Source: an uncultured Actinomycetota bacterium (GTDB taxonomy: Bacteria > Actinomycetota > Humimicrobiia > Humimicrobiales > Humimicrobiaceae). Taken from it: a stretch of 64,000 nt of DNA. Shown piece after piece: positions 1-64,000 of the stretch. The position numbers were made by a program, and so were the translations under genes. Below the pieces are notes generated by a model, which did no database searches, was not told the DNA's origin, and worked only from the letters and a program-made list of their open reading frames with translations. Position 1 is the first letter of the stretch. The number at the start of each line of letters is the position of its first letter. The stretch is taken from assembly GCA_964578625.1 (NCBI GenBank), contig CAZODQ010000001.1, forward strand, positions 153,793-217,792. Direction: 5' to 3'.

Positions 1-710
1 CCATGTAAATCATATAAATGCTCTAAAACATTCCACATTGATATACAATCATAATCCCTACCCAATTTATCAGAGTCTAGATTTTCAAAGCTTGAAGAAA
101 TATACTGAATACCTTTACTTTCTTTATAAATATTACTATATCTTTCATTAACATCAATACCTACACATTGTTCCCAACCATTCTTAAAAGCCATTTTTAA
201 ATATACTCCTGCTCCACATCCAATATCCATAATTTTTTTCTTACCACCAATAATAAGCTGCCTTACTAGATCTAAACCATATTGATATTTAATCTTATCA
301 ATCTCAATTTGAATTGGCACTGTATAAATATCGGAAGCAGTCTTATCATCTTCATAAATTTTCATTGCCTCTGAATATTTTATTCTTGGATTTAAATACC
401 TATGGGTGCACTCTTTACATCTGTAAATATCCAGTCCCATCCTGGAAAGAAAAAATTTGTTATCATTTGATCTACAGACAGGGCATCTCTTAACTTCCTC
501 CCAATATCCCTGTTTTCTTTGGAATCTTTCTACACCAGTGTCGACTACAACCTTTGCATGCTCTCTGATTAGAAATCCACTCGATGGCTTACCTTTTCCA
601 GCTCTATTAGTGTCAAAATGAAATTTCTTTGCCCCATAAACAAGATTTCCATCAAACTTATTTTTTGCAGCTAATCTTTCCTTAAAACTTCTTATATTAA
701 ATTTTGCCAT
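1..710 (-). CDS. Class I SAM-dependent methyltransferase with N-terminal Zn-ribbon (partial, runs off the left edge)
   Basis: Not in the ORF track. Hand translation from ATG at 710 gives MAKFNIRSFKERL...CPVCRSND...YRCKECTHRYLNPR...IMDIGCGAGVYL...VGIDVN...DCISMWNVLEHLYD, i.e. a CxxC..CxxC pair, SAM motif I and the VLEH motif. Confidence 0.85.
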   Translation of the reverse strand, partial: MAKFNIRSFKERLAAKNKFDGNLVYGAKKFHFDTNRAGKGKPSSGFLIREHAKVVVDTGVERFQRKQGYWEEVKRCPVCRSNDNKFFLSRMGLDIYRCKECTHRYLNPRIKYSEAMKIYEDDKTASDIYTVPIQIEIDKIKYQYGLDLVRQLIIGGKKKIMDIGCGAGVYLKMAFKNGWEQCVGIDVNERYSNIYKESKGIQYISSSFENLDSDKLGRDYDCISMWNVLEHLYDLH

Positions 711-725
711 AAAAATCTCTAAAAG

Positions 726-1445
726 TTACTTTATCGCTAAAAATCCTTCAAAACAAACATATTTAAACACTGTCAGTATATCAATAAAACCAGCCCTTTT
801 AAGCAAATCAATATTTCCTTGAGTTGAGAAAGGTTCTAAAACACCTTTTAAGCTCCTTGACTTAGTTATTATTTCTTTAGGTGTATAACCTTGTTCCAGC
901 TTATAATCATTATAAATGCTTGTCATCATGTCCTGGAAACGTGCATCATTTGCTCTTACTTTTTCAAACATTAAAAAAGCTCCTCCCCATTTCAAGACAT
1001 TAAAAATTTTATTAATTAACCGTTGTTTTTCACTGGGGCGGATAAACTGTACAGTATAATATGCAATTATCATATCTGTACTTTCCAGTTCATACTGGAC
1101 AATATCATCAACAAAAAAATCTACATTATCAATTTTTAATTCTTTCTTTCTTTTTTCTGCTACCTTTATCATATCCTCTTCAATATCAATTCCAATAAAC
1201 TTTGACTCAGGCTTAAGCTTATTATATTTTGAAAGCTTCAAAACTAATTCTCCTGTTGAACAACCAAGCTCATATATCAGTGAATCTTTCTTTATGAAGA
1301 AATCACTTATACTGCAAACTAATTTATGACCATCAAAGTAATATGGAACTGATTTTGAAACATGAGCAACAAAATTTTTAGCAACATCACCCTTGAAATT
1401 CCAATTAGCATTATTAACTTCCAAACCATCTCCTGCATTAGGCAC
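726..1445 (-). CDS. CmoA-family (carboxy-SAM synthase-like) SAM-dependent protein
   Basis: WNFKGDVAKNF..HVSKSVPYY, YELGCSTG, YTVQF, GGAFLMFEK and KLEQGYTPKEI..K..SL follow the CmoA pattern along the whole length. Confidence 0.8.
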   Translation of the reverse strand: MPNAGDGLEVNNANWNFKGDVAKNFVAHVSKSVPYYFDGHKLVCSISDFFIKKDSLIYELGCSTGELVLKLSKYNKLKPESKFIGIDIEEDMIKVAEKRKKELKIDNVDFFVDDIVQYELESTDMIIAYYTVQFIRPSEKQRLINKIFNVLKWGGAFLMFEKVRANDARFQDMMTSIYNDYKLEQGYTPKEIITKSRSLKGVLEPFSTQGNIDLLKRAGFIDILTVFKYVCFEGFLAIK

Positions 1446-1516
1446 TTTAATCCTCCTTGTTAAAATAAAAAAATGAAGAAGAAAATTATTCTTAATTAAT
1501 AAGAATAAGAGATTTT

Positions 1517-2482
1517 TTATTTATTTATCTTATATTCATACTCCCAATTAAAAACTTGATTTCCGTTAATTTTATTACAAAATCTTCCTCTATAATAATC
1601 CCTATTTAAAAGTTCCATTCTTGTTAGTTCTCTTTTTTCACAACCAAGCATTTTTTCAAACTCAGGAATGTATTTACGAATGTATTTCTTTTGATCACTC
1701 TTTGATAACTTTGAAAAGTACACCAACTCTTTCAGATGTTTTTTACTTATAGAAACTTTCCCATCTCTTGTCTCTCCTTCTGGTAAGACCGTAAAATGTC
1801 TTTCAACAGTATCTGCGCCAAGATAAATTGCAGCAATAGATGCTTTTACTCCATCGACAGAAACAAGAGAGTGTTCACTCAAACCTACTAACGGAGTAAA
1901 TCTTTTTAAATGTTCCATTCTTCTTAAATTTATATATTCCAATGGAGTTGGGTATATTGTAACACAATGGAGAAAAGTAAACTTCTTATTTACGCTATTT
2001 AAATAATTTGCAGTATTTTCAATCTCATAATCATAAGTAGCACCTGTTGATATAATCAATTCGTTAAAATTATCAGCCAGTATTTTTATCATTGGAAGTG
2101 AACCACAATCATAACTTGCAATCTTGATGCTTTGCCACCCAAAATCCTTTAGCTTATAAATAGATGTTATATTAAAAGAAGTCGTCAGTGGTATTAATCC
2201 AGCTGATTCACATTCTTCTATAAAAACTTGATGCTGCCTGTAGGAAAGTTCAAGACCCTTAAGACGTTGATACTCCTGTTTATATGGCCTTTTTATTGTT
2301 ATCACATTTCCTTCAGAATCAATTTTACCCTCTTCAAACTCTTTCCTAAAAGAAAGGTCGTCAGCAAAAATAGTCTGAATTTTTCCATGAGTAGCTCCGC
2401 CTTCCGCAGCTTCCCAGATCATCTTTTTTAAAATGTCAAAGTCACCATTATGATTTTGACAAAATTCAGCAATAATCTTCAT
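1517..2482 (-). CDS. N-acetylneuraminate synthase (NeuB/SpsE) family protein
   Basis: IIAEFCQNHNGD, KIQT, IKIASYD, IISTG, LHCVTIYPTP, GLSEHS and VERHFT are NeuB TIM-barrel motifs. Confidence 0.88.
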   Translation of the reverse strand: MKIIAEFCQNHNGDFDILKKMIWEAAEGGATHGKIQTIFADDLSFRKEFEEGKIDSEGNVITIKRPYKQEYQRLKGLELSYRQHQVFIEECESAGLIPLTTSFNITSIYKLKDFGWQSIKIASYDCGSLPMIKILADNFNELIISTGATYDYEIENTANYLNSVNKKFTFLHCVTIYPTPLEYINLRRMEHLKRFTPLVGLSEHSLVSVDGVKASIAAIYLGADTVERHFTVLPEGETRDGKVSISKKHLKELVYFSKLSKSDQKKYIRKYIPEFEKMLGCEKRELTRMELLNRDYYRGRFCNKINGNQVFNWEYEYKINK

Positions 2483-3174
2483 TTTTTTATCATAAATACA
2501 TTACCACTGATACAATCCTTAATGATATTATTTTTTAATCTCTTTAATTCTAAAAACTCATTAATAGCTTTTACAGCTCCTGGCCACTTTTCGATATCCA
2601 TTGGTTTATTATATTCATCAAAAGCTATTATTCCTCCTAAATTTACTTTATCATAAAAATAATTTATCGAATTTTTATACGATAAATATAAATCAAGGTC
2701 AAGATGTAACAATGCAATTGGACTTCCGTCATATAATGATAAACTTTCTGGTATAAAACCTTTAGCCAATATTATTTTCCTATCTATATCTGATTTAGAA
2801 ATGCCGAATTCATTTAAAGTTTTGTATACGTATTTGATATCAAACATTTTATATTCATCCATAGAATTTTCGTTAACTAAATTATCTTCATCGGTGAATT
2901 TAGGAAATCCTTCAAAAGAATCAAATCCCCAAACTAACCTATTTTTTTTATCTAATAAAGATAATAAACACATTATTGATAAAGTTATTCCCTCTCCTAC
3001 CCCACACTCTATTATATTTCCTTCTATATTTTCTATAGCTTTAAAAAGGTTGTGGAAATACAAAGATCTTCTTAGAATTTTATCATTAAATAATTTTAAA
3101 TTGGTTTTTTGTAAAGTTTTAATTTTGTTTTTATTGAACAACTTTAGGAATAATTTCTTTAGCTTCCTAAGCAT
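2479..3174 (-). CDS. TylF/MycF/NovP-family O-methyltransferase
   Basis: IEGNIIECGVGEG, WGFDSFEGFP, LLHLDLDLYLS, GGIIAFDEY and WPGAVKAINEF. Confidence 0.88.
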   Translation of the reverse strand: MLRKLKKLFLKLFNKNKIKTLQKTNLKLFNDKILRRSLYFHNLFKAIENIEGNIIECGVGEGITLSIMCLLSLLDKKNRLVWGFDSFEGFPKFTDEDNLVNENSMDEYKMFDIKYVYKTLNEFGISKSDIDRKIILAKGFIPESLSLYDGSPIALLHLDLDLYLSYKNSINYFYDKVNLGGIIAFDEYNKPMDIEKWPGAVKAINEFLELKRLKNNIIKDCISGNVFMIKK

Positions 3175-3192
3175 TTTTAACCCCCCGAATTT

Positions 3193-3999
3193 TTATTTTA
3201 ATTCTTTCCTTAAAGATTTAATAATATAATTGCAATGATCTGTCAAATCACTATCTTTTATTCTTATATACTCATTACTTAAATTATCGGAAATTATTTT
3301 TCCCATAGATGTATTAAAATTATACAGATATATTTCTCTAAAGTAATTTATTGCACCACTCTCGGTAGAATAACGCTCCCCATCAAATGCGAATAAATCT
3401 TTTATTTCTAATTCAGCAGATAATTGAAACAAAACATTTATATCATTTACATTGTTTATATAATAATCTAAATAAAATTCCCTCTTCCCTGATTTATTTA
3501 ATATTATAATTTTTTTATTTTTACATGATAAATAATTTAAATTCAAATCTAAAAATTGTATTATTCTTCTATTATAAAAAACCTCTTTAAATTTGAAATA
3601 CACAGTATCTATTACTCTTTGGAATTGTGAACACTTCGGATAGTATAATATATTTTTTTTACTAATAATTAATTCTTCAAACAATTCCCTTATTAATAGT
3701 TCTGGATTATTTAACTCATCTATATTATTTGCCCTCCCTGTAAAAATTGAAAATTTACCAGGATTTACACTGCATAAATGACTTCTTTTAACTAAAAAAA
3801 TATATTTATTATTTATAATTATAGAACCTCCACCAGAAACCCAAAAAAAAGTATTATCGTTTATTTTCTTATTGAATATTTTATCATTAACAATAAATCT
3901 CCTATTATCAACATTTCTGAGATCAACAACTAAATTATTGTCTCCCATAAAAATAGTTTTATCCCTGATTAAATTGATTATTTTAAAATATTCAGTCAA
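3193..3999 (-). CDS. Hypothetical protein with degenerate Nudix-like box
   Basis: IFLVKRS...NPGKFSIFTGRANNIDELNNPELLIRELFEEL resembles the Nudix GX5EX7REUXEE region. Confidence 0.5.
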   Translation of the reverse strand: MTEYFKIINLIRDKTIFMGDNNLVVDLRNVDNRRFIVNDKIFNKKINDNTFFWVSGGGSIIINNKYIFLVKRSHLCSVNPGKFSIFTGRANNIDELNNPELLIRELFEELIISKKNILYYPKCSQFQRVIDTVYFKFKEVFYNRRIIQFLDLNLNYLSCKNKKIIILNKSGKREFYLDYYINNVNDINVLFQLSAELEIKDLFAFDGERYSTESGAINYFREIYLYNFNTSMGKIISDNLSNEYIRIKDSDLTDHCNYIIKSLRKELK

Positions 4000-4002
4000 A
4001 AC

Positions 4003-5718
4003 TTACCTGTTAGTCATATAGCCCATTGTTGCATAAGAGCAGTTTATATTTTTTTCAAGTTCTTCTTGATTAAAAATACTCCAACCATCAAAAAATAAAA
4101 AAGGTTTATTAGTAAATTGGAGAGCTTTAAAAGTATTAAACTTATTATTTTCATAATGATTATTCATAATTAAAATTATATCAGTGTCTTTAAAACCATC
4201 ATAAATATTATCAATATAATAACACCCTAACTTTTCAATTTGATTCTTATCAACTATGAAATCTTTAACATATATATTATTCTTTTTGGGAAGCAGGTTA
4301 ATTAAGTCAACTGATACAGAATTTCTAATATCGGACGTTTCGGGAACTCCTTTAAATGCTAATCCAATTATAAGTATTTTTACATTGTTTATTCTTTTCC
4401 CTGTTTTTTTACAAAACTTCTTAATTTTATTATAAACATAATTTGCCCCAAATGAATTTATCTTCCTGCCTGCATTACTTAGAATTGCTCCTTCATTAAA
4501 CTCACTTTGGGATAAAGAAAATAAGAATGGATCTTTTGATAAGCATGGACCACCAACACCAGGACTTGGCTTAGATATAGGGTTCCTAATATAGCCATCA
4601 TTTGCTGAATCTATCAGTTTAAACGCATTTATATTATATTTTTCACATATGTAGGCTACCTCATTCGAAAAAGCGAAAGATAAATCTCTGTATGAATTAT
4701 TAACCAATTTTATTAATTCTGCTTCTTCCAAAGACTCGACATCTATTATAGCTTTTGTAATTTTATTAAATAATTTTGTAGTAAGCTCTACACTTTTCTC
4801 ATCGAATCCCCCAATAATTTGGGGTAATGTTCTCAATTCTTCTATTGCTATTCCTTCCACTGTTCTTTCTGGAGCAAAAGATATATAAAAATCTTCTCCT
4901 GCCTTATACCCATTTGATTGTAAAATTGGCAGAACTTCATTTCTGGTTGTTCCAACAGGAACAGTTGACCTAAGTATTACCAGGTCACCTTTTTTAATCT
5001 TATTAGCTATGTCTTGGCTTACTTTACGAATTTGAGACAAATCTGCAATTCTATTAGCTCTATCAAATGGTGTTCCCACACAAATAATATATATATCACC
5101 TTTATTATTATAAATATCTGAAGTAAATTGAATAGAATTCTCCTGAATAGTTGAGTTTAATAAAGAATCTAACCCATTTTCAAAAAAATGGGGCTTTCCC
5201 TTTTGTAAATTTTTTATAATATTTTTATCTTTATCTACACCAGTAACCTGTAAACCGGCATTTGACAAAACAACTGCCAGGGTTAATCCAATATATCCCA
5301 TACCATAAAGCATTATTTTTTTGTTATCTACGGTATCTTCAAAAATTTCAGAAAGTAAGACAACATCATAATAATAACCCTTGCTGTCAATTAATATAAT
5401 CTTTGAATATTTTTTATAAGGTTTATTTCTTTTTTTACATTGATCTAAAATACATTTAGCCATCTGACTTTTATCTAAATCCTTGCTTACTGCCACAGGA
5501 TTAAAATTTGCCACTTTCTCTACCTTATCATTTATACTAATCCCTTTTGAAATACCCCTCCGTATATCTCCATCGGTTAATACACCTATAACTTTATTAT
5601 CATCATTGACAACCACTGCCATACCTGCAATAAATTTATTATCATGACTCCCAGCCATTTTATTTATAGCATCTTTTATAAGAAAATCCTTTTTAATTAC
5701 ACCTTTAAACCTTTTCAT
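4003..5718 (-). CDS. Nucleotide-sugar (UDP-HexNAc) 6-dehydrogenase, WecC/TviB-like, with N-terminal CBS pair
   Basis: N-terminal GVLTDGDIRRG CBS signature, then YGMGYIGL, ICVGTP, ILRSTVPVGTT, FAPER, AELIKLVNNSYRD, PGVGGPCLSKDP and GLAFKG..TSDIRNS. Confidence 0.88.
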   Translation of the reverse strand: MKRFKGVIKKDFLIKDAINKMAGSHDNKFIAGMAVVVNDDNKVIGVLTDGDIRRGISKGISINDKVEKVANFNPVAVSKDLDKSQMAKCILDQCKKRNKPYKKYSKIILIDSKGYYYDVVLLSEIFEDTVDNKKIMLYGMGYIGLTLAVVLSNAGLQVTGVDKDKNIIKNLQKGKPHFFENGLDSLLNSTIQENSIQFTSDIYNNKGDIYIICVGTPFDRANRIADLSQIRKVSQDIANKIKKGDLVILRSTVPVGTTRNEVLPILQSNGYKAGEDFYISFAPERTVEGIAIEELRTLPQIIGGFDEKSVELTTKLFNKITKAIIDVESLEEAELIKLVNNSYRDLSFAFSNEVAYICEKYNINAFKLIDSANDGYIRNPISKPSPGVGGPCLSKDPFLFSLSQSEFNEGAILSNAGRKINSFGANYVYNKIKKFCKKTGKRINNVKILIIGLAFKGVPETSDIRNSVSVDLINLLPKKNNIYVKDFIVDKNQIEKLGCYYIDNIYDGFKDTDIILIMNNHYENNKFNTFKALQFTNKPFLFFDGWSIFNQEELEKNINCSYATMGYMTNR

Positions 5719-6400
5719 TAATTAAACCCTCCAACTCATTGAAAGTATTGATTTCAAAAATATTAAAAATTGAATATTTCTTTGATGTTCTGTTAATTAA
5801 GATAAAATCAACTTCTGCATCCCTGCTTAATTTATAATCATACAGATCATCACCAATAAATAGAAATTTTTCACTCCTGCAGCCAGTATTATTTTCTATA
5901 GATTTAAAATGGCTTTTCCCCTTCGTAAAATTATTTTCCGTTCCAAACACTCCCTTAATATTTTGCCTTAAATCTTTATTTAATTTTTTTGAAGTAAAAA
6001 AAATTAATTCTTCTTGGGGCATCGACGAAGAAATGAAAATATCTTTTTTATTTTTTACTAATAAATCCAAAAAGGATCTCGCGTCCTTGAAAATTTCTGC
6101 CTTTAATAAATTAATTTTATTTAATATGGAAAAATTTTTATTAAAGTTTGAATATTTTATTATGCTGCTATTAACATCTACTTCCCTTAAAATATTTTCA
6201 AATAAAGTCTTTCGCGGTAAACCCGAGTATTTTTCATATAGAAATTTAATCCTGCTTCTAAACATACAATCATTAACTCCAAAACCAATTAGTTTAGTTA
6301 TAGTTTCTATGAAATTTTCAACCTTAATATCCATAGAATCAATTATCGTTCCATCCCAGTCAAAAATGAAGATTTCCTTATTTTTTAAATTTAACTCCAT
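5705..6400 (-). CDS. HAD-superfamily hydrolase/phosphatase
   Basis: IFIFDWDGTIIDS (motif I), ISSS (motif II) and FIGDDLYD (motif IV). Confidence 0.85.
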   Translation of the reverse strand: MELNLKNKEIFIFDWDGTIIDSMDIKVENFIETITKLIGFGVNDCMFRSRIKFLYEKYSGLPRKTLFENILREVDVNSSIIKYSNFNKNFSILNKINLLKAEIFKDARSFLDLLVKNKKDIFISSSMPQEELIFFTSKKLNKDLRQNIKGVFGTENNFTKGKSHFKSIENNTGCRSEKFLFIGDDLYDYKLSRDAEVDFILINRTSKKYSIFNIFEINTFNELEGLINEKV

Positions 6401-7940
6401 GAATTAACTTCTTTAATAAATCTTTAATTCTTAAAAACTCCGCTACCTTCTTTAAGAAACTGTAAATCAAATTTTTTAAATATACAAATCCCTTTTCAAT
6501 TTTAAAACAAAATGGGAATATCCTAACTAAAAAATATAGAAATGCGTTCTTATTATATAAAAAGTTATAATCAAACAATTTTAAAAGTAACTTGTCCACC
6601 TTCCAGATTTTCTCTTTATTTAGATTATTAAAATTATACTTATTTATGTATTCTTCAAAAGCCTGCCTGGAAGGCAGCCTTTTATTTAATTCCTTAAACA
6701 TTACATCATCTAAGTTACAAAAGGAATTTGATTCAGCAAATCTATAAAGAGATGAACCGGGATATGGATAAGCAAATCCAAAACTGAAGACTATTTTTGT
6801 GTTTTTAATAAACTTTATTGTTTTTCTAATAGAATCGTAATTTTCTCCAGGCATATTTAATATAAAAGAACCACCAACAGTTATTGAGGTATTTTTAAAA
6901 TCATTTAAAATTTTATAATACCTCTCAACCGTAGTTTTTTTATTAAAACTTCTCAGCATTAAATTGTCTCCCGATTCAAAACCAAATCCTAATATAATGC
7001 AGCCGCTATCTTCAAGTAATTTAATTGTTTCCTCATCGTAATTGAAATCTGCCCTTGAAAGAGGTATATAAAATACTATTAATTTCCTGTTAATTATTTC
7101 GTTACAAAATTCTTTAACCCATTTTCTAGTAGATAATGTCAATGATTCTGTAAAATTAAAGGCATTGACATTATAAGCTTTCATTAAGTATTCCATATGA
7201 TCAACTAAATATTGAGGAGAAAAATTTCTTCTCATTAAATTCGCAGCTGCACAAAAATTGCATCTGCCGTAGCACCCTCTACCTGAAGTAATTGATGCAA
7301 GCCTTAAATTTCCATTTTTGCTATATTTTTTTATCCTTTTAATTTGAGATTGTTTTAAAGGGAAATCATAATTTTCCGGCTTGACATCCAAAATATAGTA
7401 TTCCATATCAAATAAATCATAAGCAGGAAAGGGTAAATCATCTAAGTACTTGGGAAACTCAAGGGATGGATTTTCAATATAATTACCTTTTTTATCCAAA
7501 TAACTTATACCAGGGATATTAATGATTGATTCATTATTAATAATAGCTTTTACGAAATCTGCAAGCATTAAATCAGCTTCTCCTCTAACAACATAATCCA
7601 CTTTTGTATTTCTTAGTATATATTCAGTGGTATATTCTGCCCAGGCCCCTCCTGCTAGTTGAACTACTTCAGGTAATTCTTTTTTTATCCCGGCTGAAAC
7701 TTCTTTATTAAAAAAAGATGCTTGTATAAATCCAGTCATTCCTACTATCTTCGGTTTTTCTTTAATAACTCTTAATACAACTTCTTCGCTATTTAGTTCT
7801 TCTGCACTTGCATCAATTACGGATACATTTATACCATTATTTCTTAGAATGGAAGAAAGCGTAGCTATCCCATGTGAAAAACCACTATACCCAAAACCAA
7901 AAGGATTTAGAAATATAATGTCATGTGCTGTATCTTTCAT
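6378..7940 (-). CDS. Cobalamin-binding (class B) radical SAM enzyme
   Basis: N-terminal B12-binding domain (GIATLSSILR..G..V.VID, AGGAWA, VRGEAD), SGRGCYGRCNFC CxxxCxxC motif, GFESG and NMPGE. Confidence 0.88.
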   Translation of the reverse strand: MKDTAHDIIFLNPFGFGYSGFSHGIATLSSILRNNGINVSVIDASAEELNSEEVVLRVIKEKPKIVGMTGFIQASFFNKEVSAGIKKELPEVVQLAGGAWAEYTTEYILRNTKVDYVVRGEADLMLADFVKAIINNESIINIPGISYLDKKGNYIENPSLEFPKYLDDLPFPAYDLFDMEYYILDVKPENYDFPLKQSQIKRIKKYSKNGNLRLASITSGRGCYGRCNFCAAANLMRRNFSPQYLVDHMEYLMKAYNVNAFNFTESLTLSTRKWVKEFCNEIINRKLIVFYIPLSRADFNYDEETIKLLEDSGCIILGFGFESGDNLMLRSFNKKTTVERYYKILNDFKNTSITVGGSFILNMPGENYDSIRKTIKFIKNTKIVFSFGFAYPYPGSSLYRFAESNSFCNLDDVMFKELNKRLPSRQAFEEYINKYNFNNLNKEKIWKVDKLLLKLFDYNFLYNKNAFLYFLVRIFPFCFKIEKGFVYLKNLIYSFLKKVAEFLRIKDLLKKLIHGVKFKK

Positions 7941-7957
7941 TTTAATTCATATAAATA

Positions 7958-9262
7958 TTATCTTATCTTTACCGGTTTTTCCCAGAAATAAGGCAATTTT
8001 ACAACACCTAAAAAAGAAAAAGACCAGTGAGGATTGTTATAGTTTTCAGGATTTGCCTCAATGATGAAATGCATAGCATTTTTTATGCCATCCTGCAAGT
8101 CTGGGGCATATATGCTTAAATTGGCATTATATTCTCCCGGTCTTAAATAATTAGGATCTATAATAATTCTTGTGTTATATTCACCTGGTCTTAACTCAAA
8201 TTCAAAAATGTCCGAAAGTGCTGAAAATACTGGCATTTCCAGCATATTCTTCGTTACAAAAGCAAGTTCAAGAAAATTTATTTTCCTGGTGACTCTAAAA
8301 TCTATAGAGAAAATAATTTTTTCTCCTTCTTTAAAAGCACTTTTGGAGTTATTATTATTTCCTAAAATTTTTCCACCTATGAAAAATACTTTGGTATTTT
8401 TTAAATTTATTTTGCTTTCAGGCCGTTTATAATTAGTATAATCGTAATTCCCATCTTTAAAATTTAAATCATTAGTCATACAGGTGCTTAGGTACATATT
8501 TACCACTTTATCAGTTTCATCAAAAGCAGCCATTTCACCGTTTTTTAGCAAAATACATTTCTCAGTTAAATTGCTTATTGCCGCCATATTATGACTTACA
8601 AATAAAACAGTCCTTCCTTCACTTTTTGATGCATACTCCATTTTCCCCAAACACTTTTTTTGAAATTGCGCATCACCTACTGATAAAACCTCGTCTACTA
8701 TTAAAATTTCCGGACTTAAATATGCTGCAACAGCAAAAGCTAACCTCACATACATACCTGAAGAGTATCTTTTAACCGGAGTATCAAGAAATTTCTCTAC
8801 TTCCGCAAACTCGACAATATCCTTAAACTTAACATTAATGTCTTTTTTTGACATTCCTAAAACTGCACCATTTAAATAAATATTCTCTCTTCCTGTTAAC
8901 TCAGGATGAAAACCTGTACCTACTTCCAGTAAACTTGAAACCCTACCACAAATTGTTGCTTTACCCTCTGTTGGTTCAGTAATTCTGCTTAAAATTTTTA
9001 AAAGTGTAGATTTACCAGCACCATTTTTACCTATTATACCTATCCTCTCACCCTTTTTTACCGAAAATGAAATATTCCTCAAAGCCCAGAATTCTTCTTT
9101 TATTGGCACAACAATATAATTATTTTTATGACCCTTAAAAATCTTTAAAAAGATTTTTTTGGATTTTTCATATATCTCATCTCTTAAAGTACTATAATTA
9201 CTTTGTTGATGTCTTATGATGTATTTTTTGCCTAAATTTTCAACTTTGATTGCCGTTTTCAT
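7958..9262 (-). CDS. wzt: Polysaccharide ABC transporter ATP-binding protein with Wzt C-terminal domain
   Basis: [49 protein letters not shown] and VSHN, plus a C-terminal beta-rich extension. Confidence 0.93.
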
Positions 9263-9266
9263 AAAA

Positions 9267-10100
9267 TTATATTCTATCTACAAATGTCCTTTCAGTCTTT
9301 CTAAAATACCATACTCCTATAAATAATAATATTGTTATTATAACAACAGAAAAAATTATACTTAATAATAAATAATTTGTCTGGGTTCCAAAAAAAGCCC
9401 ATCTAAATCCATCTATTATACCCACCATAGGATTTAAAGAATATATAACTCTCCATTTTTGAGGAATTACGTCACTGCTAAAACCTACAGGAGAAACATA
9501 AAGACCAAATTGAATCATAAATGGGACAATATACTGGAAATCCCTATATTTAACATTTAGAGAAGAAATTAAAAAACCTACACCGAGAGATAACAAAATA
9601 GCGAGGATTAAAAATAATGGTATAGTGACAACTTTCCAACCTGGTACAAATCTATACCAAAACATTAAAATTATCAATATTATAAAAGAAATTGAAAAAT
9701 CTATAAATGCAACAATTATGGAACTTGCAGGAACTATCATTCTTGGGAAGTATACTTTCGAAATCATTCCAGCATTACTGACAAGACTACCGCCACTGGA
9801 TTGTAAAGCATTGGCAAAAAATTGCCAAGGCAATAAAGCAACGAATACTAAAATTGGATAAGGCACGTTGTCTGAAGGCAATTTTGCAATTTTCCCAAAA
9901 ATAATTGTAAATACTATCATGGTCAATATAGGTCTTATTATACTCCAGGCAATTCCAATTACTGTTTGTTTATATCTGACTAAAATATCTCTCCATGATA
10001 AGAAAAAAAACAATTCCCTATATGCCCATAAATCAATTAAATATTGTTTTTCATGCTTTCCGGCTTGAATTACTGTTATATTTTTTTTAATTTCCTTCAT
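9267..10100 (-). CDS. wzm: Polysaccharide ABC transporter permease
   Basis: [32 protein letters not shown] and [12 protein letters not shown]; directly upstream of wzt. Confidence 0.93.
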
Positions 10101-10164
10101 GTAATTTATTGCTTAAACATTAAATATAATTTAATAATCTACAGCTGAAAATTAATATCTTAAA

Positions 10165-10192
10165 ATTATAAAGATTTATTTTTCTAGGTCAA
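10165..10192 (-). promoter_or_regulatory. Putative sigma70-type promoter of the wzm-wzt-modification operon
   Basis: Minus strand reads TTGACC-N16-TATAAT, ending 65 bp upstream of the wzm ATG. Confidence 0.55.
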
Positions 10193-10253
10193 ATACTTTT
10201 ATCTGACTGGCATTGCTTTAAACTAATTTTAAAAATTGATATATAGGAACTTT

Positions 10254-11564
10254 TTAGGAGTATTTCTGTAATTCATTCTGAAAATTAAATCCGATAGCCA
10301 AAGAAACTAGCATTGAAACAGGTATCATAACTGTAGTAGCTGATAAATAATTTTCAAAAAAAGAAATAACCAAAAGAATAAAAATGCTACCGATTGCAGA
10401 AAGAAACACCTTTTTATTAAAATCCTTTTTTGAATTATTATAATAATTCAATAATTTTACTAAACATAAAGACCAGAATAGCATTACAAGACCTAACCCT
10501 ATCACTCCAGTTTCTGTAAGAAATTGCAGATAAGAATTGTGTACGTGTCCACTATTATAATAAAAATTATTTTTCATATAAAATACAATAAAACCAGGAA
10601 AACCCTTTAGTCTTCCCAAGTCAAATAAATTCCAATCTATACTAAATATATCATTAAACCTGCCAAAACCCACTCCAAATAGTGGGCTTTGTGAAAATAG
10701 ATACCACGCCTTTTCCCATGTAAAAAATCTGATAACCGATGTACCCTCTCCAAATTGAAATATCTGAATAAATCTATGGTATACTCCCGTAAAATAAATC
10801 ACCGGGATTGATCCTAATATTAATATTCCTATAGTAATCAAGAATTTTTTTACTGATCTGTAACATAACCAGATAACAATTATAGAACCTGCAATAAAAC
10901 CTAGATAATTAGCCCTACTTTTTGTAAGAAATAATGCTGTTAAATTTATAATCAGCAACACTGCATACAATATTTTTAATCTCTTTTCTTTTTCTATCAG
11001 AAAAAAGACAAGTAAAAACATACAAGTTATAGCATATACTGAGCCCGTAGCATTATGTGCAAAATTAAGGGCAAAATAAACTTTACCAACGTCAGGTTCT
11101 GTATATACCATCAATGACAAATTACTCTGAAAGTACTCAACAATACCAAATATAGAGAATGTGGTAAAAATAACAAAAATAAATTGAAAATAATAATTTG
11201 CTAATTTTTTATAATTATAAGCCGGAAGCGCAAATGCAAAAAAAAGAATATAGCAGAAAAAGAAATTGCCATCAAACTTTAAAAATTGAAAAGATAGCAA
11301 GTTTAGAAACCTTTGACCTGAAACAAAATAGCTTAAAATAAAATAAACGTAAATTATTATCAAAATTGCAATTAACTCAGAATGGGAGGAAGTTACAGAT
11401 CTTTTTCTAATAAAGAAAATTAAACCAATCAATATAGAAATTAGAACTGATGAAATTAAAAAATACGGATATTTATTAACCAGTAAAAATAAAACAGGTG
11501 AAATAAGTAATATACAAGAGATTTTTTTGATTATTAATATAAATCTTTCTTTCAAGCTGAGCAT
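10254..11564 (-). CDS. O-antigen ligase / O-oligosaccharyltransferase (Wzy_C) family membrane protein
   Basis: Many TM segments, LTKSRANYLG, R...WEKAWYLFSQSPLFGVGFG and HVHNSYLQFLTETGVIG. Confidence 0.85.
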   Translation of the reverse strand: MLSLKERFILIIKKISCILLISPVLFLLVNKYPYFLISSVLISILIGLIFFIRKRSVTSSHSELIAILIIIYVYFILSYFVSGQRFLNLLSFQFLKFDGNFFFCYILFFAFALPAYNYKKLANYYFQFIFVIFTTFSIFGIVEYFQSNLSLMVYTEPDVGKVYFALNFAHNATGSVYAITCMFLLVFFLIEKEKRLKILYAVLLIINLTALFLTKSRANYLGFIAGSIIVIWLCYRSVKKFLITIGILILGSIPVIYFTGVYHRFIQIFQFGEGTSVIRFFTWEKAWYLFSQSPLFGVGFGRFNDIFSIDWNLFDLGRLKGFPGFIVFYMKNNFYYNSGHVHNSYLQFLTETGVIGLGLVMLFWSLCLVKLLNYYNNSKKDFNKKVFLSAIGSIFILLVISFFENYLSATTVMIPVSMLVSLAIGFNFQNELQKYS

Positions 11565-11600
11565 CTCAATTATACTGTATGTTGTCTTATTGCTTATTAA

Positions 11601-12713
11601 TTATATTGCCTTATTTTTATAGTCACTATACTTGTAATTTATAAAATTCATTATTTTTTTCTTAAAAATATCTCTATCAAATCTTAATGCATTTTCTCTT
11701 ATTTTATTTCTATCAAAGCTGCTTTCAATTTTTAGAAACCTTTTTACAGTCTCTATAAGAGCATCTTTTGAGTTCTTGCTAAAGAATAAACCTGTTACTC
11801 CGTCTAAAACAGTTTCAAGCGCTCCACCATCAGCAAAAGCAATAACAGGTCTCCCATTTGCCTGGGCTTCAACAGGTGTTATTCCAAAATCTTCTTTGCC
11901 TGGAAATATGTATGCTCTACACTTACTATAGATCTCCTTTAAGCTTATATCATCAAGTCTTCCTAAAAATTCTATATTTTTGTTTTTGACCATACTCTCA
12001 AGAGTTTTTCTGTAAGGACCTGTTCCAACTATTTTCAAATTCAAACCCAAATCATTAAAAACATCAATTACAAGGTCGATATTCTTATAAGCATTAAGAC
12101 GTGACACTATTAAAAAATAATCTTCAGTTTTACTTGCTATACTAAAATTTTTAACATTTACTGGAGGGTAGATTACCTCTGCTTTCCTATTATAACAATT
12201 CTTTATTCTTTCTTTTATATAATTTGAAATGGCTACATAATAATCAACCCTGTCTATTGTTGCAATATCCCATCTTTTTAATTTCTTTATTAGCAATGGC
12301 AATATTTTTCGGGTAAACTTTCCAAAATCTTCCTTTTCAACATAATTTTTATAATTCCAGACAAACCTCATCGGAGTATAGCAGTAACATATATGACATG
12401 CATCTTTATCTTTTATCGCTCCCTTTGCAAAAGCGCTACTACTGCTTAAAATAAGATCATAACCACTCAAATCAAAACTCTCAATTGCTTTTGGATAAAA
12501 TAACAGATACTTCTTAAAATGCTTATCTAAGAAAGGAAACTTCTGCATGAAAGATGTCCTTATATTCATCTGTCCGAATATTGGAGGTAACTTATCCTTA
12601 TCAAATATTGAAGTAAGTATTGAAGCAGTGGGAAAAAGCTCACTAAAAACCTCTATTACCCTTTCTGCACCACCATATTGATTTAAGTAATCATGGACTA
12701 TGGCTATCTTCAT
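11601..12713 (-). CDS. GT4 glycosyltransferase (WbaZ-like mannosyltransferase type)
   Basis: MKIAIVHDYLNQYGGAERV, CYCYTPMRFVW, VIYPPV and EDFGITPVEAQANGRPVIAF. Confidence 0.9.
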   Translation of the reverse strand: MKIAIVHDYLNQYGGAERVIEVFSELFPTASILTSIFDKDKLPPIFGQMNIRTSFMQKFPFLDKHFKKYLLFYPKAIESFDLSGYDLILSSSSAFAKGAIKDKDACHICYCYTPMRFVWNYKNYVEKEDFGKFTRKILPLLIKKLKRWDIATIDRVDYYVAISNYIKERIKNCYNRKAEVIYPPVNVKNFSIASKTEDYFLIVSRLNAYKNIDLVIDVFNDLGLNLKIVGTGPYRKTLESMVKNKNIEFLGRLDDISLKEIYSKCRAYIFPGKEDFGITPVEAQANGRPVIAFADGGALETVLDGVTGLFFSKNSKDALIETVKRFLKIESSFDRNKIRENALRFDRDIFKKKIMNFINYKYSDYKNKAI

Positions 12714-12732
12714 AAATTCCCTGTTGTATTAA

Positions 12733-13623
12733 TTAGTTATTATCTGAAGTCTTAAAATGATTTACAACAAAAGCTGCGATAATCCCAATTACTGCAGATG
12801 CTATAAAACTTAATAAAATATTTCTTAAATAATTAGAAGTATTTACTACACCATCAAGTTCTGGCGGTTTATTTATCTGTATCCTATTTATAAAATACTC
12901 CTCATTGTCCAACATATTATTTTGTATTGAAGTAAGAAATACATATTTATTATATTCTTCATCAAATTCTTTTAAGAGTAGAGTGTCTTTTTCATTTTTT
13001 TCCAAATCACTTACTAGATCTGAAAGTAGTCTTTCAGTAACACTAATTTCAATCTTCAGTTTTTCAACCACAGAATCATAAGCTTCCTTGCGTTCTTTAA
13101 CCTTTACATCTATATATGAATCCAAGATAGCCTTATTAATGCCATATGCAAGTCCCTTTGTTTTTGCATAGGTTGTCAGTGTGACAATTCCATTCCACCT
13201 GTCTATTGTAATGTTTACTGATTTAATTAATTGTGATTTTGTAAAATCATTATTAGTAAACTCATCCTTTAGCAAATTTATAGCATCACTGATCAGTGGC
13301 TCAGATTTAATTTCTGAATCAATGGGATCTAACTTTCCTACTATATAATCTATTCTCTTTTCGTTTTCAACTCGAGGTATTATCCATAAACTGTTTGCTT
13401 CATCTGGAAGATATTCATAAAATTCATCATTATAATAAATTTCATTATTGGATAAAGTTATTTGAGAAACTGAACTGTATTCAGGGGAAACCAGAAATGT
13501 ATAAGCCATACCAATAATAAAAACTAAAATAAAAGCAATAATAAAAGCTGATTTTCTTTTAATTAAAATTTTAAAAAATACTTTTAAATTGACTTCATCA
13601 ACATTTTGATTCTTTTTGTCCAT
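12733..13623 (-). CDS. Wzz/polysaccharide co-polymerase-like membrane protein
   Basis: N-terminal EVNLKVFFKIL plus TM plus P.Y.S.S motif, a central coiled-coil region and a C-terminal TM helix. Confidence 0.7.
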   Translation of the reverse strand: MDKKNQNVDEVNLKVFFKILIKRKSAFIIAFILVFIIGMAYTFLVSPEYSSVSQITLSNNEIYYNDEFYEYLPDEANSLWIIPRVENEKRIDYIVGKLDPIDSEIKSEPLISDAINLLKDEFTNNDFTKSQLIKSVNITIDRWNGIVTLTTYAKTKGLAYGINKAILDSYIDVKVKERKEAYDSVVEKLKIEISVTERLLSDLVSDLEKNEKDTLLLKEFDEEYNKYVFLTSIQNNMLDNEEYFINRIQINKPPELDGVVNTSNYLRNILLSFIASAVIGIIAAFVVNHFKTSDNN

Positions 13624-13882
13624 TAAAATTCTAGTTATATTTTACAATTCTATATTGATAGTTTCTTTTACTTTTAGCATGAATAAATTATCAATTAAAT
13701 GATTTTAAAAATCAAGAAATTTAAATTACTTATATATTTATGTAAGGAATTTTTTAAAAAGCATTCTTGCTTTTCTATAAAAAATTTTTTGATGATATAA
13801 TAAAGCGTTGATGCTTTCAATCTTTTCGAAAGGCTAATATTTTTGTTAATTAAGATATTCTCAGAATCAAGGATTAAAAAAT

Positions 13883-14608
13883 TTGGATTTGTTTCTTAGT
13901 ATAATTATACCCGCATATAATGAACAAAGATGCGTCGGAAATACATTAGATAAGGTTCTGGATTACTTTAGAAATAAAAAGTACCCCATCGAAATAATTT
14001 GTGTAAATGACGGAAGCAATGACAATACACTTAATATAATAGAAGAATACAAAAAAATAAATTTCAATAAGGTTGACATGAAAATAATTAATAATAAAAA
14101 TAATTCAGGCAAAGGTTATTCAGTAAGAACAGGAGTTTTGGCCTCCAATGGGAAATATGTATTATTTACCGATGCGGACCTCTCAACACCAATAGAAGAA
14201 GTTGATAAGTTTCTTAGAATTATTGAAGAAGGTTATAATGTAGTCATAGGCTCAAGAGATTTACCAGGCTCAAATATTATTCAGAGACAGCATATCATTA
14301 GGGAATCAATGGGAAAATTTTTTAACTTTTTGGTAAGAATAATAATGAACTTTAAATACAGGGATACTCAGTGTGGTTTTAAGCTCTTTGATAGAAAGTC
14401 AGCTAATAACATTTTTCCTAAGTTAAATATAAATGACTTTAGTTTTGATGTAGAAATTTTATACCTTGCAAAAAAGTTGGGATTAAAAGTTAGGGAAGTG
14501 CCTATAACCTGGAACAACTCAAAAGATTCAAAGGTCAGGATAATTAGAGATTCGTTCCGAATGCTCTTAAGCTTGATTAGAATAAAAAAAATTCACAAGA
14601 AAATATAA
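13883..14608 (+). CDS. GT2 polyprenol-phosphate glycosyltransferase (dolichyl-phosphate beta-glucosyltransferase family)
   Basis: LSIIIPAYNE, VNDGSNDNT, GKGYSVRTG, FTDADLSTP, DTQCGFKLF and FSFDVEILYLA; TTG start. Confidence 0.9.
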   Translation: MDLFLSIIIPAYNEQRCVGNTLDKVLDYFRNKKYPIEIICVNDGSNDNTLNIIEEYKKINFNKVDMKIINNKNNSGKGYSVRTGVLASNGKYVLFTDADLSTPIEEVDKFLRIIEEGYNVVIGSRDLPGSNIIQRQHIIRESMGKFFNFLVRIIMNFKYRDTQCGFKLFDRKSANNIFPKLNINDFSFDVEILYLAKKLGLKVREVPITWNNSKDSKVRIIRDSFRMLLSLIRIKKIHKKI

Positions 14609-14618
14609 TCCTTTGCCT

Positions 14619-18414
<3,796 letters not shown>

Positions 18415-18818
18415 TTATTTTCATTTATTATATAATCTATAAAAATCAAATTATCTGATACATATTTCTCTAAAAATCTCATAGAACTATTTTATTATTA
18501 TACTAAATCAGAGGGATATAATTAACACCAAATTTATATCTTTTAAAAATTTTCTCCATTATATTTAAATAATTTTTAATAATGAAATAAAGAAGAACAA
18601 ATTAGATTTAAAAGATATTTTAAAAAGGTAATATTATATAGTACCACTACTAAAAACGAGAGGAATAATATTGTAGATAAAATATGACAATCCCACTCCA
18701 AAGTGGATAAAGAATTGGCTATAGCCTATCAAGATTTGAAATATATATTATCAGTAAACATATTAGCAGGATAAATAAAGAGGTAAAAATTTTCTTCTAC
18801 CAGCCAAGATTCACTATA

Positions 18819-21800
18819 TTAAAACCCGTAGATTTGATTGGCAAACAGGATTATTTTATCGGTATAATTGCTGCCCGGAGCCCATCTGCCATTTAAGAAT
18901 CCTAAAGTAGTATCTCCGGTATATCTGTAATGGGTACTTCCAAAATGCCTTGGATCATAGGTTAAACTACAATAAATGTTTATATGGTCAGGGTAGTAAT
19001 ACCATGCCAGGTGAGCATAATGTGCAATTATACCCAGCTCTTCCGTAGCAAAACTATTGCCGGGAACTCCTCCGCCAGTGGCACCCATACCCACAAAATT
19101 ATTCTGGTCAGGTCTAACATCTCCTGTATATTCAAGAAATCCAGTTTCATGGCACATCATAGCCCATGCAATATCCACTCTTATATCAAACAGTTTTCCA
19201 TATTTAATATATATCGGAGCAATCCTTCTTGCCCAGTCTACCTTAGTGGAATTCCTATCTTCAAAGATTTTAACAAGCTGATCTACTGTAACCTCAGTAT
19301 AGCCTATAAAACTGGTGCTATTGGTTATTGGTGAGGTATTAACCGGATATTCTTTATCTTCATTTTCAGTTTCATTATCTCCTCCATCAGATCCTTCTTC
19401 AGCTTCTACCTCTACAGTTGCCGTAGTGGTGACCTCCGAAGATAAAGCTCCGTCATCATCTTTCACGGTTAGGGTTACTGTATATTGGCCTGCTTCGGTA
19501 TAGGTATGGACAGGACTTACTTCACTTCCCGTAGACCCGTCACCGAAATCCCATATATACTGGGCTATTTCTCCATCTGAATCCTGTGAACCGGAACCGT
19601 TAAAGGTTATCTCTTCTCCTGCCGCAGCAGTATATGGTCCTCCAGGATCAGCTGTCGGAGTCTCGTTTATATCATTTATGGTAACAGTCAGACTATCTGT
19701 GTCTGATACATCCTCAAAGGCTGTAACCTTTAGAGTTACCTCATACGTCCCGGCTGTATCAAATACATGAGTTATTACCGGTTCTTCTACAGTCTCATCA
19801 TAGGTCCCGTCTGCATCCCAGTCCCAGCTATAAGATACTGTAGTATCCTCCGAGATAGGTGATATGATGCTGCCTGACGCATCGAAGGTCAATGAGTCGC
19901 CAACATCACCGCTTTGATCTTCACCGGCTTCTGCAGTGACGGTATTTTCAGGTGGAATTTCACCCTGGCCGATTCCCTGTATTATTTCATTGGCAAATAA
20001 AATTATCTTATCGGTATAGGTACTGCCCGGAGCCCACCTGCCGTTTAAGAATCCTAAAGTAGTATCTCCGGTATATCTTATATGTGAATCACCAAAATGT
20101 CTGGGATCATACTGTTTACTGCAGTACTCATTTATATGAGTAGGATAATAATACCATGCCAGATGTGCATAATGTGCTATTATACCCAGCTCTTCAGTGG
20201 CAAAACTATCACCGGGAACTCCTCCCCCTACGGCGCCAAGACCAACAAAATTATTCTGGTCAGGTTTTACATCTCCTGTGAATTCCAAAAATCCGGTCTC
20301 ATGGCACATTTGAGCCCAGGCAATATCCACTCTTATATCAAACAGTTTTCCATATTTAATATATATCGGAGCAATCCTTCTTGCCCAGTCTACCTTAGTG
20401 GAATTCCTATCTTCAAAGATTTTAACAAGATCATCTACAGTCAAATCAATATAACCAATAACACTGGTCTCATTTGAAACAGCCCCAAATTGACTGTTTT
20501 CCTCTTCGCCTTCTTCTTCCTCTTCTTCTGCCTCTTCAGCTTCTACCTCTACAGTTGCCGTAGTGGTGACCTCCGAAGATAAAGCTCCGTCATCATCTTT
20601 CACGGTTAGGGTTACTGTATATTGGCCTGCTTCGGTATAGGTATGGACAGGACTTACTTCACTTCCCGTAGACCCGTCACCGAAATCCCATATATACTGG
20701 GCTATTTCTCCATCTGAATCCTGTGAACCGGAACCGTTAAAGGTTATCTCTTCTCCTGCCGCAGCAGTATATGGTCCTCCAGGATCAGCTGTCGGATTAA
20801 GATTTATATCACTATCTAAATCACCATCTTTTATGACATTTACTTTAACATTTGCCGTACTGTAATTATTGCTAGAATCATAAGCATAAGCATATATAAT
20901 GTTCTCGCCTTCATTAAGCAGATCGATATCTATTGTTTGTTCCCATCCGCCGCTCACAATCCCGATGCTTCCTAATGTATTCTCTGTGAAACTAGTAACA
21001 CTTCCTAATAAGTTACTTTCACTCCTATCTGCTCCATTATAAAATTCAACCTTAGCCAGTTTTATAGGAGGACTGTTCTTTAGATCCGCTGCCCAGCCGC
21101 TTATGGTAAAATCTTCATATGCAATGAAATCATTTTCAGGCTCATCTATCTTTACTGTAAAGCCCGATGAGTTTTCCCCACTGCTGTCGCTGTAATTTCC
21201 AGAGCTTTTATCAATACCTTTTGAAAATTCTACAATTGCATTAAATAGGCCGACTGCACATTTTTCCTTAAAATCAGCAGTTTTTAAGAGTTCAGATTCT
21301 GTTGGATTGGAAATAAAAGCACACTCAACCAGTGCTGCAGGCATATTTGTATATTTAATGACTCTAAAATTAGCCGTCTTTACTCCACGATTTGCCCTTT
21401 CGATCTGCTTCACTACACTAGTCTGAATTAAACTTGCAAGCTGGTTTGAACCACTTACTCCATTTGAACACCAGAAAGTCTCAGTGCCATGTGCATACTG
21501 GGATAGGGCTGCATTGTTATGGATCGATATAAATATATCAGCGCCTGAGTTGTTAGCCATATTTACTCTATCATCCAGACTGACATATCTGTCATCGGTC
21601 CTGGTCATCACTACCGTAAAACCATTTGCTTCCAGCTTGGATTTCAATCTCAGAGCAATGTCAAGAGTTGTGTCTTTTTCCTTAAGACCAAATCCTATGG
21701 CTCCAGGATCACTTCCTCCATGACCGGCATCAATATATACCTTGATCCCATTCTGAGCATAGATTTCCCCATTAGCAGGAAGGTAAATAATAGCCAGACT

Positions 21801-21860
21801 GAAAATGATCACATATAAAAAGACAGCAAAAGATTTTAATAACCTTGTTACCTTTCTCAT
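18819..21860 (-). CDS. Multidomain autolysin: Amidase_3 + Ig-like + three PKD + two GH73-like glucosaminidase domains
   Basis: VYIDAGHGGSDPGA, ISIHNNA and ALVECAFISN (Zn amidase); WDFGDG PKD repeats; two copies of IAWAxMCHETGFLE..NNFVG..GA..SFATEELGIIAH..GRWAP; N-terminal signal/TM. Confidence 0.88.
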   Translation of the reverse strand: MRKVTRLLKSFAVFLYVIIFSLAIIYLPANGEIYAQNGIKVYIDAGHGGSDPGAIGFGLKEKDTTLDIALRLKSKLEANGFTVVMTRTDDRYVSLDDRVNMANNSGADIFISIHNNAALSQYAHGTETFWCSNGVSGSNQLASLIQTSVVKQIERANRGVKTANFRVIKYTNMPAALVECAFISNPTESELLKTADFKEKCAVGLFNAIVEFSKGIDKSSGNYSDSSGENSSGFTVKIDEPENDFIAYEDFTISGWAADLKNSPPIKLAKVEFYNGADRSESNLLGSVTSFTENTLGSIGIVSGGWEQTIDIDLLNEGENIIYAYAYDSSNNYSTANVKVNVIKDGDLDSDINLNPTADPGGPYTAAAGEEITFNGSGSQDSDGEIAQYIWDFGDGSTGSEVSPVHTYTEAGQYTVTLTVKDDDGALSSEVTTTATVEVEAEEAEEEEEEGEEENSQFGAVSNETSVIGYIDLTVDDLVKIFEDRNSTKVDWARRIAPIYIKYGKLFDIRVDIAWAQMCHETGFLEFTGDVKPDQNNFVGLGAVGGGVPGDSFATEELGIIAHYAHLAWYYYPTHINEYCSKQYDPRHFGDSHIRYTGDTTLGFLNGRWAPGSTYTDKIILFANEIIQGIGQGEIPPENTVTAEAGEDQSGDVGDSLTFDASGSIISPISEDTTVSYSWDWDADGTYDETVEEPVITHVFDTAGTYEVTLKVTAFEDVSDTDSLTVTINDINETPTADPGGPYTAAAGEEITFNGSGSQDSDGEIAQYIWDFGDGSTGSEVSPVHTYTEAGQYTVTLTVKDDDGALSSEVTTTATVEVEAEEGSDGGDNETENEDKEYPVNTSPITNSTSFIGYTEVTVDQLVKIFEDRNSTKVDWARRIAPIYIKYGKLFDIRVDIAWAMMCHETGFLEYTGDVRPDQNNFVGMGATGGGVPGNSFATEELGIIAHYAHLAWYYYPDHINIYCSLTYDPRHFGSTHYRYTGDTTLGFLNGRWAPGSNYTDKIILFANQIYGF
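19168..19277. repeat. 110-bp perfect direct repeat, copy A (partner 20320-20429), inside the autolysin
   Basis: Base-by-base identity read by eye at offset 1152; flanking parts of the glucosaminidase copies are diverged. Confidence 0.85.
19396..19659. repeat. 264-bp perfect direct repeat, copy A (partner 20533-20796), encoding a PKD domain
   Basis: Identity from tcttcagcttctacc to gctgtcgga at offset 1137. Confidence 0.9.
20320..20429. repeat. 110-bp perfect direct repeat, copy B
   Basis: Identical to 19168-19277. Confidence 0.85.
20533..20796. repeat. 264-bp perfect direct repeat, copy B
   Basis: Identical to 19396-19659. Confidence 0.9.
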
Positions 21861-21875
21861 AAACCTACCTTTTAA

Positions 21876-22538
21876 TTACTTTATTAAATCACTCCTCCTA
21901 AAAACAGGTTCGCTGATATCGACCATGCCCAGCATATCCAGCTTTTCTCCGTCTATATAAAAAGATACTGAATTTACTTCTGGAAATTCGGTCAATGTAT
22001 TTACAATCGAATAAATCAGCAGAATATCGACTGTATCGCTGACGAACCTATCTTCCACAAATTCCTTTGAAAGGTCAACTTTTGCCAGACCATCTTCAAC
22101 AATAACTGAATTTATTTTTGTGCTGTCCGGCATCAATCGATGAAGACTACCATCAACGGGAAGCTTCATCAGTTCATTTAAAGCATATATATATTTATTT
22201 TCCGATGATATTACCCTTGCTTCAGCTACTAAATACTCTCCCATTGCATCTGAATAATATACGTTTATGGTAAGCTCACTGCTTTCATTAATCTCTTCAC
22301 CTTCATCTGAATTCTCATCAATATCGGTGACAGTTGCCTGATCCTGACTGGTATCCTGGGATTCTTCTTCTATTTGATTATTAGATGTGTCATTGCCTGA
22401 AACTGTTGTTGAATCATCCTTAAGGGTACAGGAAAATGTGAGTATAAACATGATTATAAGAAAGAATAAAACAGGTACTAATACTGCTTTTCTACATAAA
22501 TAACTAACATACTTTTTATAAAGATTTTTCCTTCTCAT
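21876..22538 (-). CDS. GerMN domain membrane/lipoprotein
   Basis: TM helix ending FSC, acidic linker, then VYYSD...LVAEAR, ALNELMKLP, AKVDLSKEF and YSIVNTLTEFPEVNSVSFYIDG. Confidence 0.85.
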   Translation of the reverse strand: MRRKNLYKKYVSYLCRKAVLVPVLFFLIIMFILTFSCTLKDDSTTVSGNDTSNNQIEEESQDTSQDQATVTDIDENSDEGEEINESSELTINVYYSDAMGEYLVAEARVISSENKYIYALNELMKLPVDGSLHRLMPDSTKINSVIVEDGLAKVDLSKEFVEDRFVSDTVDILLIYSIVNTLTEFPEVNSVSFYIDGEKLDMLGMVDISEPVFRRSDLIK

Positions 22539-22766
22539 TGCTACGTATATATATTATTTTTTTACTATCAAATTACTATATTTATTTCTATATTTTTGTT
22601 AAGAATATTGTGTAGAGAATAATTACATAAATAATCCATAATGTCAAGCTTGCAGTTAATTAAATGGATTTAACCTGATTTCTTCAAAACAACGATATAA
22701 TCCGTAAGACCCGCATCGATCTTCTTGAAGCTTAATACATTTATAAGTAATTCATAAAATTACAAC

Positions 22767-24170
22767 TCATTGATTAATAGTAACATTTAAATCCACATTA
22801 CTTTGAGAGTATCCCCAGCCGTCAGCTTGATCATCATTATCAGTATAAGGCCCGCTAAAATGTATCCTGATCTGGAACCTTGATTTACCTTCATTTACGG
22901 CTTTCTGCAGCTCTTCTTGCAGCTTGGAAACATTGCAGGTAATATCAGGATAGTCATAGCTTGCCACAAGAACGCCATCCAATCCAAAATCACTTTGAGT
23001 AATGGGTTCTGCACCCCATTCCAGTATATTTATCTTCAACCTGTAAAGAAAGGACAGAGGGACTCCGGACTGTGAAACACCGCTAAATTTAAGTGAAGCT
23101 GACTCAACTGTATTTCCGCCTAAATTTGATATATCAAAACTAATAAATCCCATACATGGTTTATTACTGCTGGAATCCCCGGCATAGATATCTCCGCCTA
23201 TAAAAGTACCGCCGCCGGATTCAATATAGCCGCCTTCCCCTTCCTTCCTTGGGATATCCATATTAGTAGGACTACTTTCCTCCACTACTACCTCTCCCAC
23301 ATATGCCACTGTGGAAGTTTTTGCAGTATTTCCATGTCCATCACTTACCTCAACAGAGATCTGGTAATCTTCAGGACTATCAGGTGTGTTCCACTTGATG
23401 GGATTGGCAGTACTATCAGTTATAGAACCGCCTGTTACACTCCAGCTAAAAGACAAAGCATCACCATCCGGATCCGAAACATCGACAGAAGCCTCGTATT
23501 GTTTCCCTACATATAAAGTATCTTCTGATAATGAAATGCCTTTTATTTCAGGCTTCCTGTTACACCCCCAGCTTAAGGGTATAGAAGCAGTATCAGTACC
23601 TTCCGAATTGGTAGCAGTGGCAGTAAGTGTAAATGTCTCAGTGGGGTCATTTAGATTGATCTGGGCAATATTGTCTCCAAAAGAACCCATACTGTCATCC
23701 TTATTCCAATCTATATCAGGAGTGGGATCACCCGTAACAACAGCCTTCACCCTCCAGTAACATATGCTGCCTTCAAGAGTGGGACCTTCATATACTTCAA
23801 GTCCGACAGTCGGTGCTACTTTTTCTTCTTCTTCCTCGGCAGCTTCCTCTTCCTCTGCCGCTACTTCTTCCTCAGCTTCTTCCTCTTCTTCCGCTACTGT
23901 TTCTTCAACATCTATTTCTTCATCTGCAATCTCCTCTGTTCCTCCCGCATTTCCTTCCGAAAACCAGCCATTAAAAATATCCATCTTTGAACTTATAAAT
24001 TGGGAGATTACCTGGAAGTTTAAAACACATAATATAATAACCGCGATCCCTGCTATAGAACCCAGAGTTATGGCTGCAGCCTTCTTTTTACTGACTGCAG
24101 ACTTACTTTTTTCATCTTGCCTCTTGGCATGTTTACCCTGCTTCTTAGCATGTTTCATATCATATTTCAT
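22767..24170 (-). CDS. Membrane-anchored surface protein with acidic linker and Ig/PKD-like domains
   Basis: Basic N-terminus, one TM helix, Glu/Ala-rich linker, then NRKPEI...VSDPDGDALSFSWSVTGG...YQISVEVSDG (Ig-like). Confidence 0.65.
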   Translation of the reverse strand: MKYDMKHAKKQGKHAKRQDEKSKSAVSKKKAAAITLGSIAGIAVIILCVLNFQVISQFISSKMDIFNGWFSEGNAGGTEEIADEEIDVEETVAEEEEEAEEEVAAEEEEAAEEEEEKVAPTVGLEVYEGPTLEGSICYWRVKAVVTGDPTPDIDWNKDDSMGSFGDNIAQINLNDPTETFTLTATATNSEGTDTASIPLSWGCNRKPEIKGISLSEDTLYVGKQYEASVDVSDPDGDALSFSWSVTGGSITDSTANPIKWNTPDSPEDYQISVEVSDGHGNTAKTSTVAYVGEVVVEESSPTNMDIPRKEGEGGYIESGGGTFIGGDIYAGDSSSNKPCMGFISFDISNLGGNTVESASLKFSGVSQSGVPLSFLYRLKINILEWGAEPITQSDFGLDGVLVASYDYPDITCNVSKLQEELQKAVNEGKSRFQIRIHFSGPYTDNDDQADGWGYSQSNVDLNVTINQ

Positions 24171-24314
24171 AATATCAGACTCGCTATACTCTAATTAAAT
24201 AAAAACAACACAATCATTTATGATTACTTTTAAGAAAAACTCCGGATATTTTATCTTTGAAATGAAATAACATATTAAAAAATGGGATAACCAGATAATT
24301 ATAATAATTTCTTC

Positions 24315-25301
24315 CTAAATCTTCTTTAATGGTCTCCACCATTTCTCATTATCTATGTACCATTTGACTGTTTCTTCCAGTGCCTGCTTAAAATCATAAC
24401 GTGTTTCCCAGCCCAGCTCTTTTTTTAATTTACTGCAGTCCAGGGAATATCTCCTGTCATGGCCCAGCCTGTCCCTTACCGGATCTATCATTTCTTCAGT
24501 CTTACCCAGCAGCTCTAATATTTTCCAGGTGATCCATATATTTGGCTTCTCGTTTCCGGCACCAATATTGTATACTTCCCCGATTTTCCCGCTGTGGAGG
24601 ATCAAATCTATAGCAGCACAGTTATCATCCACATAGATCCAATCCCTTATATTCATGCCGTCACCATAAAGAGGTACCTTTTCGTCATCTATTAAATTTG
24701 TTACAAATAATGGGATCAATTTTTCAGGATGCTGATATGGTCCGAAATTATTTGAGGTTCTGGTTATAATTATAGGAACACCGTATGTCTTAAAAAAAGA
24801 CCTTACAATCATTTCTGCTCCGGCTTTTGAAGCAGAATAAGGACTGTTGGGCTTTAGTGGATCATTTTCTCTTGAAGAGCCGTACTCTACTGAACCGTAA
24901 ACTTCATCAGTACTTATTTGGAGAAAGATCGCACTGTCATATTCCCTTATCGCTTCAAGTAAGATATAAGTACCGTAAATATCAGTTTGAATGAATATAC
25001 CGGGATCTTCTATTGACCTGTCTACATGAGATTCTGCAGCAAAATTTATAACTGCATCTATACTATTTGATTTAAAAATATTATCTACAAGTTTCCTATC
25101 AGCGATATCGCCTTTTATAAATTCATAATTGGGATTGTCATTCATATCTTTTAAATTTTCCAGGTTTCCCGCATAAGTTAACTTATCAAGATTTATTATC
25201 CTGTACCCTGTACGCTTTTCAGTAATATAATGTATAAAGTTACTTCCGATAAACCCTGCTCCGCCCGTCACAAGCAGCGTTTTAAACTTCCTGTCTGTCA
25301 A
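24315..25301 (-). CDS. rfbB: dTDP-glucose 4,6-dehydratase
   Basis: LVTGGAGFIGSNF, LDKLTYAGN, FAAESHVDRSI, ISTDEVYG, PYSASKA, PEKLIP and DRLGHDRRY. Confidence 0.95.
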   Translation of the reverse strand: MTDRKFKTLLVTGGAGFIGSNFIHYITEKRTGYRIINLDKLTYAGNLENLKDMNDNPNYEFIKGDIADRKLVDNIFKSNSIDAVINFAAESHVDRSIEDPGIFIQTDIYGTYILLEAIREYDSAIFLQISTDEVYGSVEYGSSRENDPLKPNSPYSASKAGAEMIVRSFFKTYGVPIIITRTSNNFGPYQHPEKLIPLFVTNLIDDEKVPLYGDGMNIRDWIYVDDNCAAIDLILHSGKIGEVYNIGAGNEKPNIWITWKILELLGKTEEMIDPVRDRLGHDRRYSLDCSKLKKELGWETRYDFKQALEETVKWYIDNEKWWRPLKKI

Positions 25302-25310
25302 TCTATTCTC

Positions 25311-25766
25311 CTATCCGTCTTTTCTATCCCAGCTGTAAGGTATATTGGGACTGTGTGGATCCTCTCTGAATTCATCAGGTTCATCGTAATCATAAACCTC
25401 AGTAGGTAAGTTAATACATACAGCTTCACGCTCACTGATACACTTAAATCCATGAAAAACATATTGAGGTATTTGTAGAAGTAAAGGGTTATGCTCTCCC
25501 ATAAAAAACTCATTGACTTCCTTGTAGGTAGATGAGCCCTTGCGGCCGTCATATAAAACAACTTTCATCATTCCCTTAACCACTACGAAACTATCTATCT
25601 GTTTCTTATGGTAATGCCATCCCTTGACCACTCCCGGATATGCGGTTGTCATATAGGCCTGACCGAATTTTATAAAAAGTTCATCGTCTGAACGCAGCAT
25701 CTCCATTAACCTGCCTCTTTCATCAGGTATAACCTTAAGTTTTTTTATTTTAACTCCATCAATCAA
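25311..25766 (-). CDS. rfbC: dTDP-4-dehydrorhamnose 3,5-epimerase family (short cupin type)
   Basis: DERGRLMEMLR, PGVVKGWHYH, DGRKGSSTY and IP..VFHGF; adjacent to rfbB. Confidence 0.82.
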   Translation of the reverse strand: MIDGVKIKKLKVIPDERGRLMEMLRSDDELFIKFGQAYMTTAYPGVVKGWHYHKKQIDSFVVVKGMMKVVLYDGRKGSSTYKEVNEFFMGEHNPLLLQIPQYVFHGFKCISEREAVCINLPTEVYDYDEPDEFREDPHSPNIPYSWDRKDG

Positions 25767-25793
25767 AACAAGCCTCCCGGTCTCTTTTTATAA

Positions 25794-27137
25794 TTAATAT
25801 CCAATACCTGTATATTTAAAACCCATCTTCTGAAGTTTTTGTTTATCCAATATATTCCTGCCATCAATAATATTGGCTCCGGCCATTGATTTTTTTATCT
25901 TTTCAAAATCCAAATCATAAAATTCGCTCCATTCTGTTACCAGTACCATTAGATCAGCCCCATCCAATGCCTTGTAAGGGCTCTCTGCCATAATAGCTCC
26001 CTTATCCATATTTTCAGGGTATCCTTTCACTACAGGATCATAGATTCTTACTTCCGCGCCTAACTCCAGGAATTTATTGATTATGGTAACAGAAGGTGCT
26101 TCCCTTGTATCATTCGTATTTGGTTTAAAAGACAGTCCCAGGACACCAATGATCTTATCATCGATGATTCCAAGCATATCCATAGCCTTTTGTATTACTT
26201 TAAATCTCTGGTGATTATTAACCTGTATCACCGAATTTAAAATGTTTGCCGTCGAGCCGTATTCCTCAGCAGTATGGCTTAATGCTCTTACATCCTTTGG
26301 GAAACATGATCCTCCCCAGCCAATTCCTGCTTTCATAAAACCAGGACCGATCCTGCTGTCAAGGCCCATGCCATAGGTGACATCCAGAATATTTGCACCT
26401 ACCCTCTCACATATATTGGCAATTTCATTAACAAATGAAATCTTGGTAGCGAGAAATGCATTAGAAGAATATTTTATAAGCTCTGAACTGGTTGAATCGG
26501 TTATTAGAACCGGTACCTTATCCTTTCTGTGAGTATTGTTTACAGCATAATCAAAGTCCTGATTTATTATTGGCTTATAAAGTTCCTTCATCATTTCTAT
26601 CGCTCTTTTGCTTTCAGACCCTATTACAAGCCTTTCAGGGAAAAAAGCATCCTTTACAGCTTCGCCTTCCTTTAGGAATTCCGGATTAGACACTATATCA
26701 AAATCATGATCATTGCTATTGTCCTGATTTTCCTTGATTATTTTATTGATCCTCTTTGCTGTCCCTATTGGAACAGTACTCTTATTTGAAATGATTTTAT
26801 ACCCGTTTATTGAAGTGCCGATCAATCTTGCTACCTCATCGATAGCTGAAAGGTCTGACTTACCTGACGGCAATGGTGGAGTACCTACACATATAAATAT
26901 AATATCGCTTTCCTTGATACCATAACTCACGTCATTATGAAATATTAGATTACCCTTTTTGCTGTTCTTCTTTATTAGGTCTTCAAGACCTTCTTCATAT
27001 ATAGTTACCTTGCCTTTTTTAAGCAGTTCGATCTTGTCTTTATTCTTATCAACACAAAATACTGTATTACCAATTTCAGCCAGGCAGACACCGGTAACAA
27101 GACCTACATATCCGGTTCCTATAATACATACCTTCAT
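25794..27137 (-). CDS. ugd: UDP-glucose 6-dehydrogenase
   Basis: IGTGYVGL, KSTVPIGT, SNPEFLKEG, ELIKYSSNAFLATKISF, GWGGSCFPKD and GLSFKPNTNDTREAPS. Confidence 0.93.
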   Translation of the reverse strand: MKVCIIGTGYVGLVTGVCLAEIGNTVFCVDKNKDKIELLKKGKVTIYEEGLEDLIKKNSKKGNLIFHNDVSYGIKESDIIFICVGTPPLPSGKSDLSAIDEVARLIGTSINGYKIISNKSTVPIGTAKRINKIIKENQDNSNDHDFDIVSNPEFLKEGEAVKDAFFPERLVIGSESKRAIEMMKELYKPIINQDFDYAVNNTHRKDKVPVLITDSTSSELIKYSSNAFLATKISFVNEIANICERVGANILDVTYGMGLDSRIGPGFMKAGIGWGGSCFPKDVRALSHTAEEYGSTANILNSVIQVNNHQRFKVIQKAMDMLGIIDDKIIGVLGLSFKPNTNDTREAPSVTIINKFLELGAEVRIYDPVVKGYPENMDKGAIMAESPYKALDGADLMVLVTEWSEFYDLDFEKIKKSMAGANIIDGRNILDKQKLQKMGFKYTGIGY

Positions 27138-27250
27138 ATTCTTTCCTTTTGCTTAAACTAATATAGTAAATTCATATCATGATATTGAAGTATAATATCA
27201 ATAAAGATATTTTCTTACAATATAACCAAACATTCAAAAATCTAATAAAA

Positions 27251-28453
27251 TTACTTGGAAATCAGCTTTTCAAAAGCTTCCACTGTATACTTTATGCTAT
27301 TGTTCCAGGAAAATACTTCTTCCACTCTTTCTTTATTTAACTTTCCAAGCTTTTTTGCTTCTCCGGGTTTTTCAACAGCCCATATCATCCGTTCGGCAAG
27401 ATTTTCCACTTTATCATCAACAGCATAAATTCCGCCTTTACCCAAGAACCTGCGGTTATTTTTACCCTCAAAACATACTACGGGAAGTCCCGCGCCCATA
27501 TAGTTTATCACTTTTCCGCTGGCCTCTCCTGCCTTATCTACTTTTGGCTCCACAGCTACATCACTTACCAGTAAATAATCAGGAAGCTTAAAATAATCAA
27601 CCATACCTGTGAAATGGACATTTTTTTCTACTCCCAGCTCTTTGACCCTTTTAGATGCCTCCTCCACAGGATAACCTACGATCAAGAAATGGACATCCTT
27701 TACCTTCTTTAGAACCAGGGGAATTGCCGAGATTAAATTCCAGATCCCCTTTGCTGCCAGAAGTGCCCCGGTAAAGATTATAACAGGCGCATCCTCAGGT
27801 ATTCCAAGTTTTTGCTTAAATCCCTTTTTAGGAGGTTTGCTGAAAAAATCAGTATGCACCCCGTCTATTACAACCCTTACTCTATCAGGGTTTATATTAA
27901 ATCTATTCTTTATAATGTCTCCGTTGGACACAGAACTGCATATAAAAAAATCAGGCATACTGCAGATAAACTTTTCCAGTGTGTGGAAAAACCACCTTAC
28001 CACATTCCTTCCCCTGATCCAGTCAAAAGTATCAAGCTCTGAAGTCAGGCTTCCCTGTACATCAAAAGCCAGGGGGACCCTGCCCCACGTTAAAAGATAT
28101 TTTACAAGACCTCCTACAAATGCACCTTCATGAAGATGACCATATATAATATCCGGTTTTTCTCTGATATAAACAGCTGCCGCTTTAAAGAATAGAATCA
28201 AGTCTATATAAAACTTATGTATGGATGGTCCCGCCTCAAGCTTTCTATACCAGGGAATATTTATTATCCTTCTGATATCAAGCCCCTTAAGATCTCTGCC
28301 GTTATGGTATGTGACTATAATATTTTGATATCCATATTTTGCCAGAGCCTTCATCTCGCCCAGTATTCTCATATGGCACCCTCTGTCAGCAAAAAATGGA
28401 GTGGGGACTATATTAAGGATTTTTTTATTTTTTCTTTTCTGCCTGTTTTTCAT
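27251..28453 (-). CDS. GT4 glycosyltransferase
   Basis: PTPFFADRGCHMRI N-terminus; FTGALLAAKG, VHFTG.V and KVINYMGAGLPVV (GT-B C-terminal motifs). Confidence 0.85.
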   Translation of the reverse strand: MKNRQKRKNKKILNIVPTPFFADRGCHMRILGEMKALAKYGYQNIIVTYHNGRDLKGLDIRRIINIPWYRKLEAGPSIHKFYIDLILFFKAAAVYIREKPDIIYGHLHEGAFVGGLVKYLLTWGRVPLAFDVQGSLTSELDTFDWIRGRNVVRWFFHTLEKFICSMPDFFICSSVSNGDIIKNRFNINPDRVRVVIDGVHTDFFSKPPKKGFKQKLGIPEDAPVIIFTGALLAAKGIWNLISAIPLVLKKVKDVHFLIVGYPVEEASKRVKELGVEKNVHFTGMVDYFKLPDYLLVSDVAVEPKVDKAGEASGKVINYMGAGLPVVCFEGKNNRRFLGKGGIYAVDDKVENLAERMIWAVEKPGEAKKLGKLNKERVEEVFSWNNSIKYTVEAFEKLISK

Positions 28454-28494
28454 GGTAATGATTCTATTTTCTACTCTATTAAATCAAAATAAAT

Positions 28495-29418
28495 TTATAT
28501 ATTCTTTTTAAACCAATCATATGTCAGCTTTAGACCTTCCTCTATAGATACCCTTGGCCGCCAGCCAAGTACTTTTTCAGCCCGCTTATAAGAAAGCCGG
28601 CTTCTTTTCTGCTCTCCTTCTTTTGGGGGACCGTGGACCTCTTCAATATCATTTTTGCCCGACACTTTTTTTAAAACATCAAAAAGCTTTATAACATTAG
28701 TTTCTTTTCCGGTTCCCACATTGAGTATACCGGTAAAATCACTCCCAATAGCTTTAACATTTATATCAACGACATCGCTGACATAGACATAATCTCTGGT
28801 CTGAAGCCCATTTCCATTAATAGTAGGATTTTTACCTTCCAGTATTTTTTTCGAAAATATAGCTACTACTCCCGCTTCTCCGTAAGGGTCCTGCCTGGGT
28901 CCATATATATTGCCGTACCTTAAGGATATATATTTTAAGCCGTAATTATTATAAAAATAATACAGATAGTTCTCTGTAGCAAGCTTGGCCACTCCATAAG
29001 GTGATATGGGTTTAGTCGGATGATCCTCATCCGCGGGGAAATATTCCTGCTCACCATACACAGTACCGCCGCTTGATGCAAATATTATTTTATTTATATT
29101 ATAAATATGGCAGGCGTTGATAATATTAAGTCCCCCCATTATATTTATACCTGCATCCATCATCGGATCTTCTACCGATACCCTTACACTCAACTGGGCG
29201 GCATTATGTATTACAATATCCGGTTTTTCTTCCCTGAAAATGTTCTGTATTTTTTCATCTCTTATATCATGCTTATAGAATTTTGCTTTTTTTGGCATAT
29301 TTTCTTCTTTGCCGTTTGAGAGGTCATCCACTATGATTACTTCGCAACCCTTTTCCAAAAGCCCGTCTGCTACATTTGAACCTATAAAACCGGCTCCTCC
29401 GGTTATAAGTACTTTCAT
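28495..29418 (-). CDS. NAD-dependent epimerase (UDP-glucose 4-epimerase-like SDR)
   Basis: LITGGAGFIGS, HNAAQLSVR.S, ASSGGTVYG, SPYGVAK and RYGNIYGPRQ. Start placed at the ATG following AAGGTG. Confidence 0.88.
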   Translation of the reverse strand: MKVLITGGAGFIGSNVADGLLEKGCEVIIVDDLSNGKEENMPKKAKFYKHDIRDEKIQNIFREEKPDIVIHNAAQLSVRVSVEDPMMDAGINIMGGLNIINACHIYNINKIIFASSGGTVYGEQEYFPADEDHPTKPISPYGVAKLATENYLYYFYNNYGLKYISLRYGNIYGPRQDPYGEAGVVAIFSKKILEGKNPTINGNGLQTRDYVYVSDVVDINVKAIGSDFTGILNVGTGKETNVIKLFDVLKKVSGKNDIEEVHGPPKEGEQKRSRLSYKRAEKVLGWRPRVSIEEGLKLTYDWFKKNI

Positions 29419-29514
29419 ATCAAACACCTTTATAATATTTTTAAATTTGTATTATATATTTTTTCCCTGTTTATTAAAAATCAGACATAAAACTTCCGGT
29501 ATCATTTTTTCAAG

Positions 29515-30333
29515 CTACTGCTCTTCTAACTGCTCTTCTATATACTCCTTATTCCTGATAGCAGGAATAGACAGGTCTATATTTCCATATACTTTGATCC
29601 TTATTCCTTCTATGTAAAAAATAACTCCCTCTATTTCGGGAATTTCAGTAAGTGTATCTACAATAGAATAAATTATATATTCATCTAAAATCATGCTGTC
29701 CAGGCTTTCACTTAAAAATTCCTGCGACAGGTCGATTTTAGCTATATTTTCATAGGTCTCTGCACCGATTAATTCAGTCCCAGCAGGTATAACCGGAAAG
29801 TGATATGATTTTGCCGGTCCTTTCAGCAGCTCGGCAACAGCATTTTTGACTGCTGTTTCGGAATTGCCTGCAATTATGGTTCTTTTTTCAGAAACCAATT
29901 TCTTCTCTTCTCCCAGACCGGAAAAATAAAAATTCAATTCCAGCTTTTCAGGGTAGTTTTCTTCCTCCGCTTCGTTATTTCCCTCACCTTTTAGAAAATC
30001 AATTATCCTCTGCCATATAGAAGGACTGCTGCTGTTATCATTCCCCGGACTTTCATCATTATTTATACTGGCAGCAGCTGAATCCTCCGCACCATTTTCG
30101 CCAAAGTCATTTAATGTTTCAGAAGCCTCAATGTTATTACCTGTCTGGCCTTCACCGGTCTCCGCCGGACTGGATATTTCCTCTGCGCTTCCCTGACCAC
30201 TGAAAAGAGAAGAAAATTTACTTTTCCAAAAATCAGGATTGTCGATACTGTAAAAGACTAAAAAACCTGCCAGAGCCATTAGGATTATAATTACCGTAAA
30301 CTTTAAAATGGGATTTATACCCTTTTTTTTCAT
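29515..30333 (-). CDS. GerMN domain membrane protein
   Basis: N-terminal TM, low-complexity linker, LVSEKR, AVAELLKGP, IPAGT, AKIDLSQEF and YSIVDTLTEIPEIEGV.FYIEG. Confidence 0.85.
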   Translation of the reverse strand: MKKKGINPILKFTVIIILMALAGFLVFYSIDNPDFWKSKFSSLFSGQGSAEEISSPAETGEGQTGNNIEASETLNDFGENGAEDSAAASINNDESPGNDNSSSPSIWQRIIDFLKGEGNNEAEEENYPEKLELNFYFSGLGEEKKLVSEKRTIIAGNSETAVKNAVAELLKGPAKSYHFPVIPAGTELIGAETYENIAKIDLSQEFLSESLDSMILDEYIIYSIVDTLTEIPEIEGVIFYIEGIRIKVYGNIDLSIPAIRNKEYIEEQLEEQ

Positions 30334-30336
30334 AAT

Positions 30337-30837
30337 TTACTGATTTATAAAATTTAAATAATAATTCCTTACCCTTACAAAAAGACCGGGGTTTTTTCTC
30401 TGAAGTATCTGGAAGACCTTTTCATCTATTAATTTGGGATTATTTATACTCTTTTTAAAAGCTTCTATAAAGAACTCGATTACATCTTTGTCTTTTTTAT
30501 CTACTGTGTTTATCAATTTCTTTAGATCTTCAGTCTTCTTTTCAATCCTTTTTTTATTTTCTTCTATATCCTTGTAGTCCTTTCTATTAAGACATCCTCC
30601 ACACCAGTCAAGGCAGCTCTCATCTCCTCCGCTAAAGATTATTTTACCATCACGGTAATTTATAACCTGGGGATTTACTCTAAATACATTTGTATTACAC
30701 ATTGGACATCTTACCTTTGCCTCATCGGCAAAAAACTCTATCTCATGTCCGCATTTTGTGCATGGCACTATATTAGTCTTAAAATTTTTAAGAAATGCTG
30801 TATTCTGTCCGGGACAACCGGCTTTTATCTTTGTCAT
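30337..30837 (-). CDS. Cys-rich (Zn-ribbon) hypothetical protein
   Basis: CPGQ, CTKCG, CPMC and CLDWCGGC, followed by a helical Lys-rich C-terminal half. Confidence 0.7.
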   Translation of the reverse strand: MTKIKAGCPGQNTAFLKNFKTNIVPCTKCGHEIEFFADEAKVRCPMCNTNVFRVNPQVINYRDGKIIFSGGDESCLDWCGGCLNRKDYKDIEENKKRIEKKTEDLKKLINTVDKKDKDVIEFFIEAFKKSINNPKLIDEKVFQILQRKNPGLFVRVRNYYLNFINQ

Positions 30838-30937
30838 AGCTGTTCTTCCATTTAAATAATTACCTAACTAATATTATATGTAACTATGATAAGCTTTCAA
30901 ATAACCAGTAGAATTAAAGTATTTTGATACTGCACTA

Positions 30938-31969
30938 TTACTTCACTCTATAAATCCTCACCAGACTTGCTTCCGGCTGACAGTAAAATCTGAACGGTGA
31001 ATATTTACCCTCTCCAAGACCCCTGGATATATATAGGACAAAATTCTTAAAATAAAAAAGACCTGAAGCAAATTTCGTCTTTATCTTACAACCTGAGATT
31101 ATTGCCCCTATCAATGGAAGTCTCACCTGGCCTCCATGGGTATGCCCGCTGAATACAATATCCGATTCGTTACGGGCTATATCAATTATTGAATTAGCGT
31201 CGGGAGTATGCAAAAGCGTTACACGCAGCACTCCCTCTTTATTCAGCTCATGTATTTTCTCTTCCTTTAATTTAAATATATCTTTGTAGTTCTTCTTATA
31301 ATCGGATTTTTTTTGCAGCCCCAATACTTTTTTGGAGCTTATATAAGAAAAAGCCTTGGCTATATCGATTTTTTCAATTATAGGATCATCGAGACCCACG
31401 ATCTCGATACTACCTACACCATTACCATCTATATTTATTTTTTTACCTTTATTTATTAAAACTTCTATGCCGATATCACCCAGCCTTTTTTTTAAAAATG
31501 CAACGTCATTTTCCTTCTTATATCTTCTCTTTCTCTTGAACATATTTTTTAAAAATTCCAACACTGCTTTATTATAATGATCGTGTACACCTAAAACTGC
31601 ATATTTCCCATATCTTGCCCTAAGCGGAGAAAGCATTTCAATAAGATACTCGACATTTTTATCGCTTTCCACCAGATCTCCTGTAATTAAAATGAGATCT
31701 AAATCTAATCTTCTTAAGTTCCTTACGAACTTGAATAATTTTTTCCCTTTGGAATTCTTCCGCAGATGAAAGTCAGACAAATGAAGTACTGTAAGGATAG
31801 GTTTGCTTGATCTGTTCCGGTCAGTCTCAACTGTGATACCATCTCTTACAAATATATTCACATCCGACAGTCTGAAATTAAACGGCTCATACCTGAATGA
31901 GTACAGGTACAGTACCACGAATACAGCTGCGGCTATTATGCATATATAAAAAATCGATGACAAACCCAT
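30938..31969 (-). CDS. Metallophosphoesterase (YkuE/YaeI-like, membrane anchored)
   Basis: HLSDFH, ITGDLV, LGVHDH, GLDD, LHTPD, SGHTHGGQ and YISRGLG. Confidence 0.9.
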   Translation of the reverse strand: MGLSSIFYICIIAAAVFVVLYLYSFRYEPFNFRLSDVNIFVRDGITVETDRNRSSKPILTVLHLSDFHLRKNSKGKKLFKFVRNLRRLDLDLILITGDLVESDKNVEYLIEMLSPLRARYGKYAVLGVHDHYNKAVLEFLKNMFKRKRRYKKENDVAFLKKRLGDIGIEVLINKGKKINIDGNGVGSIEIVGLDDPIIEKIDIAKAFSYISSKKVLGLQKKSDYKKNYKDIFKLKEEKIHELNKEGVLRVTLLHTPDANSIIDIARNESDIVFSGHTHGGQVRLPLIGAIISGCKIKTKFASGLFYFKNFVLYISRGLGEGKYSPFRFYCQPEASLVRIYRVK

Positions 31970-32136
31970 TTTTTCTCTTTCTGTGATATTTTAGATTTAA
32001 AAATTTATAAGATAATATCATAAATCTTATATAATTTAACCCTTGAGTTACTGACGGCAGATTCTGGGGCTTCACATAAAACATAGCTAATATTATTTAA
32101 ATATCTTAAATTGCAGCATCGTAATATGAAAAAGGA

Positions 32137-32195
32137 TTGACATAGCATATCTAATATATTAATATTAATAATATGCATAATATTATTAATATTAA
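32137..32195 (+). promoter_or_regulatory. vapBC promoter with overlapping 16-bp perfect inverted repeat (putative antitoxin operator)
   Basis: TTGACA (32137-32142)-N17-TAATAT. Inverted repeat TTAATATTAATAATAT-GCATA-ATATTATTAATATTAA at 32159-32195. Confidence 0.65.
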
Positions 32196-32211
32196 ATAAC
32201 AGGAAAACCAA

Positions 32212-32448
32212 ATGGAAAAAGAAAGAACTTCTATACTTCTTGATAAGGACGTTATGTTAAAACTAAAAAGACTTGCTAAATTTTCCAATAAATCCACTTC
32301 TCTTCTCATAAGAGAAGCACTCACTGAATATACAGCGAAAAAAGTGCCTAATAAAGAATCCGGTATAATTGGAATCGTCGGTAGCAACGATCCTGATTTT
32401 GCTGAGAATGACGAAGAATATTTAAAGAAGAATTTTGGAAAGGACTAA
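32212..32448 (+). CDS. vapB: Ribbon-helix-helix (CopG-like) antitoxin, VapB-type
   Basis: RTSILLD...LKRLA....STSLLIREAL (RHH pattern); C-terminal GIVGS..PDFAENDEEYL; 2 bp upstream of a PIN gene. Confidence 0.78.
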   Translation: MEKERTSILLDKDVMLKLKRLAKFSNKSTSLLIREALTEYTAKKVPNKESGIIGIVGSNDPDFAENDEEYLKKNFGKD

Positions 32449-32450
32449 AA

Positions 32451-32864
32451 ATGCAGATTATTTTAGACACCAGTGCTGTTATTGGCCTGATGGATAAAAA
32501 TTATAAAAAACATACACTCCTAAAAAGAATATTTACAGAAAAAGAAAATCTATTTATTCTGCCTTCCACTGCTATTGGTGAGATATGTTATATGTTAAAC
32601 AGTAGATTTGGAAGTAAAATAGAGCTTATTTTTCTACTTGAAATTATAAAAGCAAGCTTCCAATTAGAGCTGTTGAAAGATATAGACATCATAAGAATCG
32701 TAGAGATACTGAAAAAATATGACACTTTAAACATCGGTTATGTAGACGCTTCTATCATAGCTATAGCCGAACGGCTGAAGGTCAACAAAATTCTTACACT
32801 GGATAGAAAACATTTTGAGGTAGTCGCACCCAGAGGATTTGACTGTTTTGATATACTGATATAG
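32451..32864 (+). CDS. vapC: PIN-domain toxin
   Basis: IILDTSAV, GEICYML, YVDASIIAIAERL and ILTLDRKHF carry the PIN acidic tetrad. Confidence 0.9.
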   Translation: MQIILDTSAVIGLMDKNYKKHTLLKRIFTEKENLFILPSTAIGEICYMLNSRFGSKIELIFLLEIIKASFQLELLKDIDIIRIVEILKKYDTLNIGYVDASIIAIAERLKVNKILTLDRKHFEVVAPRGFDCFDILI

Positions 32865-32956
32865 AAAACTTTAAAATGTATAATAATTAAATCTTTAAAG
32901 CACTTACTATTATTTGTTACGGCAATCATAGAAAGTTTGATTTAGGCAAAGGAAAA

Positions 32957-33841
32957 ATGATTTTACTTATTGGAGCAACAGGTTTCTTAGGACCAGTGGT
33001 TTTAAAGAAACTATTGGAGAAAAATTACAGGATCAACTGTCTGCTACGGCCGTCCAGCAGCAGGACTAACCTTCTGGACATTGCAGGGTCAGCAGGGAAA
33101 AATATTAACTTTAGCACAGGAACACTTGAGAGCGGTGATTCAATACTATCAATCATAAAAAAGGCAAGCAGTATAATCTATATGATCGATTTGAAACATA
33201 CACATCTTCTTAAAACATTTTTAGAGACTGTAGCCCGTACCGGGCTCAAAAGGGTCATTTTTATAAGTTCCACTACCATCTTAATCCCCCTTGACAGCAC
33301 AATAAAGAGTCAAAAAATAAATTCCGAAAACCTTATAAAAAAATCCGGCCTTGACTATACGATTCTCCGACCTTCTATGATATATGGGTCAAAAGGTGAT
33401 GCCAATTTCTCAAAAATGATAGAGTTTGTAAAAAAGAAAGGTTTTTTTATTACTTTTGGAAGCGGAAATAACCTGATCCAGCCTATCTATATAGAGGATG
33501 TGGCAGACGCTGTTTTAAGTATTTTAAATAACAAAAAAACTTATAAAAAAACGTATAACATAGCAGGTAAAAATCCCTTAAAATACAATGATATGCTGTA
33601 TATTGTAAAAGAAAAACTGAAAAAGCAGTTCAGGGTAATAAAATTTCCCATGAGGCTTTCCAAATTTTTAATTTCCCTTTACGCAGGAATCTCCAGAAAT
33701 CCCCTATTGACTGCCGGTCAGATAGAAAGGATGGGAGTAGATAAGAAATACTCATATCAAAAAGCCAGAGCAGATTTTAATTTCTCACCAATGAGTTTTG
33801 AAAGCGGCATAGAAAAGTTGATAAAGAAACTGGAGACCTGA
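32957..33841 (+). CDS. NAD(P)-binding atypical SDR epimerase/dehydratase family protein
   Basis: LLIGATGFLG, FISST, SGLDYTILRPSMIYG and QPIYIEDVA. Confidence 0.82.
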   Translation: MILLIGATGFLGPVVLKKLLEKNYRINCLLRPSSSRTNLLDIAGSAGKNINFSTGTLESGDSILSIIKKASSIIYMIDLKHTHLLKTFLETVARTGLKRVIFISSTTILIPLDSTIKSQKINSENLIKKSGLDYTILRPSMIYGSKGDANFSKMIEFVKKKGFFITFGSGNNLIQPIYIEDVADAVLSILNNKKTYKKTYNIAGKNPLKYNDMLYIVKEKLKKQFRVIKFPMRLSKFLISLYAGISRNPLLTAGQIERMGVDKKYSYQKARADFNFSPMSFESGIEKLIKKLET

Positions 33842-33843
33842 TA

Positions 33844-34416
33844 TTAATTTGCGCCCCTACCGGTAATCACTGCTTTCACTGTAACCAAAAATATCTTTAT
33901 ATCAAGCAGCAGTGAAGTGTCTTTAATATACAGCTGATCATACATGACTTTATCGCGTATCGACAGTGCATCTCTCCCGCTTATCTGAGCAAGTCCGGTT
34001 ACCCCCGGTCTGACCCTGTCCACACTTTTTTCCTTCCTCATTTTTATAAGCAGTTCCTGATTATATAATGCCGGCCTGGGGCCTACAAAACTTAATTCCC
34101 CCTTTAATATATTTATAAGCTGGGGAATTTCATCTATACTTAATCTCCTCAAGAACGTTCCGACCCTGGTATTCAGAGCATTCTGGTTTTTTAGCCTGTC
34201 GGTAGGTATATCAGGAGTACCTTCCTTCATAGTCCTGAATTTGTATATGGTAAAATAACTGTTGTTTAGGCCTACTCTCTTCTGTTTAAATATTACCCTT
34301 CCGCGAGAGTCGATTTTTATCATTAATGGAATAATAATCCAGAGTGGGATGAACAGTATTATTAAAATAATTGAAAATATTATATCAAGAATTCTTTTTG
34401 TAATCCTGTAAATCAT
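33844..34416 (-). CDS. Monotopic phosphoglycosyl transferase (bacterial sugar transferase, PglC/CapM-like)
   Basis: KRILDI, FKQKRVG, YKFRTM, LSIDEIPQLINILKGELSFVGPRP and RPGVTGLAQISGR. Confidence 0.92.
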   Translation of the reverse strand: MIYRITKRILDIIFSIILIILFIPLWIIIPLMIKIDSRGRVIFKQKRVGLNNSYFTIYKFRTMKEGTPDIPTDRLKNQNALNTRVGTFLRRLSIDEIPQLINILKGELSFVGPRPALYNQELLIKMRKEKSVDRVRPGVTGLAQISGRDALSIRDKVMYDQLYIKDTSLLLDIKIFLVTVKAVITGRGAN

Positions 34417-34444
34417 AAACTAAAAGACCTGCCGGCTAAAATTT

Positions 34445-36301
34445 CTACAACTTGGACCAAATTTCCTTCTCATTAAAATTGGGGATAATCTTTTTAAGAT
34501 CTTTAAATAGATTTTTATAGTCATAGAGCTGGATCTCTTTTTCAATGCTAAACAACAGATTTAACATTTTTTCCTTATTTTGCTCTTTTTTATTTTCAGC
34601 CACAAATATTGAGGAGAATTTCGTAGCCTTAAGCTTCTCATAGCTATTAGCTAATTCTTCGGTAAATTTCTCTCCCCTTCTTACTCCCGAAAAATCAATC
34701 TTGATATCTTTTTCGGGCTCCAATCCGTAAAGTTTTATCATATTCTTAGCCAGTTCTAAAATACTTATAGGTTCCCCCATATCAAGAACATATACCTCAC
34801 CGCCATTACCCATTACGCATGCCTGTACCACCAGTTGTGATGCTTCAGTAATAGTCATAAAGAACCTGGTCATTTTTGGATGTGTAACAATCACAGGACC
34901 CCCATTTTCTATTTGTTTTCGAAATATGGGTACCACACTACCCTCGCTTCCAAGCACATTTCCGAATCTCACAATTATAAAACTTGTATTTTTCACTTTT
35001 GACATAAGCTGCAGGTATTTTTCAGAAAGTAATTTTGATATTCCCATTATATTATTGGGTTTTACTGCCTTATCCGTAGAAAGCATCACAAACTTTTTAA
35101 CTCCGCTGGAGATAGATAATTTTGCAAGCGCTCTTGTACCCAGAAAGTTATTTTGAAGTGCAGCTTCAGGATTCAACTGCATAAGCGGGACATGCTTATA
35201 AGCAGCAGCATGAAACACGATTTCAGGTTTATATTTCTTAAACACACCTTTGATACTTGGAATATCTCGTATATCCGTAACAATAGGTATGGCATGCTGA
35301 TAATTAAGCCTTGTGGAGAGTTCCTGCTCTATCAAGAACATGTTATTTTCGGAATGATCGACAAGAATCAGATTTGACGGTTTAAATCTTATTACCTGTC
35401 TGCAAAGTTCAGACCCAATGGACCCTCCGGCACCGGTTATAAGGATAGGTTTTCCTTCAAGCTTGGCCAAAAGCTGGCTGTAATTTATTTCCACCGGTTT
35501 CCTGCCCAGTATATCTTCTATTCGGATATCCCTTAATTGATAGAGATGGGCTTTTCCATCTATTATCTCGTAAAGAGTAGGAAGAGTTTTACATAGTACT
35601 CCTTCTTCCTTTGCCTTAAAAGTGATATTCTTCCTTACTGCACCACTGGCTGAGGGTATGGCTATTATTATTTCATCAACAGCAAGTTTATTAACGTACT
35701 TTTTAATCTCATCAGTTCTACCAAAAACTTTTATACCATGAATCTGGCGCCCGATTTTTGCCTTGTCATCATCTAAAAATCCCACTGGAATATATTCACT
35801 GTCCCTCTGCCTTGTTATTTCTCTTACTACCATCTCTCCTGCGTTACCGGCTCCGACAATTAGAGTTCTTTTTTTACGGATGTTAATCCTTCCGAACTCT
35901 ATTTCGTTAAAAAGCCTTACTGAAAATCTTGAACCTACGACCAGGATGATGGAAAGGAGGAAATCTATGACAAGTATACTCCTCGGGAAATATGGCGCCC
36001 CTATTATATAGAAAATTACTACCATAACTGCCGAACTTGAAGCCAGTGAAAGTACAATGGTAATAAAATCCCTCAGGCTGGCATATTTCCAGATTTTTCT
36101 ATATATGCCAAATAAAATGAAGCTTAAAAGTTTGACTGCGATTATTATTAGAATATATTCTATAAAATAATCGATATATTGCGGGAGAAGACCCTGCTGC
36201 AGCTGACCTCTTAAAAAAAAAGATATAGTAAATGATGAAAAGAATATAACTATATCAAACAGTATTTGTATTGTGTTATTTTTAACTTTTTTTATGTCCA
36301 T
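34445..36301 (-). CDS. Membrane-bound UDP-GlcNAc 4,6-dehydratase (CapD/PglF/WbpM family)
   Basis: Four N-terminal TM helices, IVGAGNAG, IEDILGR, ITGAGGSIGSEL, HAAAYKHVP, STDKAV, VRFGNVLGSEGSVVP and GEK..EEL. Confidence 0.92.
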   Translation of the reverse strand: MDIKKVKNNTIQILFDIVIFFSSFTISFFLRGQLQQGLLPQYIDYFIEYILIIIAVKLLSFILFGIYRKIWKYASLRDFITIVLSLASSSAVMVVIFYIIGAPYFPRSILVIDFLLSIILVVGSRFSVRLFNEIEFGRINIRKKRTLIVGAGNAGEMVVREITRQRDSEYIPVGFLDDDKAKIGRQIHGIKVFGRTDEIKKYVNKLAVDEIIIAIPSASGAVRKNITFKAKEEGVLCKTLPTLYEIIDGKAHLYQLRDIRIEDILGRKPVEINYSQLLAKLEGKPILITGAGGSIGSELCRQVIRFKPSNLILVDHSENNMFLIEQELSTRLNYQHAIPIVTDIRDIPSIKGVFKKYKPEIVFHAAAYKHVPLMQLNPEAALQNNFLGTRALAKLSISSGVKKFVMLSTDKAVKPNNIMGISKLLSEKYLQLMSKVKNTSFIIVRFGNVLGSEGSVVPIFRKQIENGGPVIVTHPKMTRFFMTITEASQLVVQACVMGNGGEVYVLDMGEPISILELAKNMIKLYGLEPEKDIKIDFSGVRRGEKFTEELANSYEKLKATKFSSIFVAENKKEQNKEKMLNLLFSIEKEIQLYDYKNLFKDLKKIIPNFNEKEIWSKL

Positions 36302-36323
36302 TGTAATTCCGGCCAGTTATAAC

Positions 36324-38378
36324 TTAATCAAGATTTTCTAAATAATCCTTACCGACTATTACAACTACTTCTGCATCTCCACCATATTCTTCTTTAAAAA
36401 CACTTGATGACAGTTCTTTCATCTCGTAACTAGAAAACAGCATCGTCAGTTGATCAGCCTTATTTTTATTTTCCTTGCTATAGTATATTACAGTTTTTTT
36501 ATAATTATAACTATCTGCATTATAAAGCCCTAAAATTTTAAATCCGTAATTCTTTAAATAATCTTTTACTTCTGTTGCAGATCCACCTATTCCGTTACCG
36601 TTGTAAATCATAACATGTGTCCGCCTGGTTATACTTTTATCTATGATCCTGCCGACATCTACATTTACTTCCAGCGGGATTACTCCTTTTTCAGAAAACC
36701 ATGCAACTCCTTCATATACCATATCATATTGTAATATATATCTGCCGGGTGTTTCAGGTGCTTTAATATTAATATCTACAGTTGTCTCTTCATCGTGTGA
36801 AACATCTTCTAAAAGCAATCCCCTTTCACCATCCCAGATAACAATCTCACCTGTATCCCTGTTTAACCAATGAGTCCCTAAATGCACTTTATGTCCATCA
36901 CCTGTATTATTCCACAGTAAAAAACCATTGTTTTTTACTGTGACATGTGTCTCAAAATCCTGGCCAGGTTCTAAATAATTTGGGGTGGAACCCTCGTCAT
37001 CATATTGAGCGGAATAAGATATATCCACAGTTACAAATTTTTCCAGAGTCGGTACTCCCTGAAAAGAAAACCAGGTTACTCCCTCATGCACCAGATCAAC
37101 CTGTAAAATGTACTCCCCCGGTTCCGATGGCGATATAACATTAAGGTCAAATGTTACCTCATCTCCTACTTTTATTCCATCTTCTTCTATAATACTTCTC
37201 TTACCGTCAAAAACTACTGTTTTCTTGCTGTTAAAATCTATCCAGTGATAACCCAGAAACACTGGATTGTCTCCATTCCTGTTCCAGGTCAGACTTCCGG
37301 TATTCTTTACTTTGACCTTGAACTTATACTTGGTTTCCACGGTCATAAAATCCGGTATTTCATCAACTTCTGTATACTCCGCATTATACATGCTTGCCGG
37401 CTCCCCATTTATAATTCTTTGCCACATTGCTCTTGCTTCCTCAATATCCGGGATCTGAACACTTATGGTACCTTCATCTATCCAATCAGAGCGAGAAGGT
37501 ATAATAGAAGTATTAAAATTTTCCGAACCGAAAGACAGAGCTGCTTTTGAATAGCTTAAGATAGTCAAAATATCCAGATCTGTTCTTGTATTATCTATTA
37601 AAATATTAAAATAATATGGAATGCTGGATAAATATCTTACATCCAATTTTTGTTTTAGCAGTTCCCTGAACAACTGCTGCTGACGCTGAATTCTCCCGAT
37701 ATCTCCAAGTTCTGTAGACCTGCTTCTCGTATAAGACAATGCCTGTTCTCCAGTCAGATGGTGGTTGCCTGCTGAAAAATTAGCACCGCTTTTAGGGTCG
37801 ACCAGGGGCCTTTCAATTTTAATATCAACACCTCCGAGAGCATCTATCAACTGTATAAATCCTTCAAAATCCAGAGTCACATAATGGTTTATTTCTGCTT
37901 CTAAAAAAGAATTTATTGTTCTTATCATAAGTTCTTCTCCGCCATATGCATATGCAGCATTTATCTTGTCCTCTCCATGACCGGGTATCTCTACGAGAGT
38001 ATCCCTAGGTATGGAAAGGAGACTTCCGGTCATTTCTTCAGGATTCAGATAAAACACCATTATTATATCGGCCCTGCCCCTATCGTTTTCAGTATCCCTG
38101 GTATCAAGGCCTAATATAAGGATAGTAACCGGTTCCTGCGAAGACTCAATGGGAGTGAGTATGTTTTCCACTTCTGACGTTGTAAGTGAATTTATAGTCT
38201 TATTTATTGTATTAATATAAAGGAATATACCGCCTGCACCCAGACACCCGATAAGAACTATGGAAGATAAAACTATTATTATTATTTTCAGATATAAAGG
38301 TAATTTGTTAAATCCCCTTTTATTTGGATTTTTCTTAATCTTGTTTTTTACTTTTCCTTTGCTTTTTTTCATTCGCAC
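36324..38378 (-). CDS. LCP (LytR-CpsA-Psr) wall-polymer ligase with two Ig-like inserts and LytR C-terminal domain
   Basis: ILILGLD, RADIIM, LSIPRDT, KINAAYAYGG and YTRSRS..GDIGRIQRQQ; two VKN.G...W..LG.HW...P..PG.YILQ.D.V.EG..WFS repeats; IYNGNGIGGSA...VVVIVGKDY. Confidence 0.88.
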   Translation of the reverse strand: MRMKKSKGKVKNKIKKNPNKRGFNKLPLYLKIIIIVLSSIVLIGCLGAGGIFLYINTINKTINSLTTSEVENILTPIESSQEPVTILILGLDTRDTENDRGRADIIMVFYLNPEEMTGSLLSIPRDTLVEIPGHGEDKINAAYAYGGEELMIRTINSFLEAEINHYVTLDFEGFIQLIDALGGVDIKIERPLVDPKSGANFSAGNHHLTGEQALSYTRSRSTELGDIGRIQRQQQLFRELLKQKLDVRYLSSIPYYFNILIDNTRTDLDILTILSYSKAALSFGSENFNTSIIPSRSDWIDEGTISVQIPDIEEARAMWQRIINGEPASMYNAEYTEVDEIPDFMTVETKYKFKVKVKNTGSLTWNRNGDNPVFLGYHWIDFNSKKTVVFDGKRSIIEEDGIKVGDEVTFDLNVISPSEPGEYILQVDLVHEGVTWFSFQGVPTLEKFVTVDISYSAQYDDEGSTPNYLEPGQDFETHVTVKNNGFLLWNNTGDGHKVHLGTHWLNRDTGEIVIWDGERGLLLEDVSHDEETTVDINIKAPETPGRYILQYDMVYEGVAWFSEKGVIPLEVNVDVGRIIDKSITRRTHVMIYNGNGIGGSATEVKDYLKNYGFKILGLYNADSYNYKKTVIYYSKENKNKADQLTMLFSSYEMKELSSSVFKEEYGGDAEVVVIVGKDYLENLD

Positions 38379-38435
38379 TGCTTTAAATATAAAATCTTAT
38401 AATAAACTCCAACTTGGAAAAAAGCTGCCTTTATA

Positions 38436-39716
38436 TTAACTGACCTTTTTAATATCTGCACCAAGACCGCGTAATTTTTCTTCAAAATCCTCATAACCTC
38501 TCTGGATATGATAAATATTGCCCACCTCTGTAGTTCCCTCTGCTGTAAGTGCTGCCAGTACCATAGCAGCTCCGGCACGAAGATCGAATGACGTGACCGG
38601 TGCTCCCGACAGTTTTTCAACCCCATTGATTACAGCATGATGCCCGTCTATCTTTATATTAGCTCCCATCCTGTTCAATTCATCAACGTACATGAATCTG
38701 TTTTCAAATACATTTTCAGTTACTATAGATGTTCCTGGGATGATTGTAAGAAGAACAGTAATTATGGGCTGCAGGTCCGTGGGAAAACCGGGGTACGGTA
38801 AGGTGCTGATATTGGTAGGCCCATAGGGTCTCTTTAGTGACTCTACTTTTATATTATTATCATCAATAATGGAAATATTTACACCGATTCCTTTTAACTT
38901 GGAATAAAATGTCTCCAGATCCTCCAATCTCGCATTTTCAATTTCAACCCCGTCACCGCTCAGGGCCGCTGCAGTAATAAAAGTACCGGCTTCAATACTG
39001 TCAGGCATTACTTCGTAATCTGTTCCCCTGAGGCTTTTGACTCCGTTAATCACAATACATCCAGTCCCGGCTCCCTTTATATCCGCCCCCATAGAGTTTA
39101 GAAAATTTGTAAGATCTTTTATTTCAGGCTCCCTGGCTGCATTATTTATAACTGTTTTTCCATCAGCTAAACATCCTGCCATTATTATGTTCTCGGTGGC
39201 TCCCCTTGAAGGGAAATCCAGATTTACCAAGGCACCTGAAAGTCTCGGTACGGCACTACTGCTGTCAACACTGCAGTTAATATACCCGTGCTCTACGGAA
39301 TATTTTGCCCCCATATCCTCAAAACCTTTGAGATGGAGATCTATCTGTCTTGAACCAATATTACACCCTCCTGGAATAGCAATCTTTACCCTGCCAAATT
39401 TGCTTAACAGCGGCCCTGCGACCAGTATTGACGCTCTCATCTTTCTTACGATTTCATAAGGTGCTTCATAGCTATTAATAGTTACCGGATTGATCTCAAT
39501 AGTTTTATCCTCCATATTTACATCTACGCCAGCACCAAGTGTTCTCAGCACTTCTACCATAATCTTGACATCTTCAATTCCCGGTACATTCCTAAGAGTG
39601 GTTTTATCGTCAGCCAGTATTGACGCAGCTATTAACTTCAATGCAGAATTCTTAGCCCCGCTTATTTTAACTTTTCCGGACAGGGTCTTCCCGCCGTTTA
39701 TAATGAATTTTTCCAT
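38436..39716 (-). CDS. murA: UDP-N-acetylglucosamine 1-carboxyvinyltransferase
   Basis: SGAKNSAL, MRASILV.GPLL, PGGCNIGSR.IDLH (catalytic Cys present), AAREPE, PYPGFPTDLQ, ENRF and DLRAGAA. Confidence 0.96.
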   Translation of the reverse strand: MEKFIINGGKTLSGKVKISGAKNSALKLIAASILADDKTTLRNVPGIEDVKIMVEVLRTLGAGVDVNMEDKTIEINPVTINSYEAPYEIVRKMRASILVAGPLLSKFGRVKIAIPGGCNIGSRQIDLHLKGFEDMGAKYSVEHGYINCSVDSSSAVPRLSGALVNLDFPSRGATENIIMAGCLADGKTVINNAAREPEIKDLTNFLNSMGADIKGAGTGCIVINGVKSLRGTDYEVMPDSIEAGTFITAAALSGDGVEIENARLEDLETFYSKLKGIGVNISIIDDNNIKVESLKRPYGPTNISTLPYPGFPTDLQPIITVLLTIIPGTSIVTENVFENRFMYVDELNRMGANIKIDGHHAVINGVEKLSGAPVTSFDLRAGAAMVLAALTAEGTTEVGNIYHIQRGYEDFEEKLRGLGADIKKVS

Positions 39717-39873
39717 AAAAACAAAAAATAATTTCTCTATTAAAAAAGTACAGGATATTATAACAAATAAAGGTGAATTACAAAAATAAAAGCTGCCTTA
39801 TGCCATGATACATCCATGGTTAATTTTTTTCGTCTAAAAGACCTGCGGTAATCGTATTTATAAAAATTCCAAT

Positions 39874-40329
39874 TTAAAAGTCCAGCCTTATTGATTCGAT
39901 TTCTGCTTCACCGAGAAGCTCTATTGCAAGCGTATCAGGGTAATCCTCAAAATAATATATTTTTTTGATTCCGCAATTTATTATCATTTTTGCACAGAGG
40001 ACACAGGGCTGTGTAGTGCAGTAAATTACTGCATCTTTTATTCGAACTCCGTGATAAGAAGCCTGAAGAATAGCATTTTGCTCGGCATGAAGGCCGCGGC
40101 AAATTTCATGTCTTTCACCCGAAGGTACTCCCAGCTCTTCTCTCAGGCACGTCCCTATATCCAGACAATTCCTTACTCCCATAGGAGCACCGTTATATCC
40201 CGTTGTAAGTATCCTTTTATCCTTTACGATTATAGCTCCGACTTTTCTTCTAAGACACGTGGATCTTGTTGCTACCTGCCTGGTAATTGATGCAAAATAT
40301 TCATCCCACGTCGGGCGTGTGATCACCAT
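39874..40329 (-). CDS. dCMP/cytidine deaminase family protein (ComEB-like)
   Basis: [31 protein letters not shown] and PCVLCAK. Confidence 0.92.
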
Positions 40330-40527
40330 TTTCCTAACCTAATATTTTTTAATTTATATAAATCAACCTTAATTTTTTGATTTAAACAATACACTTTTTA
40401 AAAATATATTAAGTCTTATTTATTAAAATGCCAAGTATTTTATATTGATGGGAGAGCCTAATACTTACATTGATTTCCTTAATAAAAAAAATATTATATA
40501 CTGAAATCAGTAACTTTTTATCTCTTT

Positions 40528-41175
40528 ATGATTACAATAAAAATTAATAACCTTGATGAAGTTAATGACTCTGCTGTCAAAAAAATTGCTAAAATCATGG
40601 CAGAAGGGAAAATAGCAATTCTGCCTACCGGCACTATCTACGGTTTGAGCTGCAGGTATGATAATAAAAAGTCGATTGAAAAAATATACAAAATAAAAAA
40701 AAGAAATAAAAACATACCCCTTATAATACTTATTGCCGGTAAAGATGACCTTAAAAACCTTGCCTCAGATATAAACAGGATTGCAGAAAAAATAATAGAA
40801 AAATTTTGGGATATTGAAAACCCAAGACCTCTTACTTTGATTTTTAAAAGGAACAGCTCTCTTGAAGATTTTATAACCAGCGGCAGTTCGAATATCGCCA
40901 TAAGAATGGCAGGTCCCAGGTTCCTTAAGAATATAATAAGCATCTGCGGCCCGATTGTATCTACCAGTGCCACCATTTCCGGAGTGAAAGGCTATCCTAA
41001 AAAACTAAAGGATATTACTGATGTAATAATAAAACAAGTGGATCTAACAGTGGAATATTCCTCTGCACTTGCAGGAGCTGAATCAACTATCATCGATGTC
41101 ACCGGGCAGGTACCTGTTTTAGTAAGAGAAGGTGCTGTAAACTTCGGAGATATTTTAAATAATAAATTCCAATAA
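40528..41175 (+). CDS. tsaC: Threonylcarbamoyl-AMP synthase (YrdC/Sua5 N-terminal type)
   Basis: LPTGTIYGL, IYKIKKR..N.PLI, PLTLIF, IAIRM, VSTSATISG, STIIDVT and VREGA. Confidence 0.88.
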   Translation: MITIKINNLDEVNDSAVKKIAKIMAEGKIAILPTGTIYGLSCRYDNKKSIEKIYKIKKRNKNIPLIILIAGKDDLKNLASDINRIAEKIIEKFWDIENPRPLTLIFKRNSSLEDFITSGSSNIAIRMAGPRFLKNIISICGPIVSTSATISGVKGYPKKLKDITDVIIKQVDLTVEYSSALAGAESTIIDVTGQVPVLVREGAVNFGDILNNKFQ

Positions 41176-41276
41176 ACTTTTGATTATCAAGTTAATTGGA
41201 ATATAATATTACAGAGTTTTATGTTTTATTATCAATCAAGCATACGCTTACAGGTTATGGAAAGATCAGGTGTTTT

Positions 41277-41738
41277 ATGAAAATAGTTATAAGTTCAGAT
41301 CATGCCGGATTTGATTACAAATCCAAAATAATAGGATTTGTAAAATCCATGGGAAATGCGGTATATGATATCGGGACCAACAGCAGCGAAAGTGTGGATT
41401 ACACGGATTTTGCAGAAAAGGGTGCGAAAATTGTAGCCTGCGGGGAAGCTGATATTGGAATATTTATATGCGGAAGCGGAATCGGGATGGATATAGTAGC
41501 CAATAAAATAAAAGGTATAAGATCTGCTGCCTGCTGGAACAAAGAAACCGCAAGGCTTGCCCGTGATCATAATCATGCAAATATACTATGCTTGGGAGAA
41601 AGACTTCTAACACTGGATGAATGCCTTGAAATAGTAAAAGTCTTTGTAAACACTCCTGAAAGTACACAGGAACGCCATGTAAGAAGGGTCAAAAAGATAA
41701 AGGATATTGAAGAAAGGAGCCAGATTTGCAATGGCTGA
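41277..41738 (+). CDS. rpiB: Ribose-5-phosphate isomerase B
   Basis: MKIVISSDHAG, SVDY, ICGSGIG..IVANKIKGIR, ARDHNHANILCLG and RHVRRV. Start moved from the ORF-track 41196 to the ATG at 41277. Confidence 0.93.
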   Translation: MKIVISSDHAGFDYKSKIIGFVKSMGNAVYDIGTNSSESVDYTDFAEKGAKIVACGEADIGIFICGSGIGMDIVANKIKGIRSAACWNKETARLARDHNHANILCLGERLLTLDECLEIVKVFVNTPESTQERHVRRVKKIKDIEERSQICNG

Positions 41739-42999
41739 ATCAAAAAAACATGAAAATCATACCCTGAGCAGAGATGTAGATATAGAGGTAAAAGAGATAA
41801 TAAAAAAAGAACTAGAACGGCAGAGGAACCAGCTGATCCTTATTGCTTCAGAGAATTTCACCTCGCAGGAAATTTTAAGGACCATGGGTTCTGTGCCTAC
41901 AAATAAGTACGCAGAAGGTTATCCCGGCTTTAGGTATTACGAAGGTTGCGAGCACGTTGATGAAATTGAACAATTGGCTATAGATAGAGCCAATAAGCTT
42001 TTCGGTTCCGATTACAGCAATGTTCAACCTCACAGCGGTGTGAGCGCCAACATGGCGGTTTTTCTGGGAATCTTAAACTGTGGGGACAAAATACTGAGTA
42101 TGAGCCTGAAAGACGGCGGTCACCTCTCCCATGGACATAAACAAAACTTAAGCGGCAGATACTATGAAATACATACTTATACTGTAGACCCGGAAACAGA
42201 AATGCTTGACTACGACAGTATTAGAAAACTTGCGAAGACCGTCAGGCCCAAACTTATAATTTCAGGAGCCAGTTCTTATTCAAGAATAATTGATTTTAAA
42301 AGATTTAGGGAAATAGCTTATGAAGTAGGTGCATACCTGATGGCCGATACTGCACATATTGCCGGACTTATAGTAAGCGGTTATCACCCCAGCTCTATAA
42401 ATGTAGCTGATTTTACTACCGCCACCACGCACAAGACTTTAAGGGGACCAAGAGGCGGACTGATCTTTGCGGATAAGAAATATGCCAGACTTATAAATAA
42501 ATCGGTTTTCCCCGGTGTGCAGGGAGGTCCGCTGATGCACATTATTGCTGCAAAAGCAGTAGCTTTTAGGGAAGCTATGCAGGATTCATTTAAAGATTAC
42601 GGAAGACGTATTATTGAAAATTCTAAAGCCCTGTGCGAGTACATGAAGAACGAAGGCTATAGAATTGTATCAGGCGGGACTGATAATCACTTATTCCTTA
42701 TAGATCTAACCGACAAGGGGATTACCGGCCTGGATGCCTCAGAAACATTAAGCTCTGTCGGGATAATAACCAATAAGAATGTGATTCCCTTTGATAAATT
42801 AAAACCTATCATAGCCAGCGGTATAAGAATCGGCACACCGGCAGTCACTACTCAGGGAATGGGTATCAGCGAAATGTATAAAATCGGGGAGTTAATATCG
42901 TCAGCCCTTAAAAATATGGAAAATAATACAAAACTTAAAGAGATCAGCAAAGAAGTTAAAAAACTTGCCGGTGATTTCCCTGTTTATACCACTGAATAA
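41731..42999 (+). CDS. glyA: Serine hydroxymethyltransferase
   Basis: LIASENF, NKYAEGYPG.RYY, NVQPHSG, GGHLSHG, TTHKTLRGPRGG, FPGVQGGP and SGIRIGTPA. Start at the ATG after AAGGAG. Confidence 0.96.
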   Translation: MAESKKHENHTLSRDVDIEVKEIIKKELERQRNQLILIASENFTSQEILRTMGSVPTNKYAEGYPGFRYYEGCEHVDEIEQLAIDRANKLFGSDYSNVQPHSGVSANMAVFLGILNCGDKILSMSLKDGGHLSHGHKQNLSGRYYEIHTYTVDPETEMLDYDSIRKLAKTVRPKLIISGASSYSRIIDFKRFREIAYEVGAYLMADTAHIAGLIVSGYHPSSINVADFTTATTHKTLRGPRGGLIFADKKYARLINKSVFPGVQGGPLMHIIAAKAVAFREAMQDSFKDYGRRIIENSKALCEYMKNEGYRIVSGGTDNHLFLIDLTDKGITGLDASETLSSVGIITNKNVIPFDKLKPIIASGIRIGTPAVTTQGMGISEMYKIGELISSALKNMENNTKLKEISKEVKKLAGDFPVYTTE

Positions 43000-43004
43000 G
43001 ATTG

Positions 43005-43625
43005 TCAGTGGCTTCTAACGATATCCTTTACCTTCATAAGTCTTACAGTGTTAGACCGCTCATTTTCCTCAAGTTTCATGGTTATGAATTTTATAGTCTC
43101 ATCCAGTCCAGGGATCAGCTTATGTTCAAGGGCATTGACCCTTCTTCTGGTTTCTTCAATTTCTTTTGCCATAAGCTGTACTGTCTTTTCCTTTTCAGCC
43201 AGATTAAGCAGGTTCTCTATAGATTTATCAAAATCGCTCAGGGCAATATCCATTTCTCCTAAGGTATTAATATATCCATACGGGATGATACCGCCGCTGA
43301 CTTCCAGGGAATAAGCCGGTACGCGGACACTCATAATATTTCTCCGGCTCATTGAAACTGAGATCTTTTTCACGGGAAGCAGCAGTTCCTGTTTTGTCTG
43401 GAATGAGCCCGATGCAGCTTTTGAAATCACAAATCTTTCCAGTACTGATTGAAATTGGCTTTCTATAGACAACCGGAGCTCTTTGACCTCATCGATTATG
43501 GAAAGCAGCTGCCTCATCAGTTCATCTCTTTTATCTTTAAGGAGCTTGTGCCCTCTCCGGGCAAGATTCAGCCTCTTTTTTAAGCGAAGAAGCTCCATTC
43601 TGGTCGCATTAGCTTCAATCAGCAT
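43005..43625 (-). CDS. atpD: V/A-type ATP synthase subunit D
   Basis: ATRMELL.LKKRL..ARRGHKLLKDKRD and TRRRVNALEH..IP. Confidence 0.93.
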   Translation of the reverse strand: MLIEANATRMELLRLKKRLNLARRGHKLLKDKRDELMRQLLSIIDEVKELRLSIESQFQSVLERFVISKAASGSFQTKQELLLPVKKISVSMSRRNIMSVRVPAYSLEVSGGIIPYGYINTLGEMDIALSDFDKSIENLLNLAEKEKTVQLMAKEIEETRRRVNALEHKLIPGLDETIKFITMKLEENERSNTVRLMKVKDIVRSH

Positions 43626-43640
43626 TCAATCACCCTTAAA

Positions 43641-45029
43641 CTATTTTTTTTCCTTTTTAAATTTCGCAATATATTTATCCAAATATTCGGTTCTGATTCT
43701 TTTTAATTCTTCTCTTGGAAATATCAGCAGAAGTTTCCATCCCAGATCAAGTGTTTGGATTATGCTTCTATTTTCGTATTCACTCTGGGAAATATATTCA
43801 TTTTCAAAATTTTCTGCAAACTTAAGATACAATCTGTCCATATCGGTAAGTGCCGCTTCTCCAAGTATGGTTGCCAGTTCTTCTACTTCCTTCCCCCTTG
43901 CATATGCCGCATACAGCTGGTTAAACATATCCGCATGATCTTCTCTTGTTTTTCCCTTACCAATCCCCTTATCCTTAAGTCTTGAAAGAGACGGCAGTAC
44001 ATCAACAGGAGGAGATAATTTTTTCTTGTGCAGTGACCTTGACAGTATAATCTGCCCCTCAGTTATATACCCCGTAAGGTCCGGAATGGGATGGGTCTTA
44101 TCATCTTCCGGCATTGTAAGTATTGGGATCTGGGTTATCGATCCTTTCTTTCCCTTTATTCTGCCCGCCCTCTCATAAATAGTGGCCAGGTCGGTATATA
44201 GATATCCGGGATAACCCCTTCTTCCGGGGATTTCCTTTCTGGCAGCAGAGACTTCTTTTAAAGCCTCGCAGTAATTGGTCATATCAGTTAATATTACCAG
44301 TACATGCATATCCTTTTCAAAAGCAAGATATTCTGCACACGTAAGACCGACTCTGGGAGTCGCAATCCTTTCAATTGCAGGATCATCAGCAAGGTTTAAT
44401 ACCATAACCGCTCTGTTTATGGCACCGGTTTTCTTAAAATCACTTATAAAATATTCGGATTCTTCAAAGGTGATCCCTATGGCAATGAAGACTACGGCAA
44501 ACTCCTCCTTTTTCCCCAGCACTGTGGCCTGCCTTGCAATCTGAGCTGCTATCCGGTTATGGGGAAGCCCGGCTCCGGAAAATATAGGCAGCTTCTGCCC
44601 TCTTACCAGAGTGTTTAGGCCATCTATGGATGATATTCCGGTTTGAATAAACTCATTGGGATAATCTCTGGCAAAAGGATTTATAGGAGCACCATTTATA
44701 TCCAGGCTTTTTTCAGGGATGATTTTGTCCTTATCGGTCTTTGGTCTGCCAAGGCCGGTAAAGACCTTGCCAAGTATATCTGGAGAAAGGTACATATGCG
44801 TACCCCTTCCTAAAAAACTTACCCTTGTATTCTCTGAATCTATTCCGGTCGTACCTTCAAATACCTGTACAAGCGCACTATCCTTATCAACTTCAAGTAC
44901 CATGCCGCTTCTTATGCTGCCGTCATCAAGCTTTATATCAACCAGCTCCTCATACTTGACTCCTTCAACGCCTTCCACATGAAGCAGCGGCCCTGATATA
45001 TTTGAAATACTTTTATACTCTTTTAACAT
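43641..45029 (-). CDS. atpB: V/A-type ATP synthase subunit B
   Basis: [41 protein letters not shown] and [16 protein letters not shown]. Confidence 0.96.
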
Positions 45030-45031
45030 GC

Positions 45032-46792
45032 CTACACCTCTGTTATTGAAGAAAATTCTTTATCTATATCTTCTTTGATCTTATCAATATCCCCTATATC
45101 TTCTTTTTTAATATATTTCATCCTGGCTATTTTTTCTCTAACCTTCATATTCTCTATATCTTTAATATCAGCGTTTAATTTCAAATAACCTGATGCCTGA
45201 TTGTAGAAATAAATAATCGTATCTATCATTTTATACTGCTTCTCTACTGATGAATAAGTATCTGCTTCATGATAGGCAATTTGATGCAGGAAGTCCTCCC
45301 TTAACATTCTGGCCGTAAGCAATACCAGCCTGTCCAAACCTGACAGAGCATCGATTCCTACCAGACGGACAATCTCCTCGAGCTCCGATTCTTTCTCAAG
45401 AATTCTCATTGCTTCTGCCTGCAGGTCAAAATAATCTTCCTTTATATTTTTAGTAACATAGTCCCTTATATTATCAATATAAAGTGAGTAGGAGTTCAGC
45501 CACGATATTGCCGGGAAATGCCTGCTGTAGGCAAGTTTAGCTTCAAGAGACCAAAAGACTTTTACAACCCTTAATGTAGCCTGCACTACCGGGTCTGAAA
45601 GGTCGCCTCCCGGAGGAGATACTGCACCGATGACTGAAAGAGCGCCAACTCTACTATTGTCACACGACAGACATTTAACCATACCCGCCCTTTCATAAAA
45701 TGAAGCAAGTCTTGCTCCCAGATACGCCGGGTACCCCTCCTCTCCGGGCATCTCTTCCAGCCTGCCAGAAATCTCTCTCATAGCTTCCGCCCATCTTGAA
45801 GTCGAATCTGCCATAAGCGCCACTGAATATCCCATATCCCTAAAATATTCAGCAATAGTTATTCCTGTGTAAACAGATGTCTCTCTGGCTGCAACAGGCA
45901 TATTTGAAGTATTGGCAATAAGTACAGTTCTTTTCATCAAAGGAACTCCGGATTTTGGATCGATCAATTCCGGGAATTCCATAAGAACATCCGTCATTTC
46001 ATTTCCTCTTTCCCCGCATCCTACATAAACAATGATTTCAGCATCGATCCACTTTGCCAGCTGATGCTGGATAACGGTTTTACCCGAACCAAATGGTCCG
46101 GGAACACATGCAGTACCGCCTTTTGCAATGGGAAAAAACATATCTATTACTCTCTGGCCGGTAAATAAGGGCATATCCGGGCTCATCTTATTCAGATATG
46201 GCCTGGGCTTTCTCACCGGCCACTTCTGTATCATGTTCACCTTCCTGTCGCCATCCTTGCTTTTGATCACTGCTATGGTATCTGTAACCCTGAACTCGCC
46301 TTTTTCAACCGACTTGACCTCTCCACTTATTCCATAAGGAACCATGATATAGTGTTTTACTATTTCAGTTTCATCGACAAAGCCCAGAAAATCTCCACTG
46401 CTGACCCTGTCACCTTTTTTCACCATTGGCTTAAATTTCCACTTCCTATCCCTATTTAATGCTGATTCGGAAACACCCCTCGTAATAAAATCCCCGGTCT
46501 TTTTATATATTTCATCAAGAGGCCTTTGAATCCCATCATAAATCGACTCGATGACACCAGGTCCTAATTCCACAGTTAGGGGTTCACCTGACGGATATAC
46601 CGGCTCTCCGACACCAATACCTCCTGTTTCTTCATAAACCTGTATGGAAGCAAGACCTTCTCTTAGCTCTATTATCTCACCCAATAACTTCTTATCGGAA
46701 ACATGGACAACATCGAGCATTTTTGAACCGAACATATTTTCAGCAACGACCAGCGGACCCGCTACCTTTACAATTTTACCTGGTTTACTCAC
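45032..46792 (-). CDS. atpA: V/A-type ATP synthase subunit A
   Basis: [18 protein letters not shown] (P-loop), [20 protein letters not shown] and EEGYPAYL. Confidence 0.96.
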
Positions 46793-47135
46793 TTACACTC
46801 TCCTTTTCTTCCGACATTATATCAACACCGACTGCTTTTATTATTGCTCTTCTCAATCTTCTGACTGCGTAATCATTTCTTTTCCCCAGTCCCGGGATTA
46901 CTACTATCGAAGGCTCCAGCTTCTCTGTGTATTCTCTAATAAGCCTGTCTAATTTTAATGCAATAGTTTCGGTCATAAAGATAATCCTATAACCTTCTTT
47001 TACAATCTCTTTTAATTTTTTTTCTATATCAGTTGTCTCATCAACACCGTCAGTTACAGGAAAGACATCTATGCCTGCCGCTTTAAATATTAACATAATG
47101 TCACTTTCACCAAATGCAGCAATTTTTGTATCCAC
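46785..47135 (-). CDS. atpF: V/A-type ATP synthase subunit F
   Basis: KIAAFGESD...FKAAG...PSIVVIP...IIKAVGVDI; position in the operon. Confidence 0.85.
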   Translation of the reverse strand: MDTKIAAFGESDIMLIFKAAGIDVFPVTDGVDETTDIEKKLKEIVKEGYRIIFMTETIALKLDRLIREYTEKLEPSIVVIPGLGKRNDYAVRRLRRAIIKAVGVDIMSEEKESVSE

Positions 47136-48148
47136 TAAACTCCTACCTTACTTCTTATTATGTTTTCACCGACACCATATCTAACACCGGTAAATATGAC
47201 ATTTAGATAACTTAGTTCCATCTTTTTCAATAAAAAAAATTTAAAAACATTTTCCAGATTTGAAACTGTATACTTCAAAGAATCAAAAAAATCGATGTAG
47301 AACGAATCCTCATTTTTCTCAAAAGAGGAAAAGGTACCCTCATACTGCAGAGCATGACTCCCTTTGACTGCTATATCCGCATAAGCCGTCCTCCCCATTT
47401 CCCTGATAAAAAGGTCCAGGCTCTCGTCTTTGAATTCCATTATCATTTCTTTTTGTAAAAACCCGTTCTCGTGTAAGAAATAATCAAAATCCAAATCCTC
47501 TTCAAGATACTTGTTCCTATAAAAATTTTTAATATTCATTATATCTATGACATGCCTTAAATAATCCGTAATCAGCCTGCTTCCCAGCTCTTTAACGGAA
47601 TTAAAAATCTCCTTTAAATAAAATCTCTCAAGCTCCAGCTCCATAAGCCTGTAATTTTTTTGCCCTTTCGCCAGCTCTACCGAAAACTTGAGTATTTCTG
47701 AAACTGACTTATCTATTTTCTCATAATTTTCAGTCACAGCTGCATCTTTTAGTTCCCCATAAGAATAAAATAATGGAATAAAAAGGTCTTCCAGATCCAT
47801 ATCCATAATAACTGATTTAACAATCACTTTTAAGTTATGTATATTTTGTTCAAAAAACAGCAAATCCTTCACTATCTGATGTTCCGGCCTCAGTCTCTCA
47901 CTTAAAAACTCTACCATGCCTTTATATTCCTCTAATATAGCGTTTTCGAAGCTCCTGGATCTCTCCATATCACTTATATATCCTGAATAAACCGTATCTC
48001 TCAATACTGACAAAAAGTCTTCCATGCTTTTAGATTTCAACATTCTTTCAATTTTATCTTTTCCCAGAAATTCAATCTCTCTTGCCTTAAGTTCCGCACA
48101 TGTAAAAAGATAATAGCTGTCATCTCCAATATCATAATCAAGAAACAT
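47135..48148 (-). CDS. atpC: V/A-type ATP synthase subunit C (d)
   Basis: A.LKARE..FL, LRDTVY, HNLKVIVK and IDIMNIK; size and position between subunits E and F. Confidence 0.82.
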   Translation of the reverse strand: MFLDYDIGDDSYYLFTCAELKAREIEFLGKDKIERMLKSKSMEDFLSVLRDTVYSGYISDMERSRSFENAILEEYKGMVEFLSERLRPEHQIVKDLLFFEQNIHNLKVIVKSVIMDMDLEDLFIPLFYSYGELKDAAVTENYEKIDKSVSEILKFSVELAKGQKNYRLMELELERFYLKEIFNSVKELGSRLITDYLRHVIDIMNIKNFYRNKYLEEDLDFDYFLHENGFLQKEMIMEFKDESLDLFIREMGRTAYADIAVKGSHALQYEGTFSSFEKNEDSFYIDFFDSLKYTVSNLENVFKFFLLKKMELSYLNVIFTGVRYGVGENIIRSKVGV

Positions 48149-48154
48149 TTCCTC

Positions 48155-48727
48155 TTACTTCTCCTTACCGAATAAATAAAAAGCGGTCTCCATTCTTATA
48201 TCATCGATATCCGGATCGATCAGACTATCGGCTGTTATATTGTACTGGGTTTTTCCTTTGATTATCTTAATCCCTTTTTTAAAATCAGGACTCCCGTCTG
48301 CTTTTTTTAATTTTGCTATTGATTCAATCATTTTGCCGTTAATATTTTTTTCCTGACTTCCGATCTGGTAATAACCGTTTCCTACATTCAGAGTTTTCAA
48401 GGTCTTTTTTATAAACTTTTCATATTCCTTTTTATCCAGACTTGAAAGTCTATCCTTGGCTCCGGCTATGATCTCATCAATCAGATTAATCTTATAAGCA
48501 GTTGCTCTCTGCTTTAATTCCGTTTTTGCTCTGGTCACTTCGACATCAAAAACCTCTTTATATTTTTCCTGTGCTTTAAGTTTCCCGTCCCGGTTGATTT
48601 CTTCTGCCTTCTTCTCAGCTTCCCCTATTATACTCGATGCCTTCTTTCTGCCTTCATCCAGTATCTTTTCTCTTTCCGCTGACGCATCTTCCAGGATCTT
48701 CTTGGAAACATTGTCTAGCTCCGCCAT
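48155..48727 (-). CDS. atpE: V/A-type ATP synthase subunit E
   Basis: Long N-terminal coiled coil (KILEDA..E..KIL) plus a globular C-terminus; operon position. Confidence 0.8.
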   Translation of the reverse strand: MAELDNVSKKILEDASAEREKILDEGRKKASSIIGEAEKKAEEINRDGKLKAQEKYKEVFDVEVTRAKTELKQRATAYKINLIDEIIAGAKDRLSSLDKKEYEKFIKKTLKTLNVGNGYYQIGSQEKNINGKMIESIAKLKKADGSPDFKKGIKIIKGKTQYNITADSLIDPDIDDIRMETAFYLFGKEK

Positions 48728-48741
48728 ATACCGCTCACCCT

Positions 48742-51216
<2,475 letters not shown>

Positions 51217-51217
<1 letters not shown>

Positions 51218-51528
51218 TAACCAATAATCCTTTTAACTATTTTTTTTATTGCATCTTCCCGGTTAGCCTCTGATATACTCTTTATTTCCGCCAACCTGTT
51301 TTTATGATCTTTCTCTAGTTTTACAGCTTCACCAGCTGCATCGCTTTTTGCCTTATCTTCGGCTTCTGCCGACATAATTTTTACTTCTTTTTCAGCTTCC
51401 TTTAGTATTTCAGTGGCCCTGCGGTATGCTTCCTCTATGATTTCCTTGGATTTCTTTTTGGATGAGGTTATGACCTTTTCTGCCTTCTTTTCAGCTTTTT
51501 TTATTTGACCAATAATATTATTAATCAT
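51217..51528 (-). CDS. V/A-type ATP synthase peripheral stalk subunit H/G
   Basis: 103-aa Lys/Glu/Ala coiled coil (IKKAEKKAEKVI) immediately before subunit I. Confidence 0.75.
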
Positions 51529-51543
51529 TTTAAAAAAATCCTT

Positions 51544-52434
51544 TTAAAATATCTTCTCTATGGCTAAATTCAAATAATAATTCAAAATCAAATCCAGAAG
51601 TGAATAGCCGGCCTCCTGCCTTATAACATTAGGTTCGCCTTTAATTCCGCCCAACTCCGCTGCTGCTTCTATGGCATCCTTGTAATTTCCAATCTTATCA
51701 ATAAGGCCCAGGTCCAGCGCTTCCGTCCCTAAAAAGACCCATCCCGTCGCCAATTTTTTTACCTCACTTACTTCCATACCCCTTGAATCTGCCACATCTG
51801 AAATAAACTGCTCATAGACTTCTTTAAGCTGCGCTTCAAGCATTTTCTCTTCTTCTTCCGTAATCGGCCTGTCAGGGCTTCCCACATCCTTAAATTCACC
51901 CTGCTTTATGGTTGTGTACTTTATCCCAAGCTGTTCATACAAACCCTCCAGATTAGGGATCTGCAATATTACTCCGATACTTCCTACCGAAGAAGAACGG
52001 TTGGCAATTATCATGTCGGCAGCTGAAGATATATAGTACGCACCGGAAGCACAGGTTTCACTGACTGAGACCACAACCGGCTTTTCCACTTTTTTAATCT
52101 CTTCATATATCTCCTGGGAAGCAGCGGCACTTCCGCCTGGACTATTGACCCTGATCAAAATCGCTTTTACATTCGGGTTTCTTTCGGCCTCATCAAGCTG
52201 ACTTATTATTTCTTCAGGTGTGACTGTTCCCTCTGAGAAAAGGCCTGCATATTTACCCGCAGAAATCAATCCTTCAAGGCGTATTTCATAGATTGAGTCA
52301 CCAAACCCGTAAGAGGTCCTCCCCAAACCGCCGCTTATAAGTCCTGCTACATAGCAGCCTCCTGAAAACACGACGAGTATAAAAATACAGAGGAAAGTAA
52401 TTCCTACTATCTTGCCCGCACTCCATCTTGACAA
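51544..52434 (-). CDS. sppA: Signal peptide peptidase SppA (36K type, S49)
   Basis: IRVNSPGGSAAASQEI, KPVVVS, ASGAYYISS, VGSIGV, FKDVGSP and ALDLGLIDKIG. Confidence 0.92.
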   Translation of the reverse strand: MSRWSAGKIVGITFLCIFILVVFSGGCYVAGLISGGLGRTSYGFGDSIYEIRLEGLISAGKYAGLFSEGTVTPEEIISQLDEAERNPNVKAILIRVNSPGGSAAASQEIYEEIKKVEKPVVVSVSETCASGAYYISSAADMIIANRSSSVGSIGVILQIPNLEGLYEQLGIKYTTIKQGEFKDVGSPDRPITEEEEKMLEAQLKEVYEQFISDVADSRGMEVSEVKKLATGWVFLGTEALDLGLIDKIGNYKDAIEAAAELGGIKGEPNVIRQEAGYSLLDLILNYYLNLAIEKIF

Positions 52435-52491
52435 AATAATACCTCCGACCGAACTTATATTTTATGCCTTATTTTAACAGCAATAGAGTAA

Positions 52492-53757
52492 TTATAGAAT
52501 ATCTAAACAGTAAATCCGCCAGGTAAAAGCGACTTTACCCAATTTGGAAATAGGATTTACGATATCCAGATTTATGTCCGCAAGCTGTGAACCCGAAGCA
52601 TACTTAAATCCTAAGTTGACTGCATCCGTATTTATCTTTGAATATATTTTGGATTCTATTCCGGCTCTCCTATATTCCTTTTTAATACCCAAGATCAGTG
52701 ACCTGAATCTTGTGTATCCTTTAGTTTTTAGCCTCTTCCGTACTAGGTTAAAGATCTTAATATCCCTGACCAGATCCCTCCGGCTTAAGAAGCGCTTTGA
52801 AGGCATATACTTCTGCCCGTCGTCAAAATCATAAATTATCTCGTTTATATCGGGAAAATTTACCGATACTCCTATAGGCTCCCCATTCTTTTCTATAATG
52901 AATATCAGCTCTTCCATAGATATGGCCTTTATGCCCATTGCCAGATAATTGAATTCCGCATCGGTCAATCTTACCTGCTGGGGATGCTTTTCGGTGTCCC
53001 AGATGTCATTATAAAGCTCTCTTATTCTCTTAATCTCATTTCTGTAATCCTTAAAGTCAGCACACCTTATATTTACCCCGTCAAATTTACTTCCGTTTTT
53101 ACTGGAGATCTTAAGCAGAATTCTTTCAACCCTGTCCATATAATTCTTACTGATATCACTATCAGTTACTATACTGTACCAGTCATTTTCCTTCCTAAAA
53201 CCGTACTGCTCAAAAAACTCCTTATAATACGGAGCATTATACGGCTCCATAAAATAGGGCACGTTTTCAAACCCGTCTATAAGAAGCCCTACTTCTCCTC
53301 CGGCATTGAACTTTGCAGGGCCTATTATCCTGCTGCATTCGTACCCCTTTAGATAATCAATCGCACTACCTATCAGCATATTTGCAACATCCTTATTTTC
53401 AATAGATTCAAATAGACCCAGCCATCCAAACCTGTCATTGTATTTCTGGTTATAGTTGTAATCTATAAAGGACATTACTCTTCCCACAGGCCTGCCATCG
53501 TCATAAGCAATAAAGAATTTGATCTGCGCATGGTCAAAAAAGGGATTCCTGCCGATTATTCCCGGTAATCTAAAAGATGTGGGATTCAGAGATTCAATTT
53601 CCTGGATAAAAAGGGGAAATACTTTCTTTGACTGTCCGCTACTATACCAGTCTATATAATAGGGTACGATTACGAATTCTTTCAGCCTGTTTAAGTTTAA
53701 ACTGTTAAAGGAACCCGGCCTGTATTCACCAAGTTCCCTTATATGAAATCCTGGCAT
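52492..53757 (-). CDS. GNAT-fold protein of the YghO-like family
   Basis: NPFFDHA, GRPVGR, FGWLGLFE, GLLIDGFE..PYFMEPYNAPYY, PDINE and ILGIKKEYRRAGI. Confidence 0.72.
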   Translation of the reverse strand: MPGFHIRELGEYRPGSFNSLNLNRLKEFVIVPYYIDWYSSGQSKKVFPLFIQEIESLNPTSFRLPGIIGRNPFFDHAQIKFFIAYDDGRPVGRVMSFIDYNYNQKYNDRFGWLGLFESIENKDVANMLIGSAIDYLKGYECSRIIGPAKFNAGGEVGLLIDGFENVPYFMEPYNAPYYKEFFEQYGFRKENDWYSIVTDSDISKNYMDRVERILLKISSKNGSKFDGVNIRCADFKDYRNEIKRIRELYNDIWDTEKHPQQVRLTDAEFNYLAMGIKAISMEELIFIIEKNGEPIGVSVNFPDINEIIYDFDDGQKYMPSKRFLSRRDLVRDIKIFNLVRKRLKTKGYTRFRSLILGIKKEYRRAGIESKIYSKINTDAVNLGFKYASGSQLADINLDIVNPISKLGKVAFTWRIYCLDIL

Positions 53758-54006
53758 ATATACCGTAGAAATCTCCTTATTGTAAATAGAGGTAATTATA
53801 ATCTATATTGCGGGGCTTCTCAACCGAAAAAGGAGATAATTTTTAAACTAAAGTGGTTATGGGATAGTTATAATTCAAAGTGGTAATCTAAGTGTTAAAA
53901 TTTCGAATCAGTTTTTAAGTAAAATTCTTAAATTAAGGAGTATAATTAACTGATTCTTAGTATTTTTCAATTATAATTAAATACTATATATAGTAAGTAG
54001 AAATTA

Positions 54007-54960
54007 CTATTTACCGATGTCAACTTCAATTTCTGCTATATTTAGCTTCTTTTTATTAATCCAAACAAAACCTTGATTTGGCGTAATCACTACTACATCT
54101 ACAGGACCCCCTACACCAGGTATATCTCCTGGATTACCTCTTATACCATCAGAAAATCGTTGAATAGCTGAAGTAGTCTGAATCATTAAAACACAAAAAT
54201 CAATTGCATCTTGAAGAGTCATTGTACCCCATTGGATGACATATTCTAAATTTCTTAATTGTTTATTAATCTCGTTTTGCCCTAGCTTCTGAGTTGATTC
54301 TCTAATAAAATTTATGTTTCCAATTCTTCCATCAAATCCTAAAACAATTCTAGAGACTACGTCAATTTGGCCAGACCAAGTAGCACCATATTCCTTTCCC
54401 TTTTCAGCACTACTCCTTTTTCTTTGAATTTCACCAGGAATATGACACATATAAACTTCATGACTACCATCTTCATTATATCCAGCAATTAGAAGATTAA
54501 TCATATCTACTCCGCCGGCTCCTTCTTTTATCTGGTCCTTTTGATCTTTAAAGCGGAATTTAATAATATATCCTTCTTGTTTTATTTCTAGAATTTCACA
54601 TCCTTGTTTCTGTAAATCGCTTCTTATTTTATCAGGTAATTTTTTTAATTGTTCTTGATAATTGTATTTTTTATCAAACAAATAATAAAGCTTCTCAGCT
54701 GTTTCTTTTACACTTAACTTTTGTATATCAACTTTAGTTTTAAACTCATCGATAAACTTACTAATATTCTTCATTACTCCATCTTCTGGTAAGAAAGCAA
54801 GCCCAGTAATAGCTAAACCTACTCGTTTATTAATCTGAAAAAGTTTAGATGCATTATCAGAGCCAATTCTAGCCATACCTTTTCTATTACGAAAAGATTG
54901 CCTACTATCTGCTGCAAGTACAATTCCTTCTGGTGTAGTTGTATTAATTGCTAAAGACAT
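54007..54960 (-). CDS. Proteasome-beta/HslV-like Ntn hydrolase (N-terminal Ser nucleophile)
   Basis: (M)SLAINTTTPEGIVLAADSR...SKLFQI..VGLAITG matches the T1-D17-K33-G47 layout; LLIAGY; C-terminal MTLQDAIDF...VGGPVDVVVIT. Confidence 0.8.
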   Translation of the reverse strand: MSLAINTTTPEGIVLAADSRQSFRNRKGMARIGSDNASKLFQINKRVGLAITGLAFLPEDGVMKNISKFIDEFKTKVDIQKLSVKETAEKLYYLFDKKYNYQEQLKKLPDKIRSDLQKQGCEILEIKQEGYIIKFRFKDQKDQIKEGAGGVDMINLLIAGYNEDGSHEVYMCHIPGEIQRKRSSAEKGKEYGATWSGQIDVVSRIVLGFDGRIGNINFIRESTQKLGQNEINKQLRNLEYVIQWGTMTLQDAIDFCVLMIQTTSAIQRFSDGIRGNPGDIPGVGGPVDVVVITPNQGFVWINKKKLNIAEIEVDIGK

Positions 54961-55948
54961 AATTAGTAAAATTATTATTAATTAAATTTGGAAAATTACT
55001 AGAAATATCTCTTAATAATATTCTATCGTTTGATTGAATATTGGTTTTTGTAATATCAACTATGAAAAAGATTCTTAAATCATTTTTATCTTTATCGGTT
55101 CTCCTCGACCAATAAAGAATCTCACCACTCTTTTTTAATGCACCACCATATATTGGGAAATCTACACAATTAGACAATGATTTAAGTTTTAATCTCATTC
55201 TTTTTATAAAATTTTTAACAGCCTTTTTACTTCTAGAGATGGAAAATAACCTAAATTGACCTGTATTATCGATATAATTAATATCTTCTGTGTTACCATA
55301 CTCTTGACCAAAACGAAAAAAATGATTTGATGAAGAACCAGACCATATTACCTCGTATAATGGGTGTTCATCTAGTATTGTATATCCATTAGTATCATCA
55401 AGAATTGGTATTTTTGGTGTTACAATTAATACATTGTAATTTTCAATAAAGTATTTTTGAGTTGTATCATATAATCCATCAAAGTTTGATTTCTCAGCAA
55501 CAAATTGAGTCCTATTATAAGAATTATATTCTTCAGTCCTATTTTGGCTCTGTAATGAAATAATCTCACTGCTATCAATAATAGTCTTACTCAAATTAGA
55601 AATTTTACCATAATTTATGGTAATACATTCAGAAGTTTCCCATATAGAATTATTTTTTTCATCAGAATATATAAAATCTAGATTTTGTTGCATATTATCA
55701 AAATAGTTTTTTTCTCTCTCTATTTCTTCAACAATTTCAGGTTTTAAAGTTATTGCTCTAGGACAATGATGTTCTCTTTTTAAAAATCCCTTTTTTCCTA
55801 TAGCATCCAATAGGTCTTTAACAGTTTGCTTAGAGAAAACACCAAGTTTTTTTGCAAGCTCAGCCAAAGAAGGAGTTATTCCTTTTTCTCTTTGCCCTTC
55901 ATAGATTAATTTTATTACTTCACGTTGTCTATCTGTTAATTGTTTCAT
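54944..55948 (-). CDS. LexA-type winged-helix DNA-binding protein with unrecognised C-terminal domain
   Basis: LTDRQREVIKLI......GITPSLAELAKKLGV.SKQTV...L..I.KKGFLKR....PRAI is the LexA N-terminal domain pattern. No Ala-Gly cleavage site or S24 Ser-Lys motif is visible downstream. Confidence 0.75.
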   Translation of the reverse strand: MKQLTDRQREVIKLIYEGQREKGITPSLAELAKKLGVFSKQTVKDLLDAIGKKGFLKREHHCPRAITLKPEIVEEIEREKNYFDNMQQNLDFIYSDEKNNSIWETSECITINYGKISNLSKTIIDSSEIISLQSQNRTEEYNSYNRTQFVAEKSNFDGLYDTTQKYFIENYNVLIVTPKIPILDDTNGYTILDEHPLYEVIWSGSSSNHFFRFGQEYGNTEDINYIDNTGQFRLFSISRSKKAVKNFIKRMRLKLKSLSNCVDFPIYGGALKKSGEILYWSRRTDKDKNDLRIFFIVDITKTNIQSNDRILLRDISSNFPNLINNNFTNYVFSN

Positions 55949-55981
55949 ATTTCTATTATAACTAATTCGTAATTCTTTAAA

Positions 55982-56009
55982 ATTATACCTGAAATAAGTC
56001 AGGTGTCAA
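55982..56009 (-). promoter_or_regulatory. Consensus sigma70 promoter containing a palindromic operator
   Basis: Minus strand reads TTGACA CCTGACTTATTTCAGG TATAAT. Palindrome ACCTGA-N6-TCAGGT at 55987-56004; the -10 ends 33 bp before the ATG at 55948. Confidence 0.85.
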
Positions 56010-56050
56010 GTAAAATATTTATAATTATTGTTATTTTAGAGTGATCTTAC

Positions 56051-57268
56051 CTATTCCTCTTTCCCAAAGAAATAATCTATCAGCTTATATCCTTCCTTAA
56101 AATACAGGCCTGTATTCATGGCCCTAAACTCATCGAATCTTTTATACTTCCCGCCGGCTGACTTTGTGCTGTCATAGATAAGAAACGGCACAGGTTCTGA
56201 TGTATGAGTCTTCTTCCTTATAGGAGTGTAGTGGTCGGGAAGTATCATCATCTTATAATCAACCTCTTCTTTATCCATATTTTCCTTTATGACTCCTATG
56301 ACTTCCCTGTCTATTATCTCTATTGCCTTCACCTTATTCTCCACATCTCCGTGATGGCTGCATTCATCTGCAGCTTCCAGGTGAATATATACGAAATCCT
56401 TTCCCCCTATAAGCTGGCTTACAGCGGCATCAGCCTTGCCGCTAAAATTGGTATCAATATTTCCGGTTGCACCTTCTACCGTGACCGGTTCGAGCCCGGC
56501 CAAAACACCGATGCCTCTTATAAGGTCTACGGCCGATATTATTGAACCCCTTAACTTATATTTTCCGTAGAAGCTGTCCAGATTGGGCTTTTTGCCTTCT
56601 CCCCATATCCATATCGAATTTGCAGGTCTCATGCCGTCTTTCACCCTTTTCCTATTTATAATATGATCTTCCAGCAGGGCAATGCTCTTTACTATCATTC
56701 CCAAAAGTATATTCTCGCCCGGACCCTTGGGCAAGAATTCGGCGATCTTCTTACCTGTTATGTCATGAGGCGGGGTCAGAATATTCCTGTCTGGACCGTC
56801 CTTCCATACTATTATATGCCTGTAACTTACTCCTGGGTAAAACCTGATACTCTCAGTCTGAAGCTTGTTTTTGATATCCCTGATAAGTATTCTGGACTTG
56901 TCGGTAGGGATCTCTCCCGCACTGTAGTCTATCATGACTCTATCTGTATAATCATATTCTTTAGATAATGTGACCAGATTGCACCTGAATGCTACATCCT
57001 TCTCCAGAAGATTAATGCCCATACTTGCAGCCTCAAGCGAAGCGCGGCCAGTATGATATTCTTTAGGGTCATACCCTAAGACTGACAGATTTGCAACATC
57101 GCTTCCGGGCGGCATTCCATCGGGAACAGTTTTGGCTGTCCCCATTTCGCTGTCTTTGGCAAGTCTGTCCAAAACCGGTGTTTTCGCATACTGCAGGGGA
57201 GTCTTATTTTTAAGTTTCCCTATCCTGTAATCCGCCATCCCGTCTATTATTATTACTATATATTTCAT
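56051..57268 (-). CDS. apgM: Cofactor-independent phosphoglycerate mutase ApgM family (possible homoserine phosphotransferase)
   Basis: IIDGMAD, KTPLQ.A.TP, PGSDVANLS, GRASLEA, PPHDI, SAVDLIRG, HLEAADECSH.G and PDHYTP...TH. Confidence 0.88.
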   Translation of the reverse strand: MKYIVIIIDGMADYRIGKLKNKTPLQYAKTPVLDRLAKDSEMGTAKTVPDGMPPGSDVANLSVLGYDPKEYHTGRASLEAASMGINLLEKDVAFRCNLVTLSKEYDYTDRVMIDYSAGEIPTDKSRILIRDIKNKLQTESIRFYPGVSYRHIIVWKDGPDRNILTPPHDITGKKIAEFLPKGPGENILLGMIVKSIALLEDHIINRKRVKDGMRPANSIWIWGEGKKPNLDSFYGKYKLRGSIISAVDLIRGIGVLAGLEPVTVEGATGNIDTNFSGKADAAVSQLIGGKDFVYIHLEAADECSHHGDVENKVKAIEIIDREVIGVIKENMDKEEVDYKMMILPDHYTPIRKKTHTSEPVPFLIYDSTKSAGGKYKRFDEFRAMNTGLYFKEGYKLIDYFFGKEE

Positions 57269-57283
57269 AGTTCGTACCTCAAA

Positions 57284-58774
57284 TTATAATCCAAGAATAT
57301 CAAATATTACATCTTTCATCTGACTGGCTTTGCATACAGTACTGTGAAGAATTTTTCTCTTTTCTATATCCTTTACTGCTTCAGGAATCCTCTTACCTGA
57401 AATGTCTGCCAGTGTCTTAAGAAGAGAGAACTCATCCATCCCGGCATATTTTTCATCTATGGCTCTGGTCACGCTTCCCGGAAACTTAAAGGGGCTTGCA
57501 GTAGAGACTATAACCGTTTTTGTCCTGTCCCCGCTTTCTTTGATATATTTCCGGTATACATCATATCCGACCGCAGTATGTGGATCTATAAGATAGTCGA
57601 GGTCGCTAAAGACATATTTTATGGTCTTAAAGGTCTCACTATCCGTGGCAAATTCTCCGTAGAAATCAGGCATTTTTTTCTTCGCATCAGCAGTTATCTT
57701 AAACTCTCCATTTTTGTTAAGGTCACTGATAAGATTGTTTACCATATCCGGGTTATTGCCTAAGATATCATAGAGCAGGCGCTCCAGGTTGCTTGAAACA
57801 AGAATATCCATTGAAGGCGAACTGGTTACCACAAGTTTCCTTTTCCTATTGTATACTCCCGTGTTTATAAAATGATAAAGTACATTGTTCTCATTAGAAG
57901 CACATATCAGCTTACCCACAGGCAGCCCCATTTTTTTTGCATAGTAAGCCGCAAGAATATTTCCGAAGTTGCCGGTAGGGACAACGATATTTATTTTCTC
58001 ATTTTCTCCTATTTTCCCGGATTTTATTAGATTACAATATGCGTACACATAATATACTATCTGGGGTATTAACCTTCCTACATTTATAGAATTTGCCGAA
58101 GAAAATCTGTATCCGCTGCTATTTAAAGTCTCACCTATTTTCCTATCGGAAAAGATCTCTTTTACTCCCCTCTGGGCATCGTCAAAGTTACCTTCAATAC
58201 CGACAGCATAAGTATTGTCTCCCACCTGTGTAGTCATATGTCTTTCCTGTATTATACTTACTCCATTCTCCGGGTAGAAAACGATTATTTTAGTACCCTT
58301 AACTCCGGCAAAGCCTTCCAGTGCTGCCTTACCCGTATCACCTGAAGTGGCAACAAGAATAACTATTTCTTTACCTATACCGTTCTTCCTTACTGCCGTC
58401 ATTAAAAGATGCGGCAGTATGGATAAGGCCAGATCCTTAAATGCCAGTGTCGGCCCATGAAAAAGCTCGAGGAAAAAGATACCATCTCTTTCTACCAGCG
58501 GTGCGATGAGGGGACTGTCAAATTTCTTATCATAAGCTTTACTGATGCAACTTTCGAGCTCTGTGGACGAAAAATCGGTGAGAAATTTACTCATTATATA
58601 AAAAGCAAGCTGGCCGTAATCCATCCTTGAAAGACTGCTCAGAGGCTGGTCAACCCGTGGGATGACCTCAGGGACAAAAAGACCTCCGTCCGAAGCAATA
58701 CCCTTTATAATTGCCTCAGAGGATGTCAGCCAGTTGTTAGTTCCTCTGGTACTTTTATAGAATAATTTTGACAT
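57284..58774 (-). CDS. thrC: Threonine synthase
   Basis: YKSTRG, G.ASDGGLFVP, LELFHGPTLAFKD, ATSGDTG, SANSINVGRL, VPTGNFGN and STASPFKF. Confidence 0.95.
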   Translation of the reverse strand: MSKLFYKSTRGTNNWLTSSEAIIKGIASDGGLFVPEVIPRVDQPLSSLSRMDYGQLAFYIMSKFLTDFSSTELESCISKAYDKKFDSPLIAPLVERDGIFFLELFHGPTLAFKDLALSILPHLLMTAVRKNGIGKEIVILVATSGDTGKAALEGFAGVKGTKIIVFYPENGVSIIQERHMTTQVGDNTYAVGIEGNFDDAQRGVKEIFSDRKIGETLNSSGYRFSSANSINVGRLIPQIVYYVYAYCNLIKSGKIGENEKINIVVPTGNFGNILAAYYAKKMGLPVGKLICASNENNVLYHFINTGVYNRKRKLVVTSSPSMDILVSSNLERLLYDILGNNPDMVNNLISDLNKNGEFKITADAKKKMPDFYGEFATDSETFKTIKYVFSDLDYLIDPHTAVGYDVYRKYIKESGDRTKTVIVSTASPFKFPGSVTRAIDEKYAGMDEFSLLKTLADISGKRIPEAVKDIEKRKILHSTVCKASQMKDVIFDILGL

Positions 58775-58779
58775 TGCAG

Positions 58780-60108
58780 TTAATCTAGATCTTCCACCCT
58801 GATCACACTTAAGACCTTATTTACAACTCCAAGTTTTGATATCTCACTTATTGATTTATATAAATTCTTATTGGCTACTTTATGGGTGATGAATATGAGC
58901 CTGGCTCCTTTTTTCCTGTCTGCCTGTTTCTGGATCATCGAATTGATACTTACCATATTTTTGCCGAACACCTCTGCTATACTGGCCAGGACTCCCGGCT
59001 TGTCTGCTACATCCATAAGTATATAGAATTTGCTTATGGTATCATCTATGGATATGAACTTTTTATCCTCAAAACAGGTGCAGCCGTAGATTACCCCCTT
59101 CTTTTCACGGTCAAAGTTCCTGGCGATTTTTATAATATCTCCTACTACCGAGCTTGCCGTGGGTCTGTCTCCGGCACCCCTTCCGTAGCTCATTATCTCA
59201 TCAATATAGTTGCCGTAGACATAGACCGCATTGAATGTATCATCGATCGAGGCAAGTATATGACTTGTGGGTATCAGGGCGGGATGGACTCTTGCACTTA
59301 TTTTCCCGTCTTCTTCGATCCCTATGGCCAGCAGCTTGATTCTATAACCCATATCCAGTGCATTACTTATATCGACAGATGAGATACCTGATATCCCTTC
59401 CTTGTATACGTCGTTTTGTGTAACCCTTGAGTTAAAAGCAATAGAGCTCAAGATGGCGAGTTTGCATGCTGCATCATAACCCTCGATATCCGCCGACGGG
59501 TTCGTCTTCTCCGCATATCCAAGCTTCTGGGCTTTTGCCAGTGCATCATCAAATGACAGATTGGCCTTTTCCATTTGAGTAAGAATATAATTTGTGGTTC
59601 CGTTGACTATCCCTACGATCTTGCTTATATTATTTGAAGCAAGAGAAGATTTCAGCGGCCCTATAATAGGTATTCCGCCGCCGACACTTGCTTCAAAAAG
59701 TATATCTACATTGTTCTTTTCCGCTGCCGCAAGCAGGCTCCCGCCCTTATTGGCGATAAGGTCCTTGTTGGCAGTCACTACATATTTTCCGGAACTCAGC
59801 GCCCTCAGGATATAATCATATGCAGGGTCTATACCGCCGATTAGTTCAACAACTATATCTATATCTTTATCTTTTAGGATATCATCGGCACTGCTGCTTA
59901 CTTCTATACCTCCGGCTTTCTTTATGGGAGAAGCCTCTATCTTTTTTAAATCTTTTTCTGCGATCCTTTTAATATTAAGATTCTTCTTTATCTTTTTGGC
60001 AATATAGCTTTTTTGCTGCTGTATAAGGGAAAAAACACCGCTGGCAATATAACCGAAACCAATTATTCCGATATTTATGTCTTGAATGTTTTTATTTTCA
60101 ATCTTCAT
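58780..60108 (-). CDS. hom: Homoserine dehydrogenase with C-terminal ACT domain
   Basis: IGFGYIASG, VELIGG, VVTANK, FEASVGGGIP, NGTTNYIL, DIEGYDAA.K, GRGAG..PTASSV and DKPGVLA. The start may extend to 60126. Confidence 0.94.
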   Translation of the reverse strand: MKIENKNIQDINIGIIGFGYIASGVFSLIQQQKSYIAKKIKKNLNIKRIAEKDLKKIEASPIKKAGGIEVSSSADDILKDKDIDIVVELIGGIDPAYDYILRALSSGKYVVTANKDLIANKGGSLLAAAEKNNVDILFEASVGGGIPIIGPLKSSLASNNISKIVGIVNGTTNYILTQMEKANLSFDDALAKAQKLGYAEKTNPSADIEGYDAACKLAILSSIAFNSRVTQNDVYKEGISGISSVDISNALDMGYRIKLLAIGIEEDGKISARVHPALIPTSHILASIDDTFNAVYVYGNYIDEIMSYGRGAGDRPTASSVVGDIIKIARNFDREKKGVIYGCTCFEDKKFISIDDTISKFYILMDVADKPGVLASIAEVFGKNMVSINSMIQKQADRKKGARLIFITHKVANKNLYKSISEISKLGVVNKVLSVIRVEDLD

Positions 60109-61423
60109 ATAATTTAACATCTCCAATCACTAAATCTTTATAAGTCTGCCTTTTTATCCACATCCAGCTCTTTCCGTTTTCAACTGCTACCACTGCACTT
60201 TTTAGCTGACTGTTGTAATTATTTGACATAGAATAACCGTAAGCCCCGGTGGTTGCTACCGCTATAAAATCACCGCTTGATACCGGCGGCAACTTTATAT
60301 GGTCTATTATCACATCCCCGCTCTCACAGTGCTTGCCAGCTATGGAATAATATTTCATCTTACTTTGTTCGGTACTGCCGGCATCATTCATCCTGTTTGC
60401 CAGGTAGGCATTATATTTAGCCTGATAGAGCATTGGCCTTATATTATCAGACATGCCTCCGTCTATAAAAATATAGTCTTTTACTTTTTTTATTTCTTTG
60501 ATCCCTCCGACTTCATACAGCGTCACACCTGCATTCCCGACAATGGACCTTCCCGGTTCCAGATATATCTTATCCAGTTTTACTCCAAACTTCTTCTGGT
60601 ATTTTTTGACTGCATCATAAACTACTCCAGCCAGATCCTTTATACCGGGCGCTCTATCTTCCGGGATATAATTTACCCCCAGCCCTCCGCCTATATCTAT
60701 ACTGGTGACTGATACTCCTGATCTCTCTCTTACTTCCTTTATGAACTTTAACATGATCTCTATTAACTTGTCATAACACGACAGGTTGAATATCTGTGAC
60801 CCTATATGGGCGTGAATCCCTATTAGCTGGAGCTGGCTGCTGCTTATATTTTTTACCGCCTCCAGGGCTGCATCACCTTCCAGGCCAAATCCGAATTTTG
60901 ACTCTATTGACCCGGTCTGTATATATTCATGGGTACTGACCTTGATCCCGGGATTGACCCTCAACATGATCTTTTGCGTTATATTGTTTTTCCTGCATAA
61001 CTCTTCAAGTGTCTCAAGCTCCATTTGGTTGTCCACCATAAAGAAGCCTGCTTTACTCTCAAGCCCGTATTCGATCTCCTTGCGGGATTTATTATTGCCG
61101 TGAAAATATATCCTTTCGGCAGGAAAACCGCTGTTTATTGCGGTGAAAAGTTCTCCTCCCGTTGATACATCCAGACCCAATCCTAATCTATCCATAAGCT
61201 GGCACATGGCTGTGCATATAAATGCCTTACCAGCGTAAATTATCCCTACTTCCAGATCGGGAAAATTAAAACTTTCCCTGTAGCCCTTACACTGGTCTTT
61301 AATTGTGGCAATATCAAAAATATATAACGGAGTACCGTATTTTTCTTTTAACTTGAGGACATCGACTCCACCTATGACCAGGTGCCCTTCTTCGTTGACC
61401 TCTGAAGTGATCGGTAGAAGCAC
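60098..61423 (-). CDS. lysA: Diaminopimelate decarboxylase
   Basis: YGTPLY, YAGKAF, DVSTGGEL, HGNNKS, HIGSQI, EPGRSIV, DGGMSDNIRP, GKHCESGD and TGAYGYSM. Confidence 0.95.
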   Translation of the reverse strand: MLLPITSEVNEEGHLVIGGVDVLKLKEKYGTPLYIFDIATIKDQCKGYRESFNFPDLEVGIIYAGKAFICTAMCQLMDRLGLGLDVSTGGELFTAINSGFPAERIYFHGNNKSRKEIEYGLESKAGFFMVDNQMELETLEELCRKNNITQKIMLRVNPGIKVSTHEYIQTGSIESKFGFGLEGDAALEAVKNISSSQLQLIGIHAHIGSQIFNLSCYDKLIEIMLKFIKEVRERSGVSVTSIDIGGGLGVNYIPEDRAPGIKDLAGVVYDAVKKYQKKFGVKLDKIYLEPGRSIVGNAGVTLYEVGGIKEIKKVKDYIFIDGGMSDNIRPMLYQAKYNAYLANRMNDAGSTEQSKMKYYSIAGKHCESGDVIIDHIKLPPVSSGDFIAVATTGAYGYSMSNNYNSQLKSAVVAVENGKSWMWIKRQTYKDLVIGDVKLYED

Positions 61424-61502
61424 TTTCTATCCTTCCTCTATATATAAAATCTAACTATTTAAATCAGATTATATGATTAATCAAATATTAATCCAGACTT
61501 TT

Positions 61503-63197
61503 TTACATCTTTTCAGGAGCACTGACACTAAGAAGCTTTAAAGCATTTCTTAGCACACTTTTTACCAGCAGGATCAAAACAAACCTGTCAAGGTCCACCA
61601 CTGCTTCGTCCTTCTCCCCATTTATTACCCTATAATTATTATAAAAATAATGAAACTCCGATGCCAGCCTGTACAGGTACTGCGTTATAAGATGCGGAGC
61701 ATTACTTCTGCAGCTGTTATATACCACATCCGAATAAAGGATCATCGTCTTTGCCAGCTGCTTCTCATATTCATTTTTAAACTTTAGTTTTGATGTATCT
61801 GCCTCACCAAGATCATATTTATCTATATCCAGATTACCGGGACTGCTTTCCCTTATATTTTTAATAATACTTTCGATCCTTGCATGTGCATACTGTACAT
61901 AATAGACAGGGTTCTGGTTTGATTTCTGCCTGGCAAGATCCACATCGAATTCCATCGGTGTATCAAAAGAATTCATGCTGAAAAAATATCTCACCGCATC
62001 TTTACCTACCTCTTCTATCAGATCCCTCAAGTGATAAAGCATGCCTTTTCTCCTGGACATCTTAAGTGTCCTGCCCCTGTCCGTTAACTTTACCATCTGC
62101 CCTATTATCACCGTCATTCTGTCATCTTCCAGTTCAAATACTTTTCCGATAGCTCTCAACCTGTCAACATAACCGTGGTGGTCCGCACCTAAAATATAAA
62201 ATAACCTGTCATATCCCCTCTTTATCTTATCCATCATATATAGTATATCGGAAGCAAAGTAAGTGGGGTTCCCGTCTTTTCTTACCAGCACTCTGTCCTT
62301 ATCATCCACATACATTGAAGCCTTAAACCATAATGCTCCGTCCTTGGTGTAAATTGCATCCTTTTTTTTTAAATCAGTCAACAGCTTTTTAAAGTTTGAA
62401 TCTTTATAGAGACAGCTTTCATAAAACCACCGGTCATACTCCACACCCATTAAAGCCAAAGTCTCGCCGATATAAGATACCATTATCCTTATGATTTCTT
62501 CTTTAAAAGGTCCTGCATCTACATCTTTTTTCCCGTCTTTTATGACTATGAATCTGTCATCATATTTACTGATCAATCTTTCAACCGCCAGGGATACTAC
62601 TTCCTCAGGATATCCGTCTTCGGGATATTCCGTATCCCTTTTAAAATGCCTTAAATAGAGACACTTTGCGCAATCGCTGAATTTTTCAGCCTGACTCCCG
62701 TAATCATTGACATAATATTCCCTGAACACTTTATAACCGTTTGCGGTATAAATATTTGCCAGGCTGTCTCCCAATGCACCCCACCTGCCGTGGCCTATAT
62801 GAAGATCACCCGTCGGATTGGAACTAACATATTCAAACTGGACACTTTCTCCCTTGCCGCTTGTATTAGACCCGAATTTTTCAACTTTTGCTATAATTTC
62901 CTTCAGGGCCTTCTTTATGAATTCTTCCTTTAAATTGAAATTAATGAATCCCGGCTTCACTATATTTATATCTTCTACCTGGCTCCACCCGGAGATCTCC
63001 TCTGCTTTTATTTTTTCAGCAATATCCATAGGATTTTTTTTCAGTACCGGCGCCAGTATCATGGCAGCATTCGTTGACAGTTCTCCAAATTTTTTATTTT
63101 TTGGCTCTTCAACAGCCAGATTGTTAAGATCTGCCTTGACTACCTTTAACCTGCTTACATAGTCATATAACTTTTTTTTCAGTTCATTTATTACCAA
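61503..63197 (-). CDS. argS: Arginine--tRNA ligase
   Basis: PGFINF, EYVSSNPTG.LHIGH (HIGH motif), GADHHGY, KMSRR and YYVQYAHAR. Start corrected to TTG at 63197 (after AAAGGA) because the ORF-track start lies inside the tRNA. Confidence 0.95.
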   Translation of the reverse strand: MVINELKKKLYDYVSRLKVVKADLNNLAVEEPKNKKFGELSTNAAMILAPVLKKNPMDIAEKIKAEEISGWSQVEDINIVKPGFINFNLKEEFIKKALKEIIAKVEKFGSNTSGKGESVQFEYVSSNPTGDLHIGHGRWGALGDSLANIYTANGYKVFREYYVNDYGSQAEKFSDCAKCLYLRHFKRDTEYPEDGYPEEVVSLAVERLISKYDDRFIVIKDGKKDVDAGPFKEEIIRIMVSYIGETLALMGVEYDRWFYESCLYKDSNFKKLLTDLKKKDAIYTKDGALWFKASMYVDDKDRVLVRKDGNPTYFASDILYMMDKIKRGYDRLFYILGADHHGYVDRLRAIGKVFELEDDRMTVIIGQMVKLTDRGRTLKMSRRKGMLYHLRDLIEEVGKDAVRYFFSMNSFDTPMEFDVDLARQKSNQNPVYYVQYAHARIESIIKNIRESSPGNLDIDKYDLGEADTSKLKFKNEYEKQLAKTMILYSDVVYNSCRSNAPHLITQYLYRLASEFHYFYNNYRVINGEKDEAVVDLDRFVLILLVKSVLRNALKLLSVSAPEKM

Positions 63198-63212
63198 TAA
63201 TTTTCCTTTCGT

Positions 63213-63288
63213 TGGAGCCGACGACCGGACTTGAACCGGTAACCTGCTCATTACGAATGAGCTGCTCTACCAGTTGAGCTACATCGGC
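63213..63288 (-). tRNA. tRNA-Thr (CGT)
   Basis: GCCGATGTAGCTCAACTGGTAGAGCAGCTCATTCGTAATGAGCAGGTTACCGGTTCAAGTCCGGTCGTCGGCTCCA: 76 nt, anticodon arm GCTCA-TTCGTAA-TGAGC, GTTCAA T-loop and encoded CCA. Confidence 0.96.
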
Positions 63289-63311
63289 TGGTCAATTGAA
63301 AATACAGCAGC

Positions 63312-64000
63312 TTAAATCTCCTTGGTTTTATCCTCACTGCTGTCTGCTTCTTTGGCAGCACTGCCGGTGTCCTGCTTTACTTCAACCCGTTCCTTTGTGA
63401 TCTCGACTTCCGAAAGCGGGATGGATTTCCTGATATTACTGTCAAATTCCACAATTACAGACTGCTTTAAGGGTTCGTAACCACAGACTCCGCCGCAGCC
63501 GCAACTGCATTTGACCTTTATGCCTATTTCCGGCGCCTTATCAATAAAGTTTTTATATGAATCATACTCATACTTCAGGCAGCACATTAGTCTCCCGCAT
63601 ATTCCGGATATTTTAAAAGGATTCAATGGGAGATTCTGGTCCTTGGCCATTTTTATTGAAATGGATTCAAAATCCGTTAAAAAACTTTTACAGCATAAAT
63701 TCATCCCGCACGGGCCCAATCCCCCCACCATTTTTGCCTCATCTCTTACTCCTATCTGTCTGAGCTCTATCCTGATTTTAAAATATGTGGCAAGCTCCTT
63801 TACCATTTCCCTGAAATCCACTCTTTTTTCCGAGGTAAAGTAGAATATCATCTTACTTTTATCAAACATCACATGTACATTTACCAGCTTCATTTTAAGT
63901 TTATATTTTTTGGCAAGCTGATTAAACTTTTTGAATCCCTTTTCTTCCTTTCTTATGTTTAACTCATCAACCGATAGGTCATAATATGTAGCTTTTCTTA
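63312..64000 (-). CDS. ricT: PSP1/RicT (YaaT) family protein (5'-partial)
   Basis: FYFTSEKRVDFRE, RIELRQIGVRDEA, GPCG..LCC, SIKMAKDQ and SGICGRLMCCLKYE; the frame stays open to the right edge. Confidence 0.9.
   Translation of the reverse strand, partial: RKATYYDLSVDELNIRKEEKGFKKFNQLAKKYKLKMKLVNVHVMFDKSKMIFYFTSEKRVDFREMVKELATYFKIRIELRQIGVRDEAKMVGGLGPCGMNLCCKSFLTDFESISIKMAKDQNLPLNPFKISGICGRLMCCLKYEYDSYKNFIDKAPEIGIKVKCSCGCGGVCGYEPLKQSVIVEFDSNIRKSIPLSEVEITKERVEVKQDTGSAAKEADSSEDKTKEI

Follow-up and report, generated by a model that had tools for sequence, protein, structure and literature searches.

A variable two-gene cassette pairing a LexA-type winged-helix protein with a proteasome-like Ntn hydrolase in an uncultured Actinomycetota bacterium

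Anatomy and borders of the cassette

The locus described here lies in a window of 64,000 nucleotides (the whole stretch of DNA that was analysed) and consists of a cassette of 2.2 kb located between apgM (PhosphMutase match, E 2.8e-57) and a gene whose 421-aa product matches GNAT weakly (E 4e-6). Its features are collected in Table 1. The borders (53840/53841 and 56045/56046) were placed by alignment with two congeners and by contig breakpoints in other metagenomes. Homology among the host genome (G000) and the congeners G001 and G004 stops right past the apgM stop codon and returns approximately 90 nt upstream of the GNAT start; in soil metagenomes the contigs of three runs break at 53840 and contig pieces start at 56046 in three runs (one loose end, X4, being listed). 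An earlier note on this DNA had delimited a block at 53830–56050; the elements it named were found at their positions and the computed borders lie very near to those it gave.

Table 1. Coordinates of the cassette and its features in the 64,000-nucleotide window
Feature	Coordinates	Strand	Basis or remark
Variable cassette (promoter, gene A, gene B, 3' AT-rich tail)	53841..56045	-	Between conserved flanks
Gene B, 317 aa, proteasome-like Ntn hydrolase	54007..54960	-	Pfam, predicted catalytic residues, structure matches
17-nt overlap of gene A stop and gene B start	54944..54960	-	Putative translational coupling
Gene A, 334 aa, LexA-type wHTH and orphan C-terminal region	54944..55948	-	ORF and Pfam
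Gene A residues ~86-334, orphan domain	54947..55693	-	Profile search
Gene A residues 1-71, LexA-type winged helix-turn-helix (wHTH)	55736..55948	-	Pfam, PDB, VIA-align, hhalign
Sigma-70-type promoter TTGACA-16-TATAAT	55982..56009	-	12/12 consensus positions
Predicted operator palindrome ACCTGA-n6-TCAGGT	55987..56004	.	Between -35 and -10 hexamers

The block had also been described as visibly AT-rich, which holds with respect to the immediate flanks (28.3% GC in the cassette vs. 38–45%) but is not exceptional within the 64-kb stretch, where 14.7% of equal-sized segments are as AT-rich as the cassette and the other segments with GC ≤30% all belong to a polysaccharide gene cluster (~0.5–18 kb). 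The cassette ends carry neither terminal inverted repeats nor target-site duplications, only short two-copy repeats at chance level, and integrase or transposase genes are absent from its ORFs. As had been noted, exactly two genes are present, with gene A overlapping the start of gene B; the identical overlap occurs in loci L046, L047, L048, and L049.

The N-terminal part of gene A is a LexA-type wHTH according to several types of comparison: residues 1–65 match the Pfam family LexA_DNA_bind PF01726 (E 1.1e-14, 54.4 bits against a cut-off of 23.7), LexA chains in the PDB are matched with E 3.6e-8, the model superposes on 1leb (VIA-align, Z 11.0, rmsd 2.1, 72 residues aligned), and hhalign with the canonical LexA of the same genome covers residues 3–71 only, at 35% identity. 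The S24 domain (PF00717) is absent from A even at E ≤1, and the score against TIGR00498 (48 bits) is below the cut-off of 111; the earlier view of this protein as a LexA wHTH lacking S24 is thus borne out. Canonical LexA shares with A the N-terminal winged helix and a palindromic operator at its own promoter (predicted for A), and differs in having an S24 Ser-Lys autopeptidase and an Ala-Gly cleavage loop, both missing in A. The orphan domain that follows the wHTH occurs in only ~9–10 full-length clusters plus fragments in a profile search of 1.84 billion representatives, and has no match in Pfam, the PDB or Atlas; the best Atlas candidate (DUF6441 hypothetical proteins, 0.85) was below the trustworthy score and was rejected. 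The AF2 model of A (pLDDT 56; low confidence over residues 80–181) is poor over residues 89–334, and with it Foldseek and VIA-align matched the wHTH only.

The region 53600–56200 contains 18 promoter-like sites (shuffled sequences give a mean of 13.9), one of which matches the consensus at 12/12 positions and has the palindrome between its hexamers, as expected from the claim that the insert has a consensus promoter of its own. The layout TTGACA...TATA(T/A)AT precedes gene A in 8/8 upstream regions (seven distinct sequences), and in all of them a palindrome with the A-family consensus ACCT[T/G]AC-n4-GT[C/A]AGGT occupies the same place in the promoter. Throughout the genome operator-like sites show no excess (10 vs. 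10 in the control) and the sole other site with ≤1 mismatch to the operator lies within an ORF, so that the module appears to regulate only itself, with a predicted regulon of A that appears limited to its own operon. The host keeps a separate canonical LexA; the box in the lexA promoter (CGAAC-n4-GTTTG) differs from the operator of A, and there is therefore no sign of SOS control at the cassette.

Gene B as a conserved proteasome homologue

Residues 9–55 of gene B match the Pfam family Proteasome PF00227 (30.4 bits, cut-off 22.4) and the rest of the protein is unmatched. Among 27 aligned homologues Met1 never varies, position 2 holds Ser (24 sequences) or Thr (3), and Asp18, Lys39, and Gly53 are likewise invariant. 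The stretch containing the latter three residues aligns with the active-site stretch of the Thermoplasma acidophilum beta-subunit, and they presumably correspond to Asp/Glu17, Lys33, and Gly47 of the reference numbering. The proteasome-beta/HslV catalytic layout previously ascribed to the second gene is upheld by the Pfam match above cut-off and by the retention of Ser/Thr2-Asp18-Lys39-Gly53.

The structural comparisons are in line with this assignment. The parts of B that match the core in sequence (residues 8–97 and 282–305) are separated by ~180 extra residues, for which the AF2 model (pLDDT 65) has additional strands (122–183) and helices (198–270). The best 17 rows of the VIA-align search are proteasome beta/alpha subunits, Anbu, and HslV (Z 8.1–12.1, 126–172 residues aligned, rmsd 2.9–5.1); residue 2 of the model falls on chain residue 1 in rows 1, 6, 7, and 17 (a beta-type subunit, human immunoproteasome chain K, a designed Anbu, and HslV) and superposes also on residue 1 of BPH. 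The top Foldseek matches are all proteasome subunits (E ~1e-3). The predicted fold of B is accordingly the alpha-beta-beta-alpha sandwich of the proteasome type.

HslV, Anbu, and BPH are, like B, bacterial Ntn hydrolases of the proteasome fold whose Thr/Ser nucleophile becomes exposed once Met is cleaved off, as predicted for B (VIA-align: designed Anbu Z 11.2, HslV Z 8.1, BPH Z 7.6). However, B is ~130–140 residues longer than HslV and BPH owing to its insertions, and sequence likeness is confined to ~50 N-terminal and ~25 C-terminal residues. Moreover, HslV (~175 aa) is encoded with HslU, whereas no HslU was found above cut-off in the genome carrying B (94.7% complete), the best TIGR00390 match (99 bits vs. 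362) being a 434-aa ORF that is putatively ClpX-like. Pup ligase was not found in this genome either, Anbu partner genes are absent from the flanking genes examined, and no PF00227 match other than B turned up there, in agreement with the earlier statement that proteasome partners are missing nearby.

The conservation of B, which has roughly 1,500 homologues, is high: mean column identity among 27 bacterial and archaeal sequences is 79%, and identities from Patescibacteria to Methanobacterium are 60–91%. Judged from these alignments B is a catalytically intact and strongly constrained protein, which would be expected to act as a hydrolase.

Proteins of this kind were recorded by Fuchs, Alva and Lupas (2021; PMC8665760), who catalogued 22 new proteasome homologues and reported that the genomic context of these gave no informative hint of a function. 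According to the same source, PMI-3 (“proteasome homolog with multiple insertions”) has a Ser/Thr1-Asp17-Lys33-Gly47 site, no propeptide, large insertions after H1/H2 and between H3/H4 and no detected AAA+ partner, occurs in “other Bacteria” and Euryarchaeota, and is very conserved (28 sequences at nr90 reduce to 11 at nr70), and the insertions may block assembly into heptameric or hexameric rings (PMC8665760, section 3.3). B is probably PMI-3, judged from its distribution and conservation, which fit the published description, and from the ~180 extra residues between its core-matching parts; it may instead be PMI-4. The earlier suggestion of an undescribed system thus stands in part: the family of B is already catalogued (PMC8665760), but the pairing with a repressor was not found in the literature searched, which covered few subscription journals and, for the pairing or any characterised PMI protein, yielded nothing beyond the 2021 catalogue and the papers that cite it. 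Since PMI-3 as described in the catalogue has no informative gene context, the link to a LexA-type repressor is an addition made here and does look unreported.

Pairing with LexA-type proteins and distribution of gene B

B follows A in 6/6 loci that contain a whole or near-whole A together with downstream sequence (two further loci end inside A), so the pairing is conserved and the lack of co-occurrence that the earlier note had named as counter-evidence is not what is found. In the shared loci A has 48–60% identity vs. 77–80% for B, a rate of divergence two- to threefold higher in A. In genomes having B without A, A is also missing elsewhere (3/3 searched).

The association extends beyond the A family, more broadly than had been anticipated, to LexA-type wHTH proteins of unrelated type in Patescibacteria. 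In an even sample of this group 13 of 401 genomes (3%) carry B, and a LexA-type wHTH gene is located directly upstream on the same strand in 8/13 of these loci (one locus not being assessable), at ≤15 nt from B in seven and overlapping the B start in one. PF01726 is above cut-off in 5/7 of the new Patescibacteria partners. The C-terminal parts are unrelated, being a low-complexity tail of 30 aa, hydrophobic tails that look membrane-like by eye, or the 260-aa orphan domain, and the shortest partners have 101 and 143 aa. The predicted operators also vary with the kind of repressor: in 3/7 non-A-type wHTH-B operons a perfect inverted repeat of distinct sequence lies between a TTGAC-type -35 and the -10, and in the other 4/7 a scripted search gave no perfect inverted repeat. 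Altogether, LexA-type wHTH genes with unrelated tails occur directly upstream of B in 10/25 bacterial loci, a proportion that overstates the number of independent events because the loci were found by similarity to this B, come from one phylum and include relatives that are not independent. As a base rate, five such genomes have only 2–3 PF01726 genes each, one of them beside B. B lacks a LexA-type neighbour in 15/25 bacterial loci (one not assessable) and in 20/20 loci of Methanobacteriaceae, and therefore such a repressor is dispensable for B and B is unlikely to be harmful alone. Upstream of the partner-less B of G001 there is no convincing LexA box of the host type.

A specific way in which repression could be released is that B, activated by a signal, cuts or degrades its cognate repressor A in trans, replacing the S24 domain and derepressing the operon by positive feedback. 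This reading, already raised in the earlier note, is compatible with the explanation preferred below, although it is tentative and well below even in likelihood. The order wHTH gene then protease gene echoes the order of domains in LexA, the wHTH partners have no S24 domain at all, those of 101 and 143 aa have a low-complexity tail only and no room for a sensor domain, and B is the sole constant partner. A low-complexity tail would suit a proteasome homologue devoid of an ATPase, judging from the discussion in PMC8665760, and split repressor/protease switches are known, as reported for IrrE/DdrO (PMC12828697) and CapP/CapH (10.1101/2022.04.27.489752). Against it, such a partner is missing beside most B genes, and the partner sequences, read by eye and unaligned, have no obvious common motif after the wHTH. 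Constitutive cleavage would moreover run away into full induction, so that this scheme requires an additional trigger. A complex prediction of B with residues 60–334 of A (score 0.00) was run without controls and counts neither way.

Comparison with the established switches ImmR/ImmA, DdrO/IrrE, and CapH/CapP shows the same two-gene arrangement, in which one gene encodes an HTH repressor and the other a peptidase; such units frequently lie at mobile or defence loci. In those systems the protease cuts the repressor and causes derepression, a step that is hypothetical for the cassette; they employ an XRE-type HTH and an M78/COG2856 zinc metallopeptidase and control other cargo genes, while the cassette has a predicted repressor of LexA type, an Ntn hydrolase that matches the Proteasome family only, and no further cargo.

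The apgM-GNAT gap is a hotspot whose cargo changes at the level of strains. In the congener G001 the same gap holds a B of a different clade in opposite orientation and without A, and in the congener G004 it contains genes named by eye as toxin-antitoxin (TA) genes, together with one for an ankyrin protein and an ArsR-permease unit. In soil metagenomes the two alleles are found side by side, and the breakpoints fall at the borders of the cassette. Among the relatives of the host B was found in 1/40 searched (2/41 genomes counting G000). The view of the locus as a self-contained accessory insert is in keeping with this distribution and with the other cargo in two congeners, and the pair is not part of a vertically inherited core. 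An empty apgM-GNAT site was not seen, and in G002, G003, and G006 apgM does not adjoin GNAT within the stretches examined. Outside the host group, the synteny of B is conserved in Methanobacteriaceae, where in most of 20 loci its neighbours are three genes for DNA glycosylases (Tag, MPG, and OGG/AlkA-like). RmuC adjoins the B locus in L033 and L035, and a canonical lexA adjoins the operon in L060. Among the genomes compared B is patchy though highly conserved, and its pairing with wHTH genes recurs in many small-genome bacteria.

Restriction-modification (RM) systems include units governed by controller (C) proteins, in which a small HTH gene immediately precedes and overlaps the gene of an effector that could do harm and has a palindromic operator in its own promoter, a design that suits genes hopping between hosts. 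C proteins are of XRE type, have ~80 aa and control the nuclease; the cassette has a like layout but its regulator is a LexA-type wHTH protein with variable tails and its effector a proteasome homologue. Another proposal, that B is a toxic protease directed against a universally conserved host protein, with A acting as repressor of the operon and, by means of its C-terminal part, as antidote to B, as in TA or abortive-infection modules, is very unlikely. It would account for the antitoxin-first, overlapping, and (by prediction) autorepressed layout with a DNA-binding first gene, for an effector far better conserved than its regulator, for the TA pairs (by eye) in the hotspot of G004 and for the same-strand RM genes directly upstream of B in L005, L035, and L064. 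However, these are only 3/25 bacterial loci, and a constant antitoxin is not found, since B stands alone in 15/25 bacterial loci and is stably syntenic in Methanobacterium. The partner tails are mutually unrelated, which is hard to reconcile with a conserved neutralising interface. In PADLOC-DB 2.0 B matched no family and A gave a single weak match on its HTH (E 0.0023); B was not found among 50,697 phage records or 72,556 plasmid records, nor in IMG/VR with two invariant peptide patterns. The stress or anti-phage role put forward in the earlier note gained no support from the PADLOC result for B or from the low frequency of upstream RM genes.

B may alternatively be an ordinary accessory protease that clears damaged or unfolded proteins independently of ATP, possibly in connection with DNA damage or alkylation, with A as an interchangeable local repressor and no switch or defence logic. 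The absence from the host of any other detected proteasome-family protein and of detected HslV and HslU, the glycosylase genes around B in Methanobacteriaceae, and the RmuC and canonical lexA neighbours mentioned above speak for this possibility, which is nevertheless considered unlikely: the patchy occurrence (3% of Patescibacteria, 1/40 host relatives) is odd for a housekeeping function, conservation as high as this between Bacteria and Archaea suggests that the substrate is specific and not a general one, and the host lexA box is unlike the operator of A.

Proposed working of the module and its significance

The explanation preferred here, which is held to be probable though by a modest degree, is that the cassette is a horizontally acquired, self-contained, and autorepressed operon with B as its payload. 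A would be a dimeric LexA-type winged-helix repressor whose target is the palindrome that separates the -35 and -10 hexamers in the near-perfect promoter of the operon; bound there, A would keep its own expression and that of the translationally coupled B low and buffered by negative feedback. The payload would be a propeptide-less, ATPase-independent Ser/Thr N-terminal-nucleophile hydrolase of the proteasome family with an intact active site, probably PMI-3, directed to some substrate that is probably very conserved. Expression would rise only once A is inactivated via its variable C-terminal part, by signal sensing or by proteolysis. In a bolder and doubtful form, the module would be a LexA in two pieces, in which B is a sequence-specific, signal-gated protease that destroys its own repressor and perhaps a universally conserved host protein, and which serves as a minimal mobile stress or abortive-infection switch that has spread across Patescibacteria, other bacteria, and methanogenic archaea.

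The locus and its relatives provide, for what is probably a PMI-type homologue, a first genomic clue to function, namely a dedicated and (by prediction) self-repressing LexA-type regulator with a readable operator. This makes the family testable, with the operator and promoter as a reporter and the repressor as candidate substrate or control handle, and the two-gene cassette is small enough to be transferred into a laboratory strain. The identity of 60–91% noted above suggests that the target of B is under strong constraint and probably conserved. If B cuts its repressor, it would represent a third, unrelated class of protease in such a role beside the S24 serine-lysine peptidases and the M78 metallopeptidases; and if the split-LexA arrangement is true, B would be the first PMI-type proteasome homologue with a regulatory role and a known substrate.

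Organization of the cassette and its two proteins

The cassette (window 53841..56045) comprises a promoter, gene A, encoding a protein with a LexA-type winged helix-turn-helix (wHTH), gene B, encoding a proteasome-like Ntn hydrolase, and an AT-rich 3' tail. As the earlier note had described, the two genes overlap, by 17 nt, behind a consensus promoter with a palindrome; among 18 promoter-like sites in a scan of 53600-56200, it alone matches the full consensus. The AT-rich character of the block holds against its immediate flanks (28.3% GC vs. 38–45%; window median 36.6%) but not as a rarity, as 14.7% of same-sized stretches of the window are equally AT-rich; the low GC is a contrast with the neighbourhood only. 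Outside the cassette every same-sized stretch of ≤30% GC falls in a surface-polysaccharide cluster at ~0.5–18 kb. This large AT-rich cluster (~550-17800, GC down to 24.6%) encodes NeuB, a TylF-type methyltransferase, a UDP-sugar dehydrogenase, a B12 radical-SAM enzyme, Wzm/Wzt, a Wzy-like ligase, GT1, Wzz, and YfhO.

Features of the cassette and its flanks (window coordinates; thrC, SppA, and V-type ATPase subunit named by eye)
Feature	Position	Strand	Description
Gene A	54944..55948	-	334 aa
Gene B	54007..54960	-	317 aa
Promoter TTGACA-16 nt-TATAAT	56009-55982	-	upstream of A; 12/12 consensus positions
Palindrome ACCTGA-n6-TCAGGT	56004-55987		between -35 and -10 hexamers
Flank: apgM			PhosphMutase, E 2.8e-57
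Flank: 421-aa protein			weak GNAT match
Farther flanks			thrC, then a 448-aa ORF beyond thrC; SppA; V-type ATPase subunit

The sole Pfam match in A is LexA_DNA_bind (residues 1-65, E 1.1e-14); Peptidase_S24 is absent from the Pfam search even at E≤1, in agreement with the peptidase-less repressor first proposed. NCBIfam lexA scores 48 bits, below its cut-off of 111, solved LexA structures are matched over residues 1-70 only (profile of 23 homologues), and Foldseek and VIA-align matches of the A model are confined to the winged helix (1leb, Z 11.0, rmsd 2.1, 72 residues). The host genome also encodes, on a different contig, a canonical LexA (209 aa) which shares this winged helix, the profile comparison aligning residues 3-71 only, but which carries the S24 domain that A lacks. 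The promoter box of host lexA (L003, G000:C8, upstream of 1713), CGAAC-n4-GTTTG, is a Cheo-box-like SOS operator and differs from the operator of A. Close relatives of A are scarce (22 besides the window's own protein). Its profile retrieved ~4,100 proteins at E≤0.001 from 1.84 billion cluster representatives, nearly all wHTH-only; residues ~86-334, rich in invariant polar residues, form a conserved orphan region, since the full-length architecture is limited to some 9–10 clusters plus fragments.

Residues 9-55 of B match Pfam Proteasome (30.4 bits vs. a cut-off of 22.4), and in a profile of 27 homologues its ends (8-97, 282-305) align to the Thermoplasma beta subunit, separated by ~180 residues of insertions. 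Across 27 aligned sequences (mean column identity 79%) Met1, Asp18, Lys39, and Gly53 are invariant and position 2 is always Ser (24) or Thr (3). For the mediocre AF2 model (pLDDT 65), the 17 best VIA-align matches among 48,161 chains are proteasome beta/alpha subunits, Anbu, and HslV (Z 8.1–12.1), an assignment with which Foldseek agrees, and residue 2 superposes on chain residue 1 in rows 1, 6, 7, and 17 (a beta-type subunit, human immunoproteasome chain K, a designed Anbu, and HslV). The proposed proteasome-beta/HslV-type layout is confirmed by Pfam domain, conserved residues, and predicted fold. Insertion-bearing model residues ~31-176 (gene at window 54007-54960) also give partial T-fold-like matches to FolX, a QueF-like protein, and dihydroneopterin aldolase (Z ~6), which probably reflect merely a common beta-beta-alpha-alpha-beta-beta arrangement. 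B is the only PF00227 protein in the host genome (94.7% complete), where HslU gave nothing at or above cut-off and Pup ligase was not found; the earlier note had missed these partners in the surroundings of the pair.

The apgM-GNAT gap as a site of accessory cargo

The suspected accessory nature of the insert is borne out by comparison with relatives. Congener G001 keeps the gene order V-ATPase, SppA, GNAT ... apgM, thrC and carries in the gap (L032, 6001-8741) a B of another bacterial clade (68% identity, reverse orientation, without A), next to genes for a 156-aa product without known family and for a papain-family (Peptidase_C1) protein. Congener G004, which has no B, holds a 5.7 kb AT-rich insert (L042, G004:C5, 2159-7913) encoding, as named by eye from translations, an ankyrin-repeat lipoprotein, a thioredoxin-like, permease, and ArsR unit, and two toxin-antitoxin-like pairs (nucleotidyltransferase-type and RelE/ParE-like). 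Homology among host and congeners stops just past the apgM stop and restarts ~90 nt short of the GNAT start, in front of a conserved GNAT promoter. Near-identical A and B pieces occur on contigs from a separate study (three soil metagenome runs); the runs further contain contigs that diverge from the window sequence exactly at 53840 and 56046, and what replaces it at 53840 is, by eye, similar to the G001 allele. Since congeners hold other cargo and soil contigs break at the cassette borders, the gap is a strain-level hotspot for accessory genes, with the cassette as one of its several alleles. Terminal repeats, integrase, and transposase were not found at the cassette.

In other hosts tRNA genes often lie within ~300 nt of the unit (L006, L007/L051, L009, L010, L011), and the L049 unit is near a tRNA 3' end. 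In a Saccharibacteria MAG (L006, 4955-7083) B is flanked by tRNA-Ile(GAT) and tRNA-Ala(TGC), a pair usual in the rRNA operon spacer.

Distribution of B and its LexA-type partners

A word-index search returned 1,494 B relatives, the best 120 of which are all 71–91% identical to B; where a source label exists, in a few cases, it names Korarchaeota, Atribacteria, Desulfobacterales, or one of several Patescibacteria lineages. With each GTDB species represented by one genome, a scan yielded 32 loci, 12 bacterial (Patescibacteria groups, Atribacterota, Clostridia, others) and 20 in Methanobacteriaceae (60–65% identity). The family is patchy: B occurs in 2/41 genomes of the host kin set, host included, and in 13/401 evenly drawn Patescibacteria genomes; searches of IMG/VR and of phage and plasmid records gave no B. 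One homologue (L066, G433:C13, 1501-2448) has a single in-frame TAG, which may denote a pseudogene, a sequencing error, or recoding. Another locus (L007) belongs to a ~0.9 Mb MAG (G042) labelled 'Pseudomonadales' whose A and B are Patescibacteria-type; its label or binning seems doubtful.

Fuchs, Alva and Lupas 2021 (PMC8665760) describe PMI-3 as having multiple insertions, occurring in 'other Bacteria' and Euryarchaeota, and shrinking from 28 sequences (nr90) to 11 (nr70). B fits this published description and probably adds a member to this family, which has been catalogued but not characterized.

The expected co-occurrence of the two genes recurs. B directly follows A in 6/6 loci with whole or nearly whole A plus downstream sequence (L046, L047, L048, L049, L005, L007; two more stop inside A), and A-linked B proteins form one clade (support 100/96; 8 rows, 6 with A). 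TTGACA, ACCT[T/G]AC-n4-GT[C/A]AGGT, and TATA(T/A)AT stand in this order upstream of A in 8/8 regions (7 distinct sequences). A itself is present at 2 of the first 32 B loci and was found nowhere else in three of three searched genomes having B without adjacent A. With LexA-type partners of every kind counted, a wHTH gene lies directly 5' of B on the same strand in 8 of the 13 Patescibacteria loci (one not assessable), with gaps of ≤15 nt in seven, and overall at 10/25 bacterial and 0/20 Methanobacteriaceae loci. These partners are full-length A (L057, the L005 locus), a distant A-like protein of 307 aa whose gene overlaps the start of B (L065), and six proteins of 265, 221, 225, 220, 143, and 101 aa with unrelated, low-complexity, or membrane-like C-terminal parts. 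Five of the seven new partners exceed the PF01726 cut-off, one falls below it, and one has no match yet is clearly homologous to another of the partners; each of five wHTH-B genomes has 2–3 PF01726 genes, the neighbour of B being one.

Genes matching restriction-endonuclease types directly precede the B unit, in the same orientation, in L005 (2224-4962; TdeIII and two methylases), L035 (4041-5901; MjaI and a methylase), and L064 (53-1482; a MutH/MvaI-like gene preceded by a 270-aa ORF). In L060 (1685-3172, a Patescibacteria genome) a canonical LexA gene with S24 domain is the divergent neighbour of the wHTH-B operon. In Methanobacteriaceae (L012-L031, ~3.2–9.5 kb of each) B has, at most of the loci, a conserved syntenic neighbourhood of three DNA glycosylase genes (Adenine_glyco/Tag, Pur_DNA_glyco/MPG, OGG_N plus HhH-GPD), two unknown ORFs (171 and ~215 aa), and a gene for a GAF protein, a setting which may link it to base-excision or alkylation repair.

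Predicted regulation and its meaning

In three of the seven non-A-type operons, the interval from a TTGAC-type -35 to the -10 contains a perfect inverted repeat, different in each (ACCGAAC-n5-GTTCGGT; ACTCCACCA-tt-TGGTGGAGT; TTTACTACA-ataa-TGTAGTAAA); operator sequence varies with repressor type. The host genome shows no excess of operator-like sites (10 vs. 10 in control), and its only other site with ≤1 mismatch is inside a Wzy-like ORF. A, the predicted repressor, would act as a dedicated autorepressor of a single payload, B. This reading is the most likely because the operator lies between the hexamers of a consensus promoter, its sequence changes along with the repressor type, operator-like sites are not in excess, and the genes are coupled. 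At the same loci A is 48–60% and B 77–80% identical; B is the constant, slow-evolving component and A the fast-evolving one. Among known systems such a pattern is common where the target of an effector is conserved and the regulator adapts to host or signal.

How repression might be relieved is suggested by the smallest wHTH partners: they are too short for a sensor domain, so that proteolytic removal of the repressor is an attractive possibility, B being the foremost candidate protease. We nevertheless regard this proposal of the earlier note as rather improbable, given that partner sequences share no obvious motif past the wHTH by eye and that 15/25 bacterial B genes have no partner (one not assessable). 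The many solitary B genes, together with stable synteny in Methanobacterium, also weaken a toxin-antitoxin-like interpretation. That B has a role close to DNA damage is no more than a lead, drawn from the glycosylase cluster of one archaeal lineage, RmuC and restriction-modification neighbours, and the canonical lexA adjoining one operon.

Repressor-plus-protease pairs are already known, and the combination of a LexA-type wHTH and an Ntn hydrolase would add a further form to them; the recurrent LexA-type partner and the operator design were not found in the literature searched. The 2021 catalogue (PMC8665760) states explicitly that neither informative genomic context nor a co-occurrence pattern hinting at function was found for its proteasome homologues; a repressor partner with its operator would supply such context for the family to which B probably belongs.

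Follow-up and report, generated by a model that had tools for sequence, protein, structure and literature searches.

In the LexA/DinR systems, a repressor with a LexA-type DNA-binding domain acts on an inverted repeat that has a 4-bp centre and lies over the repressor's own promoter, the GAAC-N4-GTTC-type SOS box known as the Cheo box. Pairs of a repressor and a dedicated protease are found in mobile elements and stress systems such as ImmR/ImmA (ICEBs1), DdrO/IrrE (Deinococcus) and CapH/CapP (CBASS); in these pairs the repressor is of XRE type and the protease is a metallopeptidase. On the enzyme side, the 'proteasome homologs with multiple insertions' (PMI), among them PMI-3 and PMI-4, were described by Fuchs, Alva and Lupas in 2021 (PMC8665760), with Thr1/Ser1, Asp17, Lys33 and Gly47 as the catalytic set. 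In the parts of that article that deal with genomic context, its authors report having found no informative context for these proteins.

The locus analyzed here, which encodes a regulator with a LexA-type winged helix and, behind it, an Ntn hydrolase, lies in a stretch of 64,000 nucleotides that we call the window (Table 1). It resembles LexA/DinR in its LexA-type domain and in the inverted repeat with a 4-bp centre over its own promoter. It differs from LexA/DinR in that it lacks the self-cleaving S24 domain, a regulon and any link to recA/uvr, its arm reads CTGAC rather than CGAAC, it forms a mobile cassette, and a real LexA is encoded in the same genome. With the ImmR/ImmA-type pairs it shares the organization of a small, sporadically occurring mobile operon with a putative HTH repressor, whose own promoter carries a candidate operator, and a neighbouring peptidase, but it combines a proteasome-fold Ntn hydrolase with a LexA-type protein. 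A literature search returned no paper on a LexA-domain/proteasome-homologue pair or on the dyad motif described below, and the hydrolase family was covered only by the 2021 catalogue (PMC8665760).

Table 1. Positions of the promoter, the candidate operator and the cassette genes in the window
Feature	Position	Strand	Remarks
sigma-70-type promoter	55982..56009	-	-35 TTGACA 56009-56004; spacer 56003-55988; -10 TATAAT 55987-55982
candidate operator, 18-bp dyad ACCTGAC-TTAT-TTCAGGT	55987..56004	.	arms kept and centre free in the window and five orthologue loci
33-nt leader	55949..55981	-	no Shine-Dalgarno sequence; second TATAAT 55960-55955, 6 nt before the ATG
regulator gene, 334 aa	54944..55948	-	LexA-type winged helix (residues 1 to ~70) and orphan C-terminal ~260 aa; no transmembrane segment
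proteasome-fold Ntn hydrolase gene (PMI type), 317 aa	54007..54960	-	overlaps the regulator gene by 17 nt
low-GC insert (cassette), approximate	53848..56045	.	contig divergence, other cargo in same-genus genomes, GC dip

The promoter and its palindromic spacer

Read from 56009 to 55982 on the minus strand, the window contains TTGACA, CCTGACTTATTTCAGG and TATAAT. The promoter scan scored 12 of 12 consensus bases for this site, with a spacer of 16 nt, and it was the sole hit of this quality between 54000 and 58000, where 17 promoter-like sites were listed in all (15.2 ± 3.6 after shuffling of the same region). A perfect promoter alone is not rare in this genome, since TTGACA-N16-18-TATAAT was found at ten sites in 1.62 Mb, as against about four expected from base-composition arithmetic. 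Only one of the ten, namely the window promoter, has a GC-rich palindromic spacer. The ATG of the winged-helix gene (55948) follows 33 nt downstream of the -10 box.

Counted with one base from each hexamer, the final A of TTGACA and the initial T of TATAAT, the dyad reads ACCTGA-N6-TCAGGT (56004..55987). The sequence-only reading of this stretch had reported a perfect TTGACA/TATAAT promoter, a dyad that fills its spacer and touches both hexamers, and AT-rich surroundings. All three were recovered here, the GC content being 0.29 in 54001-56000 as against 0.38-0.41 in the flanks on either side. The half-site that it had given is present as written, but the dyad is better written ACCTGAC-N4-GTCAGGT, which is also the consensus of the family (see below).

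Conservation of the promoter-dyad block

Twenty-two homologues of the regulator were found, with identities of 46-61% and lengths of 317-343 aa. A metagenome scan for the regulator gave six loci, five of which (L027, L028, L029, L031 and L032) have DNA upstream of the start codon and formed the comparison set; L030, which has none, was not counted. The regulators of the five loci are 48-60% identical to that of the window in full-length matches, which are partial in L031 and L032. The five loci do not represent as many independent lineages, since the promoters of L029 and L032 are nearly the same and the dyad centre of L027 is also that of L031. L028 and the uncounted L030 encode identical proteins.

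The upstream regions of orthologues had been chosen beforehand as the place where the claim of an operator could be refuted, and a comparable dyad was found in all five of them, in the arrangement TTGACA-(0-2 nt)-CCT[G/T]AC-N4-GTCAGG-TATAT directly before the ATG. In the six-way alignment with the window the -35 TTGACA and the GGTATA part are unchanged in 6/6 regions, and the invariant columns are TTGAC, ACCT, AC, TCAGGTATA and ATG. The four bases of the dyad centre vary (TTAT, ATTT, AGGC or CTAT), and the DNA upstream of the -35 box cannot be aligned among the six loci. It is this conservation in five of five orthologue upstream regions that decides, at the level of sequence comparison, that the dyad is functional and not a product of chance. 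Arms that are kept and symmetric, a free centre and unalignable upstream DNA together make up the footprint that would be expected of a site for a dimeric HTH protein. L029 has 2 additional nt separating its -35 box from the dyad; the junction between the dyad and the -10 box is unchanged in spite of this, which would also speak for an operator.

Two features would count against an operator. The site is rarely a perfect palindrome because of T-for-G changes in the arms: the right arm of the window copy begins with T instead of G, and four of the six copies, none of them that of the window, have T for G in the left arm. A perfect palindrome (8+8) was seen in L031. Furthermore, CCTGACA, the left half-site, is similar to the -35 hexamer, and promoter function instead of contacts with a repressor could account for some of the conservation.

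This resemblance, together with arms that abut both hexamers and with one contig (a single one) from a related sample that breaks at 56004, at the edge of the dyad, would suit an explanation without any dedicated repressor, in which the block either is promoter architecture only, with a spacer that RNA polymerase favours, or serves the cassette as a site of recombination or as a structural element. We consider this explanation unlikely. Between genes of only 50-60% identity a sigma-70 promoter does not normally keep its spacer sequence, symmetric arms around a free centre are the pattern of a dimer site, the gene directly downstream encodes a DNA-binding protein that is conserved to a matching degree, and the boundaries of the insert lie about 40 nt outside the dyad.

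As a separate observation, the -35 region, ACTTGACA, differs from the operator half-site, ACCTGACA, by one mismatch only, and thus the half-site motif occurs three times in the promoter, twice in direct and once in inverted orientation. In the RNA folds of the orthologues the -35 copy of the motif pairs with the right arm.

These folds are also relevant to the possibility that the hairpin serves apgM, the gene upstream, as an intrinsic terminator. The scan lists a hairpin of 6 pairs, 3 of them G-C, with the tail ATAATTTTAA, 47 nt after the apgM stop codon, and the RNA fold has -7.2 kcal/mol with a z of -2.97. However, the element moves with the cassette and is found elsewhere behind a TdeIII endonuclease gene, a DUF4209 gene or tRNA-Gly; four of the five orthologues have an uncompensated mismatch in the arms, and their best RNA folds use another helix; and a U-tract is present in no copy, the tail in the window being AUAAUUUUAA. 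On these four grounds (cassette travel, uncompensated mismatch, other helices, no U-tract) a terminator was rejected, and we regard it as the most improbable of the explanations.

The position between the -35 and -10 boxes is also the one where activators of the MerR type bind, and the winged-helix protein might in principle activate or remodel the promoter from the spacer rather than repress it. MerR-type promoters have overlong spacers of 19-20 nt, whereas the promoter here already has consensus hexamers and a spacer in the near-optimal range of 16-18 nt, and the domain is of LexA type and not of MerR type; activation from the spacer is therefore highly improbable.

We conclude that the dyad is probably an autorepression operator, through which the LexA-type winged-helix protein of the cassette shuts down the promoter of its own gene. 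The regulator would bind as a dimer to the two 7-bp arms, ACCTGAC and GTCAGGT, whose centre-to-centre distance of 11 bp places both on the same side of the helix. Since the arms fill the spacer between the consensus -35 and -10 boxes, the bound dimer would exclude RNA polymerase, and the outcome would be a tight negative autoregulation of the two-gene operon of regulator and Ntn hydrolase, which travels as a small mobile unit. That the binder is the cassette protein, that binding means repression and that something relieves the repression are three steps that we infer from the sequence. That the hydrolase may be strongly inducible, as the sequence-only reading suggested, is a further such step. 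The domain, which is LexA-like by sequence, profile and fold, and the frame, which the dyad shares with the host LexA box (see below), would both favour autorepression.

The region between promoter and gene is less conserved in length. About 23-25 nt of the window leader are missing from the orthologues, in which only 8-10 nt separate the -10 box from the ATG; given this distance, the orthologue mRNA is probably leaderless. No Shine-Dalgarno sequence precedes either cassette gene, and such sequences are present before the neighbouring host genes.

The regulator and the question of an SOS function

The sequence-only reading had taken the first gene of the cassette for that of a LexA-type regulator, which proved correct for the winged helix only. 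Pfam LexA_DNA_bind (PF01726) matched residues 1-65 over all 65 model positions (E 1.1e-14). An hhalign comparison of 23 family members with eight host-type LexA proteins gave a probability of 98.5% (E 1.7e-15) over 68 N-terminal columns. In a wide structure search, which covered residues 1-87 only, the best matches of the modelled N-domain (VIA-align) were the LexA structures 3k2z (Thermotoga, Z 10.5) and 1leb (the DNA-binding domain of E. coli LexA, Z 10.4). The S24 peptidase domain of LexA was not found: no further Pfam domain was detected in the regulator, PF00717 (S24) being without a match at E <= 0.01, the hhalign match stopped at column 77 with no part of the LexA C-domain aligned, and the NCBIfam lexA model (TIGR00498) reached 48.1 bits, over residues 1-71 only, as against a cut-off of 110.95.

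The C-terminal ~260 aa are an orphan. Their profile found only 11 cluster representatives among 1.84 billion, and a search of the ESM Atlas with residues 76-334 gave a best score of 0.83, under the lead threshold of 0.9. A transmembrane segment was not detected in the regulator (maximum 19-residue hydropathy 0.66). The AlphaFold model is poor, with a mean pLDDT of 53.7 and values below 50 for residues 87-194, and it lends no support to a dimerization that would take place via the orphan domain. In the window and in a subgroup of the family (P0005-P0008, P0010) the regulator ends in a tail of about six residues (YV[FI]SN), which in the window overlaps the start of the hydrolase gene (54944-54960); in the other family members the stop codon lies 1-2 nt before the hydrolase ATG.

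A genuine LexA of 209 aa is encoded on another contig of the same genome (L043, G000:C8:61000-63500; lexA at 760-1389, minus strand). Upstream regions of lexA were compared in the host and its relatives (loci L008-L026; 4 dropped by the ORF filter, 1 without upstream DNA, 15 counted). A GAAC-N4-GTTT box was present in 13 of these 15, 46-89 nt before the start, and the cassette-type dyad in none of the 15. The full host-type box reads GCGAAC-N4-GTTTGC and is followed by the extended -10 sequence TGTTATAAT; since the host lexA promoters use it, this lineage reads such -10 boxes.

Could the dyad itself be a host SOS box, bound by the genuine LexA, so that DNA damage induces the cassette? Mobile elements are often wired to host LexA, and the dyad has the frame of the host box, with arms 4 bp apart. 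Aligned as 5-bp cores around N4, however, the two sites read CTGAC-N4-GTCAG and CGAAC-N4-GTTTG, with two of the five core bases different in each arm, and the recognition helices are unlike, SSSATVHSHLKKL in the host LexA as against FSKQTVKDLLDAI in the cassette regulator. The dyad was absent from all of the lexA promoters counted above, and it moves with the cassette into unrelated contexts, whose hosts need not share LexA specificity. A host SOS box was rejected on motif and portability, and we hold it to be very unlikely. The recognition-helix residues Q41-T42-V43-K44-D45 of the cassette regulator are unchanged in 23 of 23 family members, and this invariant helix matches the invariant arms of the dyad.

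A regulon of the cassette protein was not found either. Within the window, CCTGA-N6-TCAGG has one exact copy, and three sites were found with at most one mismatch, as against 0.94 expected; the whole 1.62-Mb genome has two exact copies (reversed control pattern, 0), of which the second lies inside an alpha/beta-hydrolase ORF. The longer form, ACCTGAC-N4-GTCAGGT, occurs with at most one mismatch at one site in the genome, which is the window promoter, and with two mismatches at three sites, as against 1.4 expected; the one such site that was inspected (window ~11080) is inside an ORF. There is no second intergenic copy of the dyad in the 1.62-Mb genome, and hence none upstream of recA/uvr. With one site at up to one mismatch in the genome and GAAC-N4-GTTT in the host lexA promoter instead, an SOS regulon was rejected.

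The sequence-only reading was right that the motif is unlike both CTGT-N8-ACAG and GAAC-N4-GTTC. Its suggestion of a LexA-type box did not hold in the sense of a regulon, in view of the missing S24 domain and of the genuine LexA with its own GAAC-N4-GTTT box elsewhere, and the genome scan for sites at recA/uvr that it had proposed gave no other intergenic copy. Because the regulator has no S24 domain, the host has a separate LexA and no second intergenic dyad exists, the dyad is most likely a candidate autoregulatory operator of one operon, and the tempting annotation of the regulator as a second SOS repressor is to be corrected. A possible resemblance to a LexA motif of the form 'CCT-N10-AGG' in a magnetotactic bacterium found no confirmation in the literature search and carries no weight here. 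The account of LexA in PMC8565304 lists 17 reported motifs and describes duplicated LexA domains or paralogues as readily changing their motif, which would fit a LexA-derived domain that has a site to itself.

The hydrolase and the mobile cassette

The 317-aa hydrolase has a weak match to Pfam Proteasome. Foldseek with its model (pLDDT 70.6, pTM 0.71) placed proteasome alpha and beta subunits on top (E ~1e-6), and a PDB sequence search with the hydrolase alignment A2 (25 sequences) gave a best E of 0.1. A2 shows D18, K39 and G53 without variation and Ser at position 2 (Thr in 1 of 25); as read from the alignment, position 2 Ser/Thr, Asp18, Lys39 and Gly53 would correspond to the catalytic set Thr1/Ser1-Asp17-Lys33-Gly47 given in PMC8665760. 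The model has a six-strand, beta-rich insertion (122-183) after two long helices (H1/H2), and four helices at 200-270 that are extra in the H3/H4 region. Homologues fell into 1,494 clusters at E <= 0.001, the best 120 of which were all 71-91% identical. The source labels include Patescibacteria, Atribacteria, Desulfobacterales and a Korarchaeota bin, labels of few-kb contigs being weak evidence of the host.

The predicted proteasome fold, the catalytic residues and the strong conservation across phyla are shared with PMI-3/PMI-4 (representatives OGZ26396.1 and HDY66466.1) as these are described in PMC8665760, and the additions seen in the model may correspond to the PMI insertions after H1/H2 and between H3/H4. 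The protein is a putative member of the PMI type, a name that is used here for likeness to those descriptions. It differs from the PMI homologues, for which the passages on genomic context in PMC8665760 give nothing informative, in that the window gene follows the gene of a dedicated regulator, whose promoter has a conserved candidate operator.

The two genes keep their order. The hydrolase gene starts within -17 to +2 nt of the end of the regulator gene that precedes it, in the window and in all four loci long enough to show this, two of which (L028 and L030) encode identical proteins. Identities between paired loci are 49-77% for the whole regulator (N-domain 68-87%, C-domain 43-74%) and 78-89% for the hydrolase.

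Contigs of related strains in other samples part from the window at ~53840-53847 and at ~56046; contigs of the four DNA runs cover the cassette only in fragments and were used for these divergence points alone. The window flanks of the insert are apgM and a GNAT-like gene (56051-57268 and 52492-53757), and the gap between the two is variable in the genus, with 2.2 kb in the window, 2.9 kb in G001 and 5.6 kb in G004. In G004 (L040, G004:C5:22800-31300) an ORF reading of the gap gave an ankyrin-repeat protein, two toxin-antitoxin-like pairs (RelE/ParE-like and nucleotidyltransferase-type) and a permease with an ArsR-type regulator. In G001 (L039, G001:C3:60600-66400) it holds a papain-like peptidase, a membrane protein and an inverted, solitary hydrolase gene (L039:3272-4222, minus strand; 68% identity), which has neither a regulator nor an upstream dyad. 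The G001 hydrolase departs from A2 at 6 of 110 invariant columns, the leave-one-out range among the 25 alignment members being 0 to 6. Three of the changes, R24L, G28R and A30T, fall in the loop that follows the first (nucleophile) strands, and the other three at further invariant columns; they could reflect divergence or loss of function.

Elsewhere the cassette has other neighbours. A TdeIII restriction endonuclease gene lies upstream in L028 (1-699, E 1e-67), a DUF4209 gene (341-2143) next to a LexA-like gene fragment (2-247, minus strand) in L031, and tRNA-Gly(tcc) 191 nt upstream (2736-2809) in L032; in L029, tRNA-Gly was identified by sequence. These neighbours hint at a location in islands or defence neighbourhoods.

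The occurrence of the cassette is patchy. A full-length regulator match was found in none of 60 relatives, the unpublished G044 and G060 included (none of 58 without these two), 55 having an N-terminal match only. The hydrolase was found in two of 401 genomes sampled from the phylum, both of the genus of the window. Four further loci from the regulator search of genome contigs matched residues 1-68 only, with 32-34% identity, and were read as ordinary LexA genes. No relative of the hydrolase was found in viral contigs with the single protein or with A2, and a tblastn search of phage and plasmid records gave no match to the cassette. ACCTKAC-N4-GTCAGGTATA did occur in viral contigs, in 11 stretches, none of which adjoins TTGACA; they fall into few groups sharing flanks, are coding-like and were taken as unrelated. 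The operon is thus a low-GC, sporadically distributed, mobile two-gene cassette in a variable apgM-GNAT hot spot. Another part of the window, 1-18000, also has a low GC content (0.26-0.31, as against 0.35-0.42 in the rest) and may be another acquired region.

How repression would be relieved can be considered by analogy. LexA cleaves itself, and repressor/protease pairs are known (see above); in the same way the regulator could be a target of the hydrolase encoded alongside it, its cleavage by that enzyme being pure conjecture. Alternatively, regulator and hydrolase could behave like a toxin-antitoxin module. In type II toxin-antitoxin systems, too, the DNA-binding component is encoded by the first of two closely linked genes and the promoter contains a palindromic operator; the first cassette gene evolves faster, as the identities given above show, and toxin-antitoxin-like pairs occupy the same hot spot in the sister genome G004. 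On the other hand, the cassette proteins, with ~320-330 aa each, are far above the size of typical pairs, and PADLOC gave no significant match for the pair (only a weak match at the wHTH level for the regulator, CARF3, E 0.0023, and none for the hydrolase). The sister species, moreover, has a hydrolase alone, and this solitary G001 gene argues against obligate pairing.

A more specific version of relief by the hydrolase is a 'split LexA', in which the S24 domain has been exchanged for an orphan sensor or substrate domain and the repressor is inactivated or held in check by a PMI-type hydrolase. We put this forward tentatively, as a possibility that is rather unlikely to be right. If true, the cassette would form an autorepressed switch that is complete in itself and moves horizontally, perhaps as a module for addiction or defence, and would offer the first substrate and the first regulatory logic for the PMI proteasome homologues.

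An operator in the promoter spacer is a textbook design and the element itself is ordinary; by its sequence it appears to be a new operator motif of familiar design in an uncharacterised LexA-domain family. Its value is that of an experimental handle, as the promoter-operator is short, clean and conserved, and its consensus boxes should work in E. coli. It may serve as an entry point to an orphan family of proteasome-like enzymes that is tightly coupled to its regulator.
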